IMG/VR virus record: IMGVR_UViG_3300042261_002385
Coordinates: 310,001-374,000 of that record
Direction: 5' to 3' (one strand)
DNA length: 64,000 bases
In this document: positions 1 to 64,000 of the stretch, piece after piece
Position numbering within the stretch: position 1 is the first letter of the stretch
Layout of the letters: each line of letters opens with the position of its first letter
Translations under genes and position numbers: made by a program
The notes under the pieces: generated by a model
Database searches by the model: none
What the model saw: the letters and a program-made list of their open reading frames with translations, nothing else
What the model was told of the DNA's origin: nothing

Positions 1-815
1 CTTCTTATTAGCTTTTCTTCCCAATCTACAACATTGTCCATAAAGTCTTCATACTGTTCTTCACTACAATATCCCATAGCTGGTTCTACTACTGCTCTAT
101 TATACCAACTTCTATCAAAGAAAACAATTTCGCCAGATTTCGGTAAATGTTTTTCATATCTTTTGAACCAATTATTTTTTTCTTCTTCAGTTGGAACCCC
201 AAGAGCGACAACTCTAAAACCATTTGGATTGAGATACTCAACAAACCTTTTTATTGTCGAACCTTTACCAGCAGCATCTCTACCCTCAAAAACTATCGCT
301 ACCTTTTGACCGGTTTTTTTAACCCATTCTTGTAGTTTTAGTAATTCAACTTGTAGCTGATATTTCTCTGACTCATATTGTCTTCTACCAATTATTGATC
401 CTTCACCTTCAAATTCATCAAAGTGGTCTTCTTTCTTACCCTGTTTGTGTATCTGGTCAATTCTCACACCAATAGAAACGTAGTAATCATCAAAAGCTTC
501 TCTAACTTTTCTTTTAGTATTTCTTTTCTTTAGTTCTAAAAGTTGATTAATTTTACGAAGAAAAGCTTCAATATTCAATTCAGAGACAACTTCTTCAGTA
601 AATTCATTAGTAAGTTCTCTAATAACAACTTTGACATCAATTGAGTCGAAATTCCTATACTCAACTTTGTTTGTTTCAAAATTATATATGATATTGGCTA
701 AGATGTATGTTCTATATTCACCGAGTCTAAATATCAGATTTTGTTTCAAAGTCTCTAATGACTTCTCATCCATATCTTCAATCCAAATCTCCTCTAAAAT
801 CTTTTTATAATTCAT
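1..815 (-). CDS. ppk2: Polyphosphate kinase 2 family protein with ~140-aa N-terminal extension (runs off the left edge; absent from ORF track)
   Basis: Manual translation from ATG at 815 is open to the window edge: MNYKKILEE...LQVELLKLQEWVKKTGQKVAIVFEGRDAAGKGSTIKRF...FDRSWYNRAVVEPAMGYC. The EGRDAAGKG Walker A and DRSWY motifs are PPK2 hallmarks. Confidence 0.93.
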   Translation of the reverse strand, partial: MNYKKILEEIWIEDMDEKSLETLKQNLIFRLGEYRTYILANIIYNFETNKVEYRNFDSIDVKVVIRELTNEFTEEVVSELNIEAFLRKINQLLELKKRNTKRKVREAFDDYYVSIGVRIDQIHKQGKKEDHFDEFEGEGSIIGRRQYESEKYQLQVELLKLQEWVKKTGQKVAIVFEGRDAAGKGSTIKRFVEYLNPNGFRVVALGVPTEEEKNNWFKRYEKHLPKSGEIVFFDRSWYNRAVVEPAMGYCSEEQYEDFMDNVVDWEEKLIR

Positions 816-954
816 AAATAGATAAAAATGTTTATTTATATATTATTTTCAACAGTTGAAAAATGATAATAAAGACATTGACTTATTAATTTTCTGCTAA
901 TTAAAAATTGACCTAAACAAATTATGTCATATCCGATAAAATATAAATGAAACT

Positions 955-1407
955 TTGCGTTTCAATACTAAATTAAACAACGTAATGAACAAAGTAGATA
1001 AATTTCTAGAATTCTTCTTAGAACACATAGATGACCCAAGAATCTCAGTTTTCAAGAAAATGAAATATGGTCACAGATACTACTATATCAATTTTTATGT
1101 TGACGAAGACCCAACTTCTCAGAATAAACAAGCAGGAATTTTTCAATATAGAGACAATATGGAAATTGTCTTTGACAATAGAAATAATTGCATTGAGGTA
1201 TTCGGTGGTGAAGACAGTAACTCACTAATTATTGAGGATTTAGAATTACTTAAAAAGTGGTCTAATATATTAGAAGAAATAGTTTCTAAAAACCTGGAAG
1301 ATAGAGTAATAAATGTTTTTGAAAAAACTTTGAGCGAATGTTTTAATAAAAATCTACATAGAGAATTACAAATGAAAAAAATATTCAAACAAGATGAACG
1401 CTTATAA
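955..1407 (+). CDS. Hypothetical protein
   Basis: 150-aa ORF preceded by an AAC-N16-GATA promoter-like element; overlaps the next gene. The true start may be the ATG near 984. Confidence 0.7.
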   Translation: MRFNTKLNNVMNKVDKFLEFFLEHIDDPRISVFKKMKYGHRYYYINFYVDEDPTSQNKQAGIFQYRDNMEIVFDNRNNCIEVFGGEDSNSLIIEDLELLKKWSNILEEIVSKNLEDRVINVFEKTLSECFNKNLHRELQMKKIFKQDERL

Positions 1408-1888
1408 TCAGGAAGAAATTGATAGAATCAATAAAGTTAAAGATACTAATGATAAATTAGAAGAGTTTTTCAACGATAAAAGAGCAGAGTGGAATAAAAA
1501 TGTTGAGCCACTTTTCAAAATTATTCGTGTAGACTTGACAAATCCAACTTCTGCTAAAGACATTATGGAAGCTCAATCTTTAGCACTTTCCTATAGACAA
1601 GGTATTAACGAACAAATTAATTTCTTCTTAAATAAAAGAAGTAAAGAAACTACTAAAATTAAAAAACTAAGACAAGATAAGTTTATTTTTTACGCAACAG
1701 GATTCGGAGTCAAAACTAATTTAGGGGAAAAAGGAATTCTAATTGACGGACATTTGGCCGAAAATGACAGAAGTTTAGAACTCATCGAATCTTATATTGA
1801 ATTTCTAAGAGACACCGTTAAGAATTTAGAAAGCTTAAGTTACTCAATCAAAAATATGATTGAACTAATGAACTACTTAGGTCGTTAA
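1394..1888 (+). CDS. uvsY: UvsY-like recombination mediator protein
   Basis: Helical 164-aa protein with C-terminus IEFLRDTVKNLESLSYSIKNMIELMNYL resembling T4-like UvsY ends; T4-like replication context. Confidence 0.6.
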   Translation: MNAYNQEEIDRINKVKDTNDKLEEFFNDKRAEWNKNVEPLFKIIRVDLTNPTSAKDIMEAQSLALSYRQGINEQINFFLNKRSKETTKIKKLRQDKFIFYATGFGVKTNLGEKGILIDGHLAENDRSLELIESYIEFLRDTVKNLESLSYSIKNMIELMNYLGR

Positions 1889-3003
1889 TCAATCTTTTTA
1901 TTCCATTTAGTTTCGATTCCCATGTTTCTGAGAACTTGGTGACCACGAGAACAATCCATACATAACTGTTTATCACCATCGTAATCTTTAATAAGAATAT
2001 CACCATCACAGTCTTCACATCTTTCTCTATCACCATAAACACTATGTAAGTAGTAGCAATTTTTGTCAGATAAATTTGACAAACTATCTTTATCTTTACT
2101 TAAAAAACACATCGTATCTACATAAGGATAGTTTCTAAAATCGGCATCTAGTTTTAATTTTACTTCACCAGCGACCTCAGAACCTTTGTAAATAAAAATA
2201 ACATTTTCACCATCATGTGACGATGTTTTCTTTTTATAAAACCAACCTTCGTTATTAGCAAATTCCTTAAATCGATTTACATCTGAGTCACGATTGGTAT
2301 ATACTCTATCCATAAAATACTTAGACTCACAAGGAGACTTCTTTACTTTCCAAACCAAAGCCCTTCCGTGAATCTTATCATCACCATCTACATAAATAAG
2401 TAATTTAACTTTAGTTGGATTTTCTGTGTATATCTTAAATATTTTATTACTTTCTTCTCTCATACAAGAGCTTCCTAAAGTTCCAGTTTTACTGTAGTAT
2501 TTACCCTCATCATAATATTTTGCAATATCTTCTCCAGAAACTAGTTTAAATTGTATTGTAGAAATTTCTGAACTTGCTTTCCATGCATTTACAAAAGATT
2601 CTCTATCTGAATCAGAAATTGAAATATTTTTTAATTGACAAATGTAGTTTACAATTTTTCCGATTTTAACTTCTCCTCTTCCAGGCATAGTAAAAGGATA
2701 GTCTGGATTATCATAAACTTGATCTATTACAGTTTTGACCTTTGATTGATTAATAAAACTTACCATGTCTTCTGAATCAACTAAATCAAAGTAGTTTTGT
2801 TTTACTTTGCTATCTGAAAACCAATGTTGATTTTCAATGACATCTAAAATATGCTCAGCAATTTCAGAAACTTTACCAGATTGTTTAGTCAAAGATTTCA
2901 TCTTCATAATAAAATCAGTGGTAGCATAGATATGACCCTCTAAAAGAGAGAAGATTTCAAATTTTAATCTTTCAAGTAGAAAACCATCGTATCGAGTTAT
3001 CAT
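1885..3003 (-). CDS. Hypothetical protein, paralog of 60212..61669, with CTS-like N-terminus and two CxxC motifs
   Basis: Shares GxLGSSCM, GRALxW, DRxY and YPYxDT motifs with 60212..61669; starts MITRYDGFLLE; TAATATATA upstream. Confidence 0.8.
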   Translation of the reverse strand: MITRYDGFLLERLKFEIFSLLEGHIYATTDFIMKMKSLTKQSGKVSEIAEHILDVIENQHWFSDSKVKQNYFDLVDSEDMVSFINQSKVKTVIDQVYDNPDYPFTMPGRGEVKIGKIVNYICQLKNISISDSDRESFVNAWKASSEISTIQFKLVSGEDIAKYYDEGKYYSKTGTLGSSCMREESNKIFKIYTENPTKVKLLIYVDGDDKIHGRALVWKVKKSPCESKYFMDRVYTNRDSDVNRFKEFANNEGWFYKKKTSSHDGENVIFIYKGSEVAGEVKLKLDADFRNYPYVDTMCFLSKDKDSLSNLSDKNCYYLHSVYGDRERCEDCDGDILIKDYDGDKQLCMDCSRGHQVLRNMGIETKWNKKID

Positions 3004-3031
3004 ATAACCCTATATATTATTTTCAACAAAT

Positions 3032-3391
3032 ATGAAATTCAAATTAAAAGAGGACTGGATACACGAATCAACTTTTTTAGGTAAAACCGTAACAAAAAAG
3101 TTATATGACAAGGGACACATCTTTGAGCCAGAAAATGGAATTTATAAAATCATAGACCATACTGGAGGGATAATAGAATTAGATGAAAATCAAATGAGAA
3201 CTTTACCATCTGATAATTTTGAAGAAGTCATCGAAAAACAAGATGATTTTGAAATTATTATAGAAGAAATCCCAGATGACGATGATATTTTAGTAAGAAA
3301 CTGGAGAATTCAACTAGATGTAAAAACAACTAGAAAGAAACTAAAAGAAGTGCAAAGAATAATAGAAGAATACGTAAAACCAATTTTATAA
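3032..3391 (+). CDS. Hypothetical protein
   Basis: 119-aa ORF, 2 nt from the downstream aminotransferase (operon-like). Confidence 0.7.
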   Translation: MKFKLKEDWIHESTFLGKTVTKKLYDKGHIFEPENGIYKIIDHTGGIIELDENQMRTLPSDNFEEVIEKQDDFEIIIEEIPDDDDILVRNWRIQLDVKTTRKKLKEVQRIIEEYVKPIL

Positions 3392-3393
3392 CA

Positions 3394-4473
3394 ATGAACA
3401 TAAATTTTTCAGAAGTGACATTTTCGTCAATAGTAGAAATCGGAGAACTAGCTCAAAAACTTGAAAAAGAATCAGGTGACAAATACTTGAAACTACATAG
3501 AGGGGTCATGGACGTCACTACAATCGACTTAAATTCTTTTACCAAAGATATAGACTTTAATAGTAAATCTATTCAACAATACGGAGGCAATGACGGGGAT
3601 AACTCATTAATTGAAACGATTAAAGAAAAATTCAACCTAAATGATCACTATGTTATGACTGTTCCAGGTGGAATGGCAACTTTAGATTTAGTAATTAATT
3701 CACTGAGTGATGATACTTTTTGGGTTCCGAAATATCATTGGGGATCTTGGAATAAAATTCTTCAAACTCACAGAAAACAGATTAAAACTTTTGATGACTT
3801 CAATATCAGACAAGCAGAATGTGATGGTGGGGTAGTTATGTTGTGTTACCCTTCAAATCCAACCGGATTCAGTCCTAATTTTGAAGATTTAAAATATTTT
3901 GCTGATAAATGTAAAGAAAAAGAACAAACTTTAATCTTAGATTTACCATACTATTATCTTTTCAATGAAATGTCTGATAAAATCTATCAACTCTATTCCG
4001 ATAATGTAATCATATTATCATCTTTTTCTAAATCAGTTGGTTTGTCTGGATTAAGAATCGGATATATTGCCACTAAAAATCAAGAACTTTATAAAACCAT
4101 GAGAGTTAGGTCACTTTACAAATATAACTCTATATCCACTGTTCCTCAACAAATAATTAGTCAATTGTTTACTTCAAATAAAGGAAGAACGGCTTTTGAA
4201 AACTACAGAAGAAAAACACAAGCTCATATTAGAAAAAACATTGACTACTTAGCAAAAAGAGGTTTCCTATTTAGTGAATACACTTCAATTCCAACGGGAC
4301 CTTTTGCTATTATCAACAAAAACTTTGACGAACTTCTAAAAAACAGAATTACTAGCGTTCCACTTAATAAATTCACTTATAAAGATAGTGATGAAAATCT
4401 TAAAAACTATTCTAGAATTTCAGTATCAGTTGATAGTGATTTATTTCAAGAATATTTCGATAAACTTAAGTGA
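3394..4473 (+). CDS. PLP-dependent aminotransferase, class I/II fold
   Basis: PSNPTG, D-x-x-Y and SFSKSVGLSGLRIGY (PLP-binding lysine) motifs; C-terminal RIS. Confidence 0.88.
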   Translation: MNINFSEVTFSSIVEIGELAQKLEKESGDKYLKLHRGVMDVTTIDLNSFTKDIDFNSKSIQQYGGNDGDNSLIETIKEKFNLNDHYVMTVPGGMATLDLVINSLSDDTFWVPKYHWGSWNKILQTHRKQIKTFDDFNIRQAECDGGVVMLCYPSNPTGFSPNFEDLKYFADKCKEKEQTLILDLPYYYLFNEMSDKIYQLYSDNVIILSSFSKSVGLSGLRIGYIATKNQELYKTMRVRSLYKYNSISTVPQQIISQLFTSNKGRTAFENYRRKTQAHIRKNIDYLAKRGFLFSEYTSIPTGPFAIINKNFDELLKNRITSVPLNKFTYKDSDENLKNYSRISVSVDSDLFQEYFDKLK

Positions 4474-5178
4474 TTACTTTTTTCTCTTTTTCTTTCTAGC
4501 TTTAGCTTCTTTAGCTTTTGCCCATAGAGCAGCATCTGCTTTTCTAGCACCACCAGCACCAGTGATAAATGAATTTACTCGACCCATACCCCATTGGTGT
4601 TGAGCAACACCAGGTCTATGTCCCGCGTTCCAAGCCTGCATACCTTTAGCAAAAACTTTTCTTAGAATACCCATTGGAATTCCAGATGCTTTCGACTTTT
4701 TCTTTAATGACTTAGTTACTCCTGATTTTTTAGACTCCTCTAAAGAGTCAAGCTCAGTTGATGTAAACTGTTGATTCTTTCTAAGGCTATCTATAATTTG
4801 TCTTACCACAAAGATATCTAAATCCAACTCAATTGAAATTTGTTCTTCAGTTAGTCCCATTTCTAAAAGTTCAGATACATCTTCCATATCAGCATGTGTG
4901 AAGTCCTCAAAACTATAGTTTTCATAGTATTCATCACCTTCCTCTTCCTCTCTTGGATTATATGGACCACCTATAAAGTGCTCACCGGTTGATGATTCCC
5001 TATCTAATTCACCTTGCCATTCTTCAGTTTCTAAAGAATGATATAGTTCTTCTAACTCATCATCAGTCATTACTTCTAACTCATCTAATTCAAAAGTAGA
5101 AGTATTATAAAGAGTCTCAATCATCTCTTGTCTGTTTGATGGCTCTCTGAAGCTTTCGTATGTTCTAAGGTATTTCAT
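4474..5178 (-). CDS. Conserved viral protein (DUF5824-like C-terminal domain) with CTS-like N-terminus
   Basis: LKKKSKASGIPMGILRKVFAKGMQAWNAGHRPGVAQHQWGMGRVNSFITG matches a domain I recognise from T4-like phages and large DNA viruses; starts MKYLRTYESF. Confidence 0.65.
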   Translation of the reverse strand: MKYLRTYESFREPSNRQEMIETLYNTSTFELDELEVMTDDELEELYHSLETEEWQGELDRESSTGEHFIGGPYNPREEEEGDEYYENYSFEDFTHADMEDVSELLEMGLTEEQISIELDLDIFVVRQIIDSLRKNQQFTSTELDSLEESKKSGVTKSLKKKSKASGIPMGILRKVFAKGMQAWNAGHRPGVAQHQWGMGRVNSFITGAGGARKADAALWAKAKEAKARKKKRKK

Positions 5179-5186
5179 GTTTTAAT

Positions 5187-5738
5187 TTATTTTTCTTTGT
5201 CTCCAAACATTCTTTGGTAGGCTTTAGTAGCGGCTGATTTTTTTGTTTTTACTCTTTTACCTTGACCACCTTTACCAGATGAGTAATCAGCATCCCAATC
5301 TTTTTTATATTCCTTTTTACCTCTAAAGGTATCAATCTCTTTTTTCATCTTACCAGGATTTTTAGTTAAGTATTTTCCAGGAATTTTACGACCCTTATAT
5401 CTTTGAGCTTTGACTCTTTCAGAAATTCCTAAAATTCCTAAAATATCCTTTTCAATCATATCTAAACCTTCATCTATAGATTCAACGTTAGCTTGAAAAT
5501 CAGGGGAGTCACCGGCAAACTTGGCAATTGACATATTATCGATATCAAATTCATATCGAATTGCTAAATCACCTCTTGTAAAATTTATTACAATCTCATG
5601 GTCTGATTTATTCTCCCACTCGTAAATTAAACTGTTATCAGACATTCCATCTATTAGGTCTTTCAATTCTTGCATCTTAGCATCAATCACATTATCGTGA
5701 TTTTCTATGAACTCTCTAAATAATTTGATAATTCTCAT
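5187..5738 (-). CDS. Hypothetical protein with CTS-like N-terminus and basic C-terminal KTKKSAATKAYQRMFG motif (start reassigned to 5738)
   Basis: ATG 5738 (MRIIKLFREFIE) lies 5 nt from a TAATATATA element; the track start at 5774 is upstream of the promoter. Confidence 0.72.
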   Translation of the reverse strand: MRIIKLFREFIENHDNVIDAKMQELKDLIDGMSDNSLIYEWENKSDHEIVINFTRGDLAIRYEFDIDNMSIAKFAGDSPDFQANVESIDEGLDMIEKDILGILGISERVKAQRYKGRKIPGKYLTKNPGKMKKEIDTFRGKKEYKKDWDADYSSGKGGQGKRVKTKKSAATKAYQRMFGDKEK

Positions 5739-5802
5739 ATGGCTATATATTAAATCTAAATTGTGATAAAACAAAATTCTAATTTTGTAATATCATGAAA
5801 GT

Positions 5803-6576
5803 ATGGCTAATAAAATCAAATTTCAAATAAAACCTGATAAAATATCTCAATTTATTGAGACTTTAGAAGAATTGACCAGAATCGAAGATACAATTAAATT
5901 AAAAATTGACTCTGATAATATTCTTATGTATTCAATTTTAGGAGGAAACGTAATGTTAGCTTTCAAAAACTATCTAATCAACACCTCTGATTATTTTGTA
6001 GGCAATGAGTTCGACTTTACTCTTGATGTAATTATTGCAAATGCTAAAAAATTCGTAAAGAATTTAAACTTTTTAATGTCATCTGACAAAGTCACCATCG
6101 AATTCTCTTACAAAGAATCACCAGATGATGATGAAATTATGCATGCTCGTTCTATACAGGTTGTTGGTGGTAAACTTAAAGTCAATTGGTTAGCAGGTGA
6201 ACACTATCAACTTAGAGATATTAATAAAGTAGCACTAAAGAACAATTTGAATATTAAAAATAGAAAGTGGTCATTTAAAATTTCTCAATCAGATTTCTCA
6301 GATGTAAAAAAACTTTCAAATATTAATTCAGATAGAATTATAAATATCACTATAGATTCAGGAAAAGTCTTATTTTCTGAAAAGGCAGCTTGGGAATTGG
6401 AAATAGATTCCATAGAAGATGATAGAAATTCTAATCTAATGTTAAATAAGAAATTTTTAAGTTGTATAAGAGATGATAAAGATGTTGAATTTAGTATTTT
6501 TGACAATTTTATGTTAATTCAAGAAACTAACTCAAATTTAATGTTATCTTTTGAGCAAGATTTCTCCGATGATTAA
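5803..6576 (+). CDS. DNA polymerase sliding clamp (gp45/PCNA-like)
   Basis: 257 aa with a two-domain alternating beta/alpha pattern (F..I..L..I.DTIKLKID; F.ISQSDF..VKKL...I.ITID); located near the polymerase gene. Confidence 0.6.
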   Translation: MANKIKFQIKPDKISQFIETLEELTRIEDTIKLKIDSDNILMYSILGGNVMLAFKNYLINTSDYFVGNEFDFTLDVIIANAKKFVKNLNFLMSSDKVTIEFSYKESPDDDEIMHARSIQVVGGKLKVNWLAGEHYQLRDINKVALKNNLNIKNRKWSFKISQSDFSDVKKLSNINSDRIINITIDSGKVLFSEKAAWELEIDSIEDDRNSNLMLNKKFLSCIRDDKDVEFSIFDNFMLIQETNSNLMLSFEQDFSDD

Positions 6577-6599
6577 ATTTAAATCCATAAATTTGATGT

Positions 6600-6959
6600 A
6601 TGATAAAAAATAAAGAACGTATTCGTATTGCTAGACTTAGAAAAATGTTAGCATTTTCATTAGTGTGTTTGTTTTTTTCCCTTTATTGGGTTAGAATGAA
6701 ATATATGGATGAAGAATTTGCCGATTTTCAAGTAGAGAGTTATCATCAAGAAATAATTAATCTTGAAACAGAGAATAAGAGATTGCAATTTTTAGTAGAT
6801 TCAATCTCAAAATCAAAAGTCACAAATATTGAAAAAACAAAATCTAAAATTTTAATAAATACTAAACAAGTAGTAAAAACAACAGACACTACTTTGCCAA
6901 AAATAATTGAAGAACCTACAGATAATACTGAAGAGCCTACAGATACTCTAAATCGATAA
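6600..6959 (+). CDS. Single-pass membrane protein with coiled coil
   Basis: Hydrophobic MLAFSLVCLFFSLYWV followed by heptad EIINLETENKRLQFLVDSI; TAAATTTG 4 nt upstream. Confidence 0.65.
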   Translation: MIKNKERIRIARLRKMLAFSLVCLFFSLYWVRMKYMDEEFADFQVESYHQEIINLETENKRLQFLVDSISKSKVTNIEKTKSKILINTKQVVKTTDTTLPKIIEEPTDNTEEPTDTLNR

Positions 6960-6966
6960 CCATATA

Positions 6967-7506
6967 ATGAAGCAAAACAACTTTAGAAAAAGACCAGAAA
7001 TTAAAAGAAAACACAAAATTAATTCAGAACTTATTTTTCCAGAGGTAAGGTTAATCGGAAGAGGAGAGCCAATTGTTTTATCAATCAGAGAAGCTCAAAA
7101 AATTGCTAACGACGAAGAAAAGGATTTGATTCTTATAAACGAAAATCAAACACCACCTATTGTAAAAATAGAAAACTACAATAAGTTTTTATACGAATTA
7201 GAAAAGGCTGAAAAAGAAAAAAAGAGAAACTCTACTAAATCACAACTTAAAGAGATACAACTAAGTGTCAACATTTCTGACCATGATTTAGAAACTAAAT
7301 CAAAAAAAGGTAGAGAGTTTCTTAAAGATGGAGATAAAGTTAAAGTTGTAATATCACTCAAAGGTAGACAAAAAGCTAGTCCTGAAAGAGGAGAGCTTGT
7401 TATGTTAAAATTTGCACAATCAGTTGAAGAATTCGGAATACCAGAATCTTTACCAAAGTTAGAAAGTGGCAAATGGTTAATGATGATAAAGACTAAAAAG
7501 AAATAA
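6967..7506 (+). CDS. infC: Translation initiation factor IF-3
   Basis: INSELIFPEVRLI...PPIVKI..Y.KFLYE..K..K, KEIQL...I..HD...K.K....FL..GDKVKV...KGR: full-length IF3 N and C domains. Confidence 0.95.
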   Translation: MKQNNFRKRPEIKRKHKINSELIFPEVRLIGRGEPIVLSIREAQKIANDEEKDLILINENQTPPIVKIENYNKFLYELEKAEKEKKRNSTKSQLKEIQLSVNISDHDLETKSKKGREFLKDGDKVKVVISLKGRQKASPERGELVMLKFAQSVEEFGIPESLPKLESGKWLMMIKTKKK

Positions 7507-7508
7507 CA

Positions 7509-7536
7509 TAAACTTTTGTCATTAAAAGTCATAAAA
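7509..7536 (+). promoter_or_regulatory. Bipartite promoter (T/G/A)AAAC-N16-nATA (exemplar of 10 copies)
   Basis: TAAAC-ttttgtcattaaaagt-CATAAAA, 5 nt before the polB ATG; identical 16-nt spacing at nine other replication or metabolic loci. Confidence 0.72.
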
Positions 7537-7541
7537 TCTTT

Positions 7542-8975
7542 ATGACTAAAGAAGAAAAAATCAAAAAAGTAGAACTTCTTAAAAGAAAGGCTTCTGATTT
7601 AAAAAAAGAAGTTGATTATTACAACGCTCTTCAATTAGCGCTCAAATTAGTTCTAAATGGATCTTATGGAGCATTCGCTACCTCTTACTTTATTCTATAT
7701 AACAATCACGTTGCTGGAACCATTACCGCACAGGGTAGAGACTTAACCAGAACAATGGATAAAGTAAATGAAGACTACTGGTATAATCAATGGCACTTAG
7801 ACCACGAATTACATTTCAAACTTGGTATAAAAGATGTAACGAAAATAGGTAAAGAAGAGCCTGTATCAATATATGCAGATACCGATTCACTCTTCGTTTC
7901 ATTCAAACCCGCTATTGATCATTGTGTTTGGAAAAATCTTATTTTTGAAAAAAGTTATCTAAATTCATTAGATAAAAAATTTATTATACTTTCATCAGAA
8001 GACATTATCTGTAAAAACGATAATTGTATTGGAATAGCAAACGATATACACACATTAAAAAATCTAATCACACAAGACTACGAACTACTACTGTTTGATG
8101 GAAATTTTGTAAAAGATAGGTCACTAAATAAACTAATTGATGAAGGATTTTTTTCATCCGAGATTAGATGGAACTGGTCTAATGAACAAGACTTTATTCA
8201 CGGAGCAGACCACTTTAGATATGGACAATATTTTAAAGATTGTTTAGAAGAATATGCTAATTCTTTTGGTGTAGAAAATAAAGAAGACTTCGAGTTAGAA
8301 AGGATTTCAGAATCCATTATTAACATTGCTAAAAAGAAGTATATCTGTCATATCACATATGAAGATGGAATTCCTTTTGAAAGACTAAGTTATCTTTATC
8401 CTAAAGGAGTGGAATTGGTAAGGTCATCAACTCCAGCCTTTGCTAGAGAAAAAATTGTAAATATTGTAAAATATCTTTTTACAAATCCAGATACTTTTAA
8501 CATCAAAGATTTACTTAAACTAGTAAAACAACTTAGAAAAGAGTTTGAATTAGCAGACATTGATGATATCGCAATGCAATCATCCTGTTCAAACTATGAC
8601 GTAAAAGTCTTAAATGATAAAACACTTCCACTTCAATTTGTTTCCGGAGCACATTTTGCTGTAAAATCAGCTGCTCATTATAACTACTTACTTTCTAAAG
8701 ACAGAGAGATGCAACAAAAGTATGAGTTCATTAAATCAGGAACAAAAATAAAATACTATGTTTGTAAAGACAAATCAATAACTGATATGTTTGCCTACAT
8801 TAGAGGTTCATTTCCACACGAATTTGCACCACAGATCGATTATGATACTCAATTCGAAAAGTCTATCTTGTCTCCGATAAATTCAATTATTGAACCACTT
8901 GGTATGCCTGAGATTACAAAGAGACTATCAGTGGTTATGGATATCTTTTCTGGATTTGGAAAAGGTGGATTTTAA
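7542..8975 (+). CDS. Family-B DNA polymerase, C-terminal subunit of a split enzyme (fingers/palm/thumb)
   Basis: Motif B LALKLVLNGSYGAF, motif C YADTDS, KKKY, KGVELVRSS; no exonuclease domain or motif A; own promoter and start. Confidence 0.9.
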   Translation: MTKEEKIKKVELLKRKASDLKKEVDYYNALQLALKLVLNGSYGAFATSYFILYNNHVAGTITAQGRDLTRTMDKVNEDYWYNQWHLDHELHFKLGIKDVTKIGKEEPVSIYADTDSLFVSFKPAIDHCVWKNLIFEKSYLNSLDKKFIILSSEDIICKNDNCIGIANDIHTLKNLITQDYELLLFDGNFVKDRSLNKLIDEGFFSSEIRWNWSNEQDFIHGADHFRYGQYFKDCLEEYANSFGVENKEDFELERISESIINIAKKKYICHITYEDGIPFERLSYLYPKGVELVRSSTPAFAREKIVNIVKYLFTNPDTFNIKDLLKLVKQLRKEFELADIDDIAMQSSCSNYDVKVLNDKTLPLQFVSGAHFAVKSAAHYNYLLSKDREMQQKYEFIKSGTKIKYYVCKDKSITDMFAYIRGSFPHEFAPQIDYDTQFEKSILSPINSIIEPLGMPEITKRLSVVMDIFSGFGKGGF

Positions 8976-9758
8976 TTACTCTGAATAAAGTAAGTTAGAA
9001 CTTGGAACTATGTAGTAAGATCTACCATCTTCGTCAAATCCTGTTTTGATACCAGAACCTTTAAACACATATGACTTATCAAACAAAGTTTTTTTACCCG
9101 TATCAGTAACTAAAACTAAATAATGAGTTTTAATTTTAGTAAAGTCACCACTTATAAACACATGATAAAAATTATCAACTAAATCTATTGAATCTAAAGT
9201 TTTAATTTGAATAGTGTATGGGGTTTCTCCGACTTTAAAGTAAGCATCTACTCCAGCTATATCTTGCTCAGAGCTATCCGGTGGTAAAATTTCAACATCA
9301 AATCCTTTACTTAAAGCATATCTTTTGAATAAATCAGAACCTTCTTGTTCTCTAAGTGCACCAGATTCAGTCACTCCTCTAAGTGCATTATAAATCATAT
9401 CAAAGTAGGTTCCATCAACATCGAATAAATCATAACTATTATTTCTAATAAAATTGATTATATCATCTGGGTGATTTACTGTCATATTTAAGTCTAACAT
9501 AATATCAGCTATAACATACAGGATTTTAATGTTCTTTTGAGACTTGTTAAGTAATTCACTTGATAGAGGTCTTCCGTTTCTATTAATTGTATCACCTTTT
9601 TTAATTTCCGGATAATATTCATTAATAATAGATCTCACTAGCTTCTCTTTTTCTTCGGTTTTATCAGGATCAAAATTTATTAAGTAATTATCTGTTTTGA
9701 ACAATCTGATTGGTCTATATTCTGGTTTGAATTTGTCAAATTCTAATATTAATCTCAT
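8976..9758 (-). CDS. Putative PD-(D/E)xK nuclease with CTS-like N-terminus
   Basis: E...QDIAGVDAYF...TIQIK resembles the restriction-like catalytic signature; starts MRLILEFDKF; TAATATATA 4 nt upstream. Confidence 0.55.
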   Translation of the reverse strand: MRLILEFDKFKPEYRPIRLFKTDNYLINFDPDKTEEKEKLVRSIINEYYPEIKKGDTINRNGRPLSSELLNKSQKNIKILYVIADIMLDLNMTVNHPDDIINFIRNNSYDLFDVDGTYFDMIYNALRGVTESGALREQEGSDLFKRYALSKGFDVEILPPDSSEQDIAGVDAYFKVGETPYTIQIKTLDSIDLVDNFYHVFISGDFTKIKTHYLVLVTDTGKKTLFDKSYVFKGSGIKTGFDEDGRSYYIVPSSNLLYSE

Positions 9759-9790
9759 GGTGGTATATATTAAAAGGTGATATATAATTT

Positions 9791-10021
9791 ATGAAATTAG
9801 ATGAACTATATCCATTTTATCTCATTTTTTTGGAAATGAGATTGGAAAAGAATATAATTAATAAAGGTAAGTATTCTCTTCTTAAAATTTCCGAATCATA
9901 CTTTGAGAATTTTAAAAAGAGATGGGACTTAGAAGAAACTTTAAGAAGTGAAGTTATAGAATACAATAAATCTGAAATAAGAGATAAAAAGATAGACGAT
10001 ATATTCGATGACATTGATTGA
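9791..10021 (+). CDS. Small hypothetical protein ending IRDKKIDDIF
   Basis: 76-aa ORF, TGATATATA upstream; carries the recurrent C-terminal motif. Confidence 0.7.
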   Translation: MKLDELYPFYLIFLEMRLEKNIINKGKYSLLKISESYFENFKKRWDLEETLRSEVIEYNKSEIRDKKIDDIFDDID

Positions 10022-10400
10022 AAAAATACAAGTTGATGGAACTAATGTAAGTTTTTACAATGGTATCGATATTGATAGAGTCATAAGTCACCCTAAAGAT
10101 GGTTCATCTGGCTTTATTTTTTGTTTTATAGACAACTGGATTAAAGAAGTTAAAAAATGGGAAAGAGAGTCTAAAATAGACTCAGTATTAGTAGGAAAAA
10201 AATTCAGAAAGTTTGAAAGTAAAAATCTTGAAAACAATTACGTCGCTATTTATCAATTAGAAGGAACAGAACCAGGTAAGTTATTTGAAATTATTAAAGA
10301 CAAAGTTTTAAATAAAAATTTTCCCGAACACCCCTGGATACCGATATCAGGAATTGATAAAGGAGCTTGGAAAATAGTAAATTCAAAGGTTTCAAACTGA
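10008..10400 (+). CDS. Hypothetical protein (internal RESKIDSVL motif)
   Basis: 130-aa ORF overlapping the previous gene by 14 nt. Confidence 0.7.
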   Translation: MTLIEKIQVDGTNVSFYNGIDIDRVISHPKDGSSGFIFCFIDNWIKEVKKWERESKIDSVLVGKKFRKFESKNLENNYVAIYQLEGTEPGKLFEIIKDKVLNKNFPEHPWIPISGIDKGAWKIVNSKVSN

Positions 10401-10412
10401 ATATATAATTTA

Positions 10413-10916
10413 ATGAAAGTTATGAAACATCTAATGAGATATGAAGGCTACACATCCAAAGAAAGAGTGGATGACATCTTAGACAAAATATCTAAGTATG
10501 GAATGCAATCGCTTACTACATTAGAAAAAGACTTTCTCGACGCACACAAATCCGGTCAAGAAGAAGAATATCACGACAAACTAGCTAAATCTGAAACAGA
10601 AAACACATTCGAAGATGATAATGGATATTTTAAGTTTGAATTTGATTCTTGTGAAGATTACGGTGATGAAGTTCACTATTTAGGAACACTTTATGTTCCT
10701 GACTTAGTTTGGCCAAACGGTAAAACAATAGAGGGTAGATTAGAAGGCAGAATTGTTGTCTATTCAAACGGACAAGTGTCTCCAGATTTTTATTCAATTG
10801 AGACTGATAAAACAACGGGAGACCACTATGATGTATTTGAATTTTGTAACGGATTGGAATATGAATTAGACTCATTCATTGATTATGTAGTCTCTGAGTT
10901 GGATCAAAAAGATTAA
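10413..10916 (+). CDS. Hypothetical protein with DUF6576-like helical motif
   Basis: VDDILDKISKYGMQSLTTLEKDFLD resembles the DxILDKISxxGxxSLTxxEKxFL tail of Bacteroidota rhomboid proteins; CTS-like start MKHLMRYEGY. Confidence 0.6.
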   Translation: MKVMKHLMRYEGYTSKERVDDILDKISKYGMQSLTTLEKDFLDAHKSGQEEEYHDKLAKSETENTFEDDNGYFKFEFDSCEDYGDEVHYLGTLYVPDLVWPNGKTIEGRLEGRIVVYSNGQVSPDFYSIETDKTTGDHYDVFEFCNGLEYELDSFIDYVVSELDQKD

Positions 10917-10954
10917 TTTCAAATTTAATATATAACAAAAAATAATATTTAAAA

Positions 10955-11452
10955 ATGATTAAAAGATATAATCAATTTGTTAAAGAAAATAAAACAAATG
11001 AAGAGTATGAATACTATACAGAAGTAGATACTCCAAGTTTACCAGCTTTAGGACAAAGAGCAGAGGCGACTCCAAGTGAAGCTCCTATAATGGATGAAAT
11101 GCCAGAAGAAATGACTGGAGAAGTTGAAGAAGTAGGTGTTGATAAATATACAGATGCGCTTCAAAAGTTAGCGGACGCCGCTGGTGTTGAATATGATTCA
11201 GTAGAAAAGTCTGTAGTTATTGATGGTAAAAAAATAACATTCCCGACTGAGACTGAAAAGTATCATGTAGAAGGTGTTAAAAAACCTTTTGCTACTTTAG
11301 AAGAAGTTTTAGCATATTTTGAAAATGGAGTTTCACCACAAGCTAGACAGGAAGTTAGAGATGAAATGTCATCAATTGCTGACGAGGAAGTTTTAGATAG
11401 ACAAGAACAATTTGAATCTAAAAGTTATAAATCTAAAAGATTTAAAAAATGA
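10955..11452 (+). CDS. Acidic hypothetical protein with CTS-like N-terminus
   Basis: Starts MIKRYNQFVKE; TAATATATA upstream. Confidence 0.75.
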   Translation: MIKRYNQFVKENKTNEEYEYYTEVDTPSLPALGQRAEATPSEAPIMDEMPEEMTGEVEEVGVDKYTDALQKLADAAGVEYDSVEKSVVIDGKKITFPTETEKYHVEGVKKPFATLEEVLAYFENGVSPQARQEVRDEMSSIADEEVLDRQEQFESKSYKSKRFKK

Positions 11453-11562
11453 GACTAATTTTAATTATTATTTTAGTAGCAATTATAAGCTCTTGTAAAA
11501 CAAGTAAAGAACACTGTGATGCTTATTCACAAAACGAAATAAAAAAAGACCATCAAATTTGA
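11449..11562 (+). CDS. Small lipoprotein, 37 aa (not in ORF track)
   Basis: MRLILIIILVAIISSCKTSKEHCDAYSQNEIKKDHQI: signal peptide with ISS-C lipobox; ATGA overlap with the upstream stop. Confidence 0.65.
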   Translation: MRLILIIILVAIISSCKTSKEHCDAYSQNEIKKDHQI

Positions 11563-11574
11563 TGGTCTTTTTTG
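11541..11574. terminator. Bidirectional intrinsic terminator
   Basis: AAAAAAAGACCATC-AAATTT-GATGGTCTTTTTT between convergent genes. Confidence 0.8.
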
Positions 11575-11901
11575 TTATTCAGTTTCGTCTGTTGGAGCTT
11601 TCTCTTTTTGTATTTTATTGATGATATACCCTGACACTGCAAATTCAGCAGCTGCCCAAAGTATAAACTCACCCATTGATAAAGTCTCATACTTTTGAAG
11701 TAAGAAGAAAATCATACCCCATTGTGCGATAAGAAATGCAACTCCTGATTCAATTCTTTTCTTAGAAAAGTAAGAGGGTTTAGGAGAGTAAATTTTAATT
11801 AATTCTTTGATACCCCATTTGATATTTTCCCAACCAAAGAACCACTTTTTCTTAGTTTCTGCTTGAGTAGGAGCAGAACTTTTATTTTCTGTTTTTGACA
11901 T
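11575..11901 (-). CDS. Two-TM membrane protein, holin-like (start reassigned to 11901)
   Basis: Two hydrophobic segments (GVAFLIAQWGMIFFLL; FILWAAAEFAVSGYII) and a charged C-terminus; AAATATATA late-type element upstream. Confidence 0.5.
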   Translation of the reverse strand: MSKTENKSSAPTQAETKKKWFFGWENIKWGIKELIKIYSPKPSYFSKKRIESGVAFLIAQWGMIFFLLQKYETLSMGEFILWAAAEFAVSGYIINKIQKEKAPTDETE

Positions 11902-11961
11902 AGTGATTATTTTTCTTTTATATATTTTATTTAGGAAAACATATTTTACCAATATATAACA

Positions 11962-12429
11962 TTGATGAATATTTTCAAAGTTTTAAAATTTTTAATAACT
12001 TCTAAACATTCACATTTTATTTCAGTAGATAAACCAACTTATAAACGGTGGAAATTTTTAGTAATTTTAGCTGTTAAATTAAATAAAAACTACAAGTCAG
12101 TAGAGATTTTTAGAAAGAAATTTAAAATTTTAGAAGATTTCGTAGTTGTTGGTCTCAAATACAGTGGGAAAAATGTGAGAAGAAGAACCTCAGGTTTCGC
12201 AAAGGAATTTATTGAACAAAACAAAAATGCAAAGTGCATTTACTGTGATAGAAAACTCACTCTAGATAACGCGACTGCGGATCACATAATACCAATATCA
12301 GATGGTGGAAATAACTGCCAAGTAAATCTCGTAGTTTGTTGTAAGGATTGTAATAACGAGAGAGGAAATCTTGATTTCAGATACTATATGTCGAAAAAAA
12401 ATAGTAAAAAGTTAAAGTATTTTATTTAA
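11962..12429 (+). CDS. HNH endonuclease
   Basis: CIYC...ATADHIIPISDGGNN...NLVVCCKDCNNERG. Confidence 0.88.
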   Translation: MMNIFKVLKFLITSKHSHFISVDKPTYKRWKFLVILAVKLNKNYKSVEIFRKKFKILEDFVVVGLKYSGKNVRRRTSGFAKEFIEQNKNAKCIYCDRKLTLDNATADHIIPISDGGNNCQVNLVVCCKDCNNERGNLDFRYYMSKKNSKKLKYFI

Positions 12430-13619
12430 AGATATTTAAGACCGTCAAACTTTTTGTTATAATCAACCTCTTCAATTTTTTTCTTTTTTCTTTTAAATTT
12501 AGGTATCCATTTTATATCTAAAACGTCTTTACTAAAGAACATCGGTAATTCTAATTTTTTATACGGGTTCTCAACAAGAGTTGCTAATTTATTTATATCT
12601 TTTACTTTTGATACTCTATGTAAAAGCGCGTATGGATCACTAGAGTTTTTCTTATCCACAATAGACTCAAATAGTTTTTTCCATAGAAAAACCGACCAAC
12701 CATTTTTTAATTTCTCTTCAGATTTTTTATAACCCGCCTCATCATTATCAAAGAAATATTGTATTTGTAAATCATTGGCTTCTAAAAACCGATAGTCTGT
12801 ATTAACACCAACAAGACCAATTGAGTTGGGAAAAAATAGAGAATCTAAATAACCTTCAAATACAGTTATTGTATCTCCGAAGTCAACATTTAAAATATTA
12901 AAATAGTAAGACAATTTATTATAAATTACTAATTGATTTATATCTAACTCTTCTTCAACATCTTTACCAATACTTGTCCACTCAAGTAAGTTTTCATAAT
13001 TATAGATTTTAAACATCCGCCTTTTTCCTTCTTTTAGATTTCTAATTTGAAGACCGAGAACTTTTGTATCTCTTCTATTAAGCATAACTATAATCCATTC
13101 AGACTCATCTTCATTTTTCCAATACTTAGCTTGATAGATGTTTTTGTGAAATTCAGCAGGAATACCCCGACCAATAAGATATTTATATACACCTCCATTT
13201 ACTTGTATTGGTTTGAAATCAGATATCGGGGTTAAGTCTTGAGAAAAAACTCTTTCTAATTCAGAAAGGTCTATTAAGTCTTCAAATTTAGCATCTACAA
13301 AGTCTCCTTCATAATCAGAATAAGTCATAACACTATTTAAGTGTTCAATCATTTCTAACTTTTTATCAGGATCTATTTGTTCATTAAAGTCTTTACAGAA
13401 CTTGTCTAAAGTAGTTTTTTTATCACAGTTGAAACAAATGAAAATTAGACGATTCAAATAAAGATTACCTCTTTTTTTAAACTCTGATTTTCCATCACCA
13501 CAATATGGACAGCAAACGTTTAATCTATCAGTATATTCAATTAACTTTCTTCTTCCTTTGGAAGAAAATTCTTTATTTAACACTGATTGAATTATATTTT
13601 TTATATAGTTCTTGTCCAT
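12426..13619 (-). CDS. DNA primase, T4 gp61-like
   Basis: N-terminal zinc ribbon CPYCGD...CFNC; TOPRIM VFEGYLDSLF, FFDND, KDIN. Confidence 0.88.
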   Translation of the reverse strand: MDKNYIKNIIQSVLNKEFSSKGRRKLIEYTDRLNVCCPYCGDGKSEFKKRGNLYLNRLIFICFNCDKKTTLDKFCKDFNEQIDPDKKLEMIEHLNSVMTYSDYEGDFVDAKFEDLIDLSELERVFSQDLTPISDFKPIQVNGGVYKYLIGRGIPAEFHKNIYQAKYWKNEDESEWIIVMLNRRDTKVLGLQIRNLKEGKRRMFKIYNYENLLEWTSIGKDVEEELDINQLVIYNKLSYYFNILNVDFGDTITVFEGYLDSLFFPNSIGLVGVNTDYRFLEANDLQIQYFFDNDEAGYKKSEEKLKNGWSVFLWKKLFESIVDKKNSSDPYALLHRVSKVKDINKLATLVENPYKKLELPMFFSKDVLDIKWIPKFKRKKKKIEEVDYNKKFDGLKYL

Positions 13620-13679
13620 CTTTTATTACGCAATAAGGGCATTCAATTTTAATATATATTATAAATTCTGATTTTGTTT

Positions 13680-14585
13680 ATGAATTACTTATCATTTGAG
13701 GAAGCTAGAGAATTTGTAAGAAATCTGAAACTGAAAAATCAGAGAGAATGGTCAAATTGGATAAAAGGTAAATCCATTGGTATACCTTCAAATCCACATG
13801 TTTACTACAAAGATAAGTGGGTATCACTTTCTGATTGGATAAATTCGAAAACAGAAAGTTTTAATAACCGAGAATATCATGATTATGATTACTGTAAAAA
13901 ATTGATTAAAGAGATGAAATTCAAAAATAGAAACGAGTTTTATCTTTTCGTAAAAAATGAAAATATAGATAAAAAAATACCAAATAGACCAGATCATGTA
14001 TACAAGAGATTGAATAAGTGGGAAAATTGGCAAATATTCTTATCTATTGAAAAAACACCACCACGACAAAAATCAAAACTATTTCTTAATTATGAGGAAG
14101 CTAAAGACTTTTTAAAAGAACTTAGACTTACACATGAATCAGATTATGTAGATTACATTGAATATAATAATGTCGAGTTTTTACCAAAAAGACCAGATTA
14201 TGTTTATAAAAAAAATTGGAATGGATATTTAGATTTTTTAGGATGTGAGACAAATAGAACCTCTTTTGGTGAAAGAAAAATAAAAGAATTATTAGACCTA
14301 AATAAAATAAACTATATTAAGGAAAAAAAATTTGAAGATTGTAGAAATATAAAAGAATTACCTTTTGATTTTTATTTACCTGATCATAATATCTGTATAG
14401 AATACGACGGTGAATTACATTATAGACAATCGCAAATTTTCGGAGGAGAAAAATCATTAGAGCGAATAAAAAAACACGATAAAATTAAAGACGATTGGTG
14501 CTTAAAAAATAACATAAAACTTATAAGAATTTCTTATAGGCAAAAAAGAAAAATCACAAAAATATTAAACGAATTGATTAATTAA
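13680..14585 (+). mobile_element. Putative free-standing homing endonuclease (repeated YLSFEEA.EF units plus DUF559/Vsr-like nuclease)
   Basis: Three repeats of the Y..(F/Y)EEA.EFV..L.L...EW...P.. type, then SFGERKI...LPFDFYLPDHNICIEYDGELHY; adjacent and divergent to the primase. Confidence 0.72.
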
Positions 14586-14610
14586 TATAAAATAAGTATA
14601 TTTGTTTATT

Positions 14611-14847
14611 ATGACACTAAAAGAAATTTACGAAGCCAATATTGACATAAAAGAGTCTCAGATTCCAGAAGAGTGGAAGGAGAGTTTCTCTAAATTTATT
14701 ATGGGTTCAACTTGTTTAGCTGAGACCAATGAAGATGGAACTGTAAAAGAATTTATTTACTATGCTTGTGACTTTAGGGCTTGGTATTTTCAAAATCAAA
14801 AAGCTATTGAAAGAGATATAAAAATCAATCAAATATCTAATAAATAA
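14611..14847 (+). CDS. Small hypothetical protein ending ERDIKINQI
   Basis: ATG 14611 follows TATATTTG; recurrent C-terminal motif. Confidence 0.72.
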   Translation: MTLKEIYEANIDIKESQIPEEWKESFSKFIMGSTCLAETNEDGTVKEFIYYACDFRAWYFQNQKAIERDIKINQISNK

Positions 14848-14876
14848 AAAAGTCCTCTTATTTAGAGGACTTTTTT
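14846..14876. terminator. Bidirectional intrinsic terminator
   Basis: AAAAAAGTCCTCT-TATTT-AGAGGACTTTTTT between convergent genes. Confidence 0.8.
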
Positions 14877-15967
14877 CTTTTTTTCATATCTTTACTGATT
14901 TCTTTAGAAGTCTTTGATAGATAATCAACTTGTCTTCTAAATTGGTTATAGAAATCATCTTGTCTATTCATAGCACTTGATGGATTCAATCTACCAGTCA
15001 TGTTACCAAATTGAGTAAAAGGTAACACTGAATTTTCCAAACCTGGTGTTTGATGTGAGGTCTCACTTAATATCTCAGGAAATTCTCTTTCAGTTGTGGT
15101 TATATTTTCCGCATCTTTCGTGCCTTTAACTACAATTTTAATTATATTTTGAAAAGTTTCATGACTTAAATTTTTAATTAAGTCTACTATGTGTTTTTCA
15201 TTTTTAACATCGTCATCTGAAAAACCAATCATAGCAACCCATTTCTCACCACTTAGATCTATCAATTCGCTAATATGCGAATCAACATCGTGAATGAATT
15301 CCATCAAAGCGTCTTCTTTTGCTTTTTCGGGATTTGAAGGAGAACCTCCGCGAGATGGTGCAGAAACTCCAACAAAATGACAACTATCTAAATATTTTTC
15401 AATTAATTTATTTTGACTAGGTGTCTCTTTTAAAAGTCTTGGAAAATCCTCTCCTAAGGTTCCATATAAGTAGCTAAATTTAGCTATGTGATTATACATA
15501 CTAAACAATTGTTGTTCTGTTAGAACGTTATCAATAATCCACTCGACACCTTTTCTCATTGTCTCAGACTCGTGGCCTCTAGCTGTAATAATTGCGAATA
15601 TTGCACCGTTTGAAAGACATTCAATAAAATCATTCCATGAAGGAGCAAAACTATTGTTGGCTATCGCTTTCTTTGTATCTTCTAAAAAAATTCCGGGACC
15701 AGACGGACCATTATCTCTAAAATCAGAGTAAGCAGCACCTGGGTCACCATTTAGTAGTCTATAATTTTCTTTATCATCTCTAATTAATGCAAATTCAGCA
15801 GTTGAGACATCAACTGGAATCCAACTATCACCATCTTTTTTTTCTAAATGAATCACAGTTGGCATACTAAGAATATTATCATCCCAGTCAAAAGCATAAT
15901 ATAGCAATACGTTAGTATCTTCAGATACAGAAGATTCTTTAATGAATCGACTAAATTTTTTAATCAT
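14858..15967 (-). CDS. HAD-superfamily phosphatase-like protein with CTS-like N-terminus
   Basis: Motif I YAFDWDDN, motif II ITARG, Lys in KAKE, motif IV GFSDDD; starts MIKKFSRFIKES. Confidence 0.65.
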   Translation of the reverse strand: MIKKFSRFIKESSVSEDTNVLLYYAFDWDDNILSMPTVIHLEKKDGDSWIPVDVSTAEFALIRDDKENYRLLNGDPGAAYSDFRDNGPSGPGIFLEDTKKAIANNSFAPSWNDFIECLSNGAIFAIITARGHESETMRKGVEWIIDNVLTEQQLFSMYNHIAKFSYLYGTLGEDFPRLLKETPSQNKLIEKYLDSCHFVGVSAPSRGGSPSNPEKAKEDALMEFIHDVDSHISELIDLSGEKWVAMIGFSDDDVKNEKHIVDLIKNLSHETFQNIIKIVVKGTKDAENITTTEREFPEILSETSHQTPGLENSVLPFTQFGNMTGRLNPSSAMNRQDDFYNQFRRQVDYLSKTSKEISKDMKKRKKSSK

Positions 15968-15971
15968 TAAT

Positions 15972-16373
15972 TTATTTTCTTTTTGAAGCCGGCTTCTTAT
16001 TAATAAATGCTTGAAAAGACTCTAATGAAAGTTCATCATCGTTGTCATTATCGTCATCATCATCGTCATCGTCATCGTCATCATCGTCATCACCTTGAAT
16101 TTCATCATTCTCTGGTTCTTCATCGATTTGGTCTTGAATATCATCTTCTTCATCTCCGAAATCTTCTTCTTCATCGTAGTCACCAAAAGGTTTTACATCA
16201 CCCATTTCACCAACTTCTTCACCACCTTCTTCTGCAAATTCATCATCAGACTCTTGAACACTGATTGTAAATTCCTCAACAACCTCGTCATCTTTTGCAG
16301 CGTTAACAGAAATTACCCCATCAACTTCTTCGATAGTGATTAAATATCCACTTATTTCAACACTAGTTTTCAT
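15972..16373 (-). CDS. Highly acidic protein with poly-Asp tract
   Basis: GDDDDDDDDDDDDDNDNDDE tract and basic tail; TAATATATA upstream. Confidence 0.75.
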   Translation of the reverse strand: MKTSVEISGYLITIEEVDGVISVNAAKDDEVVEEFTISVQESDDEFAEEGGEEVGEMGDVKPFGDYDEEEDFGDEEDDIQDQIDEEPENDEIQGDDDDDDDDDDDDDDNDNDDELSLESFQAFINKKPASKRK

Positions 16374-16475
16374 ATTTTATAATATTTTTTTAGTTATATA
16401 TTAAAATCTAAAATTGCTTTTAGTTGAAACTTTTACCACATTATCACATAAAAATTGAAATTAAAAATTTTTTTT

Positions 16476-17138
16476 ATGAATAAAGACCTCAGCAAATTCT
16501 TACTAAGTCAATCAATATCCAGTACTTTTCAGTATGACTACTTCAAAAAAACACAAAGAAAAAATACTACTTCACACCTTTTGGAATCAAACGGTCTACC
16601 TGTTGATATTTTTTCAAAATTATTAGACGAAAGAATAATTTTTTTATCAGATGAAATTGATTCAGATGTTTGTAACATCATCAAAGCACAACTTCTTTAC
16701 TTAGACAGTGAGTCAAACGATGACATTTCCATCTATATTGATAGCCCGGGTGGGTCAGTTTATTCAGGAATGGGATTGTTAGATGTGATTGACTTTGTTA
16801 ATTGTGATATATCAACAGTAAATACTGGATTAGCAGCATCTATGGCAGCAGTAATTCTTTGTTCAGGTGAAAAAGGAAAAAGAAAAGCTTTAAAAAGAAG
16901 TAGAACTATGATACATCAACCTCTTACCTATGGTGGTTGGATGCAACAAGCATCTGATGTAGAAATAGAAGCTAAAGAAATGAATCATCTAAAAAGAGAA
17001 TTATACGAAATTATTTCAGACAGAACTGGACAGTTGTATGATAAAGTTTATAAAGATGGTGATAGAGACTACTGGATGTCATCTAATGATGCGAAAAAGT
17101 ATGGTATGATTGATGAGATTATTGCCAAAAGAAAATAA
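16476..17138 (+). CDS. clpP: ATP-dependent Clp protease proteolytic subunit
   Basis: DIFSKLLDERIIFL, YIDSPGGSV, AASMAA (Ser), MIHQP (His), RD.WMS (Asp); ATG 16476 preferred over the TTG start. Confidence 0.95.
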   Translation: MNKDLSKFLLSQSISSTFQYDYFKKTQRKNTTSHLLESNGLPVDIFSKLLDERIIFLSDEIDSDVCNIIKAQLLYLDSESNDDISIYIDSPGGSVYSGMGLLDVIDFVNCDISTVNTGLAASMAAVILCSGEKGKRKALKRSRTMIHQPLTYGGWMQQASDVEIEAKEMNHLKRELYEIISDRTGQLYDKVYKDGDRDYWMSSNDAKKYGMIDEIIAKRK

Positions 17139-17166
17139 AAAAACCCACTCATTGAGTGGGTTTTTC
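17138..17166. terminator. Bidirectional intrinsic terminator
   Basis: AAAAAACCCACTCA-T-TGAGTGGGTTTTT inverted repeat between convergent genes. Confidence 0.75.
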
Positions 17167-17169
17167 TTT

Positions 17170-17475
17170 TTAGTTCGTTTTTGATTTTGGCTTACGAGGC
17201 TTAGATGCCTTTTCAACCTTAGGCTCTTCTTTCTTAACTTTAGCTTTAATATCCTTCGCTGTAACCTTAGCTTCAGATTTTTCAACTTGTTTAGTTTTTG
17301 GAGCTTTTGGTTTTTTTGGAGACTGAACCTTAGGAGCTTCAGTTTTTACCGGAGCTTCTACCTTAGTCTCAGCTTTAACTTCAGCTTTTACTGGTGCCTC
17401 AGTCTTTACTTCAACCACTTCTACAGTCTCTTCTTTTTTACCAAAACCAAAAAATTTCTTAATTGATTCCCACAT
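17170..17475 (-). CDS. Lys/Ala/Pro-rich protein with amphipathic N-terminus
   Basis: MWESIKKFFGFGKK followed by EAPVK/KPKAPK low-complexity repeats. Confidence 0.7.
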   Translation of the reverse strand: MWESIKKFFGFGKKEETVEVVEVKTEAPVKAEVKAETKVEAPVKTEAPKVQSPKKPKAPKTKQVEKSEAKVTAKDIKAKVKKEEPKVEKASKPRKPKSKTN

Positions 17476-17585
17476 AATTTGAGTTTATTTTTTTTTATAT
17501 ATCAATAAGTTTTATGTCCCTTATAAAAAACCTCAAAAAAATCAAGATATTAAACCAGAACATTGATTTTATATATAAATATGAG

Positions 17586-19202
17586 ATGAAATTCCGTTAT
17601 GATAAATCAACTGAGGAAATTGTTGTCACATCTGCGACAAGAATCGAATACCACCAATTAAATTTGTGGTTGACTCGTCATGTGAAAGGTTACAGATATA
17701 TGCCAGCTTTTAAGATGGGTGTTTGGAATGGACAACAATCTTATTTTAAAAATGGCAGAATTAGTTTAGGTCTTTGGAGAGAAGCCATGAAAGGTTGTAA
17801 AGAGATAGACGCATCTTTCATTTTAGAAAATAAAGAAGATTTTCCACTCAACAGAGAAGTTACTTTAGAAAGTGTTCAAGATTTTTGCAAAGAATATTTC
17901 AAATTTCACAAGGTAAAAACTAAATCAGGAGAATGGATACCATTTATGCCTTATGACCATCAAATTGAATCAGCCTATAGAATTTTAAAAAACAGATACT
18001 GTATGGCAGAGGTTGCTACGTCAGGTGGTAAATCACTTATCATCTCAATAGTAATGTTTTATACACTCAAGCATATTCAACCCGAAGCTAAATTTCTAAT
18101 AATAGTTCCATCAATAACTCTTGTGACTCAATTCTATGATAATATAATGGAGTATAACTGGGGAATAAACAGCTTAGCCGAAATGAGGGAAAAGAAGTTA
18201 GATTCTATTCTTAATCCAGAAGCAAAATACACACCTTGTGATGTTAGGGTTGAAGAAGTTATGTCAGAAAGACCTCGTAAATATTCTGGAACACAGGACG
18301 CAAATGTCTTTATTGGAACTTATCAGTCTTTAGAAAAGTGGCCTAAGGAGTTCTTTCAACAGTTTCATACTGTAATTACAGATGAGGCTCACGGAGCTAA
18401 AGCAAAAACCATCACTACAATATTACACAAAACATTCAAACATGCTTATTCTAGATTTGGAGTATCAGGAACTTTTCCAGAAGATGATACTTGTGAAATT
18501 TTGACAATACAGGCGGTATTAGGTCCAAAGATTACGGAAGTATCAGCTAATGAATTAAAGGAAAAAGGCATTATTACACCTATGGAAATAAAAGCTGTAA
18601 TAATGAATCACAATGATAAAGAATTCGACGAAAGGATACAAATAATTAAAAAAGGTGGAAATGGGAAAGATGCTTTTGAATTAGAAAAAGCCTACATTCA
18701 TATTTCAGAGAAGAGATTGGATTTTATAAAAAAGATAGTTGAAAAGTGCAATTCGAACACACTTTTACTTTTTCACACAATTGACTATGGACAACAAATA
18801 TTTAGTAAATTACAAAAAGATTTACCAGGTAGAGACTACTATTACATAGATGGTGAAATTTCTGGAAAAAAACGAGAAGAAATAAAAAAACAAATGGAAG
18901 TGACCGATGGTAACATAAAAGTCTTAGTAGCATCATATGGAACACTTTCAACTGGAGTTTCTATTAATGCCATCTTTAATGTGATTTTTGCTGACTCTTT
19001 TAAATCAGAACAAATTATTATACAATCTATAGGTAGAGCACTTCGACTACACTCTGAAAAAGACAAGGCCACAATATTTGATTTAGTTGATGTTTTTGAT
19101 ATTGGCAACATGTCAAACATTCTATTTAGACATTTTAGAGAAAGAGAAAAGTTCTATCAAAAAAGACAATACCCATACAAAGTTATTAAGATTAATCTTT
19201 GA
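17586..19202 (+). CDS. uvsW: UvsW-like SF2 DNA helicase
   Basis: PYDHQ, ATSGGKS, TDEAH, SGT, GTLSTGVSI, QSIGRALR; start at 17586 follows a TATATA element. Confidence 0.92.
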   Translation: MKFRYDKSTEEIVVTSATRIEYHQLNLWLTRHVKGYRYMPAFKMGVWNGQQSYFKNGRISLGLWREAMKGCKEIDASFILENKEDFPLNREVTLESVQDFCKEYFKFHKVKTKSGEWIPFMPYDHQIESAYRILKNRYCMAEVATSGGKSLIISIVMFYTLKHIQPEAKFLIIVPSITLVTQFYDNIMEYNWGINSLAEMREKKLDSILNPEAKYTPCDVRVEEVMSERPRKYSGTQDANVFIGTYQSLEKWPKEFFQQFHTVITDEAHGAKAKTITTILHKTFKHAYSRFGVSGTFPEDDTCEILTIQAVLGPKITEVSANELKEKGIITPMEIKAVIMNHNDKEFDERIQIIKKGGNGKDAFELEKAYIHISEKRLDFIKKIVEKCNSNTLLLFHTIDYGQQIFSKLQKDLPGRDYYYIDGEISGKKREEIKKQMEVTDGNIKVLVASYGTLSTGVSINAIFNVIFADSFKSEQIIIQSIGRALRLHSEKDKATIFDLVDVFDIGNMSNILFRHFREREKFYQKRQYPYKVIKINL

Positions 19203-19218
19203 TGTAAAAGACACCCAT

Positions 19219-19227
19219 TAATATATA
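19219..19227 (+). promoter_or_regulatory. Late-type promoter TAATATATA (exemplar of more than 20 copies)
   Basis: Same 9-mer at 22507, 25742, 37079, 38467, 60198 and elsewhere, usually 4-6 nt before ATG of structural or CTS genes; reminiscent of T4 TATAAATA. Confidence 0.8.
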
Positions 19228-19231
19228 AATT

Positions 19232-21862
19232 ATGGGCAAATTAGAGGCTAAAGGAACTTACATCAGTAAAATGAACTCCACTCAGAAAAAAAACATGGAT
19301 ATCATTATTCAAGTTTTTAAGGATGGAGGCGTAACTAATCCAATTTTTATTGCAGCTGTGCTTGGTATTGTAAGTAAAGAAAGTGCTTTTACAATTCAAA
19401 GAGAAAACATGAACTATACTACTGTAGCTCGATTACAGGAGGTCTTTGGATTAGACAAAACAAAAGCTTCTGAAATTGTCGGTAATGAAAAAGCTATCGC
19501 CAACTGGGTTTATGGGGCCAAACCACATGGTCGAAACAAATCACCACACATAGGTAATACAGGTGCGAATGATGGTTATAATTATAGAGGAGGTGGATTT
19601 AATGGAATTACTTTTAAGGCAGGTTATGAAAAATACTCGGATATAGCTGGATTTGATATGGTGAAAGATCCAGACAAAATTAATAACGCGGTAGTCTCCG
19701 CCAAAATTCTTTTAAAATATTATAGAAATACAGTTCCTCAAGTTGGAAAATCATATGGTAGTGCAACTATGAATGACTTTAAAAATTTAGAAGATGCAGT
19801 TTTGTGTGCATACCACTGCACTGCTGGAACAGGTAAAAAAGTTTCTAAAATTAAAGCCCTTCTTCTCAATGATTCATTAGGTGGAATGACAAAAGCACAA
19901 CATCGAAAAGAGGAATTCTATGAATATGTAAAAAAATTCGCAGGTCTTAAAGAACCATTGGGTGCTGTTTTATCCTCTGGCTCAAGTGGAAATGCTACTC
20001 CTGAAGTTCAAGGGGTCACAGCTTCGGAACAAACTCAACAACCAGCTTCTTTACCAGCACCTCCACCACCACCACCTGATCCACGAGCAGATGGTTATGT
20101 CAAACTTGAGAAAGTTTCAGGTCCAGGTGAGATGATGGGTGAGGTTGAAGCAGAAGTTATTTTTGGTGAAACCATTTTTAAAGGACTTCAATTTGATAAA
20201 GAAGGTGATTACGTTGTAAAGGCATATCACACATTTGAAGGAGTTGAACCATTAGAATTTTTAGTGAAAGTCCAACTTAATGAAAATCCACCCTCAACTG
20301 AAAAACCAACTCAAGAAGAAGAAACTGGAAAAAGACCAATTATTACGCAAATAGACCCACCAACAATTGCTTTAGCTCCAATTCAGATGCCTGTGCCCCA
20401 AGATTCAAACAAACAAGCAAACGCTGAAACACTAAAACAGATAGGTTTGACACCATTTATCTGGTACAATGGTTATCAAATAAAAGAGAATGATATTTAC
20501 TATTTAGTTTTATATTATAAAGGAATAGTTCCGGCAGTAGAAGTGAATTTTATAGACTCAGCAGCCATTCTTAAAAAGGTAGGTTTTCCAGGTTCTGATT
20601 CAACTTTTGATGTATTCATGAATTCTGGAAGTGCAGTTCTTAAGTCTATACACTTAAGAATGAAGATAGATAACTTTCAAGAAAACCCAAACAAAACATA
20701 TACGATGACAGGAACTCTTGATTTGAGAGACTTTTATAAAGTTAACTATAGATCTTGGACCGGAACGTCTTTTGAAGTTTTAAGACAAATGTGTAGTGAA
20801 CTTAAAATTGGATACAACTCTAACATTGATAAAACCGATGATAGTATGAAATGGACCAATACAGGTATGACCTGGAGAGAATTTATGGGTGATGTGATAA
20901 GACATTCTTATATCGCAGATGACTCTTTTACTCTAGCATACATCGATTTTTATTACTGTTTAAACTATGTAGATTTAGAGAAAGAGTGGAGAAGAGATGT
21001 TAGTGCTGACGTTGGTATATCATCAACAGGAACTTCACAAATTGATACTAAAACACCGGATGCTGATAAACTACTACCACTTGTTTTAATGAATGAGAAG
21101 TCTCAGAATAGTGCGAACACTTATTTCTTGAACTACTCTGTTCAAAATAACGCTACTAATAAAGCTATTTCAAATGGTCAATTTACTATAAGTAAATATT
21201 ATGATACTGCGACTAAACAGTTTTTGATTTTCAATGTAGACTCTCTTACGACTCAGGATGATTCCAAAATAATTCTTAAAGGAAAACCAGCAGATTCGAC
21301 GGAATTAGAAACAAACTATACGACTGTATTTGGAGGTAGAGTAGATTTATCTAATGTTCATAAAAACTATCTTTATGCGGATGTTTTAAACAGTAGAAAC
21401 TTGACCGATTTGAGTAAAATTGTAGTCACTTTAGAACTACCTCAATTAAATTTCAACTTGTACAAATTTCAAAAAATTAGAATTCAATTTATCAATGAAG
21501 CTCCAACAATCGCTGAAGAAGATTTAAACCAAAAGAGAATCAGTGGGGAGTGGATGATAGTTGATATAAAATTTTCATGGCAGGCATCCGGAACAAAAGG
21601 AGAAACAGTTCAAACCGTAACCGCAGTTAGAAAAGAATTAGAGAAAATTCCAGAAGACGGTGCCACAACCACTACACAAGAACAAGCAATTCTTAAAGAA
21701 GAAAATGTTAATGAGCTGGCTGTTGAGACACCACCAAATAGCAAATATAAAGTAGATGAAATCTACATTGTTCAAGACAAAGAAGGTAAAACATATGAAT
21801 TTACTGTGACTGAAATTTTAGAAAATGGAGTGGAAGTTAAAGGTTGGTTATATGAAGATTAA
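19232..21862 (+). CDS. Baseplate hub-like protein with N-terminal GH19-like lysozyme domain
   Basis: N-terminal SKESAF..RENMNY...ANWVYG...GNTGANDGYNYRGGG aligns with the GH19 endolysin at 62442; Pro-rich linker; C-terminal region resembles gp27/late-control-D hubs (SGEWMIVDIKF). Confidence 0.65.
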   Translation: MGKLEAKGTYISKMNSTQKKNMDIIIQVFKDGGVTNPIFIAAVLGIVSKESAFTIQRENMNYTTVARLQEVFGLDKTKASEIVGNEKAIANWVYGAKPHGRNKSPHIGNTGANDGYNYRGGGFNGITFKAGYEKYSDIAGFDMVKDPDKINNAVVSAKILLKYYRNTVPQVGKSYGSATMNDFKNLEDAVLCAYHCTAGTGKKVSKIKALLLNDSLGGMTKAQHRKEEFYEYVKKFAGLKEPLGAVLSSGSSGNATPEVQGVTASEQTQQPASLPAPPPPPPDPRADGYVKLEKVSGPGEMMGEVEAEVIFGETIFKGLQFDKEGDYVVKAYHTFEGVEPLEFLVKVQLNENPPSTEKPTQEEETGKRPIITQIDPPTIALAPIQMPVPQDSNKQANAETLKQIGLTPFIWYNGYQIKENDIYYLVLYYKGIVPAVEVNFIDSAAILKKVGFPGSDSTFDVFMNSGSAVLKSIHLRMKIDNFQENPNKTYTMTGTLDLRDFYKVNYRSWTGTSFEVLRQMCSELKIGYNSNIDKTDDSMKWTNTGMTWREFMGDVIRHSYIADDSFTLAYIDFYYCLNYVDLEKEWRRDVSADVGISSTGTSQIDTKTPDADKLLPLVLMNEKSQNSANTYFLNYSVQNNATNKAISNGQFTISKYYDTATKQFLIFNVDSLTTQDDSKIILKGKPADSTELETNYTTVFGGRVDLSNVHKNYLYADVLNSRNLTDLSKIVVTLELPQLNFNLYKFQKIRIQFINEAPTIAEEDLNQKRISGEWMIVDIKFSWQASGTKGETVQTVTAVRKELEKIPEDGATTTTQEQAILKEENVNELAVETPPNSKYKVDEIYIVQDKEGKTYEFTVTEILENGVEVKGWLYED

Positions 21863-21876
21863 AAATAAAATGTAGT

Positions 21877-22509
21877 ATGAAAAAGATAATTTCAAATTCG
21901 TTTAAGTGTGAAATAGGTGACTATAACTGTTTGCAAAATTTAGACCAAACAAATATAGATTCAAATGCTAATATGATTTCAAAAATAAACTCAGAATTGA
22001 AAAATTATTACAAAGAGTTGAAAAAAAATCCATACGTTTCTTCACTCAGAATAACAATAGATGATTTAAATTTTATTGTTAATTGGGAAGCTACAATTGA
22101 CGAAAGTCCAGACGGAAGGGCGTATATAGGATTGGCCTGTAGAGGAGCATCTGGTAAATCAGATGGAGTGGATGGATCCATACATAGAGCATTTATTAAA
22201 ACTGATTCTAAGAAAAAAAAATTACTTAGAGAAGTTTCAAAGAAAACAGAAATTGCAGACATAGCTGATTTCAATTTTCAAACCAAAACATCAGGTTTTA
22301 GTATACGACAAATATTTGTTATTTACACTAATCCAGAAATGTATCCTTACTTACCTAAATCACAAAATAAAAATTTTGTCGTTGGTAAAGTAATTGAAGC
22401 AGATCCAGATAAAATTGACAACAACGGTGAACTAATCTCTTCTCTTCATTCAGGAGAAGCTTATTCTCAGATAATGAATTCATTATTTAGAAGAAACAAA
22501 ACACAATAA
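21877..22509 (+). CDS. Hypothetical protein, homologous to the N-terminal domain of 22521..25712
   Basis: NPYVSSLRITID..FIVNWEATIDESPDGRAYIGL versus NPCITAIKLNVI..WTVEWEVTIEESPDGNAYVGL. Confidence 0.75.
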   Translation: MKKIISNSFKCEIGDYNCLQNLDQTNIDSNANMISKINSELKNYYKELKKNPYVSSLRITIDDLNFIVNWEATIDESPDGRAYIGLACRGASGKSDGVDGSIHRAFIKTDSKKKKLLREVSKKTEIADIADFNFQTKTSGFSIRQIFVIYTNPEMYPYLPKSQNKNFVVGKVIEADPDKIDNNGELISSLHSGEAYSQIMNSLFRRNKTQ

Positions 22510-22520
22510 TATATAATTCG

Positions 22521-25500
22521 ATGTCAGTTAAAGTAATTAGTGATAAATTTGGTGGTTTAGGAACAGCTTGTCAGGGTAGTTGGGATGCAATGCACACCTT
22601 TTCTACAAGAAAAATTGGTGGAAATTTTGGTAAAGATAAGTCAGGTGCAAGTCTTGACAAAGGAGGCCGAATGCACTCAAAAGTATCAGAAGCTCTTAAA
22701 GCCTTTTATAAAGACTATGGTCTCAATCCTTGTATAACCGCCATAAAACTTAATGTTATTGCTTCAACTTGGACAGTAGAGTGGGAGGTGACGATAGAGG
22801 AATCCCCTGACGGAAATGCATATGTTGGTTTAAATTCTTGGGGAGGAGCCAGTGGTGGTTACCCGTCAAAAAAACCACCGTCAGGACACGCTTATAGTAA
22901 TTATAAAACAAAAAGAAAAGAAATAGGAGCAACACCAGGTGTTGTTATTGCAGATGTTTTAGACTTTCATTTTCCAGGAGGTTTCCGTCAAATATTCTTT
23001 CAACATACGGATCCGAAATATCCAAATAAACCAAAATCTGCTAATGCTAAGATAGGAACTGTAGGTGTTCAAGTTGGACCAAGTGGTTCACCTAAAAACT
23101 TACCAGAATATAATAATACTGTAGTATACACAACTTCAATAACACCAGGAGCTGCTACATCTACAACGGCTACGACAACAGAAACTCAGGGTTCTACACA
23201 AAGTGCTGGTGCTACAGCAAAAGTAGGAACAGTAGATGGAACGTCTGTGAACACTGGTGGTAGTTTTGACTTTGTCACTTTAAAAGAGTGTTTTATAAGT
23301 GTTCCACCGAGACGAGGAGGAAGTGTTCCTATTTTTATCTATTATCCTAAAAATGAAATTTTTGAAACAGATTTTGAAAAAACAGAAAACATTTTTAAAT
23401 TTAGTATAGGTGAGGATAATGTAAAAGGAACACACTCCGGTATTAAGATGGCAAACCGAGTAATCGGTTTTGATAATAAATTTTTTAAATTAAACGATAA
23501 TAAAGTTGATGAACAGATTCTGGCTCAAACAGAGTCTCCAGTTAAAGACTGGTTTAATAAATATGTTAATGTTTTTGCAAATAATCCATACTCTGATTTT
23601 AATAAACTTGTTCAAGAGGTAGTTCAAGAGATTGAATCAAGAGCTCTTTTGCCATCATCTCTTAACTTATTTCTTTATGGTGAGTCAACTAACTCCGATA
23701 CTCCTGTAATGCAGGAGATTCCTAATCTTACAGCTAATATTAAAACAATAACTTTAATGGAGGCGGTTCCAACAGTAGAGTTAGTTGATATTGCGACAAA
23801 AATTAAAGCAGCTGGTGGTAAAGTTTATTACACCTATAATCCAAAGTTATTCAATATTGATTTAACCGACATCACATTAGTGACTTCAAATCCAACAGCG
23901 GCCACATACTCATTTAAAAATGGAACAATTGGTCAAAGTTCGGCTATGTTTCCTAACTCATCTCTTATTGGTTTCACACCGTCAGTTGTGTCTAATCCAG
24001 TCGCGTCAAACTCTGGGTTAACAACAAGTTTCTGGGATTTGACACTTCCAATCTCAGTAAATAAAAATGGAGCAAACTGGGAACTAAACTTTGGAGGAAC
24101 AATTGAATCAAAAGCAGTTTTAGCCACTGGACCGACTGGATCAGAAAATTATTTGGTTCCATTTCTACCTGGTGGACTTTATAATGGATTTTCACCACGA
24201 GGATTAGTATGGTTAGATGGCAAAGTAATTCACAAAGGGCCTAAAGTGACAAATGACTTGTCGGTTTATAGAAATTTCTTCAGTAGTATATCATATGAAG
24301 ATAAAGAATGGATTTTCACAACAACAGCGACAGCTTCAGGAACTGGTTCAACAGCAACACCTGCCATTGAAGAGCTTGGAGTAACTTTTTCATTTAGACA
24401 TAGAGGTCTAAAAGATACCTTAGTTCCATTTACTTACACAAAATTATCTGACGATTTAATAAAAGCAGGTGCTTACGTTTACGATTTATCTAAAGATGCT
24501 GCGTATAATAGAACAAGAGCGGGTGGAACAGGATCTGGCTGGCCAGAATTAATTCAACAACCACCTACACTACAAAGTGCAACTGGATCCAGTCAATCAG
24601 GATCTACTGCGTCAGGTGCTACAGTCTCTGCTACTGCAAGTTTTTCAATAAGATATTTAAATTTACAAAGCACCGAAGCTGAACTTAATATAGAAATAAC
24701 TCCACAATTAGCTTTACAAATATTTTCTTACGATATTGAAAGCATTGTTGGAAAAAGTGCCAATCCAAGCCAAACACCTGCTCAAATACCAAAAATAAGG
24801 GGACAATTCGTGTTTGATGTGAGGTATAAAGATAAACTAATAAACGATCAACTAGGTGAGTTTACGATAATAGAAAAAGTCGAAATAGATCCGTTCATAG
24901 TCACCACATCAGATGATATATCTGGACTAGATCCATCATTTTTAGAAGAAGCGTTCTCTGGAGAAGAGGAGTCACTAGATGATGATGTTCCATCAGATGA
25001 CCTTAAAACTTTTTTAGGTGAGTTATACAATGAAGAAGAAGCACAATTAGAACAAGAGGCTACTCAACAAGTATCTGCATCAACAAGTGGTTCTTCAACC
25101 CTGAGTGCAAGCGGACCTGAACAAGACATAAATTTACCTGGTAAAATCAAAGTGAATAGAAGTGATGCTGAAATTTTCTGGAGTCAATTAGCTGGATATA
25201 ATGGTAAAACTGAAATACCATCTGGTAGTAACGCAGGTGATCCGGTAGCAAGATTCTTAAAGGATGTTGGTTTAGGTGTTGGAAATCCGTGGTGTATGGC
25301 ATTTGTTTACTCACAGTTTAAAGAATTCTGTAATAAAAAAGGTCTTAAAAATCCATTACCTAAAACAGGTGGTTGTAAATATTTCTGGTCACAAGCACCG
25401 AAAGACTTTAAAATTTTAGCATCAGCTGCAGCCGCTAATCCAAAACTAATAAAAGGAGGGCAAATTTTTATTAAGTCGAGAGACGGTGGAGGACACACTG

Positions 25501-25712
25501 GTATAGTTCTTAAAGCTGATGGACCAAGCCACTTCTTATCAATAGACGGTAACTCATCAGATAAAGTTAGACTTAATAGATATCAAACATCTAGTATGAT
25601 GGGATTCATAGACTTTTTCTCAAATCCATACTTTCAAGATGCTGTAGAAGAATTAGCCACACCTCTTTTGAAATCAAGTAAAATTGAAAAAGGTGGAGGT
25701 AAAGAAACTTAA
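22521..25712 (+). CDS. Large tail-associated protein with C-terminal CHAP/NlpC-P60-type peptidoglycan hydrolase
   Basis: GNPWCMAFV...GQIFI...GGGHTGIV...SIDGNS (Cys/His catalytic pair); Thr/Ser/Ala-rich linkers. Confidence 0.75.
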   Translation: MSVKVISDKFGGLGTACQGSWDAMHTFSTRKIGGNFGKDKSGASLDKGGRMHSKVSEALKAFYKDYGLNPCITAIKLNVIASTWTVEWEVTIEESPDGNAYVGLNSWGGASGGYPSKKPPSGHAYSNYKTKRKEIGATPGVVIADVLDFHFPGGFRQIFFQHTDPKYPNKPKSANAKIGTVGVQVGPSGSPKNLPEYNNTVVYTTSITPGAATSTTATTTETQGSTQSAGATAKVGTVDGTSVNTGGSFDFVTLKECFISVPPRRGGSVPIFIYYPKNEIFETDFEKTENIFKFSIGEDNVKGTHSGIKMANRVIGFDNKFFKLNDNKVDEQILAQTESPVKDWFNKYVNVFANNPYSDFNKLVQEVVQEIESRALLPSSLNLFLYGESTNSDTPVMQEIPNLTANIKTITLMEAVPTVELVDIATKIKAAGGKVYYTYNPKLFNIDLTDITLVTSNPTAATYSFKNGTIGQSSAMFPNSSLIGFTPSVVSNPVASNSGLTTSFWDLTLPISVNKNGANWELNFGGTIESKAVLATGPTGSENYLVPFLPGGLYNGFSPRGLVWLDGKVIHKGPKVTNDLSVYRNFFSSISYEDKEWIFTTTATASGTGSTATPAIEELGVTFSFRHRGLKDTLVPFTYTKLSDDLIKAGAYVYDLSKDAAYNRTRAGGTGSGWPELIQQPPTLQSATGSSQSGSTASGATVSATASFSIRYLNLQSTEAELNIEITPQLALQIFSYDIESIVGKSANPSQTPAQIPKIRGQFVFDVRYKDKLINDQLGEFTIIEKVEIDPFIVTTSDDISGLDPSFLEEAFSGEEESLDDDVPSDDLKTFLGELYNEEEAQLEQEATQQVSASTSGSSTLSASGPEQDINLPGKIKVNRSDAEIFWSQLAGYNGKTEIPSGSNAGDPVARFLKDVGLGVGNPWCMAFVYSQFKEFCNKKGLKNPLPKTGGCKYFWSQAPKDFKILASAAAANPKLIKGGQIFIKSRDGGGHTGIVLKADGPSHFLSIDGNSSDKVRLNRYQTSSMMGFIDFFSNPYFQDAVEELATPLLKSSKIEKGGGKET

Positions 25713-25754
25713 TAAAAGTTGAATCACAAGCAAGTTTTATTTAATATATAAATC

Positions 25755-28700
25755 ATGGCAAATGGACTTTCGGCTGAAGATATAGAAAACTTACGTAAAG
25801 AGGGAATTTCAATCACGGATGTTAATGTTAATACAAACGGATTATCATTAACAGGAACTGCATTTAGTTCTCCTTTGGAGAAACAAAAATATGCAATATA
25901 CTCTGCCAGGTTAACACAACAGCAACTACAAAAGATTATTTCTTTGAATTCCGGTTCACCTTGGCCACAAACTCAATTGAACCCGGAGTTTAGTAGCACA
26001 ACTGGATTTCTACCATCTGTACTACTTCAACCAACTTTACAATCTAACCCAGTAAGCTCGCAATTTTCAGCTGGTAGAGATGCAACAGGTGATGTTAAAG
26101 TTACACAAACATATGCTAATTATAAATTTGTAGATTGGAGAGGTCAGCAACTAAGTTTTCCACCAAAATCTTTGACAACAGAAGATAGATTTTATGCAGG
26201 TAAAGATCTACCAAGAAATAGTCCAATTCTAGTAGACAAACCATACTCTATGAGAGATGTTCCTTTGATATTTGGAGATGGTAGAATGGATTACTTTAGA
26301 CATGGCTTACAAGTAATAGGTGACGGAAAGGCTGTAAGTAATTTGACTCCGATTGACAACAACGCTCTTGGAGCATCGAACCAAAGGTTAGCAAACTTTA
26401 AAGAAACTCCATGGGAAAATGAAGATCCACCGATGTTTGGATTTGATATAATCTTTGATTCTTTTTCTTCTCCATTATTAAATGGATCTTTGACCGACTT
26501 CATAGCAAACTATTCAAATGTAAGTGAGATTGCATCAAAAAGACAAGTCTATGAGGAATTTAAAAATCAGTTTCAGAAATTCTTTAGAATAAATGGTGAA
26601 ATGAAAGTTGACTCTACTCAGATTGCTATGACTTCTTTATATAGTACAGTAGCTGGTGCTGATTCAGCATCATCTATACATAATCCACATAAAAAAAATT
26701 ATTTAGGTCATTATGTGAAAAAAATCTCTGGTCTGGATTTTTTAATTGAACAGAATAAAGGAGATACAATCAAATACACACCAGACTACAAAAAAGACTT
26801 TATAACACTTCAATTACGAGAGGATGTCTCTATGAATATGGGTGTTTTAGCACATCTTTATAAAACACTATATTGGTCAAAGCCAAATGGAAAGATGTTA
26901 ATACCTGAAAATCTACTTAGATTTAACTGTATAATTATCATTTCAGAATGTAGAAACTTTCAAAGAGTAAAGAAAGGTATCAAAAACCCAGAAAATATAA
27001 ACATCATAAAAGACAATCTCTCAAGATATGTTTACACACTCAGAGAGTGTCAATTTTATTTTGACAAATTGCCTCTAAACAATGAGGTCGATTTAGGAGA
27101 CCAAGGACCTACTATGTATGAAAGTTATGATGTAAATTTTGACTTTAAGTATTCGAGTGTAAAACTCGAAAGATTTGTTCCAAATGGGGATTGGGGAAAT
27201 TATGTCGGTATAGATGGTGGTTCAATTTGGAAAGTTGGTAATAAAGGAACAAGAAATTCTAGAGGAACAACAGGATCTCAAGAATTATCAACTCCGAGAT
27301 TTTTCACCGTAGGTCCTGATAACGAAACTTACACATATTATCCAAACTTAAAAATAAATGGTGAAGAAAAACCATACATAATGGCTGTTTATGGACCTAA
27401 AGCCGACCAACAAGATGAATTTAATTTTGCACAAAAGAAAAGCTCTGAGGGAACTATTGGTGGTAATAACGAAGGATCAGGAGGTCAAAACGTGGGACAA
27501 TTAGGAGCTGGAAATGATGGAACTAATAATCAGACTTCTTCATCAACAACTGGAACTGAAGCTTCGGGTGGAGGAACACCAGGTAGTGGATTAACAAGTC
27601 CAAATGGATCTAAGGCAAGCACTAATGAGGGTTCCGCAGCCGGTGGTTCTTTAGACGCACTTAAAAGTCAATCTCAACAAGCATCCGAAAGCTCTAAACA
27701 ACAAGCTGAAATTACAGCGGTCCAAGATGCTACAAATTCACAGAAAAAAATGGCTTTTGGTTCGGTTAATGCCGCACTAGGTGATGTATCATTAAGTAAA
27801 ATCACAAAAACTGTTGCTACACCTTTAAATCAAGTAGTTGCCAATAAAAGCATATCTTCTGATATTGTTTCAGGTAAGTTTTTTGACAAAATGGGTAGTC
27901 TAAAATTAGAGGATAGTCTTAAAGGAATAAAAACTGGAGGACTTGCCAATTTAAGTAGTTTAGGTGAAAGTCTTAGCGGTTCTCTAAGTGGTTCTCTAAG
28001 TGGTGGTCTATCCGGACTTAAAAGCGCTATTCCTTCATTAGATTCAGTAAAAACTAAATTTTCAGAGGCTAAAAGTAAGGCTACTAGTGGATTTTTTGAT
28101 ATAAGAGGAAATCTTAAATCTAGCTTAACTGATGGTGTAAACAAAGCCGGTTCACTATTTAAGGGACTAAGCTCACAAGCTGACGGTTTATTAGGTGGTC
28201 TCGGAGGCCAAGCTAGTGGTTTACTAGGTGGCTTGTCAACACAATTAAAAGGAGGGCTTCCGTCTTTAGACTCCGTCAAAACTAAGTTTTCTTTAGCTAA
28301 AACTCAAGCTACTAGTGGTTTCTTTGATATCAGGGGAAATCTCAAATCTAGTCTTACTGAAGGAGCAGCCGGTTTAAAAACAAAAGCTGGTGGATTATTT
28401 GGAAATTTAGGCGGTCAAGCAGAGGGTCTGCTTGGTGGTCTGACCGACAAGGTAAAATCCGCTGTTCCATCTTTAGATTCAGTTAAAACTAAATTCTCAG
28501 CAGCTAAATCACAAGCTACTAGTGGATTCTTTGATATCAGGGGAAATCTCAAATCAAGTCTTACTGAAGGATCTGAAAAGTTGACAGGTGGTGGATTATT
28601 CTCAGGACTTAGTAAACAAACAGACGGTCTGTTATCTGGATTGACTGACAAAGTAAAATCATCCGTTCCATCCTTAGATTCAGTTAAGACTAAATTCTCT

Positions 28701-29213
28701 GCTGCAATTTCACAACCGACATCTAGTTTCTTTGATATAAGAGGAAATCTTAAGTCAACATTAACAGAAGGGGCCAATAAAATAATGACATCATTTGATC
28801 AGGCAGTCGATGATGCAAATTCTTTAACTGATCAAGTGAGTAAAAAGAAAAATGATACAATTAATTTAGTCAAAGGTTTACTAAACCAGGAAGTAGAGGA
28901 ATCAAAGTCAAATATTGGTAAATTCATAAGTGTTGATAGTCTAAAGGAAAAGTTCACAAATGCATCTGAAATTCCAAACAGTTCATTTTTTGATATCAGA
29001 AGTCAAATATCTGGAGAAAAAGGTAATGACACAAGTTCTTTGAACTTAAGAAAGAACCTTTTAAACAACACAATAGATAAAATATATAATACTAAAAATT
29101 CTTCAACCTCACCTATAAAATCAAATACACCACCAGCGACATCATTTTTTGACTTAAAAAATCAACTTAAAGATTTCCTCGGAGGAACCTTAGGTGACAA
29201 ACTAACTGAGTAA
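25755..29213 (+). CDS. Large structural protein (tail/baseplate-like N-terminal half, repetitive Gly/Ser/Leu-rich C-terminal half)
   Basis: 1152-aa ORF in the baseplate cluster, late promoter, overlaps the gp5-like gene. Confidence 0.65.
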   Translation: MANGLSAEDIENLRKEGISITDVNVNTNGLSLTGTAFSSPLEKQKYAIYSARLTQQQLQKIISLNSGSPWPQTQLNPEFSSTTGFLPSVLLQPTLQSNPVSSQFSAGRDATGDVKVTQTYANYKFVDWRGQQLSFPPKSLTTEDRFYAGKDLPRNSPILVDKPYSMRDVPLIFGDGRMDYFRHGLQVIGDGKAVSNLTPIDNNALGASNQRLANFKETPWENEDPPMFGFDIIFDSFSSPLLNGSLTDFIANYSNVSEIASKRQVYEEFKNQFQKFFRINGEMKVDSTQIAMTSLYSTVAGADSASSIHNPHKKNYLGHYVKKISGLDFLIEQNKGDTIKYTPDYKKDFITLQLREDVSMNMGVLAHLYKTLYWSKPNGKMLIPENLLRFNCIIIISECRNFQRVKKGIKNPENINIIKDNLSRYVYTLRECQFYFDKLPLNNEVDLGDQGPTMYESYDVNFDFKYSSVKLERFVPNGDWGNYVGIDGGSIWKVGNKGTRNSRGTTGSQELSTPRFFTVGPDNETYTYYPNLKINGEEKPYIMAVYGPKADQQDEFNFAQKKSSEGTIGGNNEGSGGQNVGQLGAGNDGTNNQTSSSTTGTEASGGGTPGSGLTSPNGSKASTNEGSAAGGSLDALKSQSQQASESSKQQAEITAVQDATNSQKKMAFGSVNAALGDVSLSKITKTVATPLNQVVANKSISSDIVSGKFFDKMGSLKLEDSLKGIKTGGLANLSSLGESLSGSLSGSLSGGLSGLKSAIPSLDSVKTKFSEAKSKATSGFFDIRGNLKSSLTDGVNKAGSLFKGLSSQADGLLGGLGGQASGLLGGLSTQLKGGLPSLDSVKTKFSLAKTQATSGFFDIRGNLKSSLTEGAAGLKTKAGGLFGNLGGQAEGLLGGLTDKVKSAVPSLDSVKTKFSAAKSQATSGFFDIRGNLKSSLTEGSEKLTGGGLFSGLSKQTDGLLSGLTDKVKSSVPSLDSVKTKFSAAISQPTSSFFDIRGNLKSTLTEGANKIMTSFDQAVDDANSLTDQVSKKKNDTINLVKGLLNQEVEESKSNIGKFISVDSLKEKFTNASEIPNSSFFDIRSQISGEKGNDTSSLNLRKNLLNNTIDKIYNTKNSSTSPIKSNTPPATSFFDLKNQLKDFLGGTLGDKLTE
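28026..28770 (+). repeat. Four ~70-75-aa coding repeats with core PSLDSVKTKFSxAxxxxTSxFFDIRGNLKSxLTEG
   Basis: Units start near 28026, 28257, 28461 and 28665; degenerate FFD(I/L/K) copies near 27880, 28985 and 29145. Confidence 0.92.
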
Positions 29214-31486
29214 TGAAAGATAGGAAAGTTGAACAGGGTAAAACCTATGTAGGAGTAGTTGAGGACAATCTAGACCCTGATAAGTTAGGTAGACTCAAAA
29301 TAAGAGTAGTGGATGTTTTTGATGAAGCAAAAGTTGAAGACTTACCATGGGCTTCACCTTGGAAAGATTTAGCTGGTGGTCAAATTGGTATACCAGAAAA
29401 AGGTAAAGTCGTTATATGTGTGTTTGAACAGGGTGATGCTTACAAACCAGAATACATATCAACAGAACACTGGAATATAAATCTTGAAAACAAACTAAAA
29501 GGTCTTTCAGATACAGATTACATTTCCATGAAGTCAGTTATATTTGACCACAAAACTCAAATATATTCTAATGATAGTGAAGGTCTAAAACTAGACTACA
29601 AGTTTAATAATGTAAATATCAAAAATAACGGCATAAATTTAAACTTAAAAGATAACTCAGGTTTAGTAAACATAGGAGATTCAACAGCTAATCAACAAGC
29701 TATTTTAGGAAATCACTTTCTAAATTGGTTTGATTCTTTTGTTGATGCTCTTATGAATAATACAGCATTTTTAGGAAACGCCGGAGCTCCAGTGTTGTCA
29801 AATCCAGCATTAGTAAGAATACTCAGCCAGTATAAATCACAAAAAGATTCTACATTTTTATCACATCATGTAAATTTTGTAGACAATAACAAAGTATCAA
29901 CCGTTAAATTAGAATCCAGAGAAGAAACACCCCAATCAGGTGACACTTGGCAATCTACAAAATCTGAAAACACACTCACTACAACTTCCACTGAAACGAA
30001 TAAACCAACTGACGGAGAAAAACCACCATACGATGAAAAGCATGTCGAGCCAGCAACCGATAAACCCGGTGTGCTACCAACTGAAGTTCCACCTGCTAAA
30101 GTTGTTGAACCACTTCCAGATAAAAGCCTACCAGAATCAAATAAAAAAGTCGAAAAACTCATCTGGTTTCTGAAAAGTAAAAATTATCAGATTTATGAAG
30201 TCAATTCACAAATCAATATGGTAGCCTTTAGATCGAAGAACAAAGTCAAAGATGATGAAAATACAAATATAACTAACTTATTCGATGAAGAACTTTGTGT
30301 TTTTTTCAAAAATGAAAATAATATTTGGGAACTATTTGAATATGCGATTACTACAGTTCCTGGTTATGTCCCGGCTAAAACAGAATTACCAGATAAAGTT
30401 GGAATACTAGCTCTGGGTCAGTATATAGAAAGGTTAAAAATGATTAATTATTTAGGAAATGCCTCATATCCCGCATTATCATTTGATGAGTGCTCGTTAC
30501 ATAGAAATGATAAATTAGATAGATACAATTTTGATGCACCAATCGAAACAGGAAACTTTGCAATGACAATTCATAGGTCCTCAGATGTAAATAGTAGTGA
30601 GTTTGTGTTCAATTATTCCGAAGGAGCTCAAGTTTTCAAAAACTTGAATCAATATGAACAATTCATTAAGATATGTCAAAAACAAATCGACAAAGGTGCA
30701 AAATCTACTTTTACATACACACTCTGCTCTAAAAAAGAATTTGAAGAATATGCTAGTCCGGATGAACAAAGAGAACTAGCTAAAACTTTACCCGCTACAC
30801 TGGAAACAACAACGGTTGCACCAACTGCTTCAACAGCCGTAGCAGCCACTCAAAGTCCACCAGCGAACGAATATAAAAAAGAAATGGAGTCTTTAATAAA
30901 GAGAAGGTTTGCTTCAGAGTCAGGTAAACCTGGAATAAAAAGTTTTATAGATAGATTTACCAAAGATGGTTCTAACTCGTTTGAGGTTAGTAAGTCAATC
31001 TCTTTTGCAGAGGGCATAGGTCGCAAAAATATTGAAGAATTAAATAAAAGTATGTTAGGTTTATCTAAATCAGAAATAGGAGATAATACTATTAAATATT
31101 TGGTTTTAAAAAGAATCTATCCAAAACTGAAAAAAGAACTTCAAAATCACATCAATTATTTAATCAAAAAAGGTAAACTCGATGAAAAAGATTATTACTA
31201 TGTTACTGATGGAAAAAGGTCTATTGAGAAAGGATTATATGTCTGGAGAGTTTCATTCAAAAAAAATCCGGATCCTAAAGCTCCACCAACAACCAATCCG
31301 TTTATCTTACCAAATCTATTATCTGAAACGACTTTTATAGGATTGACTAAGACTTATACTAATTTAAGACTACCAAGTGGTCAATTGCAACCTGATAAAC
31401 CGTCAAAGAATAATAGTTGGGTTCTAGAAGACACAGATCCACCGTTATATTTTGTTGAAATAAAATTTGTTCCATTTACAAAATAA
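29213..31486 (+). CDS. gp5/Vgr-like baseplate spike (OB-fold) fused to a YkuD-like domain and an unknown C-terminal domain
   Basis: YVGVVEDNLDPDKLGRLKIRV...DLPWASP...IPEKG..V...FEQGD..KP.Y OB-fold; middle ITTVPG...GQY...TIHR...YSEGAQVF. Confidence 0.78.
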   Translation: MKDRKVEQGKTYVGVVEDNLDPDKLGRLKIRVVDVFDEAKVEDLPWASPWKDLAGGQIGIPEKGKVVICVFEQGDAYKPEYISTEHWNINLENKLKGLSDTDYISMKSVIFDHKTQIYSNDSEGLKLDYKFNNVNIKNNGINLNLKDNSGLVNIGDSTANQQAILGNHFLNWFDSFVDALMNNTAFLGNAGAPVLSNPALVRILSQYKSQKDSTFLSHHVNFVDNNKVSTVKLESREETPQSGDTWQSTKSENTLTTTSTETNKPTDGEKPPYDEKHVEPATDKPGVLPTEVPPAKVVEPLPDKSLPESNKKVEKLIWFLKSKNYQIYEVNSQINMVAFRSKNKVKDDENTNITNLFDEELCVFFKNENNIWELFEYAITTVPGYVPAKTELPDKVGILALGQYIERLKMINYLGNASYPALSFDECSLHRNDKLDRYNFDAPIETGNFAMTIHRSSDVNSSEFVFNYSEGAQVFKNLNQYEQFIKICQKQIDKGAKSTFTYTLCSKKEFEEYASPDEQRELAKTLPATLETTTVAPTASTAVAATQSPPANEYKKEMESLIKRRFASESGKPGIKSFIDRFTKDGSNSFEVSKSISFAEGIGRKNIEELNKSMLGLSKSEIGDNTIKYLVLKRIYPKLKKELQNHINYLIKKGKLDEKDYYYVTDGKRSIEKGLYVWRVSFKKNPDPKAPPTTNPFILPNLLSETTFIGLTKTYTNLRLPSGQLQPDKPSKNNSWVLEDTDPPLYFVEIKFVPFTK

Positions 31487-31528
31487 TCATTTTCACCATT
31501 TAATATATAAAAATAAAAACTAATAAAA

Positions 31529-31783
31529 ATGGATAATCCTAGATATTTAGTAAATATAGTTTATGTTCCTGCTAGACATACTGGTCAGCAGAAAATCACA
31601 GTTAATGGAGTAACTCAATCGATGCCTACCTACTCTACAGAGATGTTTGTGGCTTCTATGCCAGAGATTAGAATTGCTGCTTCTGGTTCAACTTATCAAA
31701 CAGCGTTGAGTAATTTATTATTGATAGCTACTTCTTCCACCACACCATCTAATGGTTATGGGCCTCTTGGTGGTTATAGATAA
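31529..31783 (+). CDS. Small hypothetical late protein
   Basis: 84-aa ORF with TAATATATA upstream. Confidence 0.65.
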   Translation: MDNPRYLVNIVYVPARHTGQQKITVNGVTQSMPTYSTEMFVASMPEIRIAASGSTYQTALSNLLLIATSSTTPSNGYGPLGGYR

Positions 31784-31785
31784 TT

Positions 31786-34008
31786 TTATGGCTTAAATAA
31801 ATCAGTTCCATTGTATTCCCAATGCCAAGGTTCATATCCAGCACCGGCTTTTTTAGCCCAGTTTGGATTAATCCAGCCATATTTTTTTGCATTAGCTTCC
31901 ATCCAGTCGAAATATTGATTGCCTGGACCATTTCCAAAACCACCAATATCTACTGCTTGACCCCAACCATGTTTTGATGTTCCTGGAGGAGCAGCCGCTA
32001 CACCTGTTGGTTTTTTAGCATTAAACGATCCGACTTTTCTACCTTTATTTTTAGGATCGACTTTTTTGGTATATGGATTTAATCCAGTATCATAATAGTC
32101 CCAATCAAAAATTTTGTTCTGAACGTTAAATGTTCTGTATCCATCAGTTATTTTCATGTCTTTACCAAACTGGGCTTTATAAGCTTTGTTTAGTTCATTA
32201 AGTTTCTTTACAGCATTTTTTTCTATCTTGTGACCACAGAAGTCTAATTTTGTTAACAAATTACTTGGTAAATCACCATTAAAAACTGTTCTACCTTGGA
32301 CAGTAAGTTTTTGTTGAAACCTCTTTTGTCCAGAACCACCTCCCTTAGAGGCACTGTCCGTAGCTGTTTTTGCCGACACCTCAACTTCTGGAGTTCCCGT
32401 AGACGCAGTTTCTGCTGCGACAGTAGAAGTTCCTTCAGTTGTTGTAGAACCTTCAGTCTCTTCTTCTAATCCACCAGATTCTCCGAAGGCACTTTGCTCA
32501 GCGTCATTTAAATTAAAGTCAATCTGTTCATCCTCACCGACGAAAGCTTCCTCTAAAAACTCAGGAGATAATCCAGATAAGTCATCAGCTTCATCACTGA
32601 ATATAAATCCTTCTACCGGAACGTCGGCTTCTATATCACCAACCCATATTTGAAATTGAGGAGCAGGCTCATCAGTTTTTACGATCCAATTCTCAGGAAA
32701 CACTGGATTCATTTTTATCAAAACTACCGGTTCACTTTGTGTAGCTGCAATTGCCGCTGATCCACTTCCACCAGTAGCAGGATTTGGAGTAAGAACGTTC
32801 GGATTATCTCCAACTGTTTCCCACTTGAAAGCCTTCCCAGAATCTGTAAAGGACTTTTTAGGTGAATAATCATTTATCAAATCGGTCTCTGGATATGTGT
32901 AACTAGGAACTGCTAACCTTAAGTTATAACTTTTAGCTGAAGGATATGAGGTCGCTAATGACTTAACCCAATTTTCTATTACATTATTTACTATAAATTC
33001 ATCTTTCACTTCATAGCTAAATGTGATAGACAATGGTATTGTAGAATTTGTTATACCACCGGCAAACTCTAAAACATATCTCGGATTGTATTTATCATCA
33101 AATGACCAAAATCTTTCAAACTCCTCATCACCTTCATCATCAGCAGATGGTTGCACCACTGGATTAGGAACAACATAAAAACTTTTGAAAATATAATTTG
33201 GAGTATTCACTTCTTTTAAAGATTCATCTGAATATTCGTAACCTGAAATATTTCTGGTAAAACTCGACGGCCCAGTTTTCGGTAGAGTTAAATCTACAGA
33301 CACACCGGAAACAGAAATCACATAGTCTCCTGTGCCTTGTTCAAAGCCATCATTTAGTGCACTATTTTGAGCGTGCGCTAATGCACTACTAAGTGTATAG
33401 GTATTTGAAAGTGTTACTCCATAAAACTCATCGATACTACCTGTTCCGGTAGATGTTTTATAGTTTAATTCAAAAAAATTAGGAAGTTCTACATCTATAT
33501 CAGCTGGTGATAATCCATCAAGTAAAATCGCTGTGTCAACCAGAATCTTAGTCGGATCAGAAGCTGTTCCATTTCCATAAACTTCATATGCTTCAAATTG
33601 ATAAGTTATTTCTAGATTTTTTCTCCAAGAAATATTAATATAAGCTCCATTATTTAAGTAATATGGATCCTCTCCGAATTTTCTCAACTGAGGAACGTCA
33701 TCAGCCCAAGGATTCTGAACTATTTTAAATAAGTTCGGTCCTAATTTTGAACCTATTTTATTAGCCTCGAATTCCGAATTACTACTAATATACTCTTGTA
33801 TAATTTCGTCATTAGTTTTGGTTTGATATCTCTCACCGTCGTAAATTACTTCTTGCCAATACAACTGACCACTCAGTGAAACTTTACCAACAGCTATTCT
33901 TTGTGAGTTTGACGCTGTTCCTTGTAATAGCATTACTCTTAAATCCAGAGCACCGGTGTTTGCACCTTCTACTATTTTTCTAACTCTTACTTGTTTTAAT
34001 GTATCCAT
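31786..34008 (-). CDS. Large tail-associated protein with C-terminal M15 (VanY-like) Zn D-Ala-D-Ala peptidase
   Basis: ITDGYRTF..Q...AAPPGTSKHGWGQAVDI...YGW...EPWHWEY. Confidence 0.85.
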   Translation of the reverse strand: MDTLKQVRVRKIVEGANTGALDLRVMLLQGTASNSQRIAVGKVSLSGQLYWQEVIYDGERYQTKTNDEIIQEYISSNSEFEANKIGSKLGPNLFKIVQNPWADDVPQLRKFGEDPYYLNNGAYINISWRKNLEITYQFEAYEVYGNGTASDPTKILVDTAILLDGLSPADIDVELPNFFELNYKTSTGTGSIDEFYGVTLSNTYTLSSALAHAQNSALNDGFEQGTGDYVISVSGVSVDLTLPKTGPSSFTRNISGYEYSDESLKEVNTPNYIFKSFYVVPNPVVQPSADDEGDEEFERFWSFDDKYNPRYVLEFAGGITNSTIPLSITFSYEVKDEFIVNNVIENWVKSLATSYPSAKSYNLRLAVPSYTYPETDLINDYSPKKSFTDSGKAFKWETVGDNPNVLTPNPATGGSGSAAIAATQSEPVVLIKMNPVFPENWIVKTDEPAPQFQIWVGDIEADVPVEGFIFSDEADDLSGLSPEFLEEAFVGEDEQIDFNLNDAEQSAFGESGGLEEETEGSTTTEGTSTVAAETASTGTPEVEVSAKTATDSASKGGGSGQKRFQQKLTVQGRTVFNGDLPSNLLTKLDFCGHKIEKNAVKKLNELNKAYKAQFGKDMKITDGYRTFNVQNKIFDWDYYDTGLNPYTKKVDPKNKGRKVGSFNAKKPTGVAAAPPGTSKHGWGQAVDIGGFGNGPGNQYFDWMEANAKKYGWINPNWAKKAGAGYEPWHWEYNGTDLFKP

Positions 34009-34010
34009 TT

Positions 34011-34541
34011 TTAAACTCCACCTATATTGAAATTATCATTATTTATTCTTACAGAATCTTTAGGATTACCTTTAGCCACTGGTGGTAATGCCAAACCAGT
34101 TTTGTTGTATTTAGATCTTGAACCATCGACTCTTGTCTTTTTAGATGGAACTGAGATTGCAGTAAGTGCCTTGTTTGCCTGAGATGATAAATCAGCTTCC
34201 TCTGTTATTCTATGAGCTGATAAGTCTATTATTGATGGATATTTAATAACTTGTCCTCTTTTGATATTCAACGGATTATCAATATTATTTATTGTAAGCA
34301 ACACATCAATCTCTCCATAATAGTCTTCAATACTGACATAATCAAGTTCATAAATACTTTTCAGAATTAAATCAATTCTCATTTCTTCCTCAATAGGGAC
34401 TATGTACTCGGCTAATTTTATTGTAGGAACAGAATTTAGTATGGTTGATTTAAACAAATCAACTAAAGACTCTGAATTTCCATTACGAGATAGTTGTTCA
34501 TATAACGATTTTATGTTGAAACCTTCACCTAATGACGACAT
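34011..34541 (-). CDS. Baseplate wedge protein, gp53/tail-X LysM-like
   Basis: EEMRIDLILKSIY...LLTINNIDNPLNIKRGQVIKYP. Confidence 0.65.
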   Translation of the reverse strand: MSSLGEGFNIKSLYEQLSRNGNSESLVDLFKSTILNSVPTIKLAEYIVPIEEEMRIDLILKSIYELDYVSIEDYYGEIDVLLTINNIDNPLNIKRGQVIKYPSIIDLSAHRITEEADLSSQANKALTAISVPSKKTRVDGSRSKYNKTGLALPPVAKGNPKDSVRINNDNFNIGGV

Positions 34542-34543
34542 TT

Positions 34544-36577
34544 TTATTTGTAATTTTTGATAGCATTTTGCTTAGATAACTCAGCAGCAGCTTGTTTCTG
34601 AACCTCTTTTGTAGTTCCGTTAGCAGCTGCTTCACCAACTCCAGATATTTCTTTTTTACCATTTACTAGATATGTAGCTGTTGCTCTAACTCCACCACCT
34701 TGTAAGTCTAAATAAGTTATAGAACCAACCAGCTGAGCAGTTACATTATTAGTATTTGTTTCTTCAACTACAGGGTCCGCCGAATTTGGATTAGAATTCA
34801 CACTTTGGTCACTTAGTCCTTCTTTTGATACCGCGTCATTTGTAGCACCACTTGGATTTGTTGCTGGTGTGCCACCACCTGGAGGAGTTGTGACTCCATC
34901 TGATGTTGCACCAGACTGTGTAGCATAATGATAAGCGTTTTCTGATAGAACTTCTTGAGGATTTAACATAGGACTATCTTTGACTAAATTCACTGTTCTA
35001 ATATTTCCGGTATTGAACTTTGCCATAATTTCCTGTAGACCCCAAGGTCTCGCATTTTCTAAAGTAAAGTCAATTTTTATATTAGCTGGTAAATCATTGA
35101 AAGCCAAAGTCGAACCCATCGTCAACTGAACTGATGTCGTATACATGTCACCTGAACAAAAAATTGGTCGAAGTGGATTTCCAATAGTTACGTGCCAAGG
35201 AGTTGATGGCATACCTGTAAGTGCATATACAATACCTTTTACAGCCTCTTCATATTTATTAACTGTTTTTGATAGTGCGGTGCCAATCGTTTCAAAGAAT
35301 TTTGTAAATGCATTTTGTCCCTCTGTGGCATCCTTTAAAGCTTTATCTTTTTCTTTTGCCTCTTTTTCTAACTCTGCTTTATCTGGTTCTCCTGCTTCTT
35401 CTGGATCTTCCTCACCTCCTGCAGCGAGAGCTGCGTCTGCTTCAGCTTTTGCTTTTGTGGCTTCGTCTACAAATTCCTTGAAGAAATTTATAACAGTATC
35501 TTTTACTGTTTTTATAGCCTCTTCAAGTATACTAACTACTTTTGATATGATGAGTTTAGGATTCTTAACAGCAGCAATAATTGTGGCTCCAAATCCACCG
35601 GATAAACCATAATTGTCACTCGGTGAAGTTCCAAATCTTAAAGCATTTTGTAAAATGTCCATATAAACAATTGTAGGGTCAATACCTGAAATAAACTTTT
35701 GTTCATATTCTACAGTAACTTTTATTGAAACTTTACAATCTAAACCAGAACCAGGTTCACCTTGGGCCACTGTTTTTCTTCTCTTAGCTTCTTTAATCAA
35801 GTTAGGATTTCCAGCTGGTAATCTATCACCACCAGCTGTTTGCTCATACACTCCAATTTTAGCTAAGACAATTCTAGTCAGAGTTTCTGACCAACCAGGT
35901 AAAGGAATTGCGTTAAACAATTCTCCACCAGCACCTCCTAGAGGTGACATTTTAAGAATATCTTGTCCAATACCATTAATTACATCTGTAAAGTCAGCCG
36001 CTGCTGCTTCCCATTGTTCACCAAAAGTAATATCTAAGAAGTCTTCTCCTGGTGGTCTCCAAGTTATTAAAACAACTCTTGGAGATGATTTTATACCAAA
36101 AATATTATCTATCTGTGGTCCACTAAATCTTCTACATATAATTAGCCTGTTATTTGGATAAACCCCCAAGTTTTTAAGGTAAGCAAAATCAGACGGTCTT
36201 AAAGCAGCCGCGCTGTTTGCCGTTTTTTCAACAATGTTCAAAATTGATGTGTCGTAAACGTCATTATTGTGTAGTGTTTTTCTTGTGATACCATTGTAGT
36301 TGTTATCAGTTCCTAAACCAGCGTTTTCTTCTTTACCGGTGGTTGAAATATTACCCCAAGCTTTTACAGCAGCTCCTCCTGAAAAAACAGAAAAAGCACC
36401 ATCTTTTCTACTTAGACCAGCTTTCTTCAATTTAGCTTTATCCGCTTCACGTCCAGAGTTGTAAAGGTTAACATTCAAGTTTCTGCTTTTACCACCATTA
36501 AACGTCGACATACCATCTCTTGTAGGTCCACTAGTAACACCAATTAGACCTAACGGGGAACCACCTAATATAGGCAT
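34544..36577 (-). CDS. Baseplate/tail structural protein (tube-initiator-like)
   Basis: First gene of a late operon; PWHVTIGNP..PIFCSGDM....V.L......FND.P......FTLE resembles tube/baseplate folds. Confidence 0.5.
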   Translation of the reverse strand: MPILGGSPLGLIGVTSGPTRDGMSTFNGGKSRNLNVNLYNSGREADKAKLKKAGLSRKDGAFSVFSGGAAVKAWGNISTTGKEENAGLGTDNNYNGITRKTLHNNDVYDTSILNIVEKTANSAAALRPSDFAYLKNLGVYPNNRLIICRRFSGPQIDNIFGIKSSPRVVLITWRPPGEDFLDITFGEQWEAAAADFTDVINGIGQDILKMSPLGGAGGELFNAIPLPGWSETLTRIVLAKIGVYEQTAGGDRLPAGNPNLIKEAKRRKTVAQGEPGSGLDCKVSIKVTVEYEQKFISGIDPTIVYMDILQNALRFGTSPSDNYGLSGGFGATIIAAVKNPKLIISKVVSILEEAIKTVKDTVINFFKEFVDEATKAKAEADAALAAGGEEDPEEAGEPDKAELEKEAKEKDKALKDATEGQNAFTKFFETIGTALSKTVNKYEEAVKGIVYALTGMPSTPWHVTIGNPLRPIFCSGDMYTTSVQLTMGSTLAFNDLPANIKIDFTLENARPWGLQEIMAKFNTGNIRTVNLVKDSPMLNPQEVLSENAYHYATQSGATSDGVTTPPGGGTPATNPSGATNDAVSKEGLSDQSVNSNPNSADPVVEETNTNNVTAQLVGSITYLDLQGGGVRATATYLVNGKKEISGVGEAAANGTTKEVQKQAAAELSKQNAIKNYK

Positions 36578-36611
36578 ATTTCAAATAAATTATTTTAGAT
36601 TATATATTAAA

Positions 36612-37001
36612 TTAATAGTCTCTTATGATTTGAGAATTTGAAAATTTTGACAAATTTCCTAAGACGTCGTCCATAACGTCTGGACTTTTTCTAAACTCAT
36701 TGTAGAATATCAGAACGTTAAAATTATTTTCACCAAGTATTTTTTTGAGATTTAATAGTTTTTCAATCGAAAACTCCTGGTCAAAGTCAGGAATGTAATA
36801 AATATCTTTCTTTTTGTCTATTGCTTGTTGTATTTTGTTAAAGATAATTATTTTGAGATAAGTTTTATCATTTCTAAAATCGACCTCTTCTTCGTCTATA
36901 ATCTTTTTAATATCAATTATATACTTATTCTTTATTCGATTAACTTTGATGAATTTATCAAATTTCTTCCTCGTTTTACAATAGACACAAAAGAATTCCA
37001 T
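36612..37001 (-). CDS. Hypothetical protein
   Basis: 129-aa ORF with TATATA upstream. Confidence 0.65.
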   Translation of the reverse strand: MEFFCVYCKTRKKFDKFIKVNRIKNKYIIDIKKIIDEEEVDFRNDKTYLKIIIFNKIQQAIDKKKDIYYIPDFDQEFSIEKLLNLKKILGENNFNVLIFYNEFRKSPDVMDDVLGNLSKFSNSQIIRDY

Positions 37002-37091
37002 TCATATTTTTTAATTTATGGAAATATATATAAACTAAAATATCTTTCCCTATCAAATAATAAATAGGTTTGACATTTTAATATATACCTT

Positions 37092-38465
37092 ATGAAGAAA
37101 TACTCTGATAAATTTCTAAACCAGTCTCAAAAACTTAAGAACGCAGTAGTTGGTTTTGAGTTCGAGTTCTATATGAGAGACCTTTCTTATTATAAGACTT
37201 TAGAGTTACTGAATCAAGAACTTAAACCAATAAAAGTATGGGGATTTAGACAATACCACTCAGACTTTATGCCTGATGCCGAAAACTTCAAAATAGAACC
37301 TGACCTTTCTGGTGGATCAAACATGGTAGAATTAGTTACTGGTCCGATGGATTTTTATGATGCCAAATATTTTCTAATCAAAATCATCAATTTCATACAA
37401 ACTCATGGATATACTAATGAAAAGTCATCTATTCACTTCAATATATCTTTCAAAGATAAAGATTTAAATGACCTAAATCCACTAAAACTAATCTTAAACA
37501 TTGATGAAGATGAAATTTATAGAACTTATCCATCAAGAAAGGGTAATATTTATGCAAAAACTGTAAAAAAAATAATACCTTTCAAAGAATATGATTTCTT
37601 CAATATACCAATTATGGTTGTAAAAAACAATATGAGACTACCAGCTGATAAATATTACGGTATAAACTTTCTACATGTTAACGATAATAAGGAGTCTCAA
37701 AGACTTGAGTTTAGATATATTGGAGGTAAAGACTATGAAAAAAACTCAGGTCAACTAATTTACTTCTTAGAAAGATTTATTATCGATTCTTATGATTCAA
37801 TTGACGCAGATTTTGATCACGAAGATGCTAATAAATTAGAAGAGTATCTTACCAACAACATTAAAAACTACAAAAACCTTTCAAAATATGACAATTTTAT
37901 TGTCGATTTTCCTACTATTCAAATACAAATCGACCAAAACTCACAATATGATGTAGTATCAACATACTATAGTAAAATTTACACAAGAATATTCAATTTA
38001 ATTGACTCAACACAATATTTAAAAGAGTGTATTATAAACTATGTAACTTCGACTCAGACTTTAGAAGTTGTGGATGGTTATGTAAAAACAACAACAACGA
38101 TAAAAAACTTAGACTTTGTAAATTCTAAAATCGAAGGAATATTCGAAGATTGTTTGTTCTTAGGTTGTGAAATAATCAGATCACAGTGTATTAAATCTAA
38201 ACTATTACAGTCAGATGCCGATGACTCAAAAATTCTTAATTGTAGAGTAGACCAGTCAACTTTGAGTAATTGTTACTTTATGGATGGTTATCTAAACGGT
38301 GATATGTATGGTGGTGTATTCCGTTCAGGAAAACTTGGACCATACGCAACTATGGACTCAGAAGTTAAAATTGTCACTGATAACAATAACTTCTTTGATA
38401 CTAAATACGAAGATGAAACTAAAGGAGATAAGAAAGGAGTTATCACTGGTTTTGGTAAGAAATAA
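37092..38465 (+). CDS. Putative amidoligase (COOH-NH2 ligase / glutamate-cysteine-ligase fold)
   Basis: GFEFEF, IEPDLSGG...ELVTGP, SIHFNIS, KYYGINF, RLEFRYIGG. Confidence 0.78.
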   Translation: MKKYSDKFLNQSQKLKNAVVGFEFEFYMRDLSYYKTLELLNQELKPIKVWGFRQYHSDFMPDAENFKIEPDLSGGSNMVELVTGPMDFYDAKYFLIKIINFIQTHGYTNEKSSIHFNISFKDKDLNDLNPLKLILNIDEDEIYRTYPSRKGNIYAKTVKKIIPFKEYDFFNIPIMVVKNNMRLPADKYYGINFLHVNDNKESQRLEFRYIGGKDYEKNSGQLIYFLERFIIDSYDSIDADFDHEDANKLEEYLTNNIKNYKNLSKYDNFIVDFPTIQIQIDQNSQYDVVSTYYSKIYTRIFNLIDSTQYLKECIINYVTSTQTLEVVDGYVKTTTTIKNLDFVNSKIEGIFEDCLFLGCEIIRSQCIKSKLLQSDADDSKILNCRVDQSTLSNCYFMDGYLNGDMYGGVFRSGKLGPYATMDSEVKIVTDNNNFFDTKYEDETKGDKKGVITGFGKK

Positions 38466-38479
38466 ATAATATATAAATT

Positions 38480-40705
38480 ATGAATATAATAGATTATAAA
38501 CTGTTTTCAGAACTCCAAAGAGATGAACCAATTAATGAAGAAGTTGGTTTAAGAAACCTTAAGAAGATTGCCAAAAGTTTAGATACAATCGACCAAGCAC
38601 TTGTCGGAACTAAAAGATTAGAGATAAATCCATCTTCAAAAGCGAGTATGAATGATATATCAAATGTTGTAAGTGGAAATAGAAAGTGCGAAATTTATTT
38701 TCACAAAGACTTAGACGGAGTTACATCAGCTCTTGCTATGAAGCAAGTTCTTATGAGTCAATATCAAATTGAATGTGTTGATTGTCATATAATTCAGTAT
38801 GGTGGCTTAGAATTTGCAGTTCAAAAACCTAAACCAGGAAACTTGGCAGTGTTAGTAGATTTTGCCCATTCAAAACCAATGTTTACAATTGCCACAGATC
38901 ATCACCAAGAACAAGTTGGCGCAGAAGACACATCATCAACATACTATAAACACTCAAGATCAAACGTTGAAACTATTTCTGGAGAAATTGCTAAACAAGA
39001 AATTTTTCCACAAAGAGACATTGAATTTATCCAAACAATAGATTCAGCTAACTTTTTTAAATACGGTGTTACACCAGATGAAGTTCAAAACTCAATTTTT
39101 AAATTAGATAAATCGATGCCTATCGATAAATTGAAGTTTATGATGGGATTCGTTACTAATAGATTATTATTAGCATATAAGAACAAACCAATTACTGTAA
39201 AGTCTAAAGATGGAAAAAGAAATCACATTAATAAAAATATTTTAGAATGTTTAGTTTTAGATAGTAATCCAAATCTTTACTCAATGTATAATAACCTACT
39301 TCATTATATGAATACGGCAGTGACCAGTGATAAATTAGGTAGATTAGCTACACCTGAAGAAGTCGCTCAAAACTTAGCCGATTATATTCAAACAATGAAG
39401 TCATATGATAAAAAAGAGTGGGATGATGACTATAAAATATTGAGACAATATGGTGGTGGATCGATGTTTAAACCAGGTTCATATGACAGATATGTTGTAT
39501 TCAAGAATAATCCAGAGACTGAATTTTTCGCCATCACCTGGCCTATGGGTCTAATACAAGTATCGTGTAATCCATTTGAACAGAAAAGACTACCTGATGT
39601 CAATTTAGGAGAAATAGCTAAAGAAGTTTTATCTAAATTTGAGCCAAAATTCAATAAATACTTTATCTCATTAAAGGCTATAAAAGAAGTATATGAAACT
39701 TCACAAGATTGGAAAAATCAACAAAAGATAAAAGGTGAAGAATTTTCAGGAATCGGATTCAAATTTTCAGATTTAGCGGCCTTTTACATTGATTGTATTT
39801 ATCAAAAAGATAATGTTAAGGTATCAAATATTTTGACAAAAGTGCTTGAAATAGATTTCAGAGCGAATTCTGACAATTATGAAGATATTGACGTAATTAT
39901 CGATTTTAATGGAACTAAATATCAATTTAAAACTACTGATATTGATTTAATTAAAGAATTTATTAGTATTTGTGGAGAATTCGGTTTAAATGCTGAAAAT
40001 AAACTTTTGGATTTTAAACAAAACAATCAATTTGAAGAAACTGAACCATTTATAAGTGACATTTCAAAAAAACAAATCGAAGGAGCAAAAAATAACATTA
40101 CAAACTTACTCAAATCAGATGGATTCTTAGGAAATGGAATTGTATCAAAAAGAGATAAAATTACAGTATTTGAAGGTCTACCTGATAGTAGATTAAAAGA
40201 AGCAATGGACGCAAACTATGAAGATTTAGATGAGGAACAACTTAAATATCTAAGCGGACTTAAAATTCCAGTTTGGGAACTTATTATAAGAAACTCAGGC
40301 GGTCACCCTTCTATAACAAATATATCTGGTCTTAACTTTTTAGCTTATAATAGAGCTGCTATGGAAGTTGGATACAAAACCACTAAATATACAGACATTA
40401 TGAAAATGATTGTTGATGAGTTTATTGTATCACTAAAACAAAAAATTGATTTAGCTAGAGAAGGAAAGTCAGTTACCTATGACACAAAAGGAGTTGAATT
40501 ATTAGGTCAAGATATTAATGAAAATTTTACTTACCAATTAGTTGATAAAGCTACTGGTCAAGCTAAACAAGTCACAAAAGACGAGTTTTTAAAAGCCGGT
40601 TCTGAAACAGGAATGAGAAGATCTAAAAAGAGTTCAATAGTTTATGATAATAAAAATAAAAAAGTTATTGCAAAATTTGAATCTTTTAATAATTCAAAAC
40701 TGTAA
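38480..40705 (+). CDS. DHH-family phosphoesterase, large
   Basis: YFHKDLDGVTSA, LVDFAH, ATDHH motifs; C-terminal GGH (NSGGHP) as in DHHA1. Confidence 0.78.
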   Translation: MNIIDYKLFSELQRDEPINEEVGLRNLKKIAKSLDTIDQALVGTKRLEINPSSKASMNDISNVVSGNRKCEIYFHKDLDGVTSALAMKQVLMSQYQIECVDCHIIQYGGLEFAVQKPKPGNLAVLVDFAHSKPMFTIATDHHQEQVGAEDTSSTYYKHSRSNVETISGEIAKQEIFPQRDIEFIQTIDSANFFKYGVTPDEVQNSIFKLDKSMPIDKLKFMMGFVTNRLLLAYKNKPITVKSKDGKRNHINKNILECLVLDSNPNLYSMYNNLLHYMNTAVTSDKLGRLATPEEVAQNLADYIQTMKSYDKKEWDDDYKILRQYGGGSMFKPGSYDRYVVFKNNPETEFFAITWPMGLIQVSCNPFEQKRLPDVNLGEIAKEVLSKFEPKFNKYFISLKAIKEVYETSQDWKNQQKIKGEEFSGIGFKFSDLAAFYIDCIYQKDNVKVSNILTKVLEIDFRANSDNYEDIDVIIDFNGTKYQFKTTDIDLIKEFISICGEFGLNAENKLLDFKQNNQFEETEPFISDISKKQIEGAKNNITNLLKSDGFLGNGIVSKRDKITVFEGLPDSRLKEAMDANYEDLDEEQLKYLSGLKIPVWELIIRNSGGHPSITNISGLNFLAYNRAAMEVGYKTTKYTDIMKMIVDEFIVSLKQKIDLAREGKSVTYDTKGVELLGQDINENFTYQLVDKATGQAKQVTKDEFLKAGSETGMRRSKKSSIVYDNKNKKVIAKFESFNNSKL

Positions 40706-41078
40706 TTTCGATTTCTTGTTTTAATTCATCACCATTTAAAACAGCTTCTATTCTATTATCTCTTGTAATAGACTTGTCATACTTAAGAATTATGGTATCA
40801 GACGGTGCAAATAAATCAAGATAAACTTCAATGTCATTTATTGAGCCCATATGTCTTAAAAGATTTTCTTTCATTAAATTTTCAATTTTAGAAAACTTAA
40901 AAGAATCATTTGATTCTAACAAATTATAAATAGACATAGGAACAATCATAAAGTTCTGACCTGTCTTAATTCTTTGCAAATTAATTTCTTTCATCAACTT
41001 GTTTGATTTTATTTTCAACATCTCGTAAGTAGTCTCAACAAAACCTAATCTCTCATCTTTATGTAAATCAATTATCAT
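40686..41078 (-). CDS. Hypothetical protein resembling a fragment of the gp23 major capsid protein; RDNRIEAVL motif
   Basis: GQNFMIVPMSIYNLLES...HMGSINDIEVYLDLFAPSDTIILKY parallels the gp23 GNFIxxS...GxL.GxxxVYxDxYAxxDYxxxGYK segment. Confidence 0.5.
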   Translation of the reverse strand: MIIDLHKDERLGFVETTYEMLKIKSNKLMKEINLQRIKTGQNFMIVPMSIYNLLESNDSFKFSKIENLMKENLLRHMGSINDIEVYLDLFAPSDTIILKYDKSITRDNRIEAVLNGDELKQEIEITVLNY

Positions 41079-41745
41079 TTAGTATAGAATTTATTTTGTC
41101 TTCTCTTAGCTTCTGGGTATTTACCACTCTCACTTTATAAACGTTATAGTCACAATCGTATACAGGAATTTTGATTTGATGTTCATTCATTGAAAAAGAT
41201 TTATTGATGCTATAATCAATATTCTGTAGTGACCAGACCATACTTTGAATTGGTTTATCAACAATATAAAAATGGCAATCATCTACGGTATCCTCAATAA
41301 CTGGACAGAAAAAACATGACACGTCAACTCCGAATGACATCATTTTGAATTGTCTTGTGAAGTATGTAGGTAAAAATGTGTGACCGTCTTCCGGTTCTTT
41401 GAAAATATTATTACCACCAAGATTTAAATTACTATTTGAATTATTTGAAAAGAAAAGTATTTTAGGATTAAATCCATTCACATATAATTTGTCTATAACT
41501 TGATAAGCATCTACAAAGTTATTTCTATGTATTATAATATCTTTTGATTTTTCAAACATTTTTTTTATTGACAAATTGTAAATCTCTATCATCAATTTAC
41601 TAAACAAATCAGCTGAAAAAGATGAGTGTTGTTTTTTTTCAGATAATCTTAAATTTGTTGAACTAATAATATCACCAGAGTAGATAAACTCTACCGACTG
41701 TAGATAATCTTCTAAAGATTTCTTATAATTTTCAAACTGATTCAT
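41068..41745 (-). CDS. Hypothetical protein ending LREDKINSILN
   Basis: 225-aa ORF with an AAC-N16-GATA promoter upstream. Confidence 0.72.
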   Translation of the reverse strand: MNQFENYKKSLEDYLQSVEFIYSGDIISSTNLRLSEKKQHSSFSADLFSKLMIEIYNLSIKKMFEKSKDIIIHRNNFVDAYQVIDKLYVNGFNPKILFFSNNSNSNLNLGGNNIFKEPEDGHTFLPTYFTRQFKMMSFGVDVSCFFCPVIEDTVDDCHFYIVDKPIQSMVWSLQNIDYSINKSFSMNEHQIKIPVYDCDYNVYKVRVVNTQKLREDKINSILNDN

Positions 41746-41791
41746 TTGTGTTTTTTATCTTTTTATTTTAGAGAAGTTTATATATAGAACT

Positions 41792-42370
41792 ATGAAATGG
41801 ATTAAATTATATGAAGAATTTGACCAGGAGTTAACAGATTTAATAAATCTTTTAAAGAATCATGATATACCTTGTGATTTGTGGGGAACCGGAAAATCAA
41901 AAACCATAAACCACTTACTAGATGAGATAAAAAATAATGAATGTGAGCTTACAGAAATACATGGAACTCTCACAAGATTAATTGAATTTGTAGGTATAAA
42001 AATATTTTATACAGATAAAAAAGGAGAAAAGTGGTTTCTAAAGGAAGATAGACAAGAATTCAAAGACGGTAGAATTCGTAGAAGAAATATGCCTAACTCA
42101 GTATCTGAAAAAATGGTATCAGGAGAAGATCCACTTATCGCAGCGATTAGAGGTATTAGAGAAGAACTTGGTGTAAAAGTTTACGGACATCAACTAAGAA
42201 AAAGAAGAGATTTACACTACGATGGAGGTTCTTTATCTTATCCAGGTTTAGATACAAAATACAAAGGTCATAAGTTTATATGTGAAATTGACGACACTCA
42301 ATTTGAACCAAACGGATATGTTGAAGTTCAACCAGATAAAAAAACCTTTTTTATTTGGAATAAGATATAA
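41792..42370 (+). CDS. Nudix-like hydrolase with CTS-like N-terminus
   Basis: Variant Nudix box EKMVSGEDPLIAAIRGIREELGV; starts MKWIKLYEEF. Confidence 0.65.
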   Translation: MKWIKLYEEFDQELTDLINLLKNHDIPCDLWGTGKSKTINHLLDEIKNNECELTEIHGTLTRLIEFVGIKIFYTDKKGEKWFLKEDRQEFKDGRIRRRNMPNSVSEKMVSGEDPLIAAIRGIREELGVKVYGHQLRKRRDLHYDGGSLSYPGLDTKYKGHKFICEIDDTQFEPNGYVEVQPDKKTFFIWNKI

Positions 42371-42423
42371 AAAATCAAAACAAAATTTAATCATATCACT
42401 ATAATAAAAAAATATTTATTATT

Positions 42424-42840
42424 ATGATTGAAAATGGCACAATAGTCAATGTGCATTACACTGGTAAACTGACCGACGGTAGTGTTTTTGACTCATCAGA
42501 AGGTAGAGGAACTCTACGTTTTGAAATCGGATCTGGTCAAATTATCCCAGGATTTGAAAACGCTCTTATGGGTAAAAAAGTAGGAGATAAAGTTACTGTA
42601 AATATTCAACCAGAACAAGCATACGGTCCTATTATTGAAGAACTTGTCGTTAATGTTCCTCTTGATAGACTACCTGAAAATCTTGAAATGGGTCAGGTCT
42701 TAGAAGCAACTTTAGAGAACGGACAATCTACCAATGTGACCGTAGTTAATATTTCTGAAGAACACGCAACTATCGACGGTAATCATCCACTAGCTGGTCA
42801 AGAGTTAGTGTTTGATATCGAAGTAGTTTCTTTAGGATAA
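42424..42840 (+). CDS. FKBP-type peptidyl-prolyl isomerase (SlyD-like, no His-rich tail)
   Basis: VNVHYTGKLTDGSVFDSSEGR..L.F..G.GQIIPGFE...PEQAYG...DGNHPLAGQELVFDIEVV. Confidence 0.95.
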   Translation: MIENGTIVNVHYTGKLTDGSVFDSSEGRGTLRFEIGSGQIIPGFENALMGKKVGDKVTVNIQPEQAYGPIIEELVVNVPLDRLPENLEMGQVLEATLENGQSTNVTVVNISEEHATIDGNHPLAGQELVFDIEVVSLG

Positions 42841-42987
42841 TTATCTACCCTGTCCTCTGTAAGCTTTTTTATAATTTTTAGAAAACTTACTTTTGGAGTT
42901 TTTCTTTTTAGAGTGAACACCTGGTCTTTTTTTATGAGGCCTTGCAATGTGAACTCTGACGCTTGAAGTAGTGGATTTTTTAGCCAT
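42841..42987 (-). CDS. Small basic protein, 48 aa, ending YRGQGR (not in ORF track)
   Basis: MAKKSTTSSVRVHIARPHKKRPGVHSKKKNSKSKFSKNYKKAYRGQGR; fills the gap exactly; TATATA upstream. Confidence 0.75.
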   Translation of the reverse strand: MAKKSTTSSVRVHIARPHKKRPGVHSKKKNSKSKFSKNYKKAYRGQGR

Positions 42988-43034
42988 ATTTTATTTTAAT
43001 TTTTGTTTATATATAAAATAAAAATTGAAAAAAT

Positions 43035-43742
43035 ATGATTAAGAATTCACTACTTTTTTTTGTGCTTATAAGTAATGTAGTGTTTTCTCAACAAATAAAA
43101 ACCGATAATAGTCTGACTGGATTAATCTCAAATTCTACTTCATCACAATTAGGTTTAACATTTGTAGGTGAAAACTCATTTATAAGAAAAAATTGGGATA
43201 TAGCTTCAGTTACTAATTATACTTTGACTTTCTCACCTAACATTTCTGAAAATGAATTATTACAAAGGTTTAGTTACGATTTAAAAAAGGAAAATTGGGC
43301 AAATTTTACAAACTACCAATTTAATTACTCATATGTGAGAAAAATACAAGATAACTTAATTGGAATAGGAACAGGTTATAAAAAAGAGTTTAAATACATA
43401 AAGACCTCACTATCTTATGCTTTGATATTTCACCAGTCTAATTATTTCAATGGTGAATCAGATTATCTGTTTAGACACTCAATTAGATTAAAGTTTAGAT
43501 TAGAAAAAAAGAATTGGGAAATGATTTCGGAATATTATTTTCAACCAGATGTAGTAAACATAAGTGATAATATTATCTACGGAACAACTAAAATAAGTTT
43601 TTTCCCACAAAATAAATTAAATTTTACAGTTGGTGATATTTTTAACTGGAGAAGTCAAAGTAATGTTAAGATAATTCATAATTTGACGATAGGAGTTGGT
43701 TATAAGTTTCAAACTAATTTAAACAAAAAAAGAGAGAAATAA
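43035..43742 (+). CDS. Outer-membrane beta-barrel protein (DUF481-like)
   Basis: Signal peptide MIKNSLLFFVLISNVVFSQ; alternating amphipathic strands; last strand NLTIGVGYKF. Confidence 0.65.
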   Translation: MIKNSLLFFVLISNVVFSQQIKTDNSLTGLISNSTSSQLGLTFVGENSFIRKNWDIASVTNYTLTFSPNISENELLQRFSYDLKKENWANFTNYQFNYSYVRKIQDNLIGIGTGYKKEFKYIKTSLSYALIFHQSNYFNGESDYLFRHSIRLKFRLEKKNWEMISEYYFQPDVVNISDNIIYGTTKISFFPQNKLNFTVGDIFNWRSQSNVKIIHNLTIGVGYKFQTNLNKKREK

Positions 43743-43752
43743 TTCTCTCTCT
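43729..43752. terminator. Bidirectional terminator-like hairpin
   Basis: AAAAGAGAGAA-ATAA-TTCTCTCTTT between convergent genes. Confidence 0.6.
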
Positions 43753-43755
43753 TTA

Positions 43756-44103
43756 TTAGTATCCTGTATCGGTAGTATGAGTAGCTTCAAACCCTCCATA
43801 TCTAGTCCAAGTCTCATCAACTCTTCCGGATTCATGCCAACTATCTTCAAACTTCCAAGCTGAATTTGAGAATTCTGTCCACTCTGGTGACCAAATTTTA
43901 TCTAATTCACTCTGAGTTTCTTCGTCGATTTCTTCATAAATTTCTTCTAATTCATATTGATTTTGAGAAATATAATTAAGAAAATCCTCTTCAGTTTCTC
44001 CTTCAAAAGGAACTGATAGTGTTCTAAATTTTTCTGGGTCTAAGTTAGCTACCTCTGATGCCATACAAGAAGTATACCTTTCACATTTTCTAATCTGATA
44101 CAT
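43756..44103 (-). CDS. Acidic hypothetical protein
   Basis: 115-aa ORF in an operon with 44114..44320. Confidence 0.7.
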   Translation of the reverse strand: MYQIRKCERYTSCMASEVANLDPEKFRTLSVPFEGETEEDFLNYISQNQYELEEIYEEIDEETQSELDKIWSPEWTEFSNSAWKFEDSWHESGRVDETWTRYGGFEATHTTDTGY

Positions 44104-44113
44104 AACTCTTTAT

Positions 44114-44320
44114 TTATTCTTCGGTTTCTTCAATATCAAAATCATACATATCTTCATCAGTGATTTTATCCCACTCAAGATCTTGATTTCCCTGATAGTC
44201 TACTTCTTCGAAGAATCTTTCTTCATCGTTTTCAAAAAGCTCTGCTTCTTCATCTGTCAATTCTGCTGAGTATTTACAAATCGTTGTGTAAGACTCAAAC
44301 CATACTAATTTTTTTGCCAT
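44114..44320 (-). CDS. Small acidic hypothetical protein
   Basis: 68-aa ORF. Confidence 0.65.
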   Translation of the reverse strand: MAKKLVWFESYTTICKYSAELTDEEAELFENDEERFFEEVDYQGNQDLEWDKITDEDMYDFDIEETEE

Positions 44321-44374
44321 TGTGTTTAAATTTTAAAGTTAATAACTATAATATAATAGAAAATAAAAAAGTTT

Positions 44375-44938
44375 TTATTTTCCAATAAATTTCATCGGAT
44401 AATCATGATATACATCACCTTTACTAATCTTTTCTAATTTTGATTGAAGTAGTTTTTTTCTTAGTGAAGATGCTCTATCTATCCACATTCGACCTTCTAA
44501 ATGGTCATATTCATGTTGTAGAATTCTAGCTTTTATTCCTGTGAATTCTTTTTCCTGTAAATTCCAATCTTTGTCAAAGTAAGACATAATTATTTTAGAT
44601 GGTCTTCTAATCTCCTCAGAAATTCTTGGAAGTGATAAACACGCTTCGCGAAAAGACAGTTCTTCACCAAATTCTTCTTCGATTATAGGATTGATAAAAA
44701 CCTCTCTAAATTCTTCGAGATTTTGTTCTGGAAAATCCTCAGACATTAATTTAGTATCGACAACTATAATTCTTATATTTTTTCCTATTTGCGGAGCAGC
44801 TAATCCTACTCCTTTGGCTTTATCCATAGTCTCAAACATATCAGCAATAAGTTGTTCAAGACCGGAATAGTCTTTATCTATTTCTTCAGATTCTTTTCTA
44901 AGAACCGGTGTTCCGTAAGCATAAATTGGTAAAATCAT
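44375..44938 (-). CDS. def: Peptide deformylase
   Basis: GVGLAAPQIG, EACLS, QHEYDHLEG; Bacteroidota-like start MILPIYAYGTPVLRK. Confidence 0.95.
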   Translation of the reverse strand: MILPIYAYGTPVLRKESEEIDKDYSGLEQLIADMFETMDKAKGVGLAAPQIGKNIRIIVVDTKLMSEDFPEQNLEEFREVFINPIIEEEFGEELSFREACLSLPRISEEIRRPSKIIMSYFDKDWNLQEKEFTGIKARILQHEYDHLEGRMWIDRASSLRKKLLQSKLEKISKGDVYHDYPMKFIGK

Positions 44939-44976
44939 ACAATTATATGTATGATGTATCTAAAAGTTAGAAAATA

Positions 44977-45306
44977 TTACTTATTTCTTTCTTTTTTTAT
45001 ATCATTTAAGACTTGAATCGTCAATTCAAGTTCATACTTCTCTTTAGAAGTAAGCTTTTGTGAATATTCTTTAAGGTAAAATTCCCAAGAACAAAGATGA
45101 AATAATAAAGTAATCAAATAAGCGATTAAGGTATTATTAATAAAGAAAGGAACAATCAAGAATGCTCCCATACTGAAAGACCAAAAAAAGGCATTTGATG
45201 TAAAAAAAAGTAGAAACTTATGCAATGAAATATAAACAGACAGTTTAAAATCAGAGTAGTTCTGAGTAGTCTTTGATTCTAATTCTTTAATCTTGTGATA
45301 ATTCAT
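44977..45306 (-). CDS. Small two-TM membrane protein
   Basis: Two hydrophobic segments; TATATTTG promoter upstream. Confidence 0.65.
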   Translation of the reverse strand: MNYHKIKELESKTTQNYSDFKLSVYISLHKFLLFFTSNAFFWSFSMGAFLIVPFFINNTLIAYLITLLFHLCSWEFYLKEYSQKLTSKEKYELELTIQVLNDIKKERNK

Positions 45307-45414
45307 AGTGCTTGTTTTAAAGATTTTTATATTTACAAATATAATAAACTTTTTTAAAATATCAAAAAAGGAATTTTTTATTTAATATATAAGTTATAAA
45401 AAATAAAACAATTT

Positions 45415-46005
45415 ATGAAGTATATTGCTACTTATGAAAATTTTAATTATCAGCCAACTAACGAAGAGTTTATTGGTCTATTCAGCGCAAAAACTAGAAA
45501 TCAATACATCAAACAAGGTTTTGATAACGCAACTAAACTAATTGAGAGTGATAAAAATCTTCAAGATAAAATCATGAAAGCCTATGAATCACAATCTGCA
45601 AAACCTTCAGTTGAAGAAATGAAAGATGCGGTAGACATCGTAAGTGGAAGTGACGAAGCTCAAGTTCAAAGTTTAGAAAAAGAATTAAAAGCTGATCCTG
45701 TTACAAGTGGAGAAGCCCAGAATGAATCAACTGCCGAACCAAAGACTTTCATTCAGAAAGCTTTAGGAATTGTAAGTAAAATCTGGAAATTCGGAGTTAA
45801 TGTGGTTCATTTCATGGGAGCTTTAGCAATGATTCTTTTACCATTCACTTCGAAATTAGGAGCAACTGTAATTACATCAGGTGAAGCATCTGGAAATACA
45901 TCACTTTCTTGGTATGGTGGATTATTATTAGTTGGTGGTATTCTTTCAATGATGTATTTCATCTATAGAAGAGTAGCAGCTGCAGAAGATAAAAGAAATG
46001 CGTAA
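45415..46005 (+). CDS. Membrane protein with CTS-like N-terminus
   Basis: Starts MKYIATYENF; two C-terminal TM helices. Confidence 0.72.
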   Translation: MKYIATYENFNYQPTNEEFIGLFSAKTRNQYIKQGFDNATKLIESDKNLQDKIMKAYESQSAKPSVEEMKDAVDIVSGSDEAQVQSLEKELKADPVTSGEAQNESTAEPKTFIQKALGIVSKIWKFGVNVVHFMGALAMILLPFTSKLGATVITSGEASGNTSLSWYGGLLLVGGILSMMYFIYRRVAAAEDKRNA

Positions 46006-46026
46006 AAAGTAAAAAAATTATATTCT

Positions 46027-46058
46027 TAAGGAGAGACTTTTGTTTCTCCTTTTTTTTT
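46027..46058 (+). terminator. Intrinsic terminator
   Basis: AAGGAGA-GACTTTTGTT-TCTCCTT followed by a T-run. Confidence 0.65.
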
Positions 46059-46167
46059 GAAAAAAAATTCAAAAAAAGACAAAACAAAGTTATTTTTTCC
46101 GATATATACATACAGTGTGAAATTATTTTTGAACAGATTCATTTCTGTATCAAAAAAAAAATTTCTA

Positions 46168-47004
46168 ATGAGAAACACAAAAACTTACAATGAGCTCGTT
46201 CAAAAGATGCGAGCATTTTTTTTGCAAAAAGGATTTATTGAAGTCCCAACACAATCAAGATTATCAATCTTAGCAGCATGTGAAAATCCACATTCAATTA
46301 CAACATTTAACTATTCGGGTGAAGTTTGGCCACTTCCACAAACCGGTCAAATGTGGTTAGAACACGAACTATTAAAAAATCCAGAATGGCCTGGTTGTTT
46401 CTGTATATCAACTTCTTACAGACAAGAGAAAACTCCAATTCCAGGACGACATGAGTTAATTTTTCCTATGTTTGAGTTTGAATCAAAAGGTGGTATGAAA
46501 GAACTACTTAAGTTAGAATCTGAACTATTAGAACATTTAGGATTTGACCAACCAGTTGAAGTCAACTATAATGATGTTTGTGAAGAATACGGTGGTGTAT
46601 CTATTTTAGAAGATGAACACGAAAGTAGAATGTGGAAAGAAAAAGGTTCTGTAGTGTCACTTCAAAATTTTCCAAGAAGAACAAATCCTTTCTGGAATAT
46701 GCAACACAATAATGGTGAAATCTTTAACAAAGTAGATGTTATTCTTTATGGTCAAGAAACAATCGGTTCGGCTGAAAGAAGCTGTGATGTTGATAAAATG
46801 AAAGAAATGTTTTATACAATTGAAGAAGGCAGATATTCACAAAAACTTTTTGAATTATTCGGAAAAGAAAGAGTTGAATCTGAACTAGAAGTGTTTTTAC
46901 AATATGAATTCTTTCCACGTTTTGGAGGAGGAATTGGTATGACAAGATTAGCAAGAGCTTATGAAATGATGTTACAAGAAAAGAAAGTAGAGGAGTTAGT
47001 ATAA
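46168..47004 (+). CDS. Class II aaRS (Asp/Asn/Lys) catalytic-domain protein lacking the anticodon domain; AsnRS2/asparagine-synthetase-like
   Basis: Motif 1 RAFFLQKGFIEV, motif 2 SYRQE...RH...FPMFEFE, motif 3 GGGIGMTRL; no N-terminal OB domain; start 46168. Confidence 0.75.
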   Translation: MRNTKTYNELVQKMRAFFLQKGFIEVPTQSRLSILAACENPHSITTFNYSGEVWPLPQTGQMWLEHELLKNPEWPGCFCISTSYRQEKTPIPGRHELIFPMFEFESKGGMKELLKLESELLEHLGFDQPVEVNYNDVCEEYGGVSILEDEHESRMWKEKGSVVSLQNFPRRTNPFWNMQHNNGEIFNKVDVILYGQETIGSAERSCDVDKMKEMFYTIEEGRYSQKLFELFGKERVESELEVFLQYEFFPRFGGGIGMTRLARAYEMMLQEKKVEELV

Positions 47005-47027
47005 TTGTAGATAATATAATTGTAGTT

Positions 47028-47055
47028 AAGGGAAGTTAAAAGCTTCCCTTTTTTT
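47028..47055 (+). terminator. Intrinsic terminator
   Basis: AAGGGAAG-TTAAAAG-CTTCCCTT followed by a T-run. Confidence 0.75.
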
Positions 47056-47103
47056 ATTAAACATTTTTTTTATTTTAACATAAAATAATTAAATTAATTT
47101 AAA

Positions 47104-47706
47104 GTGGTGATTATAGTCGATGGTGTAGTTGGTGCTGGAAAAAGCACTCTTTCTGAAAAAATAAGTAAAACTCTTAACATTCCTGTTTTTTATGAGTTAC
47201 AAAATCAAACTACGATGAATCTTTTAGAAGATTTCTATAGAGATAAAAGTAGATGGTCATTTGCACTTCAGATACATTTTCTAAACGAAAGATTTAGAAT
47301 GATAAAAGAAATACATAAAAACGGTAGTGGTATATTAGACCGTTCTATTTTCGGAGACAGAATTTTTGCACAAATGCTAAATGAAGATGGTTGGATGACA
47401 GACGATGAATTTGACACTTATTCAACTCTACTTAACAATATGTTGGAACACGCTAAAAAACCAGATTTACTTGTTTATATAGACTGTGATTTAGAGACCG
47501 CAATGTCCAGAATAAATAAAAGAGGTCGAGAAATGGAACAAAGAGTCGATGAAATTTACTGGAAAAGACTCAACGATAAATATACAAGTTGGTATAATTC
47601 ATATGATATATCAGACAAAATTTCTATTGATGCCACATCATACCATCCTGATGATGAATCTGAAATACAAAAAATCTGTAACAAAATTCTAGAATTCACT
47701 ACTTAA
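47104..47706 (+). CDS. Deoxynucleoside kinase (dAK/dGK family)
   Basis: DGVVGAGKST P-loop, LQIHFLNERF, DRSIFGD, RINKRGREME. Confidence 0.92.
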   Translation: MVIIVDGVVGAGKSTLSEKISKTLNIPVFYELQNQTTMNLLEDFYRDKSRWSFALQIHFLNERFRMIKEIHKNGSGILDRSIFGDRIFAQMLNEDGWMTDDEFDTYSTLLNNMLEHAKKPDLLVYIDCDLETAMSRINKRGREMEQRVDEIYWKRLNDKYTSWYNSYDISDKISIDATSYHPDDESEIQKICNKILEFTT

Positions 47707-47716
47707 TATATAATAA

Positions 47717-48370
47717 GTGAAACATCTTAGAAAATTTTTTGAATCAATAGACTACACTAAAGAAGAGATTTTAGAAAATTTTCTGTTTATATCTGATAAA
47801 TTTGGAGAACCAGAAATCCACTCCTCTAAATACGGACAATCTCAAAAATGGATAATCAATTGGGACATAAGATTAGACCTTTCTGTTTTACAAGAAGCTG
47901 AAAATTTAATAAACAAATTAAAAGATTTAGTTGAAGATATTGATGATGTTTTAGCAGCTACATCGAGATTGGAGGACTTTAATATCAATATGAGTCTAAC
48001 CAATAAACTTAGACTCGAGCTAGTTCCTAAAGACACAGGAGATACTAATTACAAATTTATTGATAGATTTGAATCAAGAGCTCTTTATGTGAGAATAAAT
48101 GAGATTGAGAGATTCTTCAACGCTAAAGGATTAAGAATAGAAAAGTGGGATAATGAAAGCTCCTATAATGAATATAATCAAACTAATGAGTTAGAGATTG
48201 TATTGAATAAAAGAGACAACGAGGTCACGCATGAATTCTATAGATTAATTATGGCAGAACTAAATGAGTTTAGAGACGACAGAGATTATCAAGTAAGGTC
48301 TCAAGGTCATAGCACCATAGTGATATATCCTGATGAAGAAAAATCTTGGATCGAAGTAACAAGTAATTAA
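47717..48370 (+). CDS. Hypothetical protein with CTS-like N-terminus
   Basis: GTG start, MKHLRKFFES; TAATATATA upstream. Confidence 0.75.
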   Translation: MKHLRKFFESIDYTKEEILENFLFISDKFGEPEIHSSKYGQSQKWIINWDIRLDLSVLQEAENLINKLKDLVEDIDDVLAATSRLEDFNINMSLTNKLRLELVPKDTGDTNYKFIDRFESRALYVRINEIERFFNAKGLRIEKWDNESSYNEYNQTNELEIVLNKRDNEVTHEFYRLIMAELNEFRDDRDYQVRSQGHSTIVIYPDEEKSWIEVTSN

Positions 48371-48565
48371 TTATCTTACTTGACTTTTTATTATTTCAAC
48401 CGTCTCATTCTGAAATCCCTCAAATAAATTTTTACGGTCTAAAGTAAATCTTGAAACACCTAAAGTATTTGCGTTGTGAAAAGAATATAACTTTCCTAAA
48501 TTGACAAAGTGTTCAATTCTTCCAGTTAATTTCCATCTTACACAAATAACAGTTTGACTTCTCAT
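48371..48565 (-). CDS. Small hypothetical protein
   Basis: 64-aa ORF filling the gap downstream of the phosphoesterase. Confidence 0.5.
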   Translation of the reverse strand: MRSQTVICVRWKLTGRIEHFVNLGKLYSFHNANTLGVSRFTLDRKNLFEGFQNETVEIIKSQVR

Positions 48566-48592
48566 TTCTTATTTTTTAAAAAGAAGAGAGAG

Positions 48593-49354
48593 TTAATCTC
48601 TCTCTTCCCATAACTCATTTACGTTCAGTAACCGATGTTTGATACCATCATAATTCATTTCATAACTTTTATGAAAATGTCCATAATAATTATGAGTGAT
48701 ATTATTGTTCATTTTTAGAATAGTAAAAGCATCAGTAACTTGCTGTCTCTCTACAAGTAAATCTGTTTTAAGTTTGGTATCACCACTTTCTCTAACAATT
48801 TTTTCAACGAAAGGACCAAAACCAAAAGTGTTATCGGGTTCGCAGTAGTGAGGAGCAGTATGAGTGACAACTATATCAATATTTCTCATTTCACCTAACT
48901 TGTCTCTATCTAAAATAAATGCTTCGTCTGGCCACCAACTTTCACGACCCAAAGTTTGATTTTCAAAAATTCCTAATTTTTGTTCTTTAGTATAACGCCA
49001 AGTTCTATCAACACTGACAGCACCTCCGATACATAGAATTCTTTTATCACAGAGTTCTAAAACTGTGTAATCAGGTATTAGGTGAATGTTACTAAAACCA
49101 AAAGGATCGTTGTCAAAGTGAGGCTTATAATCATGATTTCCACGAATAGCCCAAATATGAACATTGTTCTTTACTAATTGAGTATGATACATTTCAAGAA
49201 GTCTCTTTTCTTTTTCTAAAGTTTGAAATCCAACTCCGAAGTCACCAACTTGAATTATATGAGCATTTTCAATACCATACAACTTAAGATATTGATGTAT
49301 GATAGCAAAATGACCGTGAATATCACCGAGAAACATTAATCTCATATTTTTCAT
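48593..49354 (-). CDS. Calcineurin-like metallophosphoesterase
   Basis: GDIHG, GDFG, RGNHD, THTAP, GHFH. Confidence 0.92.
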   Translation of the reverse strand: MKNMRLMFLGDIHGHFAIIHQYLKLYGIENAHIIQVGDFGVGFQTLEKEKRLLEMYHTQLVKNNVHIWAIRGNHDYKPHFDNDPFGFSNIHLIPDYTVLELCDKRILCIGGAVSVDRTWRYTKEQKLGIFENQTLGRESWWPDEAFILDRDKLGEMRNIDIVVTHTAPHYCEPDNTFGFGPFVEKIVRESGDTKLKTDLLVERQQVTDAFTILKMNNNITHNYYGHFHKSYEMNYDGIKHRLLNVNELWEERD

Positions 49355-49482
49355 AATTACAAATTTAGTAAAAAAAATTCAGATTCGCAAAATTATTATA
49401 GTTATATCATGATGTTACATGAATTTTTGTGTTATTTCAACAATTTTGGTAAATATTATATAATTTTTTATATATAAGTTAT

Positions 49483-50049
49483 ATGAAAACCATGAAAAAC
49501 TTCCAATCCTTCAATGAAGGATTTGGCAAAATCACCAATTACCTTAAGGGATTAATTAAACGAGGAGGAGACTTTGCATCAGAAGTTTGGTTAGTTACTA
49601 AAAGAGAAAGTCAGGAAACAAAAATTGCTGTTGAAATACTCGGAAGAATGCTAAAAGGAGAAGAAGTTTCAGATTCTGAAAAAAAATTTGTAAAAAAACA
49701 ATCAGGTGACATTGTTAGAATTCTTCCATTAGTTGCTATATCTGGTCTTCCGATACCTCTTCCGATTACACCATTATTAATAATACTGGGTAAAAAATAT
49801 GGTTTTGATTTCTTACCGAGAGACCATAGAGGTATGCTAAAAAATTATGTAGAATTACCTGAAGACTTAAAATCTCAATTATTGAACTCACCAGAATCTG
49901 GCATGGGATTTCATATTGTAGATATACTTTTAAAAAACGGAAGATTTTTAAAAGAAAGGACTGTAATAAATTCAAGTCAGTTATTATTAAACGTTGATGA
50001 AGAAATCACAACTGAAGATATAGATGAAATTTTTACATCTGAGTTTTAG
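49483..50049 (+). CDS. Hypothetical two-domain protein (LETM1-like N-terminal region) with CTS-like start
   Basis: EVSDSEKKFVKKQSGDIVRILPLVAISGLPIPLPITPLL; starts MKTMKNFQSFNEG. Confidence 0.55.
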   Translation: MKTMKNFQSFNEGFGKITNYLKGLIKRGGDFASEVWLVTKRESQETKIAVEILGRMLKGEEVSDSEKKFVKKQSGDIVRILPLVAISGLPIPLPITPLLIILGKKYGFDFLPRDHRGMLKNYVELPEDLKSQLLNSPESGMGFHIVDILLKNGRFLKERTVINSSQLLLNVDEEITTEDIDEIFTSEF

Positions 50050-50057
50050 AATAGAAA

Positions 50058-50597
50058 TCAGATGTTAAGTATTTTTTGAATAACTTTCGGAAAGTATTCT
50101 TTTTCCAGTTCTTTAATTTTAATTTGAAGGCTCTCCGGTGTGTCTGAGTCACTAACATCACATTTAAACTGACTAATTATTTCACCTTTGTCGTATTCGG
50201 AATTAACCCAATGTATCGTTATACCACTTTCTGATTCTCTGGATTCAATCACCGATTTGTGAACATTTAATCCCCACATACCTTTACCACCAAATTTTGG
50301 AAGTAGTGATGGGTGTATGTTTATAGTTTTAAATTCAAGTAAGAATTCATTTGGAACTTGCTTAAGAAATCCGGCAAGAACTACTAAATCTGGTTTATAC
50401 TCTTTTACAATATTGATTAGACTTTTCCAACTAACAAAAATTGTATGGTCTATTTCATTTTCAAAAGCGACTTGACAAGCGCCACACTCTTTATCAGTAA
50501 CAATAAAACTTACTTTTACATCAGTGTCTTTAAAATAATTGATTATGTTTTGAGCATTAGTTCCTTGACCGGATGCCATTATACAGATACTAGCCAT
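50058..50597 (-). CDS. purN: Phosphoribosylglycinamide formyltransferase
   Basis: ASGQGTNAQ, LAGFLK, INIHPSLLPKFGG.G, GITIHWV...DKGEII; start 50597. Confidence 0.9.
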   Translation of the reverse strand: MASICIMASGQGTNAQNIINYFKDTDVKVSFIVTDKECGACQVAFENEIDHTIFVSWKSLINIVKEYKPDLVVLAGFLKQVPNEFLLEFKTINIHPSLLPKFGGKGMWGLNVHKSVIESRESESGITIHWVNSEYDKGEIISQFKCDVSDSDTPESLQIKIKELEKEYFPKVIQKILNI

Positions 50598-50808
50598 TAT
50601 AGACTTCAAATCGTTTTTTACCATCTACTTCTTCATTCCAAGATGTAAGTGGTCTTGCATAATAAGAACCAAAAAGAACAGACTTATAAATCACAAGAAG
50701 TTCACCACTCTCGCTATGAGGTGCCATAAATAAAAATTCATAAATACCGCCTTTATAATGTTTATAAAGGCGACCAGGTGCTGGATAATTTATCATACTT
50801 GGTTCCAT
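50590..50808 (-). CDS. DUF1653-family protein
   Basis: YKHYKGGIYE...A.HSE.GE.LVIY...YARP...W......KRF. Confidence 0.85.
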   Translation of the reverse strand: MEPSMINYPAPGRLYKHYKGGIYEFLFMAPHSESGELLVIYKSVLFGSYYARPLTSWNEEVDGKKRFEVYNG

Positions 50809-50823
50809 ATTATTTTATTTTAA

Positions 50824-51255
50824 TTATTTACTCATTAAGTATTCAACGACTTGTGACCAAGTCATAAATTTTTCATCCTTACCAAAAAAGATATGCTCTC
50901 CTTCAAATTCAGTTTGACCGTGACGGTAGTCATCATCAATAAGATAATCACCTTTAACTAAAGACTTGTCTGGACAAAGTATAAGTTTAAATAACATATC
51001 TTCACCAAAATATTTTTTAATCCATTCAGCTTTTTCAGTATAACAATGTGTGTTTTTAATTGAAGGTCTTGTAAGAATCCAAACATCATATTTTGTCATA
51101 AGAGTATTCATTCCTTCAATAGCACCTTCTATTGGTTCTAAATCTAAGAAGAAACCTACTTTAGAATGCGGATATTTTAATTTATATTCACCGGTTTTGA
51201 ATGGAGTGATAAAATCACATAGTGTATCATCCATATCTACATATACTCTTTTCAT
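50824..51255 (-). CDS. 5'(3')-deoxyribonucleotidase (NT5C, HAD)
   Basis: VYVDMDDTLCDF, EK.EWI..YF, DKSLV.GDYLIDD; start 51255. Confidence 0.9.
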   Translation of the reverse strand: MKRVYVDMDDTLCDFITPFKTGEYKLKYPHSKVGFFLDLEPIEGAIEGMNTLMTKYDVWILTRPSIKNTHCYTEKAEWIKKYFGEDMLFKLILCPDKSLVKGDYLIDDDYRHGQTEFEGEHIFFGKDEKFMTWSQVVEYLMSK

Positions 51256-51272
51256 AGTATAAATATACAAAA

Positions 51273-51476
51273 TTATTTTAAAAGTTGAGATATTTTTTCT
51301 CGTCTTTTCCCATTTATCCAATTATGAAATCTATCAACACTTACAACTTCACCTTTACCACTATCGAATTGTAAATCTATCCAGTTACTAACAATTTTAT
51401 AAGATATAACTTTTATTGATGACTTATATCTTAAATCTTCTTGTGTGAATTCGGTGAGTTTTTCTAAAGTAATCAC
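51273..51476 (-). CDS. Small hypothetical protein ending RREKISQLLK
   Basis: 67-aa ORF with GTGA overlap; recurrent C-terminal motif. Confidence 0.6.
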   Translation of the reverse strand: MITLEKLTEFTQEDLRYKSSIKVISYKIVSNWIDLQFDSGKGEVVSVDRFHNWINGKRREKISQLLK

Positions 51477-51811
51477 TTGATTATATTTTGTATTTTTTCC
51501 TCTCTATTTCTTGAAATCAATTCAGCATTAAAAGGTATCAAATTTTCATCAAAATTATACTTATAAATTTTTCCATTGTCTTGCCAAACAACATAAGAAG
51601 AAAAAGATACCTTATTTCCGAGATAATCTACTCCGGTAAATGCTTCTTTGTGAAGACTTTTTCCAAGCCCATCTCTTTTAAGTTCGATTTCCGATATTAT
51701 ACCTAAAAGTTGATCAAAATCAACATTAATTTCTATAATCTCTTCCCCTGTGGTTGATATATAATCACCCGATTTTAGAAATTTAACCTTTAATATTTTT
51801 TCTATTTCCAT
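51473..51811 (-). CDS. Hypothetical protein ending REEKIQNIIK
   Basis: 112-aa ORF directly after purA. Confidence 0.7.
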   Translation of the reverse strand: MEIEKILKVKFLKSGDYISTTGEEIIEINVDFDQLLGIISEIELKRDGLGKSLHKEAFTGVDYLGNKVSFSSYVVWQDNGKIYKYNFDENLIPFNAELISRNREEKIQNIIK

Positions 51812-51812
51812 A

Positions 51813-53099
<1,287 letters not shown>

Positions 53100-53111
53100 T
53101 TATTTAAATTT

Positions 53112-53612
53112 TTATTGATTGAAAAGTTGTTCTAGATTGTTATCTCTAATAATTCCGGATTCTTGTAAGACAGTTGATAATATATCAGTAAAATTTTCTC
53201 TGTTTATTTCAATTAGTCTTTGTTTAATAGTGTCAATTAATTCATCGAACATCTGAGTGTCTTGGTAATAAGACCTTTTATGGTAAGCATAATTAAATGA
53301 AAAACCTTCTTTATTAACAGTAATCTCTAAGTAATTATCATCGTTATAAAGAGTATTTTTCTGTCGTTTTTTAATATTTGTTATATCTGGTATAGAAATA
53401 GAAAATTCATCGTCTGTAAAAGTAATTCTCAATCCTTCATTATAACAAATTAGACTCAAAATCAACTGTTTAGTTTTTTCTGAGACTTCAGAATCATAAA
53501 GTGAGTATTCTGGTTTTTCTCTCATAACTACTTCAGATTTCTGAAGCATACTCACCTCGTTATAAATTATTTGAGCTATTTTCTGAAGTTTTTTAGTTTT
53601 CTTCTTTTTCAT
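53112..53612 (-). CDS. Hypothetical protein ending IRDNNLEQLF
   Basis: First gene of the purA operon; AAC-N16-TATA promoter. Confidence 0.7.
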   Translation of the reverse strand: MKKKKTKKLQKIAQIIYNEVSMLQKSEVVMREKPEYSLYDSEVSEKTKQLILSLICYNEGLRITFTDDEFSISIPDITNIKKRQKNTLYNDDNYLEITVNKEGFSFNYAYHKRSYYQDTQMFDELIDTIKQRLIEINRENFTDILSTVLQESGIIRDNNLEQLFNQ

Positions 53613-53683
53613 ACAAATTATTGTATAGATTATAAATTAATTTGTTTAATTAATTTTGACAACAGATTTTTATATATACTATT

Positions 53684-54694
53684 ATGATTAGTAGATATAA
53701 TGAATTCCTTTTAGAAAAAGAGTTTAATCTTATAGTAGATGATATTTTTCGTTTAGTTGAATCTGAAGGTGTTTGGACAAGTCCAAATACTATTGAATGG
53801 GATATGACTAAAAAAGAAGAACCTCAAACAAGTAAGGATTGGGTTGATAGAACAATTGAAAGGCTTTCAAAATTTGTTAAGAGTTTGAGTAAAGAAAAAG
53901 CTAGAGAGTATTTTGTAAAATTACTCAACAAACTTAAACCACTTCCTGAATTAACCAGAAGATATTTAATTACACATTATACAAGTGTCTTCTTGACAGT
54001 GGCTTCTTTAGCTTTTCTATTCAGTTATCAAGATGACACTAGTGTGTCTCAAGATCCGACTCAAACGGTTAAAGTAGAAAAGGTTGAGAAAATAGATCCT
54101 CAAATTGAACAAGAAGTAGTTGAGTTAACTAAGAAATCATCTTTTGAAGAAGCCCAGAATTCTGTTAAAGAAGTAGAGGCTGGTTTTTCAGATGACAGAG
54201 GAGATAGCGGTAACTATATTGAAGTAACTGGTGGAAAAAGATTTTTAGGAACAAATCATGGAATTTCCGCTCCGGTTTTACAAAAATGGATGCAAGACCA
54301 AGGTATAAAGAGACTTCCAACAAAAGAAGATATGATGAATCTTTCTTATAAAACAGCACTTGAAATCTATAAAAAAGACTACTGGGATGCGCAAAAACTT
54401 ACCGATTTGTGTAATCAAAATGTAGCTAATATTGTTTATGATGGGTGTGTCAACCAAGGTATTGATGCTATGAATGAAATAATCACAAATGCTCTTTCTG
54501 AACAAGGTGTCAAAGTAAAAGGGTGGTGTTTTACTAATAAAGGAATTTCTAAAATGAATTCTTGTAATCAACAACAACTTTTTGATTCTATTAAAAAGGG
54601 AAGAGAATCAAGGTATAAACAAGCTCCTACCTGGTCAAGACATGGTGAAGGTTGGATGAATAGATTAAATTCAATAGAATTTGTTCAAGCATGA
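53684..54694 (+). CDS. GH108-family muramidase with CTS-like N-terminus and internal hydrophobic segment
   Basis: EAGFSDDRGDSGN...GTNHGIS, A.EIYKKDYWD, DG.VNQG, GWMNR; starts MISRYNEFLLE. Confidence 0.8.
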   Translation: MISRYNEFLLEKEFNLIVDDIFRLVESEGVWTSPNTIEWDMTKKEEPQTSKDWVDRTIERLSKFVKSLSKEKAREYFVKLLNKLKPLPELTRRYLITHYTSVFLTVASLAFLFSYQDDTSVSQDPTQTVKVEKVEKIDPQIEQEVVELTKKSSFEEAQNSVKEVEAGFSDDRGDSGNYIEVTGGKRFLGTNHGISAPVLQKWMQDQGIKRLPTKEDMMNLSYKTALEIYKKDYWDAQKLTDLCNQNVANIVYDGCVNQGIDAMNEIITNALSEQGVKVKGWCFTNKGISKMNSCNQQQLFDSIKKGRESRYKQAPTWSRHGEGWMNRLNSIEFVQA

Positions 54695-55662
54695 AACACT
54701 TAAACTCATATAAAGTATTTGAATCAGTTGAAGAAATCAGTTCGATAGTTGATGATTATATAAAAGACTGTAAATGGGATATACAAAACTCACTCGGTAA
54801 TTGTGCATTTTTTGCTAAAGATTTTTATGAATGGTGTCAATCAAAAGAGTATGATTGCAAACTTATCTATTTAAAACAAGATGAAGATTTTATAGTAGGC
54901 GATGAAATAGAAGACCACATTGCTCCTATGATTGATGAACAACTAATAGACTTTGTTTATACTCCAATTGGTGTTTCTAAGAGAGTGAGACAAAACTCAG
55001 CAAATGCTATCAAAAGACAGTTATATCCAGAAATAACTCAAAAAAACAATATTGTTGAAAAATATGGACACTGGGGATATAACACAATTGAAGAAGTTAG
55101 TTATGAAGAAGCGTACCAGGGAAACAATCCAAAATGCACAACAATTGATTATCCAAATAGGTTAAATGAAACTATAAAAGTCCCAATTGAAGTCGGTGAT
55201 ACCGTTTTAGGTGGGAGATTTAAAAATAAAAAGATGATTGTGAAGAAAATCGGAAAGAACAAAAAAGGAGATATTACCATAAATGATAAACCACTTCTTA
55301 AATTTAGATTAGTTAAAGAAAATTTACAAGAAGAGGTTGATTACTATTTCAGACATCTAGAGGATGATAATTTTTTATTTCAAGTAGAAGTTGATTATTT
55401 TAGAATATTTAAACCAATAAATGAATCGGTATATTCATATTCAAATTGTAAACCATTTCAATGGTCCGAAATTTCTGGTGAAATATCAAGATATGTGATT
55501 GAATTGGATGATAGTGAAACCAGCGAAAAGTCGATTGATTATTCTTATGTTGTAAGAAAAATAGGCGATGTAGCTAGTAGAACACAAATACCGACACAGA
55601 TGTTATTAGATGAAAATTTTGATTGTGGTGAAATTTTGAGTTTTACAATTGGTTTTAGATAA
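54691..55662 (+). CDS. Multi-module hypothetical protein with CTS-like start and a possible Cys-His-Asp domain
   Basis: MKHLNSYKVFES; GNCAFFA...DHIAP...IDF; basic middle module; acidic last module. Confidence 0.65.
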   Translation: MKHLNSYKVFESVEEISSIVDDYIKDCKWDIQNSLGNCAFFAKDFYEWCQSKEYDCKLIYLKQDEDFIVGDEIEDHIAPMIDEQLIDFVYTPIGVSKRVRQNSANAIKRQLYPEITQKNNIVEKYGHWGYNTIEEVSYEEAYQGNNPKCTTIDYPNRLNETIKVPIEVGDTVLGGRFKNKKMIVKKIGKNKKGDITINDKPLLKFRLVKENLQEEVDYYFRHLEDDNFLFQVEVDYFRIFKPINESVYSYSNCKPFQWSEISGEISRYVIELDDSETSEKSIDYSYVVRKIGDVASRTQIPTQMLLDENFDCGEILSFTIGFR

Positions 55663-55706
55663 ACTTTTTTTTTATAAGTAAATATAATATCCAAATAAAT
55701 CAGAAT

Positions 55707-55934
55707 ATGGAAAATAGTAAACCAGTAAAAAAATCAAACAGAAGAAAAAAAAAGAAAACTGTTAAAAGAGATTGGAAGACACTTCGTTTTATGTGTTTAA
55801 ATCAAGAAGGTAAATTTGAAATTATTGAATTTCCATCAATACTTGGACAAAATTATATTGACACTTTTGGCCTTCTTAAAGTTAGAACAAAAGAAGAAGT
55901 AAAAACCTGGTTGGCTTATAACAATGTATTTTAG
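55707..55934 (+). CDS. Small basic hypothetical protein
   Basis: 75-aa ORF overlapping rpiB; AAC-N16-AATA promoter. Confidence 0.62.
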   Translation: MENSKPVKKSNRRKKKKTVKRDWKTLRFMCLNQEGKFEIIEFPSILGQNYIDTFGLLKVRTKEEVKTWLAYNNVF

Positions 55935-56373
55935 AATTTCCATAGGATCCGACCACGCAGGTTTTGAGATTAAAGAAATCATCAAATCCTATTTACAAAA
56001 TCAAACTGAACATAAAATCGATTTAAATGATTTTGGTTGCTACTCTGAAGACAGAGTTGATTATCCAGACTTCGCACATTTAGTCGCGGGTCAAATTTCT
56101 GAAAATAAAGCTGATTTAGGAATATTAGTATGTGGTTCAGGAAACGGAATCTCAATGGCTGCTAATAAATGGTCTGGTATCAGATGTGCACTTTGTTGGA
56201 ATCCGGAAATTTCTAAAATGGCACGTTTACACAACGATGCTAATATACTTTCTCTTCCTGGTAGATATATATCTGAAGAAGATGCAATTGAATGTGTCAA
56301 AGAATTCTTAAACACAAGTTTTGAAGGTGGTAGACACTCGGATAGAATACAAAAAATTTCAAAAAATTTTTAA
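55924..56373 (+). CDS. rpiB: Ribose-5-phosphate isomerase B
   Basis: IGSDHAGF, VDYPDFA, CGSGNG.SM.ANK..GIRCALCW, ARLHNDANIL, FEGGRH..RI. Confidence 0.95.
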   Translation: MYFRISIGSDHAGFEIKEIIKSYLQNQTEHKIDLNDFGCYSEDRVDYPDFAHLVAGQISENKADLGILVCGSGNGISMAANKWSGIRCALCWNPEISKMARLHNDANILSLPGRYISEEDAIECVKEFLNTSFEGGRHSDRIQKISKNF

Positions 56374-56490
56374 ATTTTTTTTTCTCTGAAACGCCTTTAT
56401 TTAAAAGAATTTATTAATTTTGTATAATAATTTGATAACTTTAACATAATTTTTACTTAATAAATAATCTACAAAAAAGAATCCGTGACT

Positions 56491-56715
56491 ATGAAAACTT
56501 GCCCTACTCTGATTAGAGAAAACGCTATTAAAAAGCTTAGAGGAAATGAACCTTGTGAAAAATCAAAACCAGTAGTAGATAAGTTTTTTTGGTATTTAGA
56601 TTGCTATTGCGCTGAGTTAAAACACACAGAAGATGATGTCCTTCTCAATGATGATCACTATGCATCAGTTTGGAGTCTTTTCTCAAATATTGTTCTTAAA
56701 GAAAAAGTTGATTAA
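56491..56715 (+). CDS. Small hypothetical protein
   Basis: About 74 aa; ATG 56491 or GTG 56485. Confidence 0.55.
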   Translation: MKTCPTLIRENAIKKLRGNEPCEKSKPVVDKFFWYLDCYCAELKHTEDDVLLNDDHYASVWSLFSNIVLKEKVD

Positions 56716-56738
56716 TTACTCTTCTTAAATTTGTATTT

Positions 56739-57365
56739 ATGTCTTACTTAAAAATGGGGTTCAACTTTCTGAAATACCTCTTAATTTCTAATCCGATTAA
56801 GTTATTGATGTTGATTACTGCTATTATTCTATTTAGTAACGCAGGAACAATACCCAGTGAATACGTTTACTATGATTTAGTATCACAATCAAAAGACGGA
56901 AATACTAATGTTTATGTTATCAGGTCTCATGAATCAAATGACGACAGCTCTTATGATATTTACTCTTCAAATAAACCTCAGAAAGTTATCAACAATCAGC
57001 TAGTACTTTGGGATTATCATGATGGAAATGTAGTGCTTTATGTGTTTTCAGCTATTCTATCTTTAGTTTTACTAATTTTGACAATTTTTGGTATTGTAAA
57101 TGATGATGATGAGATCGGATGGGACATAAAGAGTTGTTATACAAAGGCAATAACGACTCTTATTTATTGTGAATTAGAAGGAGAAATTTATTATTATATG
57201 ATTATGGGTAGATTAATTGAGAAAAGAAAAGACCAAATAAGATTTACTTCAAATTTAGCAAGAGAAATGAGAATATTTAATATGTCTGATGTATATAGAC
57301 TTCCAAAATTTTCAACAAAAACTCAAAAAAGAAACAACATTTTAAATAAATTAGGTATAAATTAA
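56739..57365 (+). CDS. Membrane protein ending KRNNILNKLGI
   Basis: Two TM segments; TAAATTTG 5 nt upstream. Confidence 0.7.
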   Translation: MSYLKMGFNFLKYLLISNPIKLLMLITAIILFSNAGTIPSEYVYYDLVSQSKDGNTNVYVIRSHESNDDSSYDIYSSNKPQKVINNQLVLWDYHDGNVVLYVFSAILSLVLLILTIFGIVNDDDEIGWDIKSCYTKAITTLIYCELEGEIYYYMIMGRLIEKRKDQIRFTSNLAREMRIFNMSDVYRLPKFSTKTQKRNNILNKLGIN

Positions 57366-57366
57366 T

Positions 57367-57612
57367 ATGTCAAGTTCAAAAAATTCAAGTTCAGGTCTAA
57401 GTTTAGCAGGTGTGTTATTCATAGTATTTTTAGTTCTTAAACTAACTGGAAACATTGATTGGTCGTGGTGGTGGGTTACTTCACCTCTTTGGATACCACT
57501 TGGACTAGCAGTTTGTTTTTTCTTTATAATTCTTTTTGTAGTAATGTTACTTCTGATATTTGGCTTTAGTCCAGATGATTTAAAGAATAAGTTTGAAAGA
57601 TATAGAAAATAA
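57367..57612 (+). CDS. Small Trp-rich phage membrane protein
   Basis: LFIVFLVLKLTGNIDWSWWWVTSPLWIP, a motif common in phage small membrane proteins. Confidence 0.8.
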   Translation: MSSSKNSSSGLSLAGVLFIVFLVLKLTGNIDWSWWWVTSPLWIPLGLAVCFFFIILFVVMLLLIFGFSPDDLKNKFERYRK

Positions 57613-57640
57613 AAAAACCAGTCTTAATGACTGGTTTTTT
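57611..57640. terminator. Bidirectional intrinsic terminator
   Basis: AAAAAAACCAGTC-TTAAT-GACTGGTTTTTTT. Confidence 0.8.
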
Positions 57641-58080
57641 TATATTTTTTCAAACTTTATAGTATTAAATATACATTTCACATTGCCTATCATTGATAGT
57701 CCTTTACCACCAACTTGAATTACCTCACCAACATTTATATCAGTAACTAAATCCATTGAATTGTCAGTACTTACAACTAACCAATTGTTTGTATTATCGT
57801 TTAATACTTTTACAGCACTTGGTGTATTTCTATGAGATTGACTTAAATCAATTTCCTTATCTTTGATTAACTTAAATGAACTAGAACTCTGGAATATTTT
57901 AACCTTTGCTAAGGGTTTTAACATCAATTCATTGTTTTCATTTCTTGCTAATAAACATTCAACTTCTAATACATCTGGTGTTCCTGGATTTATAGTAACT
58001 AAAAATCTATCTATGATTTGAACACCGTCTTGTTTATGTTGTTCGTAATTGAATTCCTCAAATATTTTTATATATCTCAT
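57640..58080 (-). CDS. Hypothetical protein with CTS-like N-terminus
   Basis: Starts MRYIKIFEEFNYE. Confidence 0.72.
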   Translation of the reverse strand: MRYIKIFEEFNYEQHKQDGVQIIDRFLVTINPGTPDVLEVECLLARNENNELMLKPLAKVKIFQSSSSFKLIKDKEIDLSQSHRNTPSAVKVLNDNTNNWLVVSTDNSMDLVTDINVGEVIQVGGKGLSMIGNVKCIFNTIKFEKI

Positions 58081-58168
58081 AATCTATTATTATTTATATT
58101 TCATTATATATTTATTCAGAAAATTGAATTTTTAATTCTTTTTTTCCAACACCACTTTAAAAAATTTT

Positions 58169-58546
58169 CTAATCTCTTGGAAAATCCTTACCTCTTTCAA
58201 CAACTTTCACTTCCCAATCTTTAGGTTGAAAAATCTCTTTAGTAAGTCTAACAGCTTTATCATAATCAAAAGGCTTACAAGAAAAAATATCTATAAAACA
58301 ATATCCTTTTTCTTCAAAAGAATGAACAGAAATATGAGATTCCGCAATTATAACAATTCCAGTAATTCCCCTATCTTCAGGAACTAAACCTTCATAAGGA
58401 AAAACATATGGTTGTGTGATTGGAGTCATTTGGATTAACTCAGGTATATTTTTTAAATAATCAAAGTGTAATTGATAATTAGATAATATATCTTTAGGAC
58501 ACCCTTTTAAGTCAAGGGTGATGTGAGGTCCAAATGCGTCTTCCAT
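58169..58546 (-). CDS. speD: S-adenosylmethionine decarboxylase proenzyme (class I, pyruvoyl)
   Basis: GPHITLDL.GC, GITGIVIIAESHISVHSF.E.GY.FIDIFSC (E/S autocleavage site). Confidence 0.88.
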   Translation of the reverse strand: MEDAFGPHITLDLKGCPKDILSNYQLHFDYLKNIPELIQMTPITQPYVFPYEGLVPEDRGITGIVIIAESHISVHSFEEKGYCFIDIFSCKPFDYDKAVRLTKEIFQPKDWEVKVVERGKDFPRD

Positions 58547-58618
58547 CGTTCATAAATTTTATTTTTTTAATTGAAGATTTATATAGTAAAAAAATTTGTT
58601 TCTTTTCTCGGAAATCCT

Positions 58619-58626
58619 TAAATTTG
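58619..58626 (+). promoter_or_regulatory. Bacteroidota-type -7 promoter element TAnnTTTG (also at 6588, 14597, 56726 on +; 45336 and 49360 on -)
   Basis: Exact TAAATTTG or TATATTTG in intergenic positions just upstream of genes; matches the established Bacteroidota primary-sigma -7 consensus. Confidence 0.65.
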
Positions 58627-58630
58627 TTAC

Positions 58631-58890
58631 AAGGTATTTAAGTTATACCGAAACCTAAATTAACAAATATCCTGTAATAAGCCAAGACGGCAATCTATGG
58701 TAAATAACAGGCTAACTTTTGCCGAGGTTAGGGGATAATAAATCTGTTGGTCCCGCAGTAGATGTCAGTATCAGTCATACCGATACGGTCGAACTAAAAG
58801 GTGTATGACAGGTGGATGAAATGTGAATTCTGAAACCATTTTGAAACCGATTAGTGTTTGATTCACACAGACACAATCGGTTTTTTTATT
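58631..58890 (+). ncRNA. Candidate structured non-coding RNA of unknown class
   Basis: ORF-free, GC-enriched relative to flanks, promoter at 58619, terminator hairpin at 58844-58887, several helices and complementary loops CGGCAA/TTGCCG. Confidence 0.65.
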
Positions 58891-59640
58891 TTAGTGTTTT
58901 AAGTTATTTTCTAAGGTGAAATGAACATTAACACTTATATTTCTTGACCACGCATAAGGCATTGCTGAACCAGCAACTTCAAAAGAAATTCTAAAACTAC
59001 CTCTTTCGTAATCTAAATTACCTAATAATTTTTGAGAAATTTCTTCAACTAAATCAAATAAACTTTGTTCAAATTTATTTAGTGATTTACCACTTCCTCT
59101 TAGTGTGGAAATATCAGTCGATATAATACCATTATCATCAAATTTACTAGTAATAGTCATATTTCCATGCCAGATATCTTGAATATTTTTATTTAAAGAA
59201 ATCCTTAATTCTTCTTGACTAAAATATCCTACTTCTTCATCATCTAAATCAACAGAATGTTTTTGTATATCATAATCCATAAAATTTAATTCAAAGTCTT
59301 GGTCATACAACTCAACTAGACAATTGTTAATCATATTTAGCGTCTCAGGATTATAAGCTGGATCACGATGTCTTAGTTCTCCTGTCTCATCAGACTCTTT
59401 AACATGAGTTACTCCTTTAGCTGGCGCTAAATCTCTTAAATCAGTTACCTCAGATGGTTTTCCTTTTTTTCTCTTACTTTTAGTTCTTAAATAAAAAGAT
59501 GGATCTCCTGAACCATCCATAGCTCCGACACCTGGTAAACTTCCAACTGTTGCTGATACTACAGGTCCAGCTCCAGCAGTTGAGGAAGCAGTTGCTACCG
59601 CATTTTCTTGAAACTTTTTATATGATTTGATATATCTCAT
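58891..59640 (-). CDS. Two-module hypothetical protein with CTS-like N-terminus
   Basis: MRYIKSYKKFQEN; Ala/Gly-rich then basic segment ending HVKE/S, followed by an acidic globular domain. Confidence 0.72.
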   Translation of the reverse strand: MRYIKSYKKFQENAVATASSTAGAGPVVSATVGSLPGVGAMDGSGDPSFYLRTKSKRKKGKPSEVTDLRDLAPAKGVTHVKESDETGELRHRDPAYNPETLNMINNCLVELYDQDFELNFMDYDIQKHSVDLDDEEVGYFSQEELRISLNKNIQDIWHGNMTITSKFDDNGIISTDISTLRGSGKSLNKFEQSLFDLVEEISQKLLGNLDYERGSFRISFEVAGSAMPYAWSRNISVNVHFTLENNLKH

Positions 59641-59658
59641 TTAGATATATATTAAATT

Positions 59659-59883
59659 ATGAAAAATAGAATTGACCTACATGGTATAAAACATGAAAAT
59701 GTCCAAAGAGAGTTAGACCAATTTTATTGGGAAATGATGCAAAAAGGTCACTCTGAAGTTGAAGTTGTAACTGGTATATCTAATAGAATGAAAGAGATAG
59801 TCAAACAGGTTTCTGAAGATTATAACTTTACGGTTTTAGAAACTACAATAAATCCTGGAGCTTTAATAGTAAGAATAAAATAA
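59659..59883 (+). CDS. Smr-domain protein
   Basis: RIDLHG...V...L..F......VEVVTG......N.GAL.V.I. Confidence 0.7.
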   Translation: MKNRIDLHGIKHENVQRELDQFYWEMMQKGHSEVEVVTGISNRMKEIVKQVSEDYNFTVLETTINPGALIVRIK

Positions 59884-60165
59884 TTAAAGATATTTTATTT
59901 CAGAATAAAGAGGTCTATTTACTCTATGTGACATATAACCTTCTATACCTCTTGAGTCTAAACCTAATTCCTTAATCAACTCTTGAGAGTATTGAACAGG
60001 ATTTTTACCCATTTCTATTTCTGACTCAATGTCTAAACGATTTATTAACTCTCTTACTTCAACCGCGCTCATATTTAACTTACCTAATTGTCTTCTTAAT
60101 TCATCAACAAATTCTTCCGGTGTGTAGTTTGATTCAAATAATTTAAAAGACTTTAAGTGCTTCAT
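59884..60165 (-). CDS. Small hypothetical protein with CTS-like N-terminus
   Basis: MKHLKSFKLFES; TAATATATA 4 nt upstream. Confidence 0.75.
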   Translation of the reverse strand: MKHLKSFKLFESNYTPEEFVDELRRQLGKLNMSAVEVRELINRLDIESEIEMGKNPVQYSQELIKELGLDSRGIEGYMSHRVNRPLYSEIKYL

Positions 60166-60211
60166 AGTTTATATATTAAATATATAATTTGTAAGATTAA
60201 TATATACTTTT

Positions 60212-61669
60212 ATGATAAGCAAATATTTAGAATTTATTAACGAGTCAAAAGAACTCATTTTAGAATCTGACGTTGTCTATTCTAAAATGTTTAGAACAGC
60301 ATTAACAAAGATTGATAGCCCAATATCAAAAATACTTTTGGATGTAGAAAATAAAGACCTACCAGTAGCTTCAAACTATTTTGATTTAGCTAGAGGAAAA
60401 AACGACACACTTTCTGTTATTCCAGATAGAAAAGCTAAAGAGATTTTAGAAGATACAAAAGAAATGGTTAGATTTACTGGCTCAGGTGGTGGTTGGTTAA
60501 AACACTCAGATGCTAACACATCTATATTCCAACAATTAGGATATGAACCAGAAGGTGAAGTTTATCAACCTAATTCAACTGCAATAGGTGAGGTAGTTTC
60601 AAAAGTAACATCACAAACATCAGGAAAAGTTTGGTGTTATGTGAAATTTCCAGACGGTAAAGGTGTTTATAATCAAGAGAAACTTAGAGTAGTTGATGAG
60701 AGACTAAAAGAAGTTTGGTCAAAAAATAGACAAGAAGTTAGAATAGGAAGAGCTATAAGAGCACTATTAACAGTAGCAGGTGAGAATGTTTTGGATAAAG
60801 ATTTAGAGGTTTTTGTAAATCTTTGGAAAGCAACAATTGATAAAATGAATGATAGATTCCAATATTTTGATGTAGTTGAAGGCCAAGATATCGGTCACTG
60901 GTATCACTACTCTAACTACAAAGAAAGAAGTGGAAGTCTTGGTTCTAGTTGTATGTCAAATGTAAATTCTAATTATTTCGATATCTATATGACAAATACA
61001 GATGTTTGTAAATTAATAATACTTAGATCTGTTGAAGATGATTCTCTAATTGTTGGAAGAGCTTTACTTTGGACACTTACCGATGGTAAAAAATTTGTTG
61101 ATAGAATTTACACAATTCAAGATTCAGATGTTCAACTTTTTAGAGACTATGCAAGAGAGAATGGTTGGTATACAAAACAATATAATTCATCTTCAGATTC
61201 TGGTAGAGCAAATGCTCCTGATGGAACACAAGTTGATTTAGGAAAAATTACCGTAGATATTAAAGCAGGAATGTATGAAGCTTATCCTTATTTAGATACT
61301 CTTAAATATTTTAAACCAAGAGAAGGAACACTTTCTAATGTGAGAACTGGTCGAGGTGATGAATATACATTAGAGGACACTTCTGGTGAACTTTGGAGAT
61401 GTGAATACTGTGGTGGATCAGGAATGCAAACTTGTGGTAACTGTGATGGGGACGGTTATTGGGATTGTCACAGATGTAGTGGATCTGGAGAAAGAGAGTG
61501 TGGTGAATGCGATGGTTCTGGAAAGGTAGAGGGAGACGAAGGTGAAGAGGAGTGTCCAGAATGTGGTGGGTCAGGAAACAATGAATGTTCATATTGTGAT
61601 GGTTCAGGAAGAGAAGATTGTGATGATTGCAACGGAAGAGGAGAACACTCTTGTTATGAATGTCAATAA
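60212..61669 (+). CDS. Hypothetical protein with C-terminal DnaJ-type CxxCxGxG zinc-finger repeats; paralog of 1885..3003
   Basis: Seven CxxCxGxG units (CEYCGGSG to CDDCNGRG) plus CYEC; GSLGSSCM, GRALLW, DRIY core; starts MISKYLEFINES. Confidence 0.82.
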   Translation: MISKYLEFINESKELILESDVVYSKMFRTALTKIDSPISKILLDVENKDLPVASNYFDLARGKNDTLSVIPDRKAKEILEDTKEMVRFTGSGGGWLKHSDANTSIFQQLGYEPEGEVYQPNSTAIGEVVSKVTSQTSGKVWCYVKFPDGKGVYNQEKLRVVDERLKEVWSKNRQEVRIGRAIRALLTVAGENVLDKDLEVFVNLWKATIDKMNDRFQYFDVVEGQDIGHWYHYSNYKERSGSLGSSCMSNVNSNYFDIYMTNTDVCKLIILRSVEDDSLIVGRALLWTLTDGKKFVDRIYTIQDSDVQLFRDYARENGWYTKQYNSSSDSGRANAPDGTQVDLGKITVDIKAGMYEAYPYLDTLKYFKPREGTLSNVRTGRGDEYTLEDTSGELWRCEYCGGSGMQTCGNCDGDGYWDCHRCSGSGERECGECDGSGKVEGDEGEEECPECGGSGNNECSYCDGSGREDCDDCNGRGEHSCYECQ

Positions 61670-61672
61670 TTT

Positions 61673-62386
61673 ATGAAGAATATAATAACCAATTTTAGGA
61701 TTTTTGAAAAAAAAGAAATTGAAAAAGAGCAAAAATTTCAGCCTTCTAGTGAAGTGCAAAAAGAAGTTGACCGATTCGAAACAAGGTGGGAAATTAAGTT
61801 AGATCCACGTTTCACTATGAAAGAGATAGAAATCATTTCAGAAGGATTAGAATATTATAATACTAAATTTATTAAAAGTAGAATTGATAGAATAATTAGA
61901 AAAGATTTAGGTGGAGTTCATGGTCGTTGGAAAAATACCGAGACAAAAAAATGGATGACACTAAATCCTAGAATCTTTAATTTTAAACGTAGATGGAAAG
62001 ATGAAGACACTGATATACCATATGCACTTTTCACAGTAGTTCATGAGATAGCACATTGTGTTGACTACTTAGAAAAAATATCGTTCTCAAAAAAGTGGCA
62101 AGCAATCTCTGGTTGGAAAAAATGTGATATCAATGATAGAATACCAGAAGGATACAAAAGATATATTGAAAAAAGACCAGGTAGAAAATTAACCGGTCAT
62201 AAAAAATCAGGATGGATTTATAAAGAAGGTTCTGACTTTTGTAGAAAATATACGTCTCGAAATCCAAGAGAAGATTTCGCTGACTGTTTGGCATTTGTAA
62301 TTTTAGGATTTGAAGAAAAACTAAAAGGAGAAGGAGGCTTGAAAAAGCTTGAAATCATTAAGCAATTACTCAAAAAGATAGATTAA
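61673..62386 (+). CDS. Zincin-like metallopeptidase
   Basis: HEIAH followed by Y..RNPREDFAD (downstream Glu ligand). Confidence 0.68.
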   Translation: MKNIITNFRIFEKKEIEKEQKFQPSSEVQKEVDRFETRWEIKLDPRFTMKEIEIISEGLEYYNTKFIKSRIDRIIRKDLGGVHGRWKNTETKKWMTLNPRIFNFKRRWKDEDTDIPYALFTVVHEIAHCVDYLEKISFSKKWQAISGWKKCDINDRIPEGYKRYIEKRPGRKLTGHKKSGWIYKEGSDFCRKYTSRNPREDFADCLAFVILGFEEKLKGEGGLKKLEIIKQLLKKID

Positions 62387-62441
62387 TTTGAAATTTTAAG
62401 TGTTTTTTACTTTATATATAACTTAAAAATAAATTTAAGAT

Positions 62442-63272
62442 ATGTTATTAAAAGTAGGAAGTAAGGGAGATGATGTAAAAAAACTCCAAACAAAATTAGG
62501 ATTGACATCAGATGGTTCTTTCGGACCTGGAACTGAAAAAGCAGTTAAGGCTTGGCAAACAGCAAATGGACTAAAAGCGGATGGTATAGTAGGTGATGGA
62601 ACCTGGTCTAAACTATTCGGAGAATCAGCTCCAGTAGCTGCAGCAAAACCAGCAGTTGTAATACCACCATCCGATTTCAAATTGGAAGCACTAAAAGGAC
62701 ATATTCCAGATGCGGTTATAGCTCAAATACCGGATACAGCAGCAAAATTTAATATCACAAATCCATTGAGATTGGCTCATTTTTTAGCACAATGTGGTCA
62801 CGAAAGTGGTGGATTTAAAGCAGTTTCAGAAAATCTAAACTATTCAGCCAAAGGATTACTTGGAACTTTTCCAAAATACTTTAACGCTACAACAGCTGCT
62901 CAATATGAAAGAAAACCAGAAATGATTGCTTCAAGAGTTTATGGTGGAAGAATGGGCAACGGAGATGAATCTACAAAAGAAGGATTTAAGTTTAGAGGAA
63001 GAGGATATATTCAATTAACTGGAAAATCAAACTACACTAATTTTACGAAATTTATTGGAGAAGATTGTATTGCAAATCCAGATTTAATTGCTACAAAATA
63101 TCCTTTAGCTTCAGCAGCTTTCTTCTTTGATTCAAATAAACTTTGGTCAATATGTGATTTAGGTTCATCTGATGATGTTGTAACTAAAGTTACTAAGAGA
63201 GTTAATGGGGGAACTATTGGATTAGCTGATAGAATTAAACACTTTAAAGAATATTATGCTCTATTAAAATAA
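62442..63272 (+). CDS. Endolysin: peptidoglycan-binding domain plus GH19
   Basis: LKVGSKGDDVKKLQ..L....DG.FG..T..AV..WQ...GL.ADGIVG; FLAQCGHESGGF, FRGRGYIQLTG, VTKRVNGG.IGL.DR. Confidence 0.95.
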   Translation: MLLKVGSKGDDVKKLQTKLGLTSDGSFGPGTEKAVKAWQTANGLKADGIVGDGTWSKLFGESAPVAAAKPAVVIPPSDFKLEALKGHIPDAVIAQIPDTAAKFNITNPLRLAHFLAQCGHESGGFKAVSENLNYSAKGLLGTFPKYFNATTAAQYERKPEMIASRVYGGRMGNGDESTKEGFKFRGRGYIQLTGKSNYTNFTKFIGEDCIANPDLIATKYPLASAAFFFDSNKLWSICDLGSSDDVVTKVTKRVNGGTIGLADRIKHFKEYYALLK

Positions 63273-63326
63273 AAATCAAAAAAATGATTTTAGAAAATAA
63301 TATATAAAAAAAATAATTTTACTAAA

Positions 63327-63665
63327 ATGAAACATGTTAAAACTTTTGAAGGTTTCTTTTCAAGATTATTCGGAGGAGACAAAATCGGAGACTGTGACAA
63401 AATGACTACTAATAGAGATGGTGATGGTATTGAAGGTATGGGTACTGATTATGTAATATTTGGTGGTAGAAAATTCGAAGAAGATGATATCGTTTATGCT
63501 GATGCAAAAGACCCAAAAAACAACGGATTTGAGAATAAATCAGGTATCTTACCAAGAATTGGTTACAGAGAGAAAGATTCAAAAAACGACGGAAAACTTA
63601 TTATCCCAGGTGGTGATATGTTGAAAAAATGGTTGAAATCTAGAGGACTCGGAAGTAGAATATAA
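63327..63665 (+). CDS. Hypothetical protein with CTS-like N-terminus
   Basis: MKHVKTFEGFFS; TAATATATA upstream. Confidence 0.72.
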   Translation: MKHVKTFEGFFSRLFGGDKIGDCDKMTTNRDGDGIEGMGTDYVIFGGRKFEEDDIVYADAKDPKNNGFENKSGILPRIGYREKDSKNDGKLIIPGGDMLKKWLKSRGLGSRI

Positions 63666-63669
63666 CTAT

Positions 63670-63700
63670 TAAAAACCACTCAATATTGAGTGGTTTTTTT
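63670..63700. terminator. Bidirectional intrinsic terminator
   Basis: AAAAACCACTCAA-TA-TTGAGTGGTTTTTTT. Confidence 0.8.
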
Positions 63701-64000
63701 AATTTAATACTTCTTCTAATTTTATTTCTCTAATTACAGATTTATAAATATCAGGACTAGTTGAATTTAATATTTCTAAAACTTTTTTTCTATTAAAAAA
63801 ACCTTTATAATATGTTTTTTTATTTTCAATGAAATCACCATACTCAGCAGTTAAGTTTATGAAAAGATTAGGTTTGATTCTTAGTATACATTTATAAAGT
63901 ATACCACCAGTCTCATCATCATAAACACTTAATGTAAATGATTGCTCAAATTCAGAACCAACGTTAGAAAGCCCTGGTTTAAATCCTAATTTTTGAAACC
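63699..64000 (-). CDS. Partial hypothetical protein (5' end beyond the window) ending IREIKLEEVLN
   Basis: Manual translation is open from the right edge to TAA at 63699-63701. Confidence 0.7.
   Translation of the reverse strand, partial: FQKLGFKPGLSNVGSEFEQSFTLSVYDDETGGILYKCILRIKPNLFINLTAEYGDFIENKKTYYKGFFNRKKVLEILNSTSPDIYKSVIREIKLEEVLN

What the first reader, a model, noticed from the sequence alone, without database searches (positions are those of the whole stretch)
24912..32586. Near-identical 20-aa acidic motif precedes the hydrolase domain in two otherwise unrelated tail proteins
Seen: DDISGLDPSFLEEAFSGEEE (24912-24971, CHAP protein, + strand) and DDLSGLSPEFLEEAFVGEDE (32527-32586, M15 protein, - strand). 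Each is followed by an acidic then Thr/Ser/Ala-rich linker and a C-terminal enzyme. Inference: a conserved docking or maturation-cleavage signal that loads interchangeable enzymatic warheads on the baseplate, conceptually like cargo-loading motifs in contractile injection systems. I know of no description of it.
Basis: partly seen in the sequence, partly recalled or inferred. Interest (0 to 1): 0.75.

Follow-up and report, generated by a model that had tools for sequence, protein, structure and literature searches.

The report
Junction motif for swappable megaphage lysins
Two structural proteins encoded beside the tail-spike gene of a 436-kb freshwater phage share a short acidic junction. It marks where a constant body ends and an interchangeable cell-wall-cutting enzyme begins, and relatives show the enzymes being swapped by recombination inside that junction.

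Summary
Both 20-residue strings lie at the stated coordinates, in a 1063-aa protein ending in a CHAP domain and a 740-aa protein ending in a VanY/M15 domain. The similarity is not chance (BLASTP E 4e-7). It is the tip of a shared junction domain of about 70 residues (hhalign E 3.5e-9). Its core is E-[YF]-x-E-x-x-F-x-G-x-[ED]-E.

Across about 20 related huge-phage loci, exactly two proteins per genome carry it, both flanking the gp5-like hub gene. At least three body families unrelated by sequence carry it, and at least nine wall-hydrolase families follow it.

- Conservation collapses directly after the motif.
- Bodies 99% identical carry different enzymes.
- Four or five cassette types occur on more than one body family.
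- In one gene the DNA crossover maps inside the motif's G-L-A-P codons. A second body-A gene switches parentage at the same P-E|F point at protein level.
- Synonymous sites between the two copies are near saturation, so the amino acids themselves are under selection.
- The two copies co-vary within genomes.

"Interchangeable warheads" is therefore strongly supported. Docking or cleavage remains untested. The motif never occurs on free cargo, so it resembles the pre-toxin junctions of polymorphic toxins more than cargo-loading tags. I found no prior description: a new variant of a known kind.

The parts
22521..25712 (+). Gene A: 1063-aa structural-block protein made of body A, junction domain, acidic/ST-rich tether and a CHAP cassette
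   Evidence: ORF list and translation. Homologues with a conserved body and varying C-terminus.
24765..24983 (+). Junction domain of A (residues 749-821), the only region homologous to protein B
   Evidence: hhalign A6 vs A5: 71 columns, probability 96%, E 3.5e-9. It is also the only region shared with the third body family A'. No Pfam family matches it.
24912..24971 (+). Motif copy 1, DDISGLDPSFLEEAFSGEEE (residues 798-817). Core is P-S-F-L-E-E-A-F-S-G-E-E-E.
24972..25220 (+). Acidic then Ser/Thr/Ala-rich tether of A. Column conservation drops from 0.76 to 0.46 at residue 818.
25278..25553 (+). CHAP peptidoglycan-hydrolase domain (residues 920-1011)
   Evidence: Pfam CHAP E 5.9e-5, below cut-off here. 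The fragment P0057, whose cassette is 95% identical to family member P0043's, is above cut-off. Family members match PHROG 1259, 'baseplate hub subunit and tail lysozyme'.
31786..34008 (-). Gene B: 740-aa structural-block protein made of body B, junction domain, tether and a VanY/M15 cassette
32518..32748 (-). Junction domain of B (residues 421-497)
   Evidence: hhalign.
32527..32586 (-). Motif copy 2, DDLSGLSPEFLEEAFVGEDE (residues 475-494)
32284..32526 (-). Acidic then Thr/Ser/Ala/Gly-rich tether of B. Conservation drops from 0.75 to 0.40 at residue 495.
31807..32232 (-). VanY (M15) D-Ala-D-Ala carboxypeptidase-type domain (residues 593-734)
   Evidence: Pfam VanY E 1.1e-20, 74.3 bits. Its nearest PHROG is the M15 segment of a tape-measure family.
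29213..31486 (+). gp5/VgrG-like hub-spike protein (OB domain, residues 12-79), lying between genes A and B. It anchors the 'baseplate' context.
   Evidence: Pfam Phage_base_V at 32 bits, above the 23.8 cut-off, and PHROG 430. The same gene order occurs in L002, L004, L006, L007, L008 and L011.
21877..22509 (+). 210-aa ORF, a standalone paralogue of residues 44-175 of body A
   Evidence: tblastn: 36% identity, E 5e-12.

Best explanation
SHOWN. The motif is the acidic tip of a junction domain of about 60-70 residues. That domain ends the constant, presumably virion-embedded body of two proteins per genome. Both are encoded on either side of the gp5-like hub gene in a clade of huge freshwater and marine phages.

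Everything after the motif is a cassette: a highly acidic, flexible tether plus one peptidoglycan hydrolase, typically 200-280 residues in all. Recombination replaces this cassette, between phages and between the two loci. The motif is the only homology the two loci share. One crossover maps inside its codons at DNA level, and a second event switches at the same point at protein level. The amino-acid sequence itself is under purifying selection.

INFERRED. The conserved core, E-[YF]-x-E-x-x-F-x-G-x-[ED]-E, most likely forms a short amphipathic helix or strand capped by Gly. I propose that it packs against a constant surface of the hub or baseplate, the same surface for both proteins. It would fix the point where the chain leaves the particle, and so park and present whichever tethered enzyme is attached. 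On this reading the enzyme stays covalently tethered and reaches the wall after the spike has penetrated.
For: - **Real homology.** BLASTP E 4e-7; hhalign 71 columns, E 3.5e-9.
- **Restricted to these proteins.** Twelve clusters among 1.84e9 protein representatives, all homologues of body A or B. Two copies per genome in the window's genome and in 14 other loci.
- **Boundary.** Column conservation falls from 0.76 to 0.46 (A) and from 0.75 to 0.40 (B) directly after the motif.
- **Cassette catalogue.** Downstream domains are CHAP, CHAP/DUF1287-like, VanY, tandem VanY, Peptidase_M15_4, Peptidase_C39_2, Phage_lysozyme, Phage_lysozyme2, Glyco_hydro_19 and Amidase_6-like.
- **Recent swaps.** Bodies 98.8-99% identical carry different cassettes. 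Cassettes are shared between body families: VanY 91.6%, M15_4 80.6%, others 47-58%.
- **DNA breakpoints of one event.** The 5' crossover lies inside the G-L-A-P codons of the motif. The 3' crossover lies 30-60 nt after the stop codon. A second event switches at the same P-E|F point at protein level.
- **Three body families.** A, A' and B share only this domain.
- **Protein-level selection.** In within-genome A/B copies, 31 of 81 identical-residue codons differ synonymously, against 38 expected at saturation. In the window's own genome the count is 8 of 15 against 7.5 expected. E4, G9 and E12 of the core are invariant in 35 distinct sequences.
- **Co-variation.** The two copies of a genome resemble each other more than copies from other genomes (diagonal 0.46 vs 0.34; 0 of 20,000 permutations reach it).
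- **Baseplate context.** Synteny with Phage_base_V is conserved. The cassettes' nearest PHROGs are tail-associated lysin segments.
Against: - No structural evidence exists for a helix or for any partner. AF2 models had pLDDT of about 25-45 at the junction.
- Virion location is inferred from gene order only. The bodies match no Pfam, PHROG or PDB family.
- Repeated cassette exchange or gene conversion between the loci could produce the within-genome co-variation without any common partner. L007 and L008 show fewer synonymous differences than saturation would give.
- The genomes are phylogenetically related, so the number of independent co-variation events is nearer 6-7 than 15.
Confidence: 0.55

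Rival explanations
1. The motif is a maturation or release cleavage site. A phage or host protease, or autoproteolysis, would cut there. The hydrolase would then be freed, or two virion forms would arise, as with the Gly-rich junction of lactococcal Tal proteins.
For: - The position matches that of the processed junction of TP901-1 Tal, between the structural and catalytic parts (PMC11409707).
- [YF]-x-E is kept in all 35 distinct sequences. It loosely resembles the hydrophobic-x-Glu sites of T4-type prohead proteases (my own knowledge of that family).
- A ClpP-family protease gene lies in the same conserved gene block.
Against: - No known protease consensus fits all variants. P3 is aromatic rather than Leu/Ile, and the G-x-E spacing of phiKZ-type sites is not conserved.
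- Neither protein contains a protease domain or a nucleophile motif.
- Prohead proteases act inside heads, whereas these genes lie in the hub block.
- A long flexible tether after the site is easier to explain if the enzyme stays attached.
Confidence: 0.2
2. The motif has no protein function of its own. It is kept only as a shared recombination linker that allows cassette exchange, or is homogenised by gene conversion.
For: - One crossover maps inside the motif codons at DNA level, and a second switches at the same point at protein level.
- The two copies co-vary within genomes.
- L007 and L008 show identical runs of 12-16 nt and fewer synonymous differences.
Against: - Synonymous sites between the copies are near saturation in the window, L002 and L006. 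The longest identical runs there are only 6-9 nt, yet the residues are conserved. Selection therefore acts on the protein, not the DNA.
- E, F, G and E stay invariant across lineages whose bodies share 25-35% identity or nothing detectable.
Confidence: 0.1
3. The motif is a portable cargo-loading tag, like the leader signals of contractile injection systems, that recruits separately encoded enzymes to the baseplate.
For: The same motif precedes many unrelated enzymes.
Against: - It was never found on a free protein. Every hit is fused behind a body, or is a fragment beginning inside a body sequence.
- It is internal, not N-terminal.
- The genome holds no orphan cassettes.
Confidence: 0.03
4. 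The similarity is chance or compositional, between two acidic low-complexity linkers.
For: The region is strongly acidic, with net charge -14 to -21 over 57 residues.
Against: - Composition-adjusted BLASTP gives E 4e-7.
- Profile E is 3.5e-9.
- Aromatic, Gly and Glu positions are invariant in register in 35 sequences.
- The next genome hit has E = 2.
Confidence: 0.01

Closest known systems
Pre-toxin junction motifs of polymorphic toxin systems (PT-VENN of CdiA, the Rhs core end), as described by Zhang et al. 2012 (PMC3482391)
   Same: A constant N-terminal delivery or anchoring part. A short conserved junction. A hypervariable C-terminal enzymatic cassette replaced by recombination at the 3' tip of the gene. 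Close relatives carry different cassettes.
   Different: The payloads are peptidoglycan hydrolases of a virion, not toxins against competitors. The cassette carries no immunity gene; the transplanted piece ends 30-60 nt after the stop codon. No orphan cassettes were found. There is no sequence relation to VENN or Rhs motifs. Exchange also runs between two paralogous positions in one genome block.
Tail-associated lysins (Tal) of lactococcal phages TP901-1 and Tuc2009
   Same: A structural tail-tip protein with C-terminal wall-degrading domains. A short motif sits at the structural/catalytic junction and controls whether the enzyme stays on the virion (PMC11409707).
   Different: The Tal motif is Gly-rich and is a proven processing site. 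Here the motif is acidic and aromatic and cleavage is unknown. These are presumably contractile-tailed huge phages rather than siphophages. There are two carriers per genome, and bodies unrelated to gp27-like Tal by sequence.
T4 gp5 hub-lysozyme and 'evolved' VgrG/PAAR spikes with C-terminal effector domains
   Same: A wall hydrolase or effector is carried covalently on the puncturing hub complex of a contractile machine (own knowledge). The CHAP cassette matches the C-terminal part of PHROG 1259, 'baseplate hub subunit and tail lysozyme'.
   Different: The window's gp5-like protein matched no lysozyme or other wall-hydrolase family. Wall-hydrolase domains sit on two other proteins flanking it, each behind the shared junction domain.
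Modular phage endolysins and virion-associated lysins (domain shuffling)
   Same: Catalytic domains of the same Pfam families (CHAP, M15, GH19, GH24, C39-like) are shuffled among phages. The reviews found treat lysins as modular.
   Different: In those cases no specific conserved junction domain has been described as the exchange point. Here one junction motif is constant across at least three body families and at least nine enzyme families.
N-terminal cargo-loading leaders of extracellular contractile injection systems
   Same: The idea of a short, enzyme-independent signal associated with varied payloads (own knowledge).
   Different: Those act in trans on separate cargo proteins and are N-terminal. 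This motif is internal, always fused in cis, and absent from free proteins.

Membership tests
Virion-associated peptidoglycan hydrolase / tail-associated lysin | Encoded within the tail or baseplate gene module | tested here: met
   Both genes flank the Phage_base_V hub gene. The same order occurs in L002, L004, L006, L007, L008 and L011.
Virion-associated peptidoglycan hydrolase / tail-associated lysin | Contains a recognisable peptidoglycan-hydrolase domain | tested here: met
   VanY at 74.3 bits against a cut-off of 25. CHAP at 23.9 bits is below cut-off in the window, but 33.5 bits in the fragment P0057, whose cassette is 95% identical to family member P0043's.
Virion-associated peptidoglycan hydrolase / tail-associated lysin | Protein physically present in the virion and muralytic | not testable with these tools
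   No isolate and no proteome. The bodies match no known structural family.
Polymorphic toxin-type cassette system | Constant N-terminal part with different C-terminal domains among close relatives | tested here: met
   Bodies 98.8-99% identical carry different cassettes.
Polymorphic toxin-type cassette system | Conserved junction (pre-toxin-like) motif at the constant/variable boundary, used as the recombination point | tested here: met
   Conservation collapses after the motif. The DNA crossover lies inside the motif codons.
Polymorphic toxin-type cassette system | Standalone or orphan cassettes and cognate immunity genes travelling with the cassette | tested here: not met
   No extra motif or module copies in the 436-kb genome. 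The transplanted segment ends 30-60 nt after the stop codon. The feature works like such a system but is not a member.
Contractile-injection-system cargo-loading signal | Signal borne by separately encoded cargo, usually at the N-terminus, and loaded in trans | tested here: not met
   All 12 clusters found in 1.84e9 proteins are body-fused or fragments of such proteins. The motif is internal.
Tal-type proteolytic junction | Gly-rich processing motif with demonstrated cleavage | tested here: not met
   The motif is acidic and aromatic with a single invariant Gly. Cleavage itself cannot be tested here.
T4-type or phiKZ-type prohead-protease site | Conserved (L/I)-x-E or (S/A/G)-x-E at the scissile bond | tested here: inconclusive
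   [YF]-x-E is invariant, but P3 is aromatic. The residue two after the invariant Gly is E, D, Q, P or A. The consensus sites are from my own knowledge.

The most novel reading that the evidence does not exclude
The junction domain with its acidic-aromatic tip is a dedicated, portable 'lysin-mounting' adaptor of megaphage baseplates. It would be recognised by one conserved receptor site, or by a dedicated processing factor such as the ClpP-family protease in the same conserved gene block. It would thereby control loading, parking and triggered release of whichever wall hydrolase is attached. If so, the phage population can re-arm two baseplate positions by a crossover in the motif plus a second one just past the stop codon.
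Probability: 0.2. Interest if true: 0.8.

Novelty: new variant of a known kind. Interest (0 to 1): 0.6.

Why it matters
- **A handle on unannotated megaphage baseplates.** The motif gives an operational marker for finding the wall-penetration enzymes of huge phages. These baseplate proteins match nothing in Pfam, PHROGs or the PDB. A simple pattern plus position next to the hub gene finds two carriers per genome and their payloads.
- **Population-level re-arming.** Phage particles can change their wall-degrading armament in the manner of polymorphic toxin systems. Particles with near-identical bodies carry an amidase/peptidase, a carboxypeptidase or a lysozyme. This probably tracks variation in host wall chemistry and so may bear on host range.
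- **A natural splice point for experiments.** The junction is a tolerated site for exchanging enzymatic domains on a virion protein. That is useful for studying how tethered enzymes are deployed by contractile tails.
- **A testable partner.** If the motif binds a partner, it defines a new small interaction module.

Tried and rejected
- **Structure prediction.** AF2 of full-length B (24-row alignment) and A (16 rows) gave mean pLDDT of 41 and 35. Only B 1-125 and parts of A 50-170 and 350-430 were usable, and the junction was not interpretable.
- **Fold searches.** Searches of those models against PDB representatives gave only Z of 6 or less, so no fold was assigned.
- **Other body searches.** PDB sequence-profile searches, ESM Atlas look-ups, Pfam on the isolated junction segments and PHROGs on all family members gave nothing for the bodies or the junction.
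- **Complex prediction.** One job, the junction of A with the junction of B, returned 'no answer'. It is evidence neither for nor against binding.
- **Phage database.** Megablast of the region and tblastn of body A against the phage collection found nothing. Body B found only the unannotated 634.8-kb record LR745206.1.
- **Frameshift idea rejected.** The F-L codons read TTTTTAG in both window copies, but the variants F-I, Y-L, Y-V and Y-T lack any slippery run.
- **Paralogous upstream ORFs rejected.** The small ORFs upstream of A (210 aa) and of B (176 aa) are not related to each other.
- **Metagenome contigs.** Contigs from four independent runs laid on the B region show the same cassette. 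No alternative cassette joins at the motif. Contig breaks fell at 32,697-32,759 and 32,366-32,386, not in the motif. Contigs drop rare variants, so this says little.
- **Literature check.** I looked in a phage K tail-lysin paper for the processing I remembered. It is not there, so I do not cite it for that.


Full report
**1. The observation**

They are residues 798-817 of a 1063-aa ORF (22521-25712, +) and residues 475-494 of a 740-aa ORF (31786-34008, -).

The second protein ends in a clear VanY/M15 domain (74 bits). The first ends in a CHAP domain. That hit is below Pfam's cut-off in this copy (23.9 bits). A fragment, P0057, whose cassette is 95% identical to that of family member P0043, is above it.

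After each motif comes an acidic and then Ser/Thr/Ala/Gly-rich stretch. BLASTP finds a single significant match between the proteins: 35 residues, 54% identity, E 4e-7. Profile-profile alignment of the two families extends this to 71 columns (A 749-821, B 421-497, probability 96%, E 3.5e-9). The shared element is therefore a small junction domain whose tip is the motif. Outside it the proteins are unrelated by sequence.

**2. Context**

The window is bases 310,001-374,000 of a 436,265-bp virus record with 31.5% G+C. CheckV estimates it at 95% complete.

- Between the two genes lies a gp5/VgrG-like hub gene (Phage_base_V). An 876-aa protein with an N-terminal lysozyme-like domain lies upstream.
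- A weak sheath match elsewhere in the genome fits a contractile tail.
- The same gene order recurs: helicase, a protein of about 850-1050 aa, A, a large protein, hub, an ORF of about 85 aa, then on the other strand B, an ORF of about 175-190 aa and one of about 680-730 aa. It is seen in contigs belonging to records of up to 591 kb and in the 634.8-kb record LR745206.1.
- LR745206.1 is one of the largest megaphages. It clusters with Mar_Mega_1 in PMC9723777, a paper that says nothing about tails.
- Near-identical DNA occurs in lake, reservoir, drinking-water, estuary and lagoon metagenomes from ten or more studies.
- 'Tail or baseplate protein' is thus an inference from conserved neighbourhood. 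The bodies match no Pfam, PHROG or PDB family.

**3. Distribution of the motif**

- In six-frame translation of the whole genome, a profile of the block finds only the two ORFs. The next hit has E = 2.
- Against 1.84 billion protein representatives it finds 12 clusters. Every one is a homologue of body A or body B.
- A wider scan of viral contigs with the body-B alignment brought 18 distant loci. There the core is still recognisable, again in two proteins per locus wherever the locus held both gene positions.
- Over 35 distinct sequences the core is [PDS]-E-[YF]-x-E-x-x-F-x-G-x-[ED]-E. Three positions (E, G, E) are invariant and the aromatic and Phe positions are nearly so. It sits in a stretch with net charge -14 to -21 over 57 residues.
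- The carriers fall into at least three body families that BLAST cannot relate: B, A and a third, A'. A' shares with A only the junction domain (58 columns, E 3.5e-8) and with B only the motif.
- The junction domain matches no Pfam model.

**4. What follows the motif**

Column conservation drops abruptly at the residue after the motif: 0.76 to 0.46 in family A and 0.75 to 0.40 in family B.

The 200-280 residues that follow (median 239; two outliers of 323 and 425) hold a tether and one wall hydrolase. The hydrolase families seen are CHAP, CHAP/DUF1287-like, VanY, a tandem VanY, Peptidase_M15_4, Peptidase_C39_2, Phage_lysozyme, Phage_lysozyme2, Glyco_hydro_19, a weak Amidase_6-like domain, and several without a Pfam match.

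**5. The cassettes are exchanged, and the motif is a crossover point**

- Bodies that are 99.0% (P0017/P0018, family B) and 98.8% (P0058/P0060, family A) identical carry different cassettes.
- Cassettes of one type sit on different body families: VanY at 91.6% identity on A and B, M15_4 at 80.6%, and three further types at 47-58%.
- For P0048, I aligned the gene with that of a body-A relative (P0049, 93% body identity) and with a family-B gene carrying the matching cassette (P0021, 91% cassette identity). P0048 follows the A relative up to the Thr codon of D-D-L-T-G-L-A-P-E-F. It follows the B gene from the third base of the Pro codon onward. The crossover therefore lies within about 11 nt encoding G-L-A-P.
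- The 3' junction lies 30-60 nt beyond the stop codon. The first 30 nt after the stop match the B locus and the last 39 nt of the contig match the A locus.
- A second, independent A-family gene (P0058) switches parentage at the same P-E|F point.
- Exchanges within family B can break further upstream, as expected where the whole body is homologous.
- There are no spare cassettes or extra motif copies in the genome.

**6. Selection acts on the protein**

The two copies in the window differ at 8 of 15 codons that encode the same residue. Random codon draws would give 7.5. The longest identical run is 8 nt.

Summed over six genomes, 31 of 81 such codons differ, against 38 expected. So the amino-acid identity is not a relic of recent copying, although L007 and L008 show signs of more recent exchange.

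The two copies of a genome are also more alike than copies from different genomes. In a 27-residue block the diagonal is 0.46 against 0.34, and 0 of 20,000 permutations reach it with 15 genomes. With the first six genomes the figure was 1 of 720.

The genomes are related, so this reflects perhaps 6-7 independent lineages. It cannot by itself separate co-evolution with a shared partner from homogenisation by exchange.

**7. Mechanism**

Shown: the motif is the conserved end of a junction domain. It delimits a constant body from a recombinationally replaceable tether-plus-hydrolase cassette. It is the only homology between the loci and hence the place where inter-locus exchange crosses over.

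Inferred (about one chance in three, against the alternatives below):

- The hydrophobic residues at i, i+1, i+4 and i+5 of P-E-F-L-E-E-A-F, the Gly cap and the flanking acids suggest a short amphipathic element.
- I propose that it packs on a constant surface of the hub or baseplate and fixes where the chain leaves the particle.
- That would park and present the tethered enzyme, which stays attached and reaches the wall once the spike has penetrated.

Rivals:

- **Cleavage or release site (0.2).** Lactococcal Tal proteins are a precedent (PMC11409707). However, no known protease consensus fits all variants.
- **Recombination linker only (0.1).** Contradicted by saturated synonymous sites combined with invariant residues.
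- **Trans cargo tag (0.03).** Contradicted by the motif's absence from free proteins.
- **Chance (0.01).**

**8. Comparison with known systems**

The architecture and evolutionary behaviour match polymorphic toxin systems. Those have a constant delivery part, a pre-toxin junction and a recombining C-terminal cassette (PMC3482391). This system is not a member, because it has no immunity genes, no orphan cassettes, no toxin payload and no sequence relation.

It is also a form of tail-associated lysin, comparable to Tal, T4 gp5 or evolved VgrG. It differs in having two carrier positions per genome and a dedicated junction domain shared by unrelated bodies.

Full-text searches on virion-associated and tail-associated lysins, domain shuffling, huge phages and polymorphic cassettes returned no paper describing such a junction. 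The one megaphage paper I read that discusses LR745206 does not mention tails or baseplates. I know of no description.

**9. Verdict**

- 'Docking or cleavage signal' remains untested.
- The cargo-loading analogy is replaced by a pre-toxin-junction analogy.
- Novelty: a new variant of a known kind. Interest 0.6.

Noticed in passing
window 21877-22509 (+) and 22650-23045 (+): The 210-aa ORF just upstream of gene A is a standalone paralogue of residues 44-175 of body A (36% identity, E 5e-12). That region of the poor A model repeatedly gave weak fold matches (Z about 5) to tail terminator/completion (tube-like) proteins. Together these hint at a ring of paralogous tube-like domains at the hub.
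   Followed up: partly
window 19232-21862 (+): An 876-aa protein has an N-terminal lysozyme-like domain (PHROG 181 'endolysin', E 4e-20), a poly-Pro linker and a C-terminal part matching only PHROGs of unknown function. It is another wall hydrolase in the hub block, with the enzyme at the N-terminus and no junction motif.
   Followed up: partly
window 29213-31486 (+): The gp5-like hub protein has its OB domain at residues 12-79. It then has two Thr/Ser/Pro-rich linkers (about 230-310 and 525-560) around a middle domain matching PHROG 3000 (unknown function). No lysozyme or other wall-hydrolase family matched it.
   Followed up: no
window 16455-17138 (+) and 17514-19202 (+): A bona fide ClpP-family protease gene (Pfam 218 bits) and a DEAD/ResIII helicase gene sit in conserved synteny just upstream of the hub block. 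The same is seen in L002 and L009. Whether this protease processes virion proteins is unknown.
   Followed up: no
window 23300-23855 (+), residues about 260-445 of protein A: There are weak fold matches (Z 5-6) to SGNH and alpha/beta esterases, including mycobacteriophage D29 LysB. The invariant Ser389 in Y-G-E-S-T-N could be a nucleophile elbow. This is a lead only.
   Followed up: no
L024:14059-16734 (-) and L028:5239-7605 (+) / 11708-13825 (-): One distant A' protein carries two M15 domains in tandem after the motif. One lineage (record of 483 kb) has two B-family paralogues, both with the motif, carrying Phage_lysozyme2 and Peptidase_C39_2.
   Followed up: partly
window 31786-32526 versus 32700-34008: In contigs from four independent metagenomes, the listed single-base differences cluster in the cassette and tether of gene B (31861-32491). 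Only one is listed in the body. Just 40 of 242 differences were shown, so this is an impression and not a count.
   Followed up: no
genome G000:C1:236677-236877 (-), outside the window: A 1334-aa ORF has a weak Phage_sheath_1 match (24.7 bits, below cut-off). It is probably an enlarged tail sheath. No GPW_gp25 or Baseplate_J match exists anywhere in the genome. The collection labels the record 'provirus', which is odd for a 436-kb contig rated 95% complete.
   Followed up: no
window 24939-24947 and 32551-32559: The F-L-E codons read TTTTTAGA in both copies, which resembles a slippery run. It is not conserved in relatives with F-I, Y-L or Y-V at these positions, so it is most likely just codon usage in an AT-rich genome.
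   Followed up: yes

What the first reader, a model, noticed from the sequence alone, without database searches (positions are those of the whole stretch)
54691..55662. Packaged proteins look like polyproteins with internal (I/L/V)xE cleavage-type boundaries
Seen: 54691..55662 has three compositionally distinct modules joined at RLNE/T (55170) and LVKE/N (55320). Similar junctions occur in 4474 (LEE/S), 5187 (ISE/R), 58891 (VKE/S), 38480 (INE/N) and 14858 (LSE/T). Established: T4 gp21 cleaves after Glu in (I/L)xE. Inference: one CTS carries several cargo domains that are released inside the prohead; the first module here has a Cys-His-Asp pattern (GNC...HIA...IDF).
Basis: inference. Interest (0 to 1): 0.6.

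Follow-up and report, generated by a model that had tools for sequence, protein, structure and literature searches.

The report
Modular leader-tagged phage cargo protein
This gene of a 436-kb T4-like huge phage encodes three independently shuffling domains behind a T4-style capsid-targeting-like leader, joined at Glu-ending linkers that could be prohead-protease sites, but cutting there is unproven and the motif alone is too common to count as evidence.

Summary
The observation at 54691-55662 holds. The 323-aa ORF has three modules that meet exactly at RLNE160/T and LVKE210/N:
- M1 is acidic, with an invariant Cys38-His76-Asp87 and a papain/transglutaminase-like fold.
- M2 is a 50-aa basic KOW/SH3-like barrel.
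- M3 is an acidic alpha/beta domain.

Both junctions lie in predicted flexible linkers. Relatives carry the modules alone and in many other combinations, and the breakpoints fall at these junctions.

The genome has a T4-type head module. It includes a gp21-family protease fused to a scaffold with twelve [IL]AE repeats. About 59 ORFs carry an N-terminal leader that resembles the T4 capsid targeting sequence.

The Glu before M2 is kept in 160 of 164 distinct sequence contexts. The hydrophobic-x-Glu after M2 is kept mainly when another domain follows.

The wider claim fails a chance test. [ILV]xE occurs about twice per 100 residues. It is no more enriched in leader proteins than in others, and no more frequent at charge change-points (14% against 11%).

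No tool here can show packaging or cleavage. My verdict is a leader-tagged modular cargo-type protein. I put internal processing at about 35-40%. It would be a new variant of known CTS/prohead-protease and polyvalent-protein themes.

The parts
54691..55662 (+). Focal ORF, 323 aa plus stop. Its start overlaps the stop of the upstream GH108 gene (ATGA).
   Evidence: There are 445 homologues at E<=1e-3 and no Pfam or PHROG family.
54691..54726 (+). N-terminal leader MKHLNSYKVFES (type 1). L4 and Y7 match the T4 CTS targeting positions. V9-F10-E11 is a hydrophobic-x-Glu.
   Evidence: A position-specific score on the first 12 residues finds 50 ORF starts above 8. The maximum over 2153 internal Met 12-mers is 4.1. 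Logo. T4 CTS residues 4 and 7 direct targeting and residues 8 and 10 direct processing (PMC9026906).
54727..55158 (+). M1 (aa 13-156): acidic papain/transglutaminase-like domain with Cys38 (54802-54804), His76 (54916-54918) and Asp87 (54949-54951).
   Evidence: VIA-align matches: Z 7.5 to SseI 4g29, 6.8 to protein-glutaminase, 6.4 to PMT-C3, plus NAT, PeiW and LapG. The triad is invariant in 34 homologues. Stand-alone leader+M1 proteins end just after 'TIDYP'.
55159..55173 (+). Junction 1: linker NRLNE/T. The candidate Glu-P1 site ends at 55170.
   Evidence: pLDDT below 50 at residues 160-163. E160 is kept in 71/72 aligned homologues. P1 is Glu in 160/164 distinct contexts across the M2 family.
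55171..55320 (+). M2 (aa 161-210): basic (pI 10.3) KOW/Tudor/SH3-like barrel. It is nearly invariant and single-copy in the genome.
   Evidence: Invariant columns. Fold matches to L24 and NusG KOW at Z 4.5-4.9. 1404 clusters at E<=1e-3, in proteins of 72-1165 aa. No paralogue in the genome. Codon comparison with L008: 17 synonymous against 4 non-synonymous changes.
55312..55320 (+). Junction 2: VKE/N. The candidate Glu-P1 site ends at 55320.
   Evidence: pLDDT below 50 at residues 207-209. The motif is kept in 72/72 close homologues. Across the family, hydrophobic-x-Glu is present in 132/155 tails when at least 40 aa follow, against 7/23 when fewer than 20 aa follow.
55321..55659 (+). M3 (aa 211-323): acidic alpha/beta domain of unknown function. 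Some relatives carry other C-terminal modules in its place.
   Evidence: pLDDT 85-94. Only weak fold matches, to HAD-cap-like domains at Z about 5, and to viral hypothetical clusters in the Atlas. Alternative C-termini.
53684..54694 (+). Upstream, translationally overlapping gene. It carries a type-2 leader (MISRYNEFLLE), a hydrophobic segment and a GH108 lysozyme domain. In one relative it is fused in frame to M2-M3.
   Evidence: PF05838 at 8e-17 and an endolysin PHROG. Syntenic loci: L008 has separate genes and L007 has the fusion, P0133.
4474..5178 (-). The acidic N-part (net -35) switches to a basic DUF5824 tail (net +22) at SLEE148/S (nt 4735-4737).
5187..5738 (-). The charge switches (-15 to +18) at GISE107/R (nt 5418-5420).
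58891..59640 (-). A low-complexity basic N-part is followed by HVKE82/S (nt 59395-59397) and an acidic globular part.
38480..40705 (+). DINE681/N (nt 40520-40522) precedes a basic tail.
14858..15967 (-). ILSE302/T (nt 15062-15064) precedes a basic tail.

Best explanation
The ORF encodes a leader-tagged, three-domain protein of a T4-like huge phage. The genome is 436 kb and a close relative of the 635-kb metagenomic phage LR745206.

Domain order:
- a 12-residue leader that resembles the T4 capsid targeting sequence;
- M1, a papain/transglutaminase-like Cys38-His76-Asp87 hydrolase;
- M2, a hyper-conserved basic KOW/SH3-like barrel;
- M3, an acidic alpha/beta domain.

Shown: the domains are independent evolutionary modules joined by short flexible linkers. 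The gene sits at a plastic locus downstream of a GH108 lysozyme gene, where relatives carry different fusions and fissions of the same modules.

Inferred: the leader loads the protein onto the scaffold core of the prohead, and the gp21-family protease removes it after Glu, as for T4 internal proteins and Alt. The protein would then be a head-packaged, ejected enzyme.

The two internal junctions carry hydrophobic-x-Glu. At least the upstream one is a retained leader end or M2-cassette boundary. These are candidate secondary protease sites. Whether they are cut is open, and I put it at roughly 35-40%. The motif itself carries no statistical weight.
For: Modules and boundaries:
- Homologue architectures include leader+M1, leader+M1+M2, leader+M2+M3, leader+A+M2+M3, leader+A+M1+M2+M3, GH108+M2+M3 and M1+M2+other.
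- AlphaFold gives mean pLDDT 81, with the only stretches below 50 at residues 160-163 and 207-209.
- The triad is invariant.
- C38-H76 spacing is 38 residues, the same as SseI Cys178-His216. The aligned ranges 9..151 and 149..286 put them in register (PMC3498931).

T4-type head module:
- Portal PF07230 at 4.6e-60 and major capsid protein PF07068 at 4e-28.
- Protease: phrog_207 at 1e-30, and tblastn hits to gp21 of 719 phage records.
- The protease is fused to a scaffold with 32 [IL]xE against 13.4 expected, including 12 [IL]AE.

Leader:
- 46 type-1 and 13 type-2 ORFs carry it.
- Type 2 (M..[RK]Y..F[ILV].E) mirrors the T4 pattern. In T4, residues 4 and 7 direct targeting and residues 8 and 10 direct processing.

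Junction sequence IELKE is shared between leader-M2 proteins and M1-M2 proteins.

M2 is under strong purifying selection, not recent DNA exchange.
Against: - There is no proteomic or other direct evidence that this protein is in virions or that the leader is a CTS. No cultured relative exists. M2 is found in cultured phages only in HTVC008M, and there it has no leader.
- In half of the type-1 leaders no hydrophobic-x-Glu lies at residues 7-13.
- The gene has no T4 late promoter. The genome-wide TAATATATA motif is not specific to structural genes.
- The fold matches are middling, with Z below 8.
Confidence: 0.55

Rival explanations
1. True polyprotein. After leader-dependent loading, the gp21-family prohead protease cuts after E11, E160 and E210. 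This frees M1, the 50-aa basic M2 peptide and M3 inside the head.
For: - Both junctions are in the only very-low-confidence linkers of the model.
- P1 Glu before M2 is kept in 160/164 distinct contexts, with variable P2 and P1' and mostly hydrophobic P3 (L52, I25, F23, Y15, V13).
- Hydrophobic-x-Glu after M2 is present in 85% of tails when a domain follows, against 30% when M2 is near the C-terminus.
- Stand-alone M1 proteins end before 'LNE', so that motif is linker and not part of M1.
- Modules that have their own leader when alone lose it when fused downstream. Examples are L007 against L008, and the decayed internal leader 'LKNITQLKICEI' that still keeps I-C-E.
- The scaffold repeats suggest [IL]xE specificity and not the phiKZ-type [SAG]xE.
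- There is precedent for multi-site processing of head proteins in T4 core proteins and in phiKZ and SPN3US (PMC5694885).
- Other modules in mosaic relatives also start after [ILVM]xE: 8/8, 4/4 and 2/2 contexts.
Against: - The motif is frequent and not enriched in leader proteins or at objective charge change-points.
- M2 is nearly invariant throughout, so conserved flanking Glu residues may be part of its fold.
- P3 is K, T, H, Q or G in about 20% of contexts. In HTVC008M the flanks are GQE and QVE.
- The 85% against 30% contrast is confounded by phylogeny.
- M1+M2-only proteins keep a conserved short tail (FKNF) after VKE.
- In T4 itself, packaged cargo loses only its N-terminal propeptide.
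- The protease-substrate complex prediction gave no verdict.
Confidence: 0.35
2. Not a packaged cargo. It is a modular cell-wall enzyme working with the neighbouring GH108 lysozyme. M1 would be a peptidoglycan peptidase or amidase. M2 (SH3-like, cationic) plus M3 would be a binding or accessory module, as in catalytic-plus-binding-domain lysins.
For: - The gene is translationally coupled to a GH108 gene.
- The same M2-M3 unit is fused directly to GH108 in a syntenic relative. Such a fusion suggests a shared function.
- The M1 fold list includes the pseudomurein endoisopeptidases PeiW and PeiP, and MepS.
- SH3-like barrels are classic wall-binding domains (own knowledge).
Against: - M2 is also fused to unrelated enzymes: ART-PolyVal, cytidylyltransferase, GATase, HD, ParB-like and Hint. 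It also sits in a basic non-enzymatic HTVC008M protein.
- Neither M1 nor M2 matches any lysin or wall-binding family.
- The best M1 matches are deamidases and glutaminases, not NlpC/P60 or CHAP.
- This reading is not exclusive of packaging. Ejected wall-degrading enzymes are known.
Confidence: 0.15
3. Self-processing. The papain-like M1 cuts at its own C-terminal junction (LNE/T) in cis, like viral leader proteases. The prohead protease is not needed.
For: M1 has an invariant Cys-His-Asp and lies immediately upstream of junction 1. Embedded peptidases are proposed to process polyvalent proteins (PMC5512222).
Against: The same Glu-ending junction before M2 is conserved in the many proteins that lack M1. 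The M1 structural neighbours are mostly deamidases and acyltransferases, not proteases.
Confidence: 0.05

Closest known systems
T4 internal proteins (IPI-III) and Alt, with the capsid targeting sequence and gp21 prohead protease
   Same: - The head module is T4-type: gp20-like portal, gp23-like capsid protein and gp21-family protease.
- A short N-terminal leader has conserved hydrophobic/aromatic residues at positions 4 and 7 and, in many cases, hydrophobic-x-Glu just after.
- Diverse cargo bodies share only the leader, as in T-even internal-protein loci (PMC3012670).
   Different: - About 59 leader genes per genome, against a handful in T4.
- The leader consensus is its own (MK[HY][LI]Kx[FY][EK]x[FY]). 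It is one residue out of register with T4 for the Glu.
- The protease is fused to the scaffold.
- Multi-domain cargo with possible internal sites is not a T4 feature.
- Nothing has been shown experimentally.
Proteolytic maturation of head and ejection proteins in phiKZ, 201phi2-1 and SPN3US (gp175/gp245 proteases)
   Same: These are giant phages with a gp21-related protease. It cuts many internal head proteins after Glu, sometimes at several sites in one protein (PMC5694885).
   Different: - Those phages use the motif S/A/G-x-E and long propeptides of 100 residues or more.
- Here [SAG]xE is depleted and [IL]xE enriched in the scaffold, and the leader is T4-sized.
- The lineage is different: closest to LR745206, with T4-like cyanophage-type gp21.
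Polyvalent proteins of phages and conjugative elements (Iyer et al. 2017, PMC5512222)
   Same: - Several unrelated effector-type domains are strung in one polypeptide and rapidly reshuffled.
- They are proposed to be packaged, delivered with the DNA, and sometimes processed.
- M2 co-occurs with ART-PolyVal, Hint, ParB-like and cytidylyltransferase domains in large mosaic relatives.
   Different: - The focal protein is small (323 aa) and has none of the hallmark polyvalent domains.
- Its proposed processing would be by the prohead protease at linker sites, not by an embedded metallopeptidase.
Papain-like Cys-His-Asp deamidase/transglutaminase-type hydrolases (SseI C-terminal domain, PMT C3, protein-glutaminase, NAT)
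   Same: The fold matches over about 120 residues (Z 6-7.5). The triad is in the same order and the Cys-His spacing is the same as in SseI.
   Different: Identity is 10-15% with no Pfam match. The Z scores fall in the range the tool calls 'middling'. Substrate and chemistry are unknown.

Membership tests
T4-type CTS / prohead-protease cargo system | The genome encodes a gp21-family (Peptidase S77/U9) prohead protease together with a T4-type portal and capsid protein. | tested here: met
   phrog_207 at 1e-30. tblastn hits gp21 in 719 phage records at 33-35% identity. PF03420 gives only 22.5 bits, below its cut-off of 27. Portal at 4.6e-60 and major capsid protein at 4e-28.
T4-type CTS / prohead-protease cargo system | An N-terminal targeting peptide of about 10 residues, with key residues at positions 4 and 7 and a processing site (I/L-x-E) at positions 8-10. 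| tested here: inconclusive
   The focal leader has L4, Y7 and V9-F10-E11, which is shifted by one residue. Type-2 leaders match the T4 pattern closely (T4 data). This is pattern resemblance only. The exact T4 sequence MKTYQEFIAE is from my own knowledge.
T4-type CTS / prohead-protease cargo system | The protein is physically present in proheads and virions, and is cleaved after Glu. | not testable with these tools
   There is no cultured relative and no proteome. The complex prediction gave no verdict.
Processed viral polyprotein | Independent mature products are released by cleavage at the domain junctions. | not testable with these tools
   Only indirect evidence is available: flexible linkers, conserved P1 Glu, and modules that exist as separate genes elsewhere.
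Processed viral polyprotein | The cleavage motif marks junctions more often than chance. | tested here: not met
   The motif density ratio is no different from non-leader proteins. At objective charge change-points it is found in 14% against 11%.
Polyvalent proteins (Iyer 2017) | Two or more effector domains in one phage polypeptide, including hallmark domains (ART-PolyVal, MuF, MPTase and others). | tested here: not met
   The focal protein has no Pfam domain. Only 3 of 52 large relatives that carry M2 have ART-PolyVal.
Papain-like / transglutaminase-like cysteine hydrolase superfamily (M1) | A conserved Cys-His-Asp triad in that order on the papain-like fold. | tested here: met
   C38, H76 and D87 are invariant in 34 sequences. 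The top fold matches are all from this superfamily at Z 5-7.5. The 3-D geometry of the triad in the model was not inspected.
KOW / SH3-like small barrel (M2) | A five-stranded barrel fold, and a match to the KOW sequence motif family. | tested here: inconclusive
   Fold matches to L24, NusG KOW and Tudor domains at Z 4.5-4.9 with rmsd about 2 A over 42-48 residues. M2 pLDDT is only 58-76. There is no Pfam match.
Modular endolysin (catalytic domain + wall-binding domain) | A recognised peptidoglycan hydrolase domain plus a recognised wall-binding domain. | tested here: not met
   The focal protein has no lysin or binding family in Pfam or PHROGs. Only the neighbouring gene carries GH108.

The most novel reading that the evidence does not exclude
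Huge marine T4-like phages may tag dozens of genes (about 59 here) with a T4-CTS-like leader and build their capsid cargo from interchangeable modules. The junctions would be prohead-protease sites (hydrophobic-x-Glu), so gene fusion and fission are tolerated because the head protease separates the parts again. Within this grammar, the hyper-conserved, single-copy, basic KOW-like cassette M2 would be excised as a free peptide of about 50 aa with a core function in the head or on entry. M2 spans more than 1400 sequence clusters and has no Pfam family.
Probability: 0.25. Interest if true: 0.8.

Novelty: new variant of a known kind. Interest (0 to 1): 0.55.

Why it matters
If the leader is a working capsid-targeting tag, this phage lineage devotes roughly a tenth of its genes to proteins carried in the head. 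That would be far beyond T4. The tag could be used to identify ejected effectors directly from metagenomic sequence.

If the junctions are cut, they would explain how such cargo genes fuse and split freely. They would also define a simple site grammar for a protease family whose specificity is known only in T4 and phiKZ-like phages.

Independently of both points, M2 is an abundant, strongly constrained and uncatalogued phage domain. M1 is a candidate injected Cys-His-Asp hydrolase. Both are concrete targets for expression and assay.

Tried and rejected
- Pfam and PHROG scans of the whole protein and of each module found no family.
- Foldseek against PDB gave nothing at E<=1e-3. BFVD gave only the HTVC008M M2 protein and weak papain-like hits. 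The ESM Atlas gave only unnamed viral clusters. The YunG lead was not backed by Pfam.
- No paralogues of M1 or M2 exist in the 436-kb genome. M3 has only two weak hits at E about 2e-4.
- I considered that M3 is homologous to the 'module A' that follows leaders elsewhere. hhalign gave probability 0.7%, so I rejected this.
- I looked for M2 in cultured phages that might have virion proteomes. It occurs only in HTVC008M and two uncultured huge phages, as one copy each.
- The T4 late promoter TATAAATA is not enriched upstream of leader genes.
- A PDB sequence search with the protease domain found no hit.
- The complex prediction of protease domain against the linker-M2-linker segment scored 0.02 against a mark of 0.34. 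That is no verdict, and is evidence neither for nor against.
- I checked the moraphage paper (PMC12619734) as a possible lineage description. Those genomes reach only 307 kb and the paper does not mention a leader.
- I did not use reads or sequencing-run tools, because they cannot address protein cleavage.
Full report
**Context**

The window is positions 310001-374000 of a single 436,265-bp IMG/VR phage record with 31% GC. The genome has a T4-type head module outside the window:
- a gp20-like portal (PF07230, 4.6e-60);
- an intact 590-aa gp23-like capsid protein (PF07068, 4e-28);
- a 699-aa protein whose N-terminal 200 residues or so are a gp21-family head maturation protease.

The protease assignment rests on phrog_207 at 1e-30 and on tblastn hits to gp21 of 719 phage records, mostly T4-like cyanophages, at 33-35% identity. 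It is 85.7% identical to the 634,780-bp metagenomic phage LR745206. The Pfam S77 model scores 22.5 bits, below its cut-off of 27.

The rest of that protein is a scaffold-like region with about twelve 14-residue repeats, each containing [IL]AE. In the whole protein [IL]xE occurs 32 times against 13.4 expected. The phiKZ-type [SAG]xE is depleted, at 9 against 17.1. By analogy with T4 gp22, which gp21 cuts into short fragments (PMC5694885), this fits a T4-like hydrophobic-x-Glu specificity. The repeats are not independent observations.

**The observation**

ORF 54691-55662(+) encodes 323 residues. The quoted junctions are exact: E160 (RLNE/T) ends at nt 55170 and E210 (LVKE/N) ends at nt 55320.

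The parts differ sharply in charge. They are net -13 (pI 4.5), +9 (pI 10.3) and -12 (pI 4.3). GNC, HIA and IDF are at residues 36-38, 76-78 and 86-88.

**Are the modules real?**

Yes. A word-based search found 445 homologues. A search restricted to residues 156-212 found 627.

The architectures seen are:
- proteins of 178-184 aa, consisting of a short leader directly followed by M2+M3;
- proteins of 209-219 aa, consisting of leader+M1+M2 and ending 3-9 residues after VKE;
- proteins of about 300 aa that have a different N-domain ('A') in place of M1;
- proteins of about 440 aa that have leader+A+M1+M2+M3;
- proteins that replace M3 with other C-termini.

A search with residues 1-160 found stand-alone leader+M1 proteins of 150-172 aa that end just after 'TIDYP'. 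It also found one leader+M1 protein that continues into a different domain without M2.

At the syntenic locus (purA ... GH108 - this gene - small ORF - rpiB), one relative has GH108 and leader-M2-M3 as overlapping genes (L008). Another has them fused into one 493-aa protein without the second leader (L007).

AlphaFold gave mean pLDDT 81 using a 72-sequence alignment. Its first row, P0001, differs from the window protein at one residue, V232 for F232. The model has three separate domains. The only stretches below pLDDT 50 are residues 160-163 and 207-209, which are the two junctions.

**What the modules are**

M1 (residues 9-157) matches papain/transglutaminase-like Cys-His-Asp enzymes:
- SseI catalytic domain, Z 7.5;
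- protein-glutaminases, Z 6.8 and 6.0;
- Pasteurella toxin C3 domain, Z 6.4;
- arylamine N-acetyltransferases, PeiW, LapG and vasohibin, with lower scores.

These Z values are in the range the tool calls middling. All top rows belong to one superfamily, however. C38, H76 and D87 are invariant in the 34 homologues with M1. The C-H spacing of 38 residues equals that of SseI Cys178-His216, and the aligned ranges put them in register. The chemistry could be protease, deamidase, transglutaminase or acyltransferase, and remains open.

M2 (residues 160-208) resembles KOW/Tudor/SH3-like barrels such as L24 and NusG KOW, at Z 4.5-4.9 and rmsd about 2 A. The model confidence is only moderate.

M3 has only weak HAD-cap-like matches, and matches to unnamed viral clusters.

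**M2 is the remarkable part**

M2 is nearly invariant while its neighbours diverge. It is single-copy in this genome, and also single-copy in HTVC008M, LR745206 and LR756502.

Between the window and L008, 17 of 52 M2 codons differ synonymously and only 4 non-synonymously. For the first 35 codons of M3 the figures are 7 and 16. This indicates protein-level constraint and not recent DNA exchange.

A profile search of 1.84 billion cluster representatives found 1404 clusters at E<=1e-3, in proteins of 72-1165 aa. M2 sits at the N-terminus after a short leader, internally, or at the C-terminus.

In the larger proteins it co-occurs with ART-PolyVal, cytidylyltransferase, GATase, HD, Hint, DUF5661 and DUF3008. 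By eye these proteins also contain ParB-like and zinc-ribbon segments. They resemble the 'polyvalent proteins' of Iyer et al. (PMC5512222). No Pfam or PHROG family covers M2.

**The leader premise**

A position-specific score on the first 12 residues finds 50 ORFs above 8. The maximum over 2153 internal Met 12-mers is 4.1.

The type-1 consensus is M-[KR]-[YHW]-[LIV]-K-x-[FY]-[EK]-x-[FY] and covers 46 ORFs. A type-2 form, M-x-x-[RK]-[YF]-x-x-F-[ILV]-x-E, covers 13 more, including the GH108 neighbour.

In T4, CTS residues 4 and 7 direct targeting and residues 8 and 10 direct processing. Asp at position 10 blocks cleavage (PMC9026906). Type 2 reproduces that Y..F-[ILV]-x-E spacing, and type 1 keeps hydrophobic residue 4 and aromatic residue 7.

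Hydrophobic-x-Glu lies within residues 7-13 in 50% of type-1 leaders and in all type-2 leaders (by definition). In other ORFs the figure is 15%.

This is good pattern-level support for a CTS-like tag. It is not a demonstration.

**Do the junction motifs mean cleavage?**

Evidence for:
- Of the eleven [ILV]xE in the protein, the Glu is best conserved at the two junctions (71/72 and 72/72). The leader site follows at 43/52 (83%), level with the intra-helical L212-Q-E214 site at 60/69.
- Across the wider M2 family, the residue before M2's first strand is Glu in 160 of 164 distinct 8-mer contexts. P2 and P1' are variable and P3 is mostly hydrophobic.
- The hydrophobic-x-Glu after M2 is present in 132/155 distinct tails when at least 40 residues follow. 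It is present in 7/23 when M2 is within 20 residues of the C-terminus.
- Stand-alone M1 ends before 'LNE'.
- The junction string IELKE is shared between a leader-M2 protein and M1-M2 proteins. This suggests that the internal site is a retained leader end.
- Fused forms carry only one N-terminal leader.
- Three other modules in the mosaic relatives also begin right after [ILVM]xE, in 8/8, 4/4 and 2/2 contexts. These numbers are small.

Evidence against:
- [ILV]xE occurs 2.23 times per 100 residues in leader proteins and 1.66 in others. The observed/shuffled ratios are 1.22 and 1.14, so there is no specific enrichment.
- When acidic-to-basic change-points are located objectively, the motif sits there in 4/29 leader proteins and 18/157 others. 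From composition alone I expect about 11%.
- The five extra examples (4474, 5187, 58891, 38480, 14858) are real charge switches. They are not evidence for a site grammar, because a compositional boundary ends in an acidic residue by definition.
- M2 is almost invariant overall, so its flanking Glu residues may be part of the fold.
- P3 is K, T, H, Q or G in about a fifth of contexts. The T4-like HTVC008M copy has GQE and QVE flanks and no leader.
- The C-terminal contrast is confounded by phylogeny.
- T4 itself trims only N-terminal propeptides from its cargo, although phiKZ-type phages cut some head proteins at several sites.
- A complex prediction of the protease domain with residues 140-230 gave no verdict.

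**Conclusion**

The anatomy is solid: a leader, three modules, flexible Glu-ending junctions, and rampant fusion and fission at exactly those points. The setting is also solid: a T4-type protease and scaffold, and a large leader family.

The most likely reading is a head-targeted, ejected modular enzyme whose leader is removed by the prohead protease. That the same protease also separates M1, M2 and M3 is a reasonable extension, which I put at about 35-40%. It rests on conservation patterns that have a structural alternative. The motif statistics offered as generality do not hold.

The idea is a variant of known themes: T4 CTS cargo, phiKZ-type head-protein processing, and polyvalent proteins. 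It is not a new category.

Noticed in passing
Genome-wide. In the window: ORF starts at 3003(-), 5178(-), 5738(-), 9758(-), 10955, 15967(-), 41792, 45415, 49483, 53684, 54691, 58080(-), 59640(-), 60165(-), 60212, 61673, 63327: About 59 ORFs of the 436-kb genome begin with a conserved leader. There are 46 of type 1 (MK[HY][LI]Kx[FY][EK]x[FY]) and 13 of type 2 (M..[RK]Y..F[ILV].E). Type 2 closely mirrors the T4 capsid targeting sequence pattern. The leader genes occur in clusters.
   Followed up: partly
G000:C1:269288-271387 (-), outside the window (loci L001, L002): A gp21-family prohead protease is fused to a scaffold-like region. That region has about twelve tandem 14-residue repeats (YSEY[IL]AENLDKNI[AS]), followed by an acidic His/Asp/Glu/Asn-rich stretch.
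   Followed up: partly
Genome-wide. For example, upstream of window ORFs 5738(-), 9758(-), 59640(-), 60165(-), 63327: A promoter-like motif, (T)AATATATA, lies 12-48 nt upstream of 126 ORF starts. These include the portal, protease-scaffold and large tail/baseplate genes. It precedes 46% of leader genes against 22% of others. It also precedes metabolic genes, so its expression class is unclear.
   Followed up: partly
window 53684-54694 (+); loci L007 and L008: The GH108 lysozyme protein has a type-2 leader and an internal hydrophobic segment (about aa 95-117). It overlaps the focal gene by ATGA. In one relative it is fused in frame to M2-M3.
   Followed up: partly
Proteins P0201, P0208, P0212, P0233, P0256, P0257 and P0260 (metagenomic relatives): These are large mosaic proteins of 550-1165 aa. 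They string M2 together with ParB-like, cytidylyltransferase, DUF5661, Hint, zinc-ribbon and several unnamed conserved modules, in varying order. Several of the modules begin right after [ILVM]xE.
   Followed up: partly
window 4474-5178 (-) and 5187-5738 (-): Two adjacent leader proteins pair a strongly acidic N-part with a strongly basic conserved C-terminal module. The first carries DUF5824. The second carries an unnamed Lys-rich module.
   Followed up: no
window 51813-53099 (-), 55924-56373 (+), 58169-58546 (-): Three metabolic genes are interspersed with leader genes. One is adenylosuccinate synthase-like and one is RpiB-like; these two Pfam families are also called in the syntenic loci L007 and L008. 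The third is S-adenosylmethionine decarboxylase-like, judged by eye from an ESHISVH motif.
   Followed up: no
window 7542-8975, 12426-13619 (-), 17514-19202, 19232-21862, 29213-31486, 31786-34008 (-): PHROG hits in this stretch: a DNA polymerase piece, a primase, a helicase, an 876-aa protein with an endolysin-like N-domain, a baseplate hub/tail lysozyme, and a tape-measure-like protein. Two ORFs of 1063 and 1152 aa (22521-29213) have no match at all.
   Followed up: no
record LR745206.1, 198546-199175: The protease domain is 85.7% identical to that of a 634,780-bp metagenomic huge phage. This 436-kb genome therefore belongs to, or sits next to, that lineage of very large phages.
   Followed up: no
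window 16007-16264 (+): An 85-aa His/Arg-rich ORF lies antisense inside the 15972-16373 (-) gene. It is probably a spurious frame.
   Followed up: no

What the first reader, a model, noticed from the sequence alone, without database searches (positions are those of the whole stretch)
58631..58890. Free-standing ~260-nt structured RNA with perfectly complementary kissing loops
Seen: the longest ORF-free stretch, with its own TAAATTTG promoter (58619) and a long terminal hairpin (AAACCGATT...AATCGGTTT plus T-run). Helices: GGTAT/ATACC (58633-49); CCA-AGA[CGGCAA]TCT-A-TGG (58682-700); CTAACTT[TTGCCG]AGGTTAG (58712-31); GTCATAC/GTATGAC (58774-809). The two 6-nt loops are exact reverse complements. 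CCTGT (58671) can pair with either ACAGG (58707 or 58808), allowing a closed ~150-nt core or a switch. It lacks the hallmarks I know for tRNA, tmRNA, SRP, RNase P, SAM riboswitches and small ribozymes. Inference: a new phage ncRNA; intermolecular kissing could give oligomers as in phi29 pRNA, or it may be a protein or defence decoy.
Basis: partly seen in the sequence, partly recalled or inferred. Interest (0 to 1): 0.85.

Follow-up and report, generated by a model that had tools for sequence, protein, structure and literature searches.

The report
New ornate RNA of huge phages
This is a real, transcribed, roughly 255-nucleotide non-coding RNA gene found only in very large freshwater phages of Bacteroidota; it folds through three conserved long-range base-pairings, matches no known RNA family, and its job is still unknown.

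Summary
Window 58547-58890 is the longest ORF-free stretch. It carries a Bacteroidota-type promoter (TTTG 58595, TAAATTTG 58619), a structured RNA on the + strand (about 58631-58889) and an intrinsic terminator.

About 50 distinct homologs were collected, from IMG/VR contigs up to 483 kb, the 634 and 642 kb Mahaphage genomes, and lake metagenomes. On 45 of them, 95.6% of the proposed pairs are kept and 24 of 45 pairs show compensatory changes.

CGGCAA/UUGCCG switches to CGGUAA/UUACCG in five sequences. GUCAUAC/GUAUGAC is an H-type pseudoknot, not a plain helix. I found a third contact, between the P7 loop and the terminator loop: GUGAA/UUCAC switches to GCGAA/UCGC.

There is no Rfam match, no tRNA or tmRNA call, no coding signal and no literature hit. 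In three metatranscriptomes the only contigs on 3 kb of this region are the RNA itself.

Function is inferred only. The most likely reading is a compact trans-acting RNA that binds a protein. Self-assembly through the loops (as in pRNA or ROOL) or catalysis are not excluded.

One RNA::rpsE fusion contig (L079) looks like a chimera or a one-off recombination.

The parts
58595..58626 (+). Bacteroidota-type promoter: -33 TTTG (58595-98) and -7 box TAAATTTG (58619-26). The predicted transcript start is about 58631-58633.
   Evidence: Sequence. TAnnTTTG is kept at the same distance in all homologs. Assigning it to the Bacteroidota sigma-A consensus rests on established knowledge, not on a test here.
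58631..58889 (+). The whole ncRNA gene, about 255-260 nt.
   Evidence: Conserved as a block in about 50 homologs. It is the only part of a 6 kb query that matches the 634 kb phage by megablast. Metatranscriptome contigs cover 58642-58834, 58669-58844 and 58655-58842. Many G-U pairs fix the strand as +.
58633..58649 (+). P1: 5' terminal hairpin GGUAU/AUACC with a conserved 7-nt loop, followed by the conserved box CGAAACC.
   Evidence: helix 1: 95.8% paired, 2 pairs with compensatory change.
58671..58711 (+). P2 (CCUGU 58671-75 / ACAGG 58707-11), which encloses P3.
   Evidence: helix 2: 5 of 5 pairs show changes on both sides.
58681..58701 (+). P3 hairpin. Its loop CGGCAA (58688-93) is the first half of kissing loop KL1.
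   Evidence: helices 3-4. One search adds pair 51-73 (100% paired, 3 pair types).
58712..58731 (+). P4 hairpin. Its loop UUGCCG (58719-24) is the second half of KL1.
   Evidence: helices 5-6. KL1 is 100% paired in 45 sequences. Position 4 is C-G in 40 and U-A in 5. RNAalifold picks KL1 by itself.
58732..58754 (+). P5 hairpin GGGAU/GUCCC with a nearly invariant 13-nt loop AAUAAAUCUGUUG.
   Evidence: invariant in that set, which was selected partly on this motif. L087/L095, found with a pattern that does not use this motif, have GGAUU/AAUCC, i.e. three compensatory pairs.
58757..58793 (+). AGUA (58757-60) opposite GAA (58791-93), flanked by P6a (GAU 58761-63 / GUC 58788-90). This looks like a possible loop-E / sarcin-ricin-like module. 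Inside it sits P6 (58766-72 / 58782-87).
   Evidence: P6a is 99.3% paired (pair 136-163: UG 27, CG 11, UA 6). P6 shows 5 of 5 pairs with compensatory change. The loop-E reading is inference from the sequence motif only.
58774..58809 (+). PK2, an H-type pseudoknot. The P6 loop GUCAUACC (58774-81) pairs with GUGUAUGAC (58801-09) across the conserved linker GGUCGAAYUAAAAGG.
   Evidence: helix 9: 99% paired, 4 of 7 pairs compensatory. add pair 156-177 (CG 40, UA 3).
58818..58830 (+). P7 mini-hairpin GAA/UUC. Its loop AUGUGAA contains GUGAA (58823-27), one half of KL3. It is followed by the box UGAAACC.
   Evidence: the stem is GAA/UUC, GAAG/CUUC or GAG/CUC in different lineages.
58844..58889 (+). 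Intrinsic terminator: a long hairpin AAACCGAUU...AAUCGGUUU plus a U-run. Its apical loop UUCAC (58862-66) is the other half of KL3.
   Evidence: Stem sequences differ between lineages but stay complementary. KL3: 32 sequences have GUGAA with UUCAC; 6 sequences from 3 lineages have GCGAA with UCGC.
58891..59640 (-). Convergent neighbour gene (249 aa, unknown fold). It has a conserved N-terminal leader of about 85 aa. It is a candidate partner or simply a syntenic neighbour.
   Evidence: Next to the RNA in 42 of 53 loci, in three different arrangements. No Pfam or PHROG hit. The AF2 model has no PDB neighbour. The leader recurs on a gp23-like capsid protein, a GH108 lysozyme and others.
58169..58546 (-). 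Divergent neighbour gene: S-adenosylmethionine decarboxylase.
   Evidence: Pfam PF02675, E = 3e-26. Upstream of the RNA in about 29 of 53 loci.

Best explanation
What is shown: a free-standing gene for a stable, highly structured non-coding RNA of about 255 nt.

What is predicted from sequence motifs: it is read on the + strand by the host RNA polymerase from a Bacteroidota -33/-7 promoter and ends at its own intrinsic terminator.

What is shown by covariation: the fold has nine helices (P1-P7, P6a and the terminator stem). Three long-range pairings tie them together:
- KL1: P3 loop CGGCAA with P4 loop UUGCCG.
- PK2: P6 loop GUCAUAC with GUAUGAC further downstream.
- KL3: P7 loop GUGAA with terminator loop UUCAC.

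What is inferred: the three contacts form within one molecule. That would give a compact particle which leaves the nearly invariant unpaired nucleotides exposed. These are the P5 loop AUCUGUUGG, the AGUA/GAA module, the linker GAAYUAAAAGG and two 'hairpin + GAAACC' boxes.

The particle would then act in trans during infection by binding a protein, either as the scaffold of a ribonucleoprotein or as a decoy. The conserved neighbouring family of leader-bearing, probably capsid-targeted proteins is the only concrete candidate partner.

That it is a genuine new structured ncRNA family I hold at about 0.9. The trans-acting protein-binding mechanism I hold at about 0.35-0.4. The confidence number given for this explanation refers to the mechanism.
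For: Gene anatomy:
- It lies in the longest ORF-free stretch and has a promoter and terminator.
- The strand is fixed by fold z-scores and by frequent G-U pairs.

Conservation:
- About 50 distinct homologs were found in huge-phage contigs and lake metagenomes.
- There is one copy per locus, and one place in each of the complete 634 and 642 kb genomes.
- The RNA is the only part of 6 kb that still matches by megablast.

Structure:
- 95.6% of cells are paired and 24 of 45 pairs are compensatory. No shuffle out of 500 reaches this. Slid controls give 30-42% paired and 5-9 compensatory pairs.
- P6a is supported, KL3 covariation, and P5 compensation.

Not coding:
- There is no excess of third-position change.
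- Frame-breaking indels occur in 20 of 45 sequences.

Expression:
- In three metatranscriptomes the only contigs on window 57400-60400 are the RNA itself.

Not a cis element:
- The downstream gene is convergent in most loci, on the same strand in some and upstream in others.

Possible partner:
- Adjacency to the leader-bearing protein family survives three rearrangements.
- In the phage database, the same two records out of 50,697 hold both the RNA and that leader.
Against: - No partner has been shown. The neighbouring protein has no recognisable RNA-binding fold.
- Its conserved part is an N-terminal leader shared by unrelated proteins, including a gp23-like capsid protein. The adjacency may therefore be plain synteny within one phage clade.
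- The contigs used carry no strand and no exact ends.
- Covariation cannot tell intramolecular from intermolecular loop pairing.
- An RNA with three tertiary contacts is as complex as ribozymes and large riboswitches, which is compatible with other functions.
Confidence: 0.4

Rival explanations
1. Self-assembling RNA. One or more of the loop-loop pairs form between molecules ('hand in hand'). This would build a homo-oligomeric ring or cage, as in phi29 pRNA or the ROOL/GOLLD assemblies, possibly working in head assembly or packaging near the capsid-targeted neighbour proteins.
For: - Each molecule carries three pairs of mutually, not self-, complementary loops, and they covary. This is the same signature as the pRNA loops.
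- By my own geometry estimate, P3 and P4 leave opposite ends of P2, with no linker between P2 and P4. Intramolecular KL1 would therefore need a sharp fold-back.
- The RNA is phage-borne and derived from lakes, like GOLLD (bioRxiv 10.1101/2024.12.08.627333, seen).
- The neighbours carry a leader that is also present on a gp23-like capsid protein.
Against: - PK2 has classical H-type pseudoknot spacing (loops of 1-2, 1 and 17 nt), and KL3 joins two neighbouring hairpins through a 14-18 nt linker. Both fit intramolecular folding.
- No Rfam match to pRNA, ROOL or GOLLD.
- T4-like packaging motors are not known to need an RNA (established knowledge).
- Nothing here measures oligomeric state.
Confidence: 0.2
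2. Catalytic or ligand-sensing RNA: a new ribozyme, or an aptamer that senses a metabolite. It could act in cis where a gene follows on the same strand (the L004/L008 group), or in trans.
For: - Its size, the multiple pseudoknots and the invariant unpaired nucleotides are typical of ribozymes and large riboswitches.
- In 8 or more loci the terminator is followed within about 20 nt by a gene on the same strand.
- The upstream neighbour is an AdoMet decarboxylase.
- GGUCCCGC resembles part of the cobalamin-riboswitch core. This comparison is from memory only.
Against: - In most loci, including the window, the downstream gene is convergent, so cis control is not general.
- No Rfam riboswitch or ribozyme model scores, even at E <= 10.
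- Metatranscriptome contigs span the core uninterrupted, although contigs would not reveal a cleavage site.
Confidence: 0.12
3. Base-pairing regulator or 3'-end element: an antisense or sRNA-like transcript. It would act on the convergent neighbour mRNA through the shared terminator, or on other mRNAs.
For: - The RNA and the 249-aa gene converge on one hairpin. The gene's stop codon lies at 58891-93 and the RNA ends at about 58889.
Against: - The arrangement is not conserved.
- A scan for complements of RNA 8-10-mers in the window found no systematic target. The only signal was CTACTGCG, 3 further sites, all inside coding regions.
- The elaborate conserved tertiary fold is not needed for antisense action.
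Confidence: 0.08
4. Derivative or mimic of the host rpsE (ribosomal protein S5) 5' region or of a ribosomal-protein leader, for example a decoy for an autoregulatory ribosomal protein.
For: - L079, a contig of a Bacteroidetes MAG, has the promoter plus the 5' 170 nt of the RNA joined to S5-L30-L15-SecY-Map-IF1.
- The conserved RNA box UCGAAYUAAAAGRU equals rpsE codons for I-E-L-K-D.
Against: - A relative whose S5 is 97% identical has the normal L18-S5 junction and no such element.
- The join lies in a 14-15 nt microhomology. It removes the S5 start codon and first 12 codons.
- The RNA-like piece sits at the contig end and is about one read long.
- The putative N-terminal extension has no protein relatives.
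- By my estimate, 14-nt matches between a 250-nt RNA and a Mb-sized genome are expected by chance.
Confidence: 0.04
5. Not a functional RNA: a chance intergenic structure, or a small protein gene (the 29-aa ORF 58719-58808).
For: - A 29-aa ORF exists in the window.
Against: - The ORF is broken by indels in 20 of 45 homologs and shows no codon-position pattern.
- There is strong covariation.
- Nucleotide conservation exceeds that of the flanking genes.
Confidence: 0.02

Closest known systems
phi29 packaging RNA (pRNA, Rfam RF00044)
   Same: A phage-encoded, free-standing structured RNA with its own promoter. It carries two hairpin loops on one molecule that are complementary to each other and covary.
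   Different: No sequence or structure match. This RNA is about 255 nt with three tertiary pairings and an H-type pseudoknot, against a 120-174 nt three-way junction. The genome is a huge T4-like phage of Bacteroidota (UvsW-like helicase, PolB, gp23-like relatives), not a small protein-primed podovirus. Oligomerisation was not tested.
GOLLD and ROOL large ornate RNAs
   Same: Orphan, pseudoknot-rich ncRNAs that are often phage-borne. GOLLD is also abundant in lake metagenomes. Their multimerisation has been shown by cryo-EM (bioRxiv 10.1101/2024.12.08.627333).
   Different: No Rfam hit. This RNA is 2-3 times smaller. It is not next to tRNA genes. Its hosts are Bacteroidota phages. Its quaternary structure is unknown.
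Cobalamin riboswitch (kissing-loop L5-L13 class)
   Same: About 200 nt, a long-range kissing loop, and a conserved GGUCCCGC-like core string (the last point is from memory).
   Different: No score with RF00174, RF01482 or RF01689, even at E <= 10. It has no B12 box. It is not upstream of a gene in most loci. It has its own terminator, which is part of the fold through KL3.
T4 stable RNAs species 1 and 2 (rnaC, rnaD)
   Same: Small stable RNAs of unknown function encoded by a large T4-type phage (from memory).
   Different: The T4 RNAs lie in the tRNA cluster and are processed from tRNA precursors. This RNA has its own promoter and terminator, has no tRNAs nearby, and shows no similarity to any cultured phage record.
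Loop E / sarcin-ricin (bulged-G) motif
   Same: AGUA opposite GAA, directly flanked by a covarying Watson-Crick helix (P6a). This is the sequence signature of the motif, which is a common protein- and RNA-docking module.
   Different: Only the sequence pattern is seen. The flank on the other side is not a canonical pair, and no 3D evidence exists.

Membership tests
Any Rfam 15 family (4227 models) | Covariance-model score at or near the family threshold. | tested here: not met
   No gathering-level hit in the whole window. In permissive E-value mode only noise appeared on 58450-59000: mir-4003 at E = 2.8 and SNORA41 at E = 7.4. Nothing fell on the RNA in 9 other members.
tRNA / tmRNA | Cloverleaf, or a tRNA-like domain plus a tag reading frame. 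| tested here: not met
   ARAGORN finds none in the window and none overlapping the RNA in 25 loci.
phi29-like pRNA | Match to the pRNA model and its three-way-junction architecture. | tested here: not met
   Searches give no hit. The covariation-supported fold is different.
phi29-like pRNA | Two loops complementary to each other that pair between molecules to form a ring on the portal. | not testable with these tools
   Complementary, covarying loops are present. Intra- versus intermolecular pairing needs native gels or cryo-EM.
GOLLD / ROOL | Match to the family model, size of 500-800 nt, and frequent adjacency to tRNA genes. | tested here: not met
   No Rfam hit. The RNA is about 255 nt. 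No adjacent tRNAs.
Riboswitch / cis-regulatory leader | Located in the 5' UTR of the regulated gene, in a consistent orientation. | tested here: not met
   The downstream gene is convergent in the window and in most loci. It is on the same strand only in the L004/L008 group, and the related gene lies upstream in the L005/L007 group.
Ribosomal-protein (rpsE/S5) leader | Conserved position upstream of rpsE in bacterial genomes. | tested here: not met
   Only one contig (L079) shows this. A relative with 97% identical S5 has L18-S5 with no element. Only one scan of bacterial genomes was possible.
Protein-coding small ORF | Conserved reading frame and a codon-position substitution pattern. | tested here: not met
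   variability by codon position is 0.084, 0.056 and 0.081, and the frame is broken in 20 of 45 sequences.
Guide or scaffold RNA of a mobile-element nuclease or recombinase (omega RNA, bridge RNA, retron msr) | Adjacent TnpB/IscB/IS110/RT gene and a variable guide segment. | tested here: not met
   The neighbours are AdoMet decarboxylase, a leader-bearing unknown protein and an Smr-domain protein. The loops and ends of the RNA are conserved rather than variable. Only the immediate neighbours were scanned.

The most novel reading that the evidence does not exclude
The RNA is a new kind of functional RNA machine of the largest known phages. Either it self-assembles through its covarying loops into an RNA-only or RNA-protein architecture that works with the capsid-targeted proteins encoded next to it (for example, it is packed into or acts at the head), or it is a new ribozyme class. 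In either case it would be a new biochemical activity, not a variant of a known family.
Probability: 0.12. Interest if true: 0.9.

Novelty: new variant of a known kind. Interest (0 to 1): 0.66.

Why it matters
Large, pseudoknot-rich orphan RNAs are rare. In the past they have turned out to be ribozymes, riboswitches or, recently, self-assembling RNA cages.

This one has several features that make it a good target:
- It is compact, at about 255 nt.
- It has three independently covarying tertiary contacts, one of which includes the terminator hairpin itself.
- It appears in metatranscriptomes.
- It is confined to a clade that contains the largest phage genomes known (634-642 kb, Mahaphage clade, predicted Bacteroidetes hosts; PMC7162821).

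It is small enough for direct structural work by SHAPE or cryo-EM, and the compensatory mutants are obvious. It is a ready candidate for a new Rfam family and for learning what huge phages do with non-coding RNA.

Tried and rejected
- Known RNA families: Rfam in gathering and permissive mode on the window and on nine other members, plus ARAGORN. Nothing was found.
- Protein-coding reading of the 29-aa ORF: rejected.
- Extra copies in the window or loci: nhmmer finds one per locus.
- The S5 link. I followed the RNA::rpsE contig L079 through a protein search of the putative N-terminal extension (no hits), close S5 relatives and their context, and blastn against L083-L085. I concluded it is a junction at a 14-15 nt microhomology, probably a chimera or a single event.
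- The neighbour protein as an RNA-binding partner. Pfam, PHROGs, ESM Atlas and AlphaFold2 plus Foldseek PDB gave no function. A profile search shows only a shared N-terminal leader.
- Antisense targets in the window: no systematic complement.
- A looser pattern brought only GC-rich false positives (L009-L016). Several hits were likewise unrelated GC-rich DNA.
- Literature: full-text searches for structured RNAs of huge phages and for the invariant core strings gave no description of this RNA.
- TAG or TGA recoding: the ORF statistics do not clearly require it in this window. No read-through protein was needed.

Full report
**1. Observation**

Window 58547-58890 lies between two minus-strand genes. 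These are an S-adenosylmethionine decarboxylase (58169-58546) and an unknown 249-aa protein (58891-59640). It is the longest stretch of the window without an ORF of 50 or 70 aa or more.

The + strand folds better than its shuffles (z = -2.57, 0 of 200 as good). The minus strand does not (z = -1.29).

Upstream there is a -33 TTTG (58595) and a -7 TAAATTTG (58619). This is the promoter type of Bacteroidota, an assignment from established knowledge. Downstream there is a long hairpin plus a U-run, oriented for the + strand.

**2. Relatives**

blastn against 50,697 phage records found only two matches. They are LR745206 (634,780 bp) and LR756502 (642,428 bp), with one place in each. Their sizes match the 634 and 642 kb complete genomes of Al-Shayeb et al. 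2020. That paper says all of its largest genomes fall in the Mahaphage clade, and that those of more than 634 kb are predicted to replicate in Bacteroidetes (PMC7162821).

With 6 kb of the window as query, the RNA gene was the only part that still matched by megablast. It is therefore better conserved at the DNA level than the protein genes around it.

Pattern scans gave:
- 6 IMG/VR contigs of 26-436 kb. One of them, L003, is identical to the window over the RNA region that was compared.
- About 40 metagenome contigs, mostly from lakes.
- With a pattern that avoids the P5 motif, the more divergent L086 and L087/L095, from contigs of 39, 242 and 483 kb.

In all there are about 50 distinct sequences, down to about 63% identity. 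There is one copy per locus and no second copy in the window. The exact sequence occurs in many DNA runs from freshwater, wastewater and estuary samples.

**3. Structure**

On 45 distinct core sequences (alignment A2) I tested a fold with two pseudoknots.
- 95.6% of cells are paired.
- 24 of 45 pairs have changes on both sides.
- No shuffle out of 500 reaches any of the five measures.
- Sliding the 3' partners gives 30-42% paired and 5-9 compensatory pairs.

The helices, in window coordinates:
- P1: 58633-37 / 58645-49.
- P2: 58671-75 / 58707-11 (5 of 5 pairs covary).
- P3: 58681-87 / 58694-701.
- P4: 58712-18 / 58725-31.
- P5: 58732-36 / 58750-54.
- P6: 58766-72 / 58782-87 (5 of 5 pairs covary).
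- P6a: 58761-63 / 58788-90 (99.3% paired, three pair types at one position).

P5 was invariant in the first set, which had been selected on that motif. In L087/L095 it reads GGAUU/AAUCC instead of GGGAU/GUCCC, which is three compensatory pairs.

The frequent G-U pairs would be A-C on the other strand. This fixes the transcript as the + strand.

**4. Three tertiary pairings**

It is paired in 45 of 45 sequences. Its fourth position is C-G in 40 and U-A in 5. RNAalifold chooses it unprompted.
The 5' half is the loop of the P6 hairpin, so the pairing is an H-type pseudoknot. It is 99% paired and 4 of 7 pairs are compensatory.
- KL3 is new. The loop of a mini-hairpin P7 (GUGAA, 58823-27) is complementary to the apical loop of the terminator hairpin (UUCAC, 58862-66). 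All 32 sequences with GUGAA have UUCAC or UCAC. All 6 sequences with GCGAA, from three lineages, have UCGC. The terminator is therefore part of the fold.

Between P5 and P6a, AGUA faces GAA. This is the sequence signature of a loop-E / sarcin-ricin module, which is inference only.

It is 55.6% paired, the same as shuffles.

**5. What it is not**

- No Rfam 15 family matches the RNA in the window or in nine other members, even at E <= 10.
- ARAGORN finds no tRNA or tmRNA.
- The 29-aa ORF inside it is not conserved. Frame-breaking indels occur in 20 of 45 sequences and there is no codon-position pattern.
- Full-text searches, including the invariant core strings, found no description of it.

**6. 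Expression**

In three metatranscriptomes (X15, X16, X17), the only assembled contigs that lie on window 57400-60400 are 58642-58834, 58669-58844 and 58655-58842. They are 99-100% identical to the window, and both neighbour genes have zero depth.

DNA carry-over would not single out the RNA gene, so this supports an abundant, stable transcript. There are limits: contigs carry no strand and no true ends.

A fourth run, a marine metatranscriptome, holds 90-95% relatives.

**7. Context**

The window carries the following:
- a UvsW-like helicase;
- a family B DNA polymerase;
- a baseplate gpV-like protein;
- lysins;
- adenylosuccinate synthetase;
- a class II aminoacyl-tRNA-synthetase-like protein.

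These fit a very large T4-like phage.

The gene next to the RNA (249 aa) and a 93-aa gene nearby belong to one family; in other loci they are fused into a single protein. The family sits beside the RNA in 42 of 53 loci, in three arrangements:
- convergent;
- downstream on the same strand;
- upstream on the same strand.

In LR756502 it lies 3.8 kb away.

Pfam, PHROGs, the ESM Atlas and AlphaFold2 plus Foldseek give no function for it.

A profile search found 167 representatives, most of which match only the N-terminal 85 residues or so. The same leader sits on a gp23-like major capsid protein, a GH108 lysozyme and an NFACT-R protein. Its first residues (M-K/R-x-x-K-x-Y/F-K-x-F-x-E) recall the T4 capsid-targeting sequence. 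That comparison is from memory; PMC3012670 describes the concept but does not give the sequence.

The neighbours are therefore probably head-targeted proteins. Whether they bind the RNA is unknown.

**8. The S5 side track**

The single scan of bacterial genomes returned one true hit, L079, a 4.8 kb contig of a Bacteroidetes MAG. In it, the promoter and the first 170 nt or so of the RNA (L079:34-215) run directly into rpsE-rpmD-rplO-secY-map-infA. The RNA-like part is only 73-82% identical to any phage copy.

The evidence points away from a functional link:
- The join lies in a 14-15 nt stretch shared by the RNA (UCGAAYUAAAAGRU) and the rpsE codons for I-E-L-K-D.
- The join removes the S5 start and its first 12 codons.
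- No protein resembles the would-be N-terminal extension.
- A relative with 97% identical S5 has the normal L18-S5 junction.
- The RNA-like part sits at the contig end and is about one read long.

I read this as a chimera or a single illegitimate recombination, not as evidence that the RNA is an S5 leader. A 14-nt match to a Mb-sized genome is expected by chance (my estimate).

**9. Mechanism**

What is shown: a conserved gene, predicted start and stop signals, a fold locked by three long-range pairings, and presence in RNA libraries.

What is inferred: the RNA acts in trans, because its orientation relative to its neighbours varies. PK2 and KL3 have spacings that fit folding within one molecule, so a compact monomer is the simplest model. 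The invariant unpaired nucleotides would then form a binding surface for a protein, making the RNA an RNP scaffold or a decoy. I put this at about 0.35-0.4.

The rivals are:
- intermolecular kissing that gives oligomers, as in pRNA, ROOL or GOLLD (0.2);
- a ribozyme or ligand sensor (0.12);
- a base-pairing or 3'-end element (0.08);
- an S5-leader mimic (0.04);
- no function or a coding gene (0.02).

A scan for antisense targets in the window found nothing systematic.

**10. Novelty and verdict**

This is a new, well-supported family of ornate phage ncRNA with no detectable relation to any curated family. It belongs to the known general kind of orphan structured phage RNAs, so I rate it a new variant of a known kind.

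- Interest: 0.66.
- That it is a real, new structured RNA: about 0.9.
- That its function is as proposed: about 0.4.

Noticed in passing
L079:1-680 (CAIRRW010000057.1, Bacteroidetes MAG): The promoter plus the 5' 170 nt of this RNA family are fused, at a 14-15 nt microhomology, to codon 13 of rpsE, followed by rpmD-rplO-secY-map-infA. There is no start codon for S5. A close relative (L085) has a normal L18-S5 junction. This is probably a chimeric contig end or a single illegitimate recombination.
   Followed up: yes
window 59640(-), 60165(-), 5738(-), 49483(+) (ORF starts); also P0262, P0160, P0180: Several ORFs start with M-x-x-(I/L/M)-K-x-(F/Y)-x-x-F-x-E. Those at 59640 and 60165 belong to the family next to the RNA. 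In the 249-aa member (start 59640) the motif opens an 85-aa leader rich in G/A/S with a basic KKGxPSxVxDxR patch. The same leader occurs on a gp23-like major capsid protein, a GH108 lysozyme and an NFACT-R protein elsewhere. It looks like a capsid-targeting or propeptide leader of head-internal proteins, as in T4.
   Followed up: partly
window 58631-58655 and 58818-58848: The conserved box GAAACC follows a short hairpin twice: P1 then CGAAACC, and P7 then UGAAACC. In the window a third UGAAACC starts the terminator stem. This could be a repeated docking site. It is unexplained.
   Followed up: no
window 24604, 37142(-), 48841(-): CTACTGCG, the complement of the invariant CGCAGUAG of the RNA, occurs 4 times in the window including the RNA's own site, against 0.14 expected. 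The three other sites are inside coding regions on mixed strands. This is probably chance after many tests.
   Followed up: partly
window 57609-57643: A perfect 15-bp hairpin flanked by A- and T-runs, which would act as a bidirectional terminator between convergent genes.
   Followed up: no
window 51813-53099(-), 58169-58546(-), 46057-47004(+), 59659-59883(+): Auxiliary genes: adenylosuccinate synthetase (E = 7e-172), S-adenosylmethionine decarboxylase, a class II aminoacyl-tRNA-synthetase-like protein (315 aa) and a small Smr-domain protein. The Smr gene keeps its place near the RNA in 32 of 53 loci.
   Followed up: no
L079:3779-3907 and 3850-4793: Downstream of infA, where rpmJ and rpsM are expected, the MAG contig has about 900 nt of repeat-containing non-coding sequence. 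There is a weak L20-leader-like hit (28 bits, E = 0.05, below threshold).
   Followed up: no
whole window: ORF statistics under the standard code already cover most of the window, so there is no clear sign of TAG or TGA reassignment here.
   Followed up: partly
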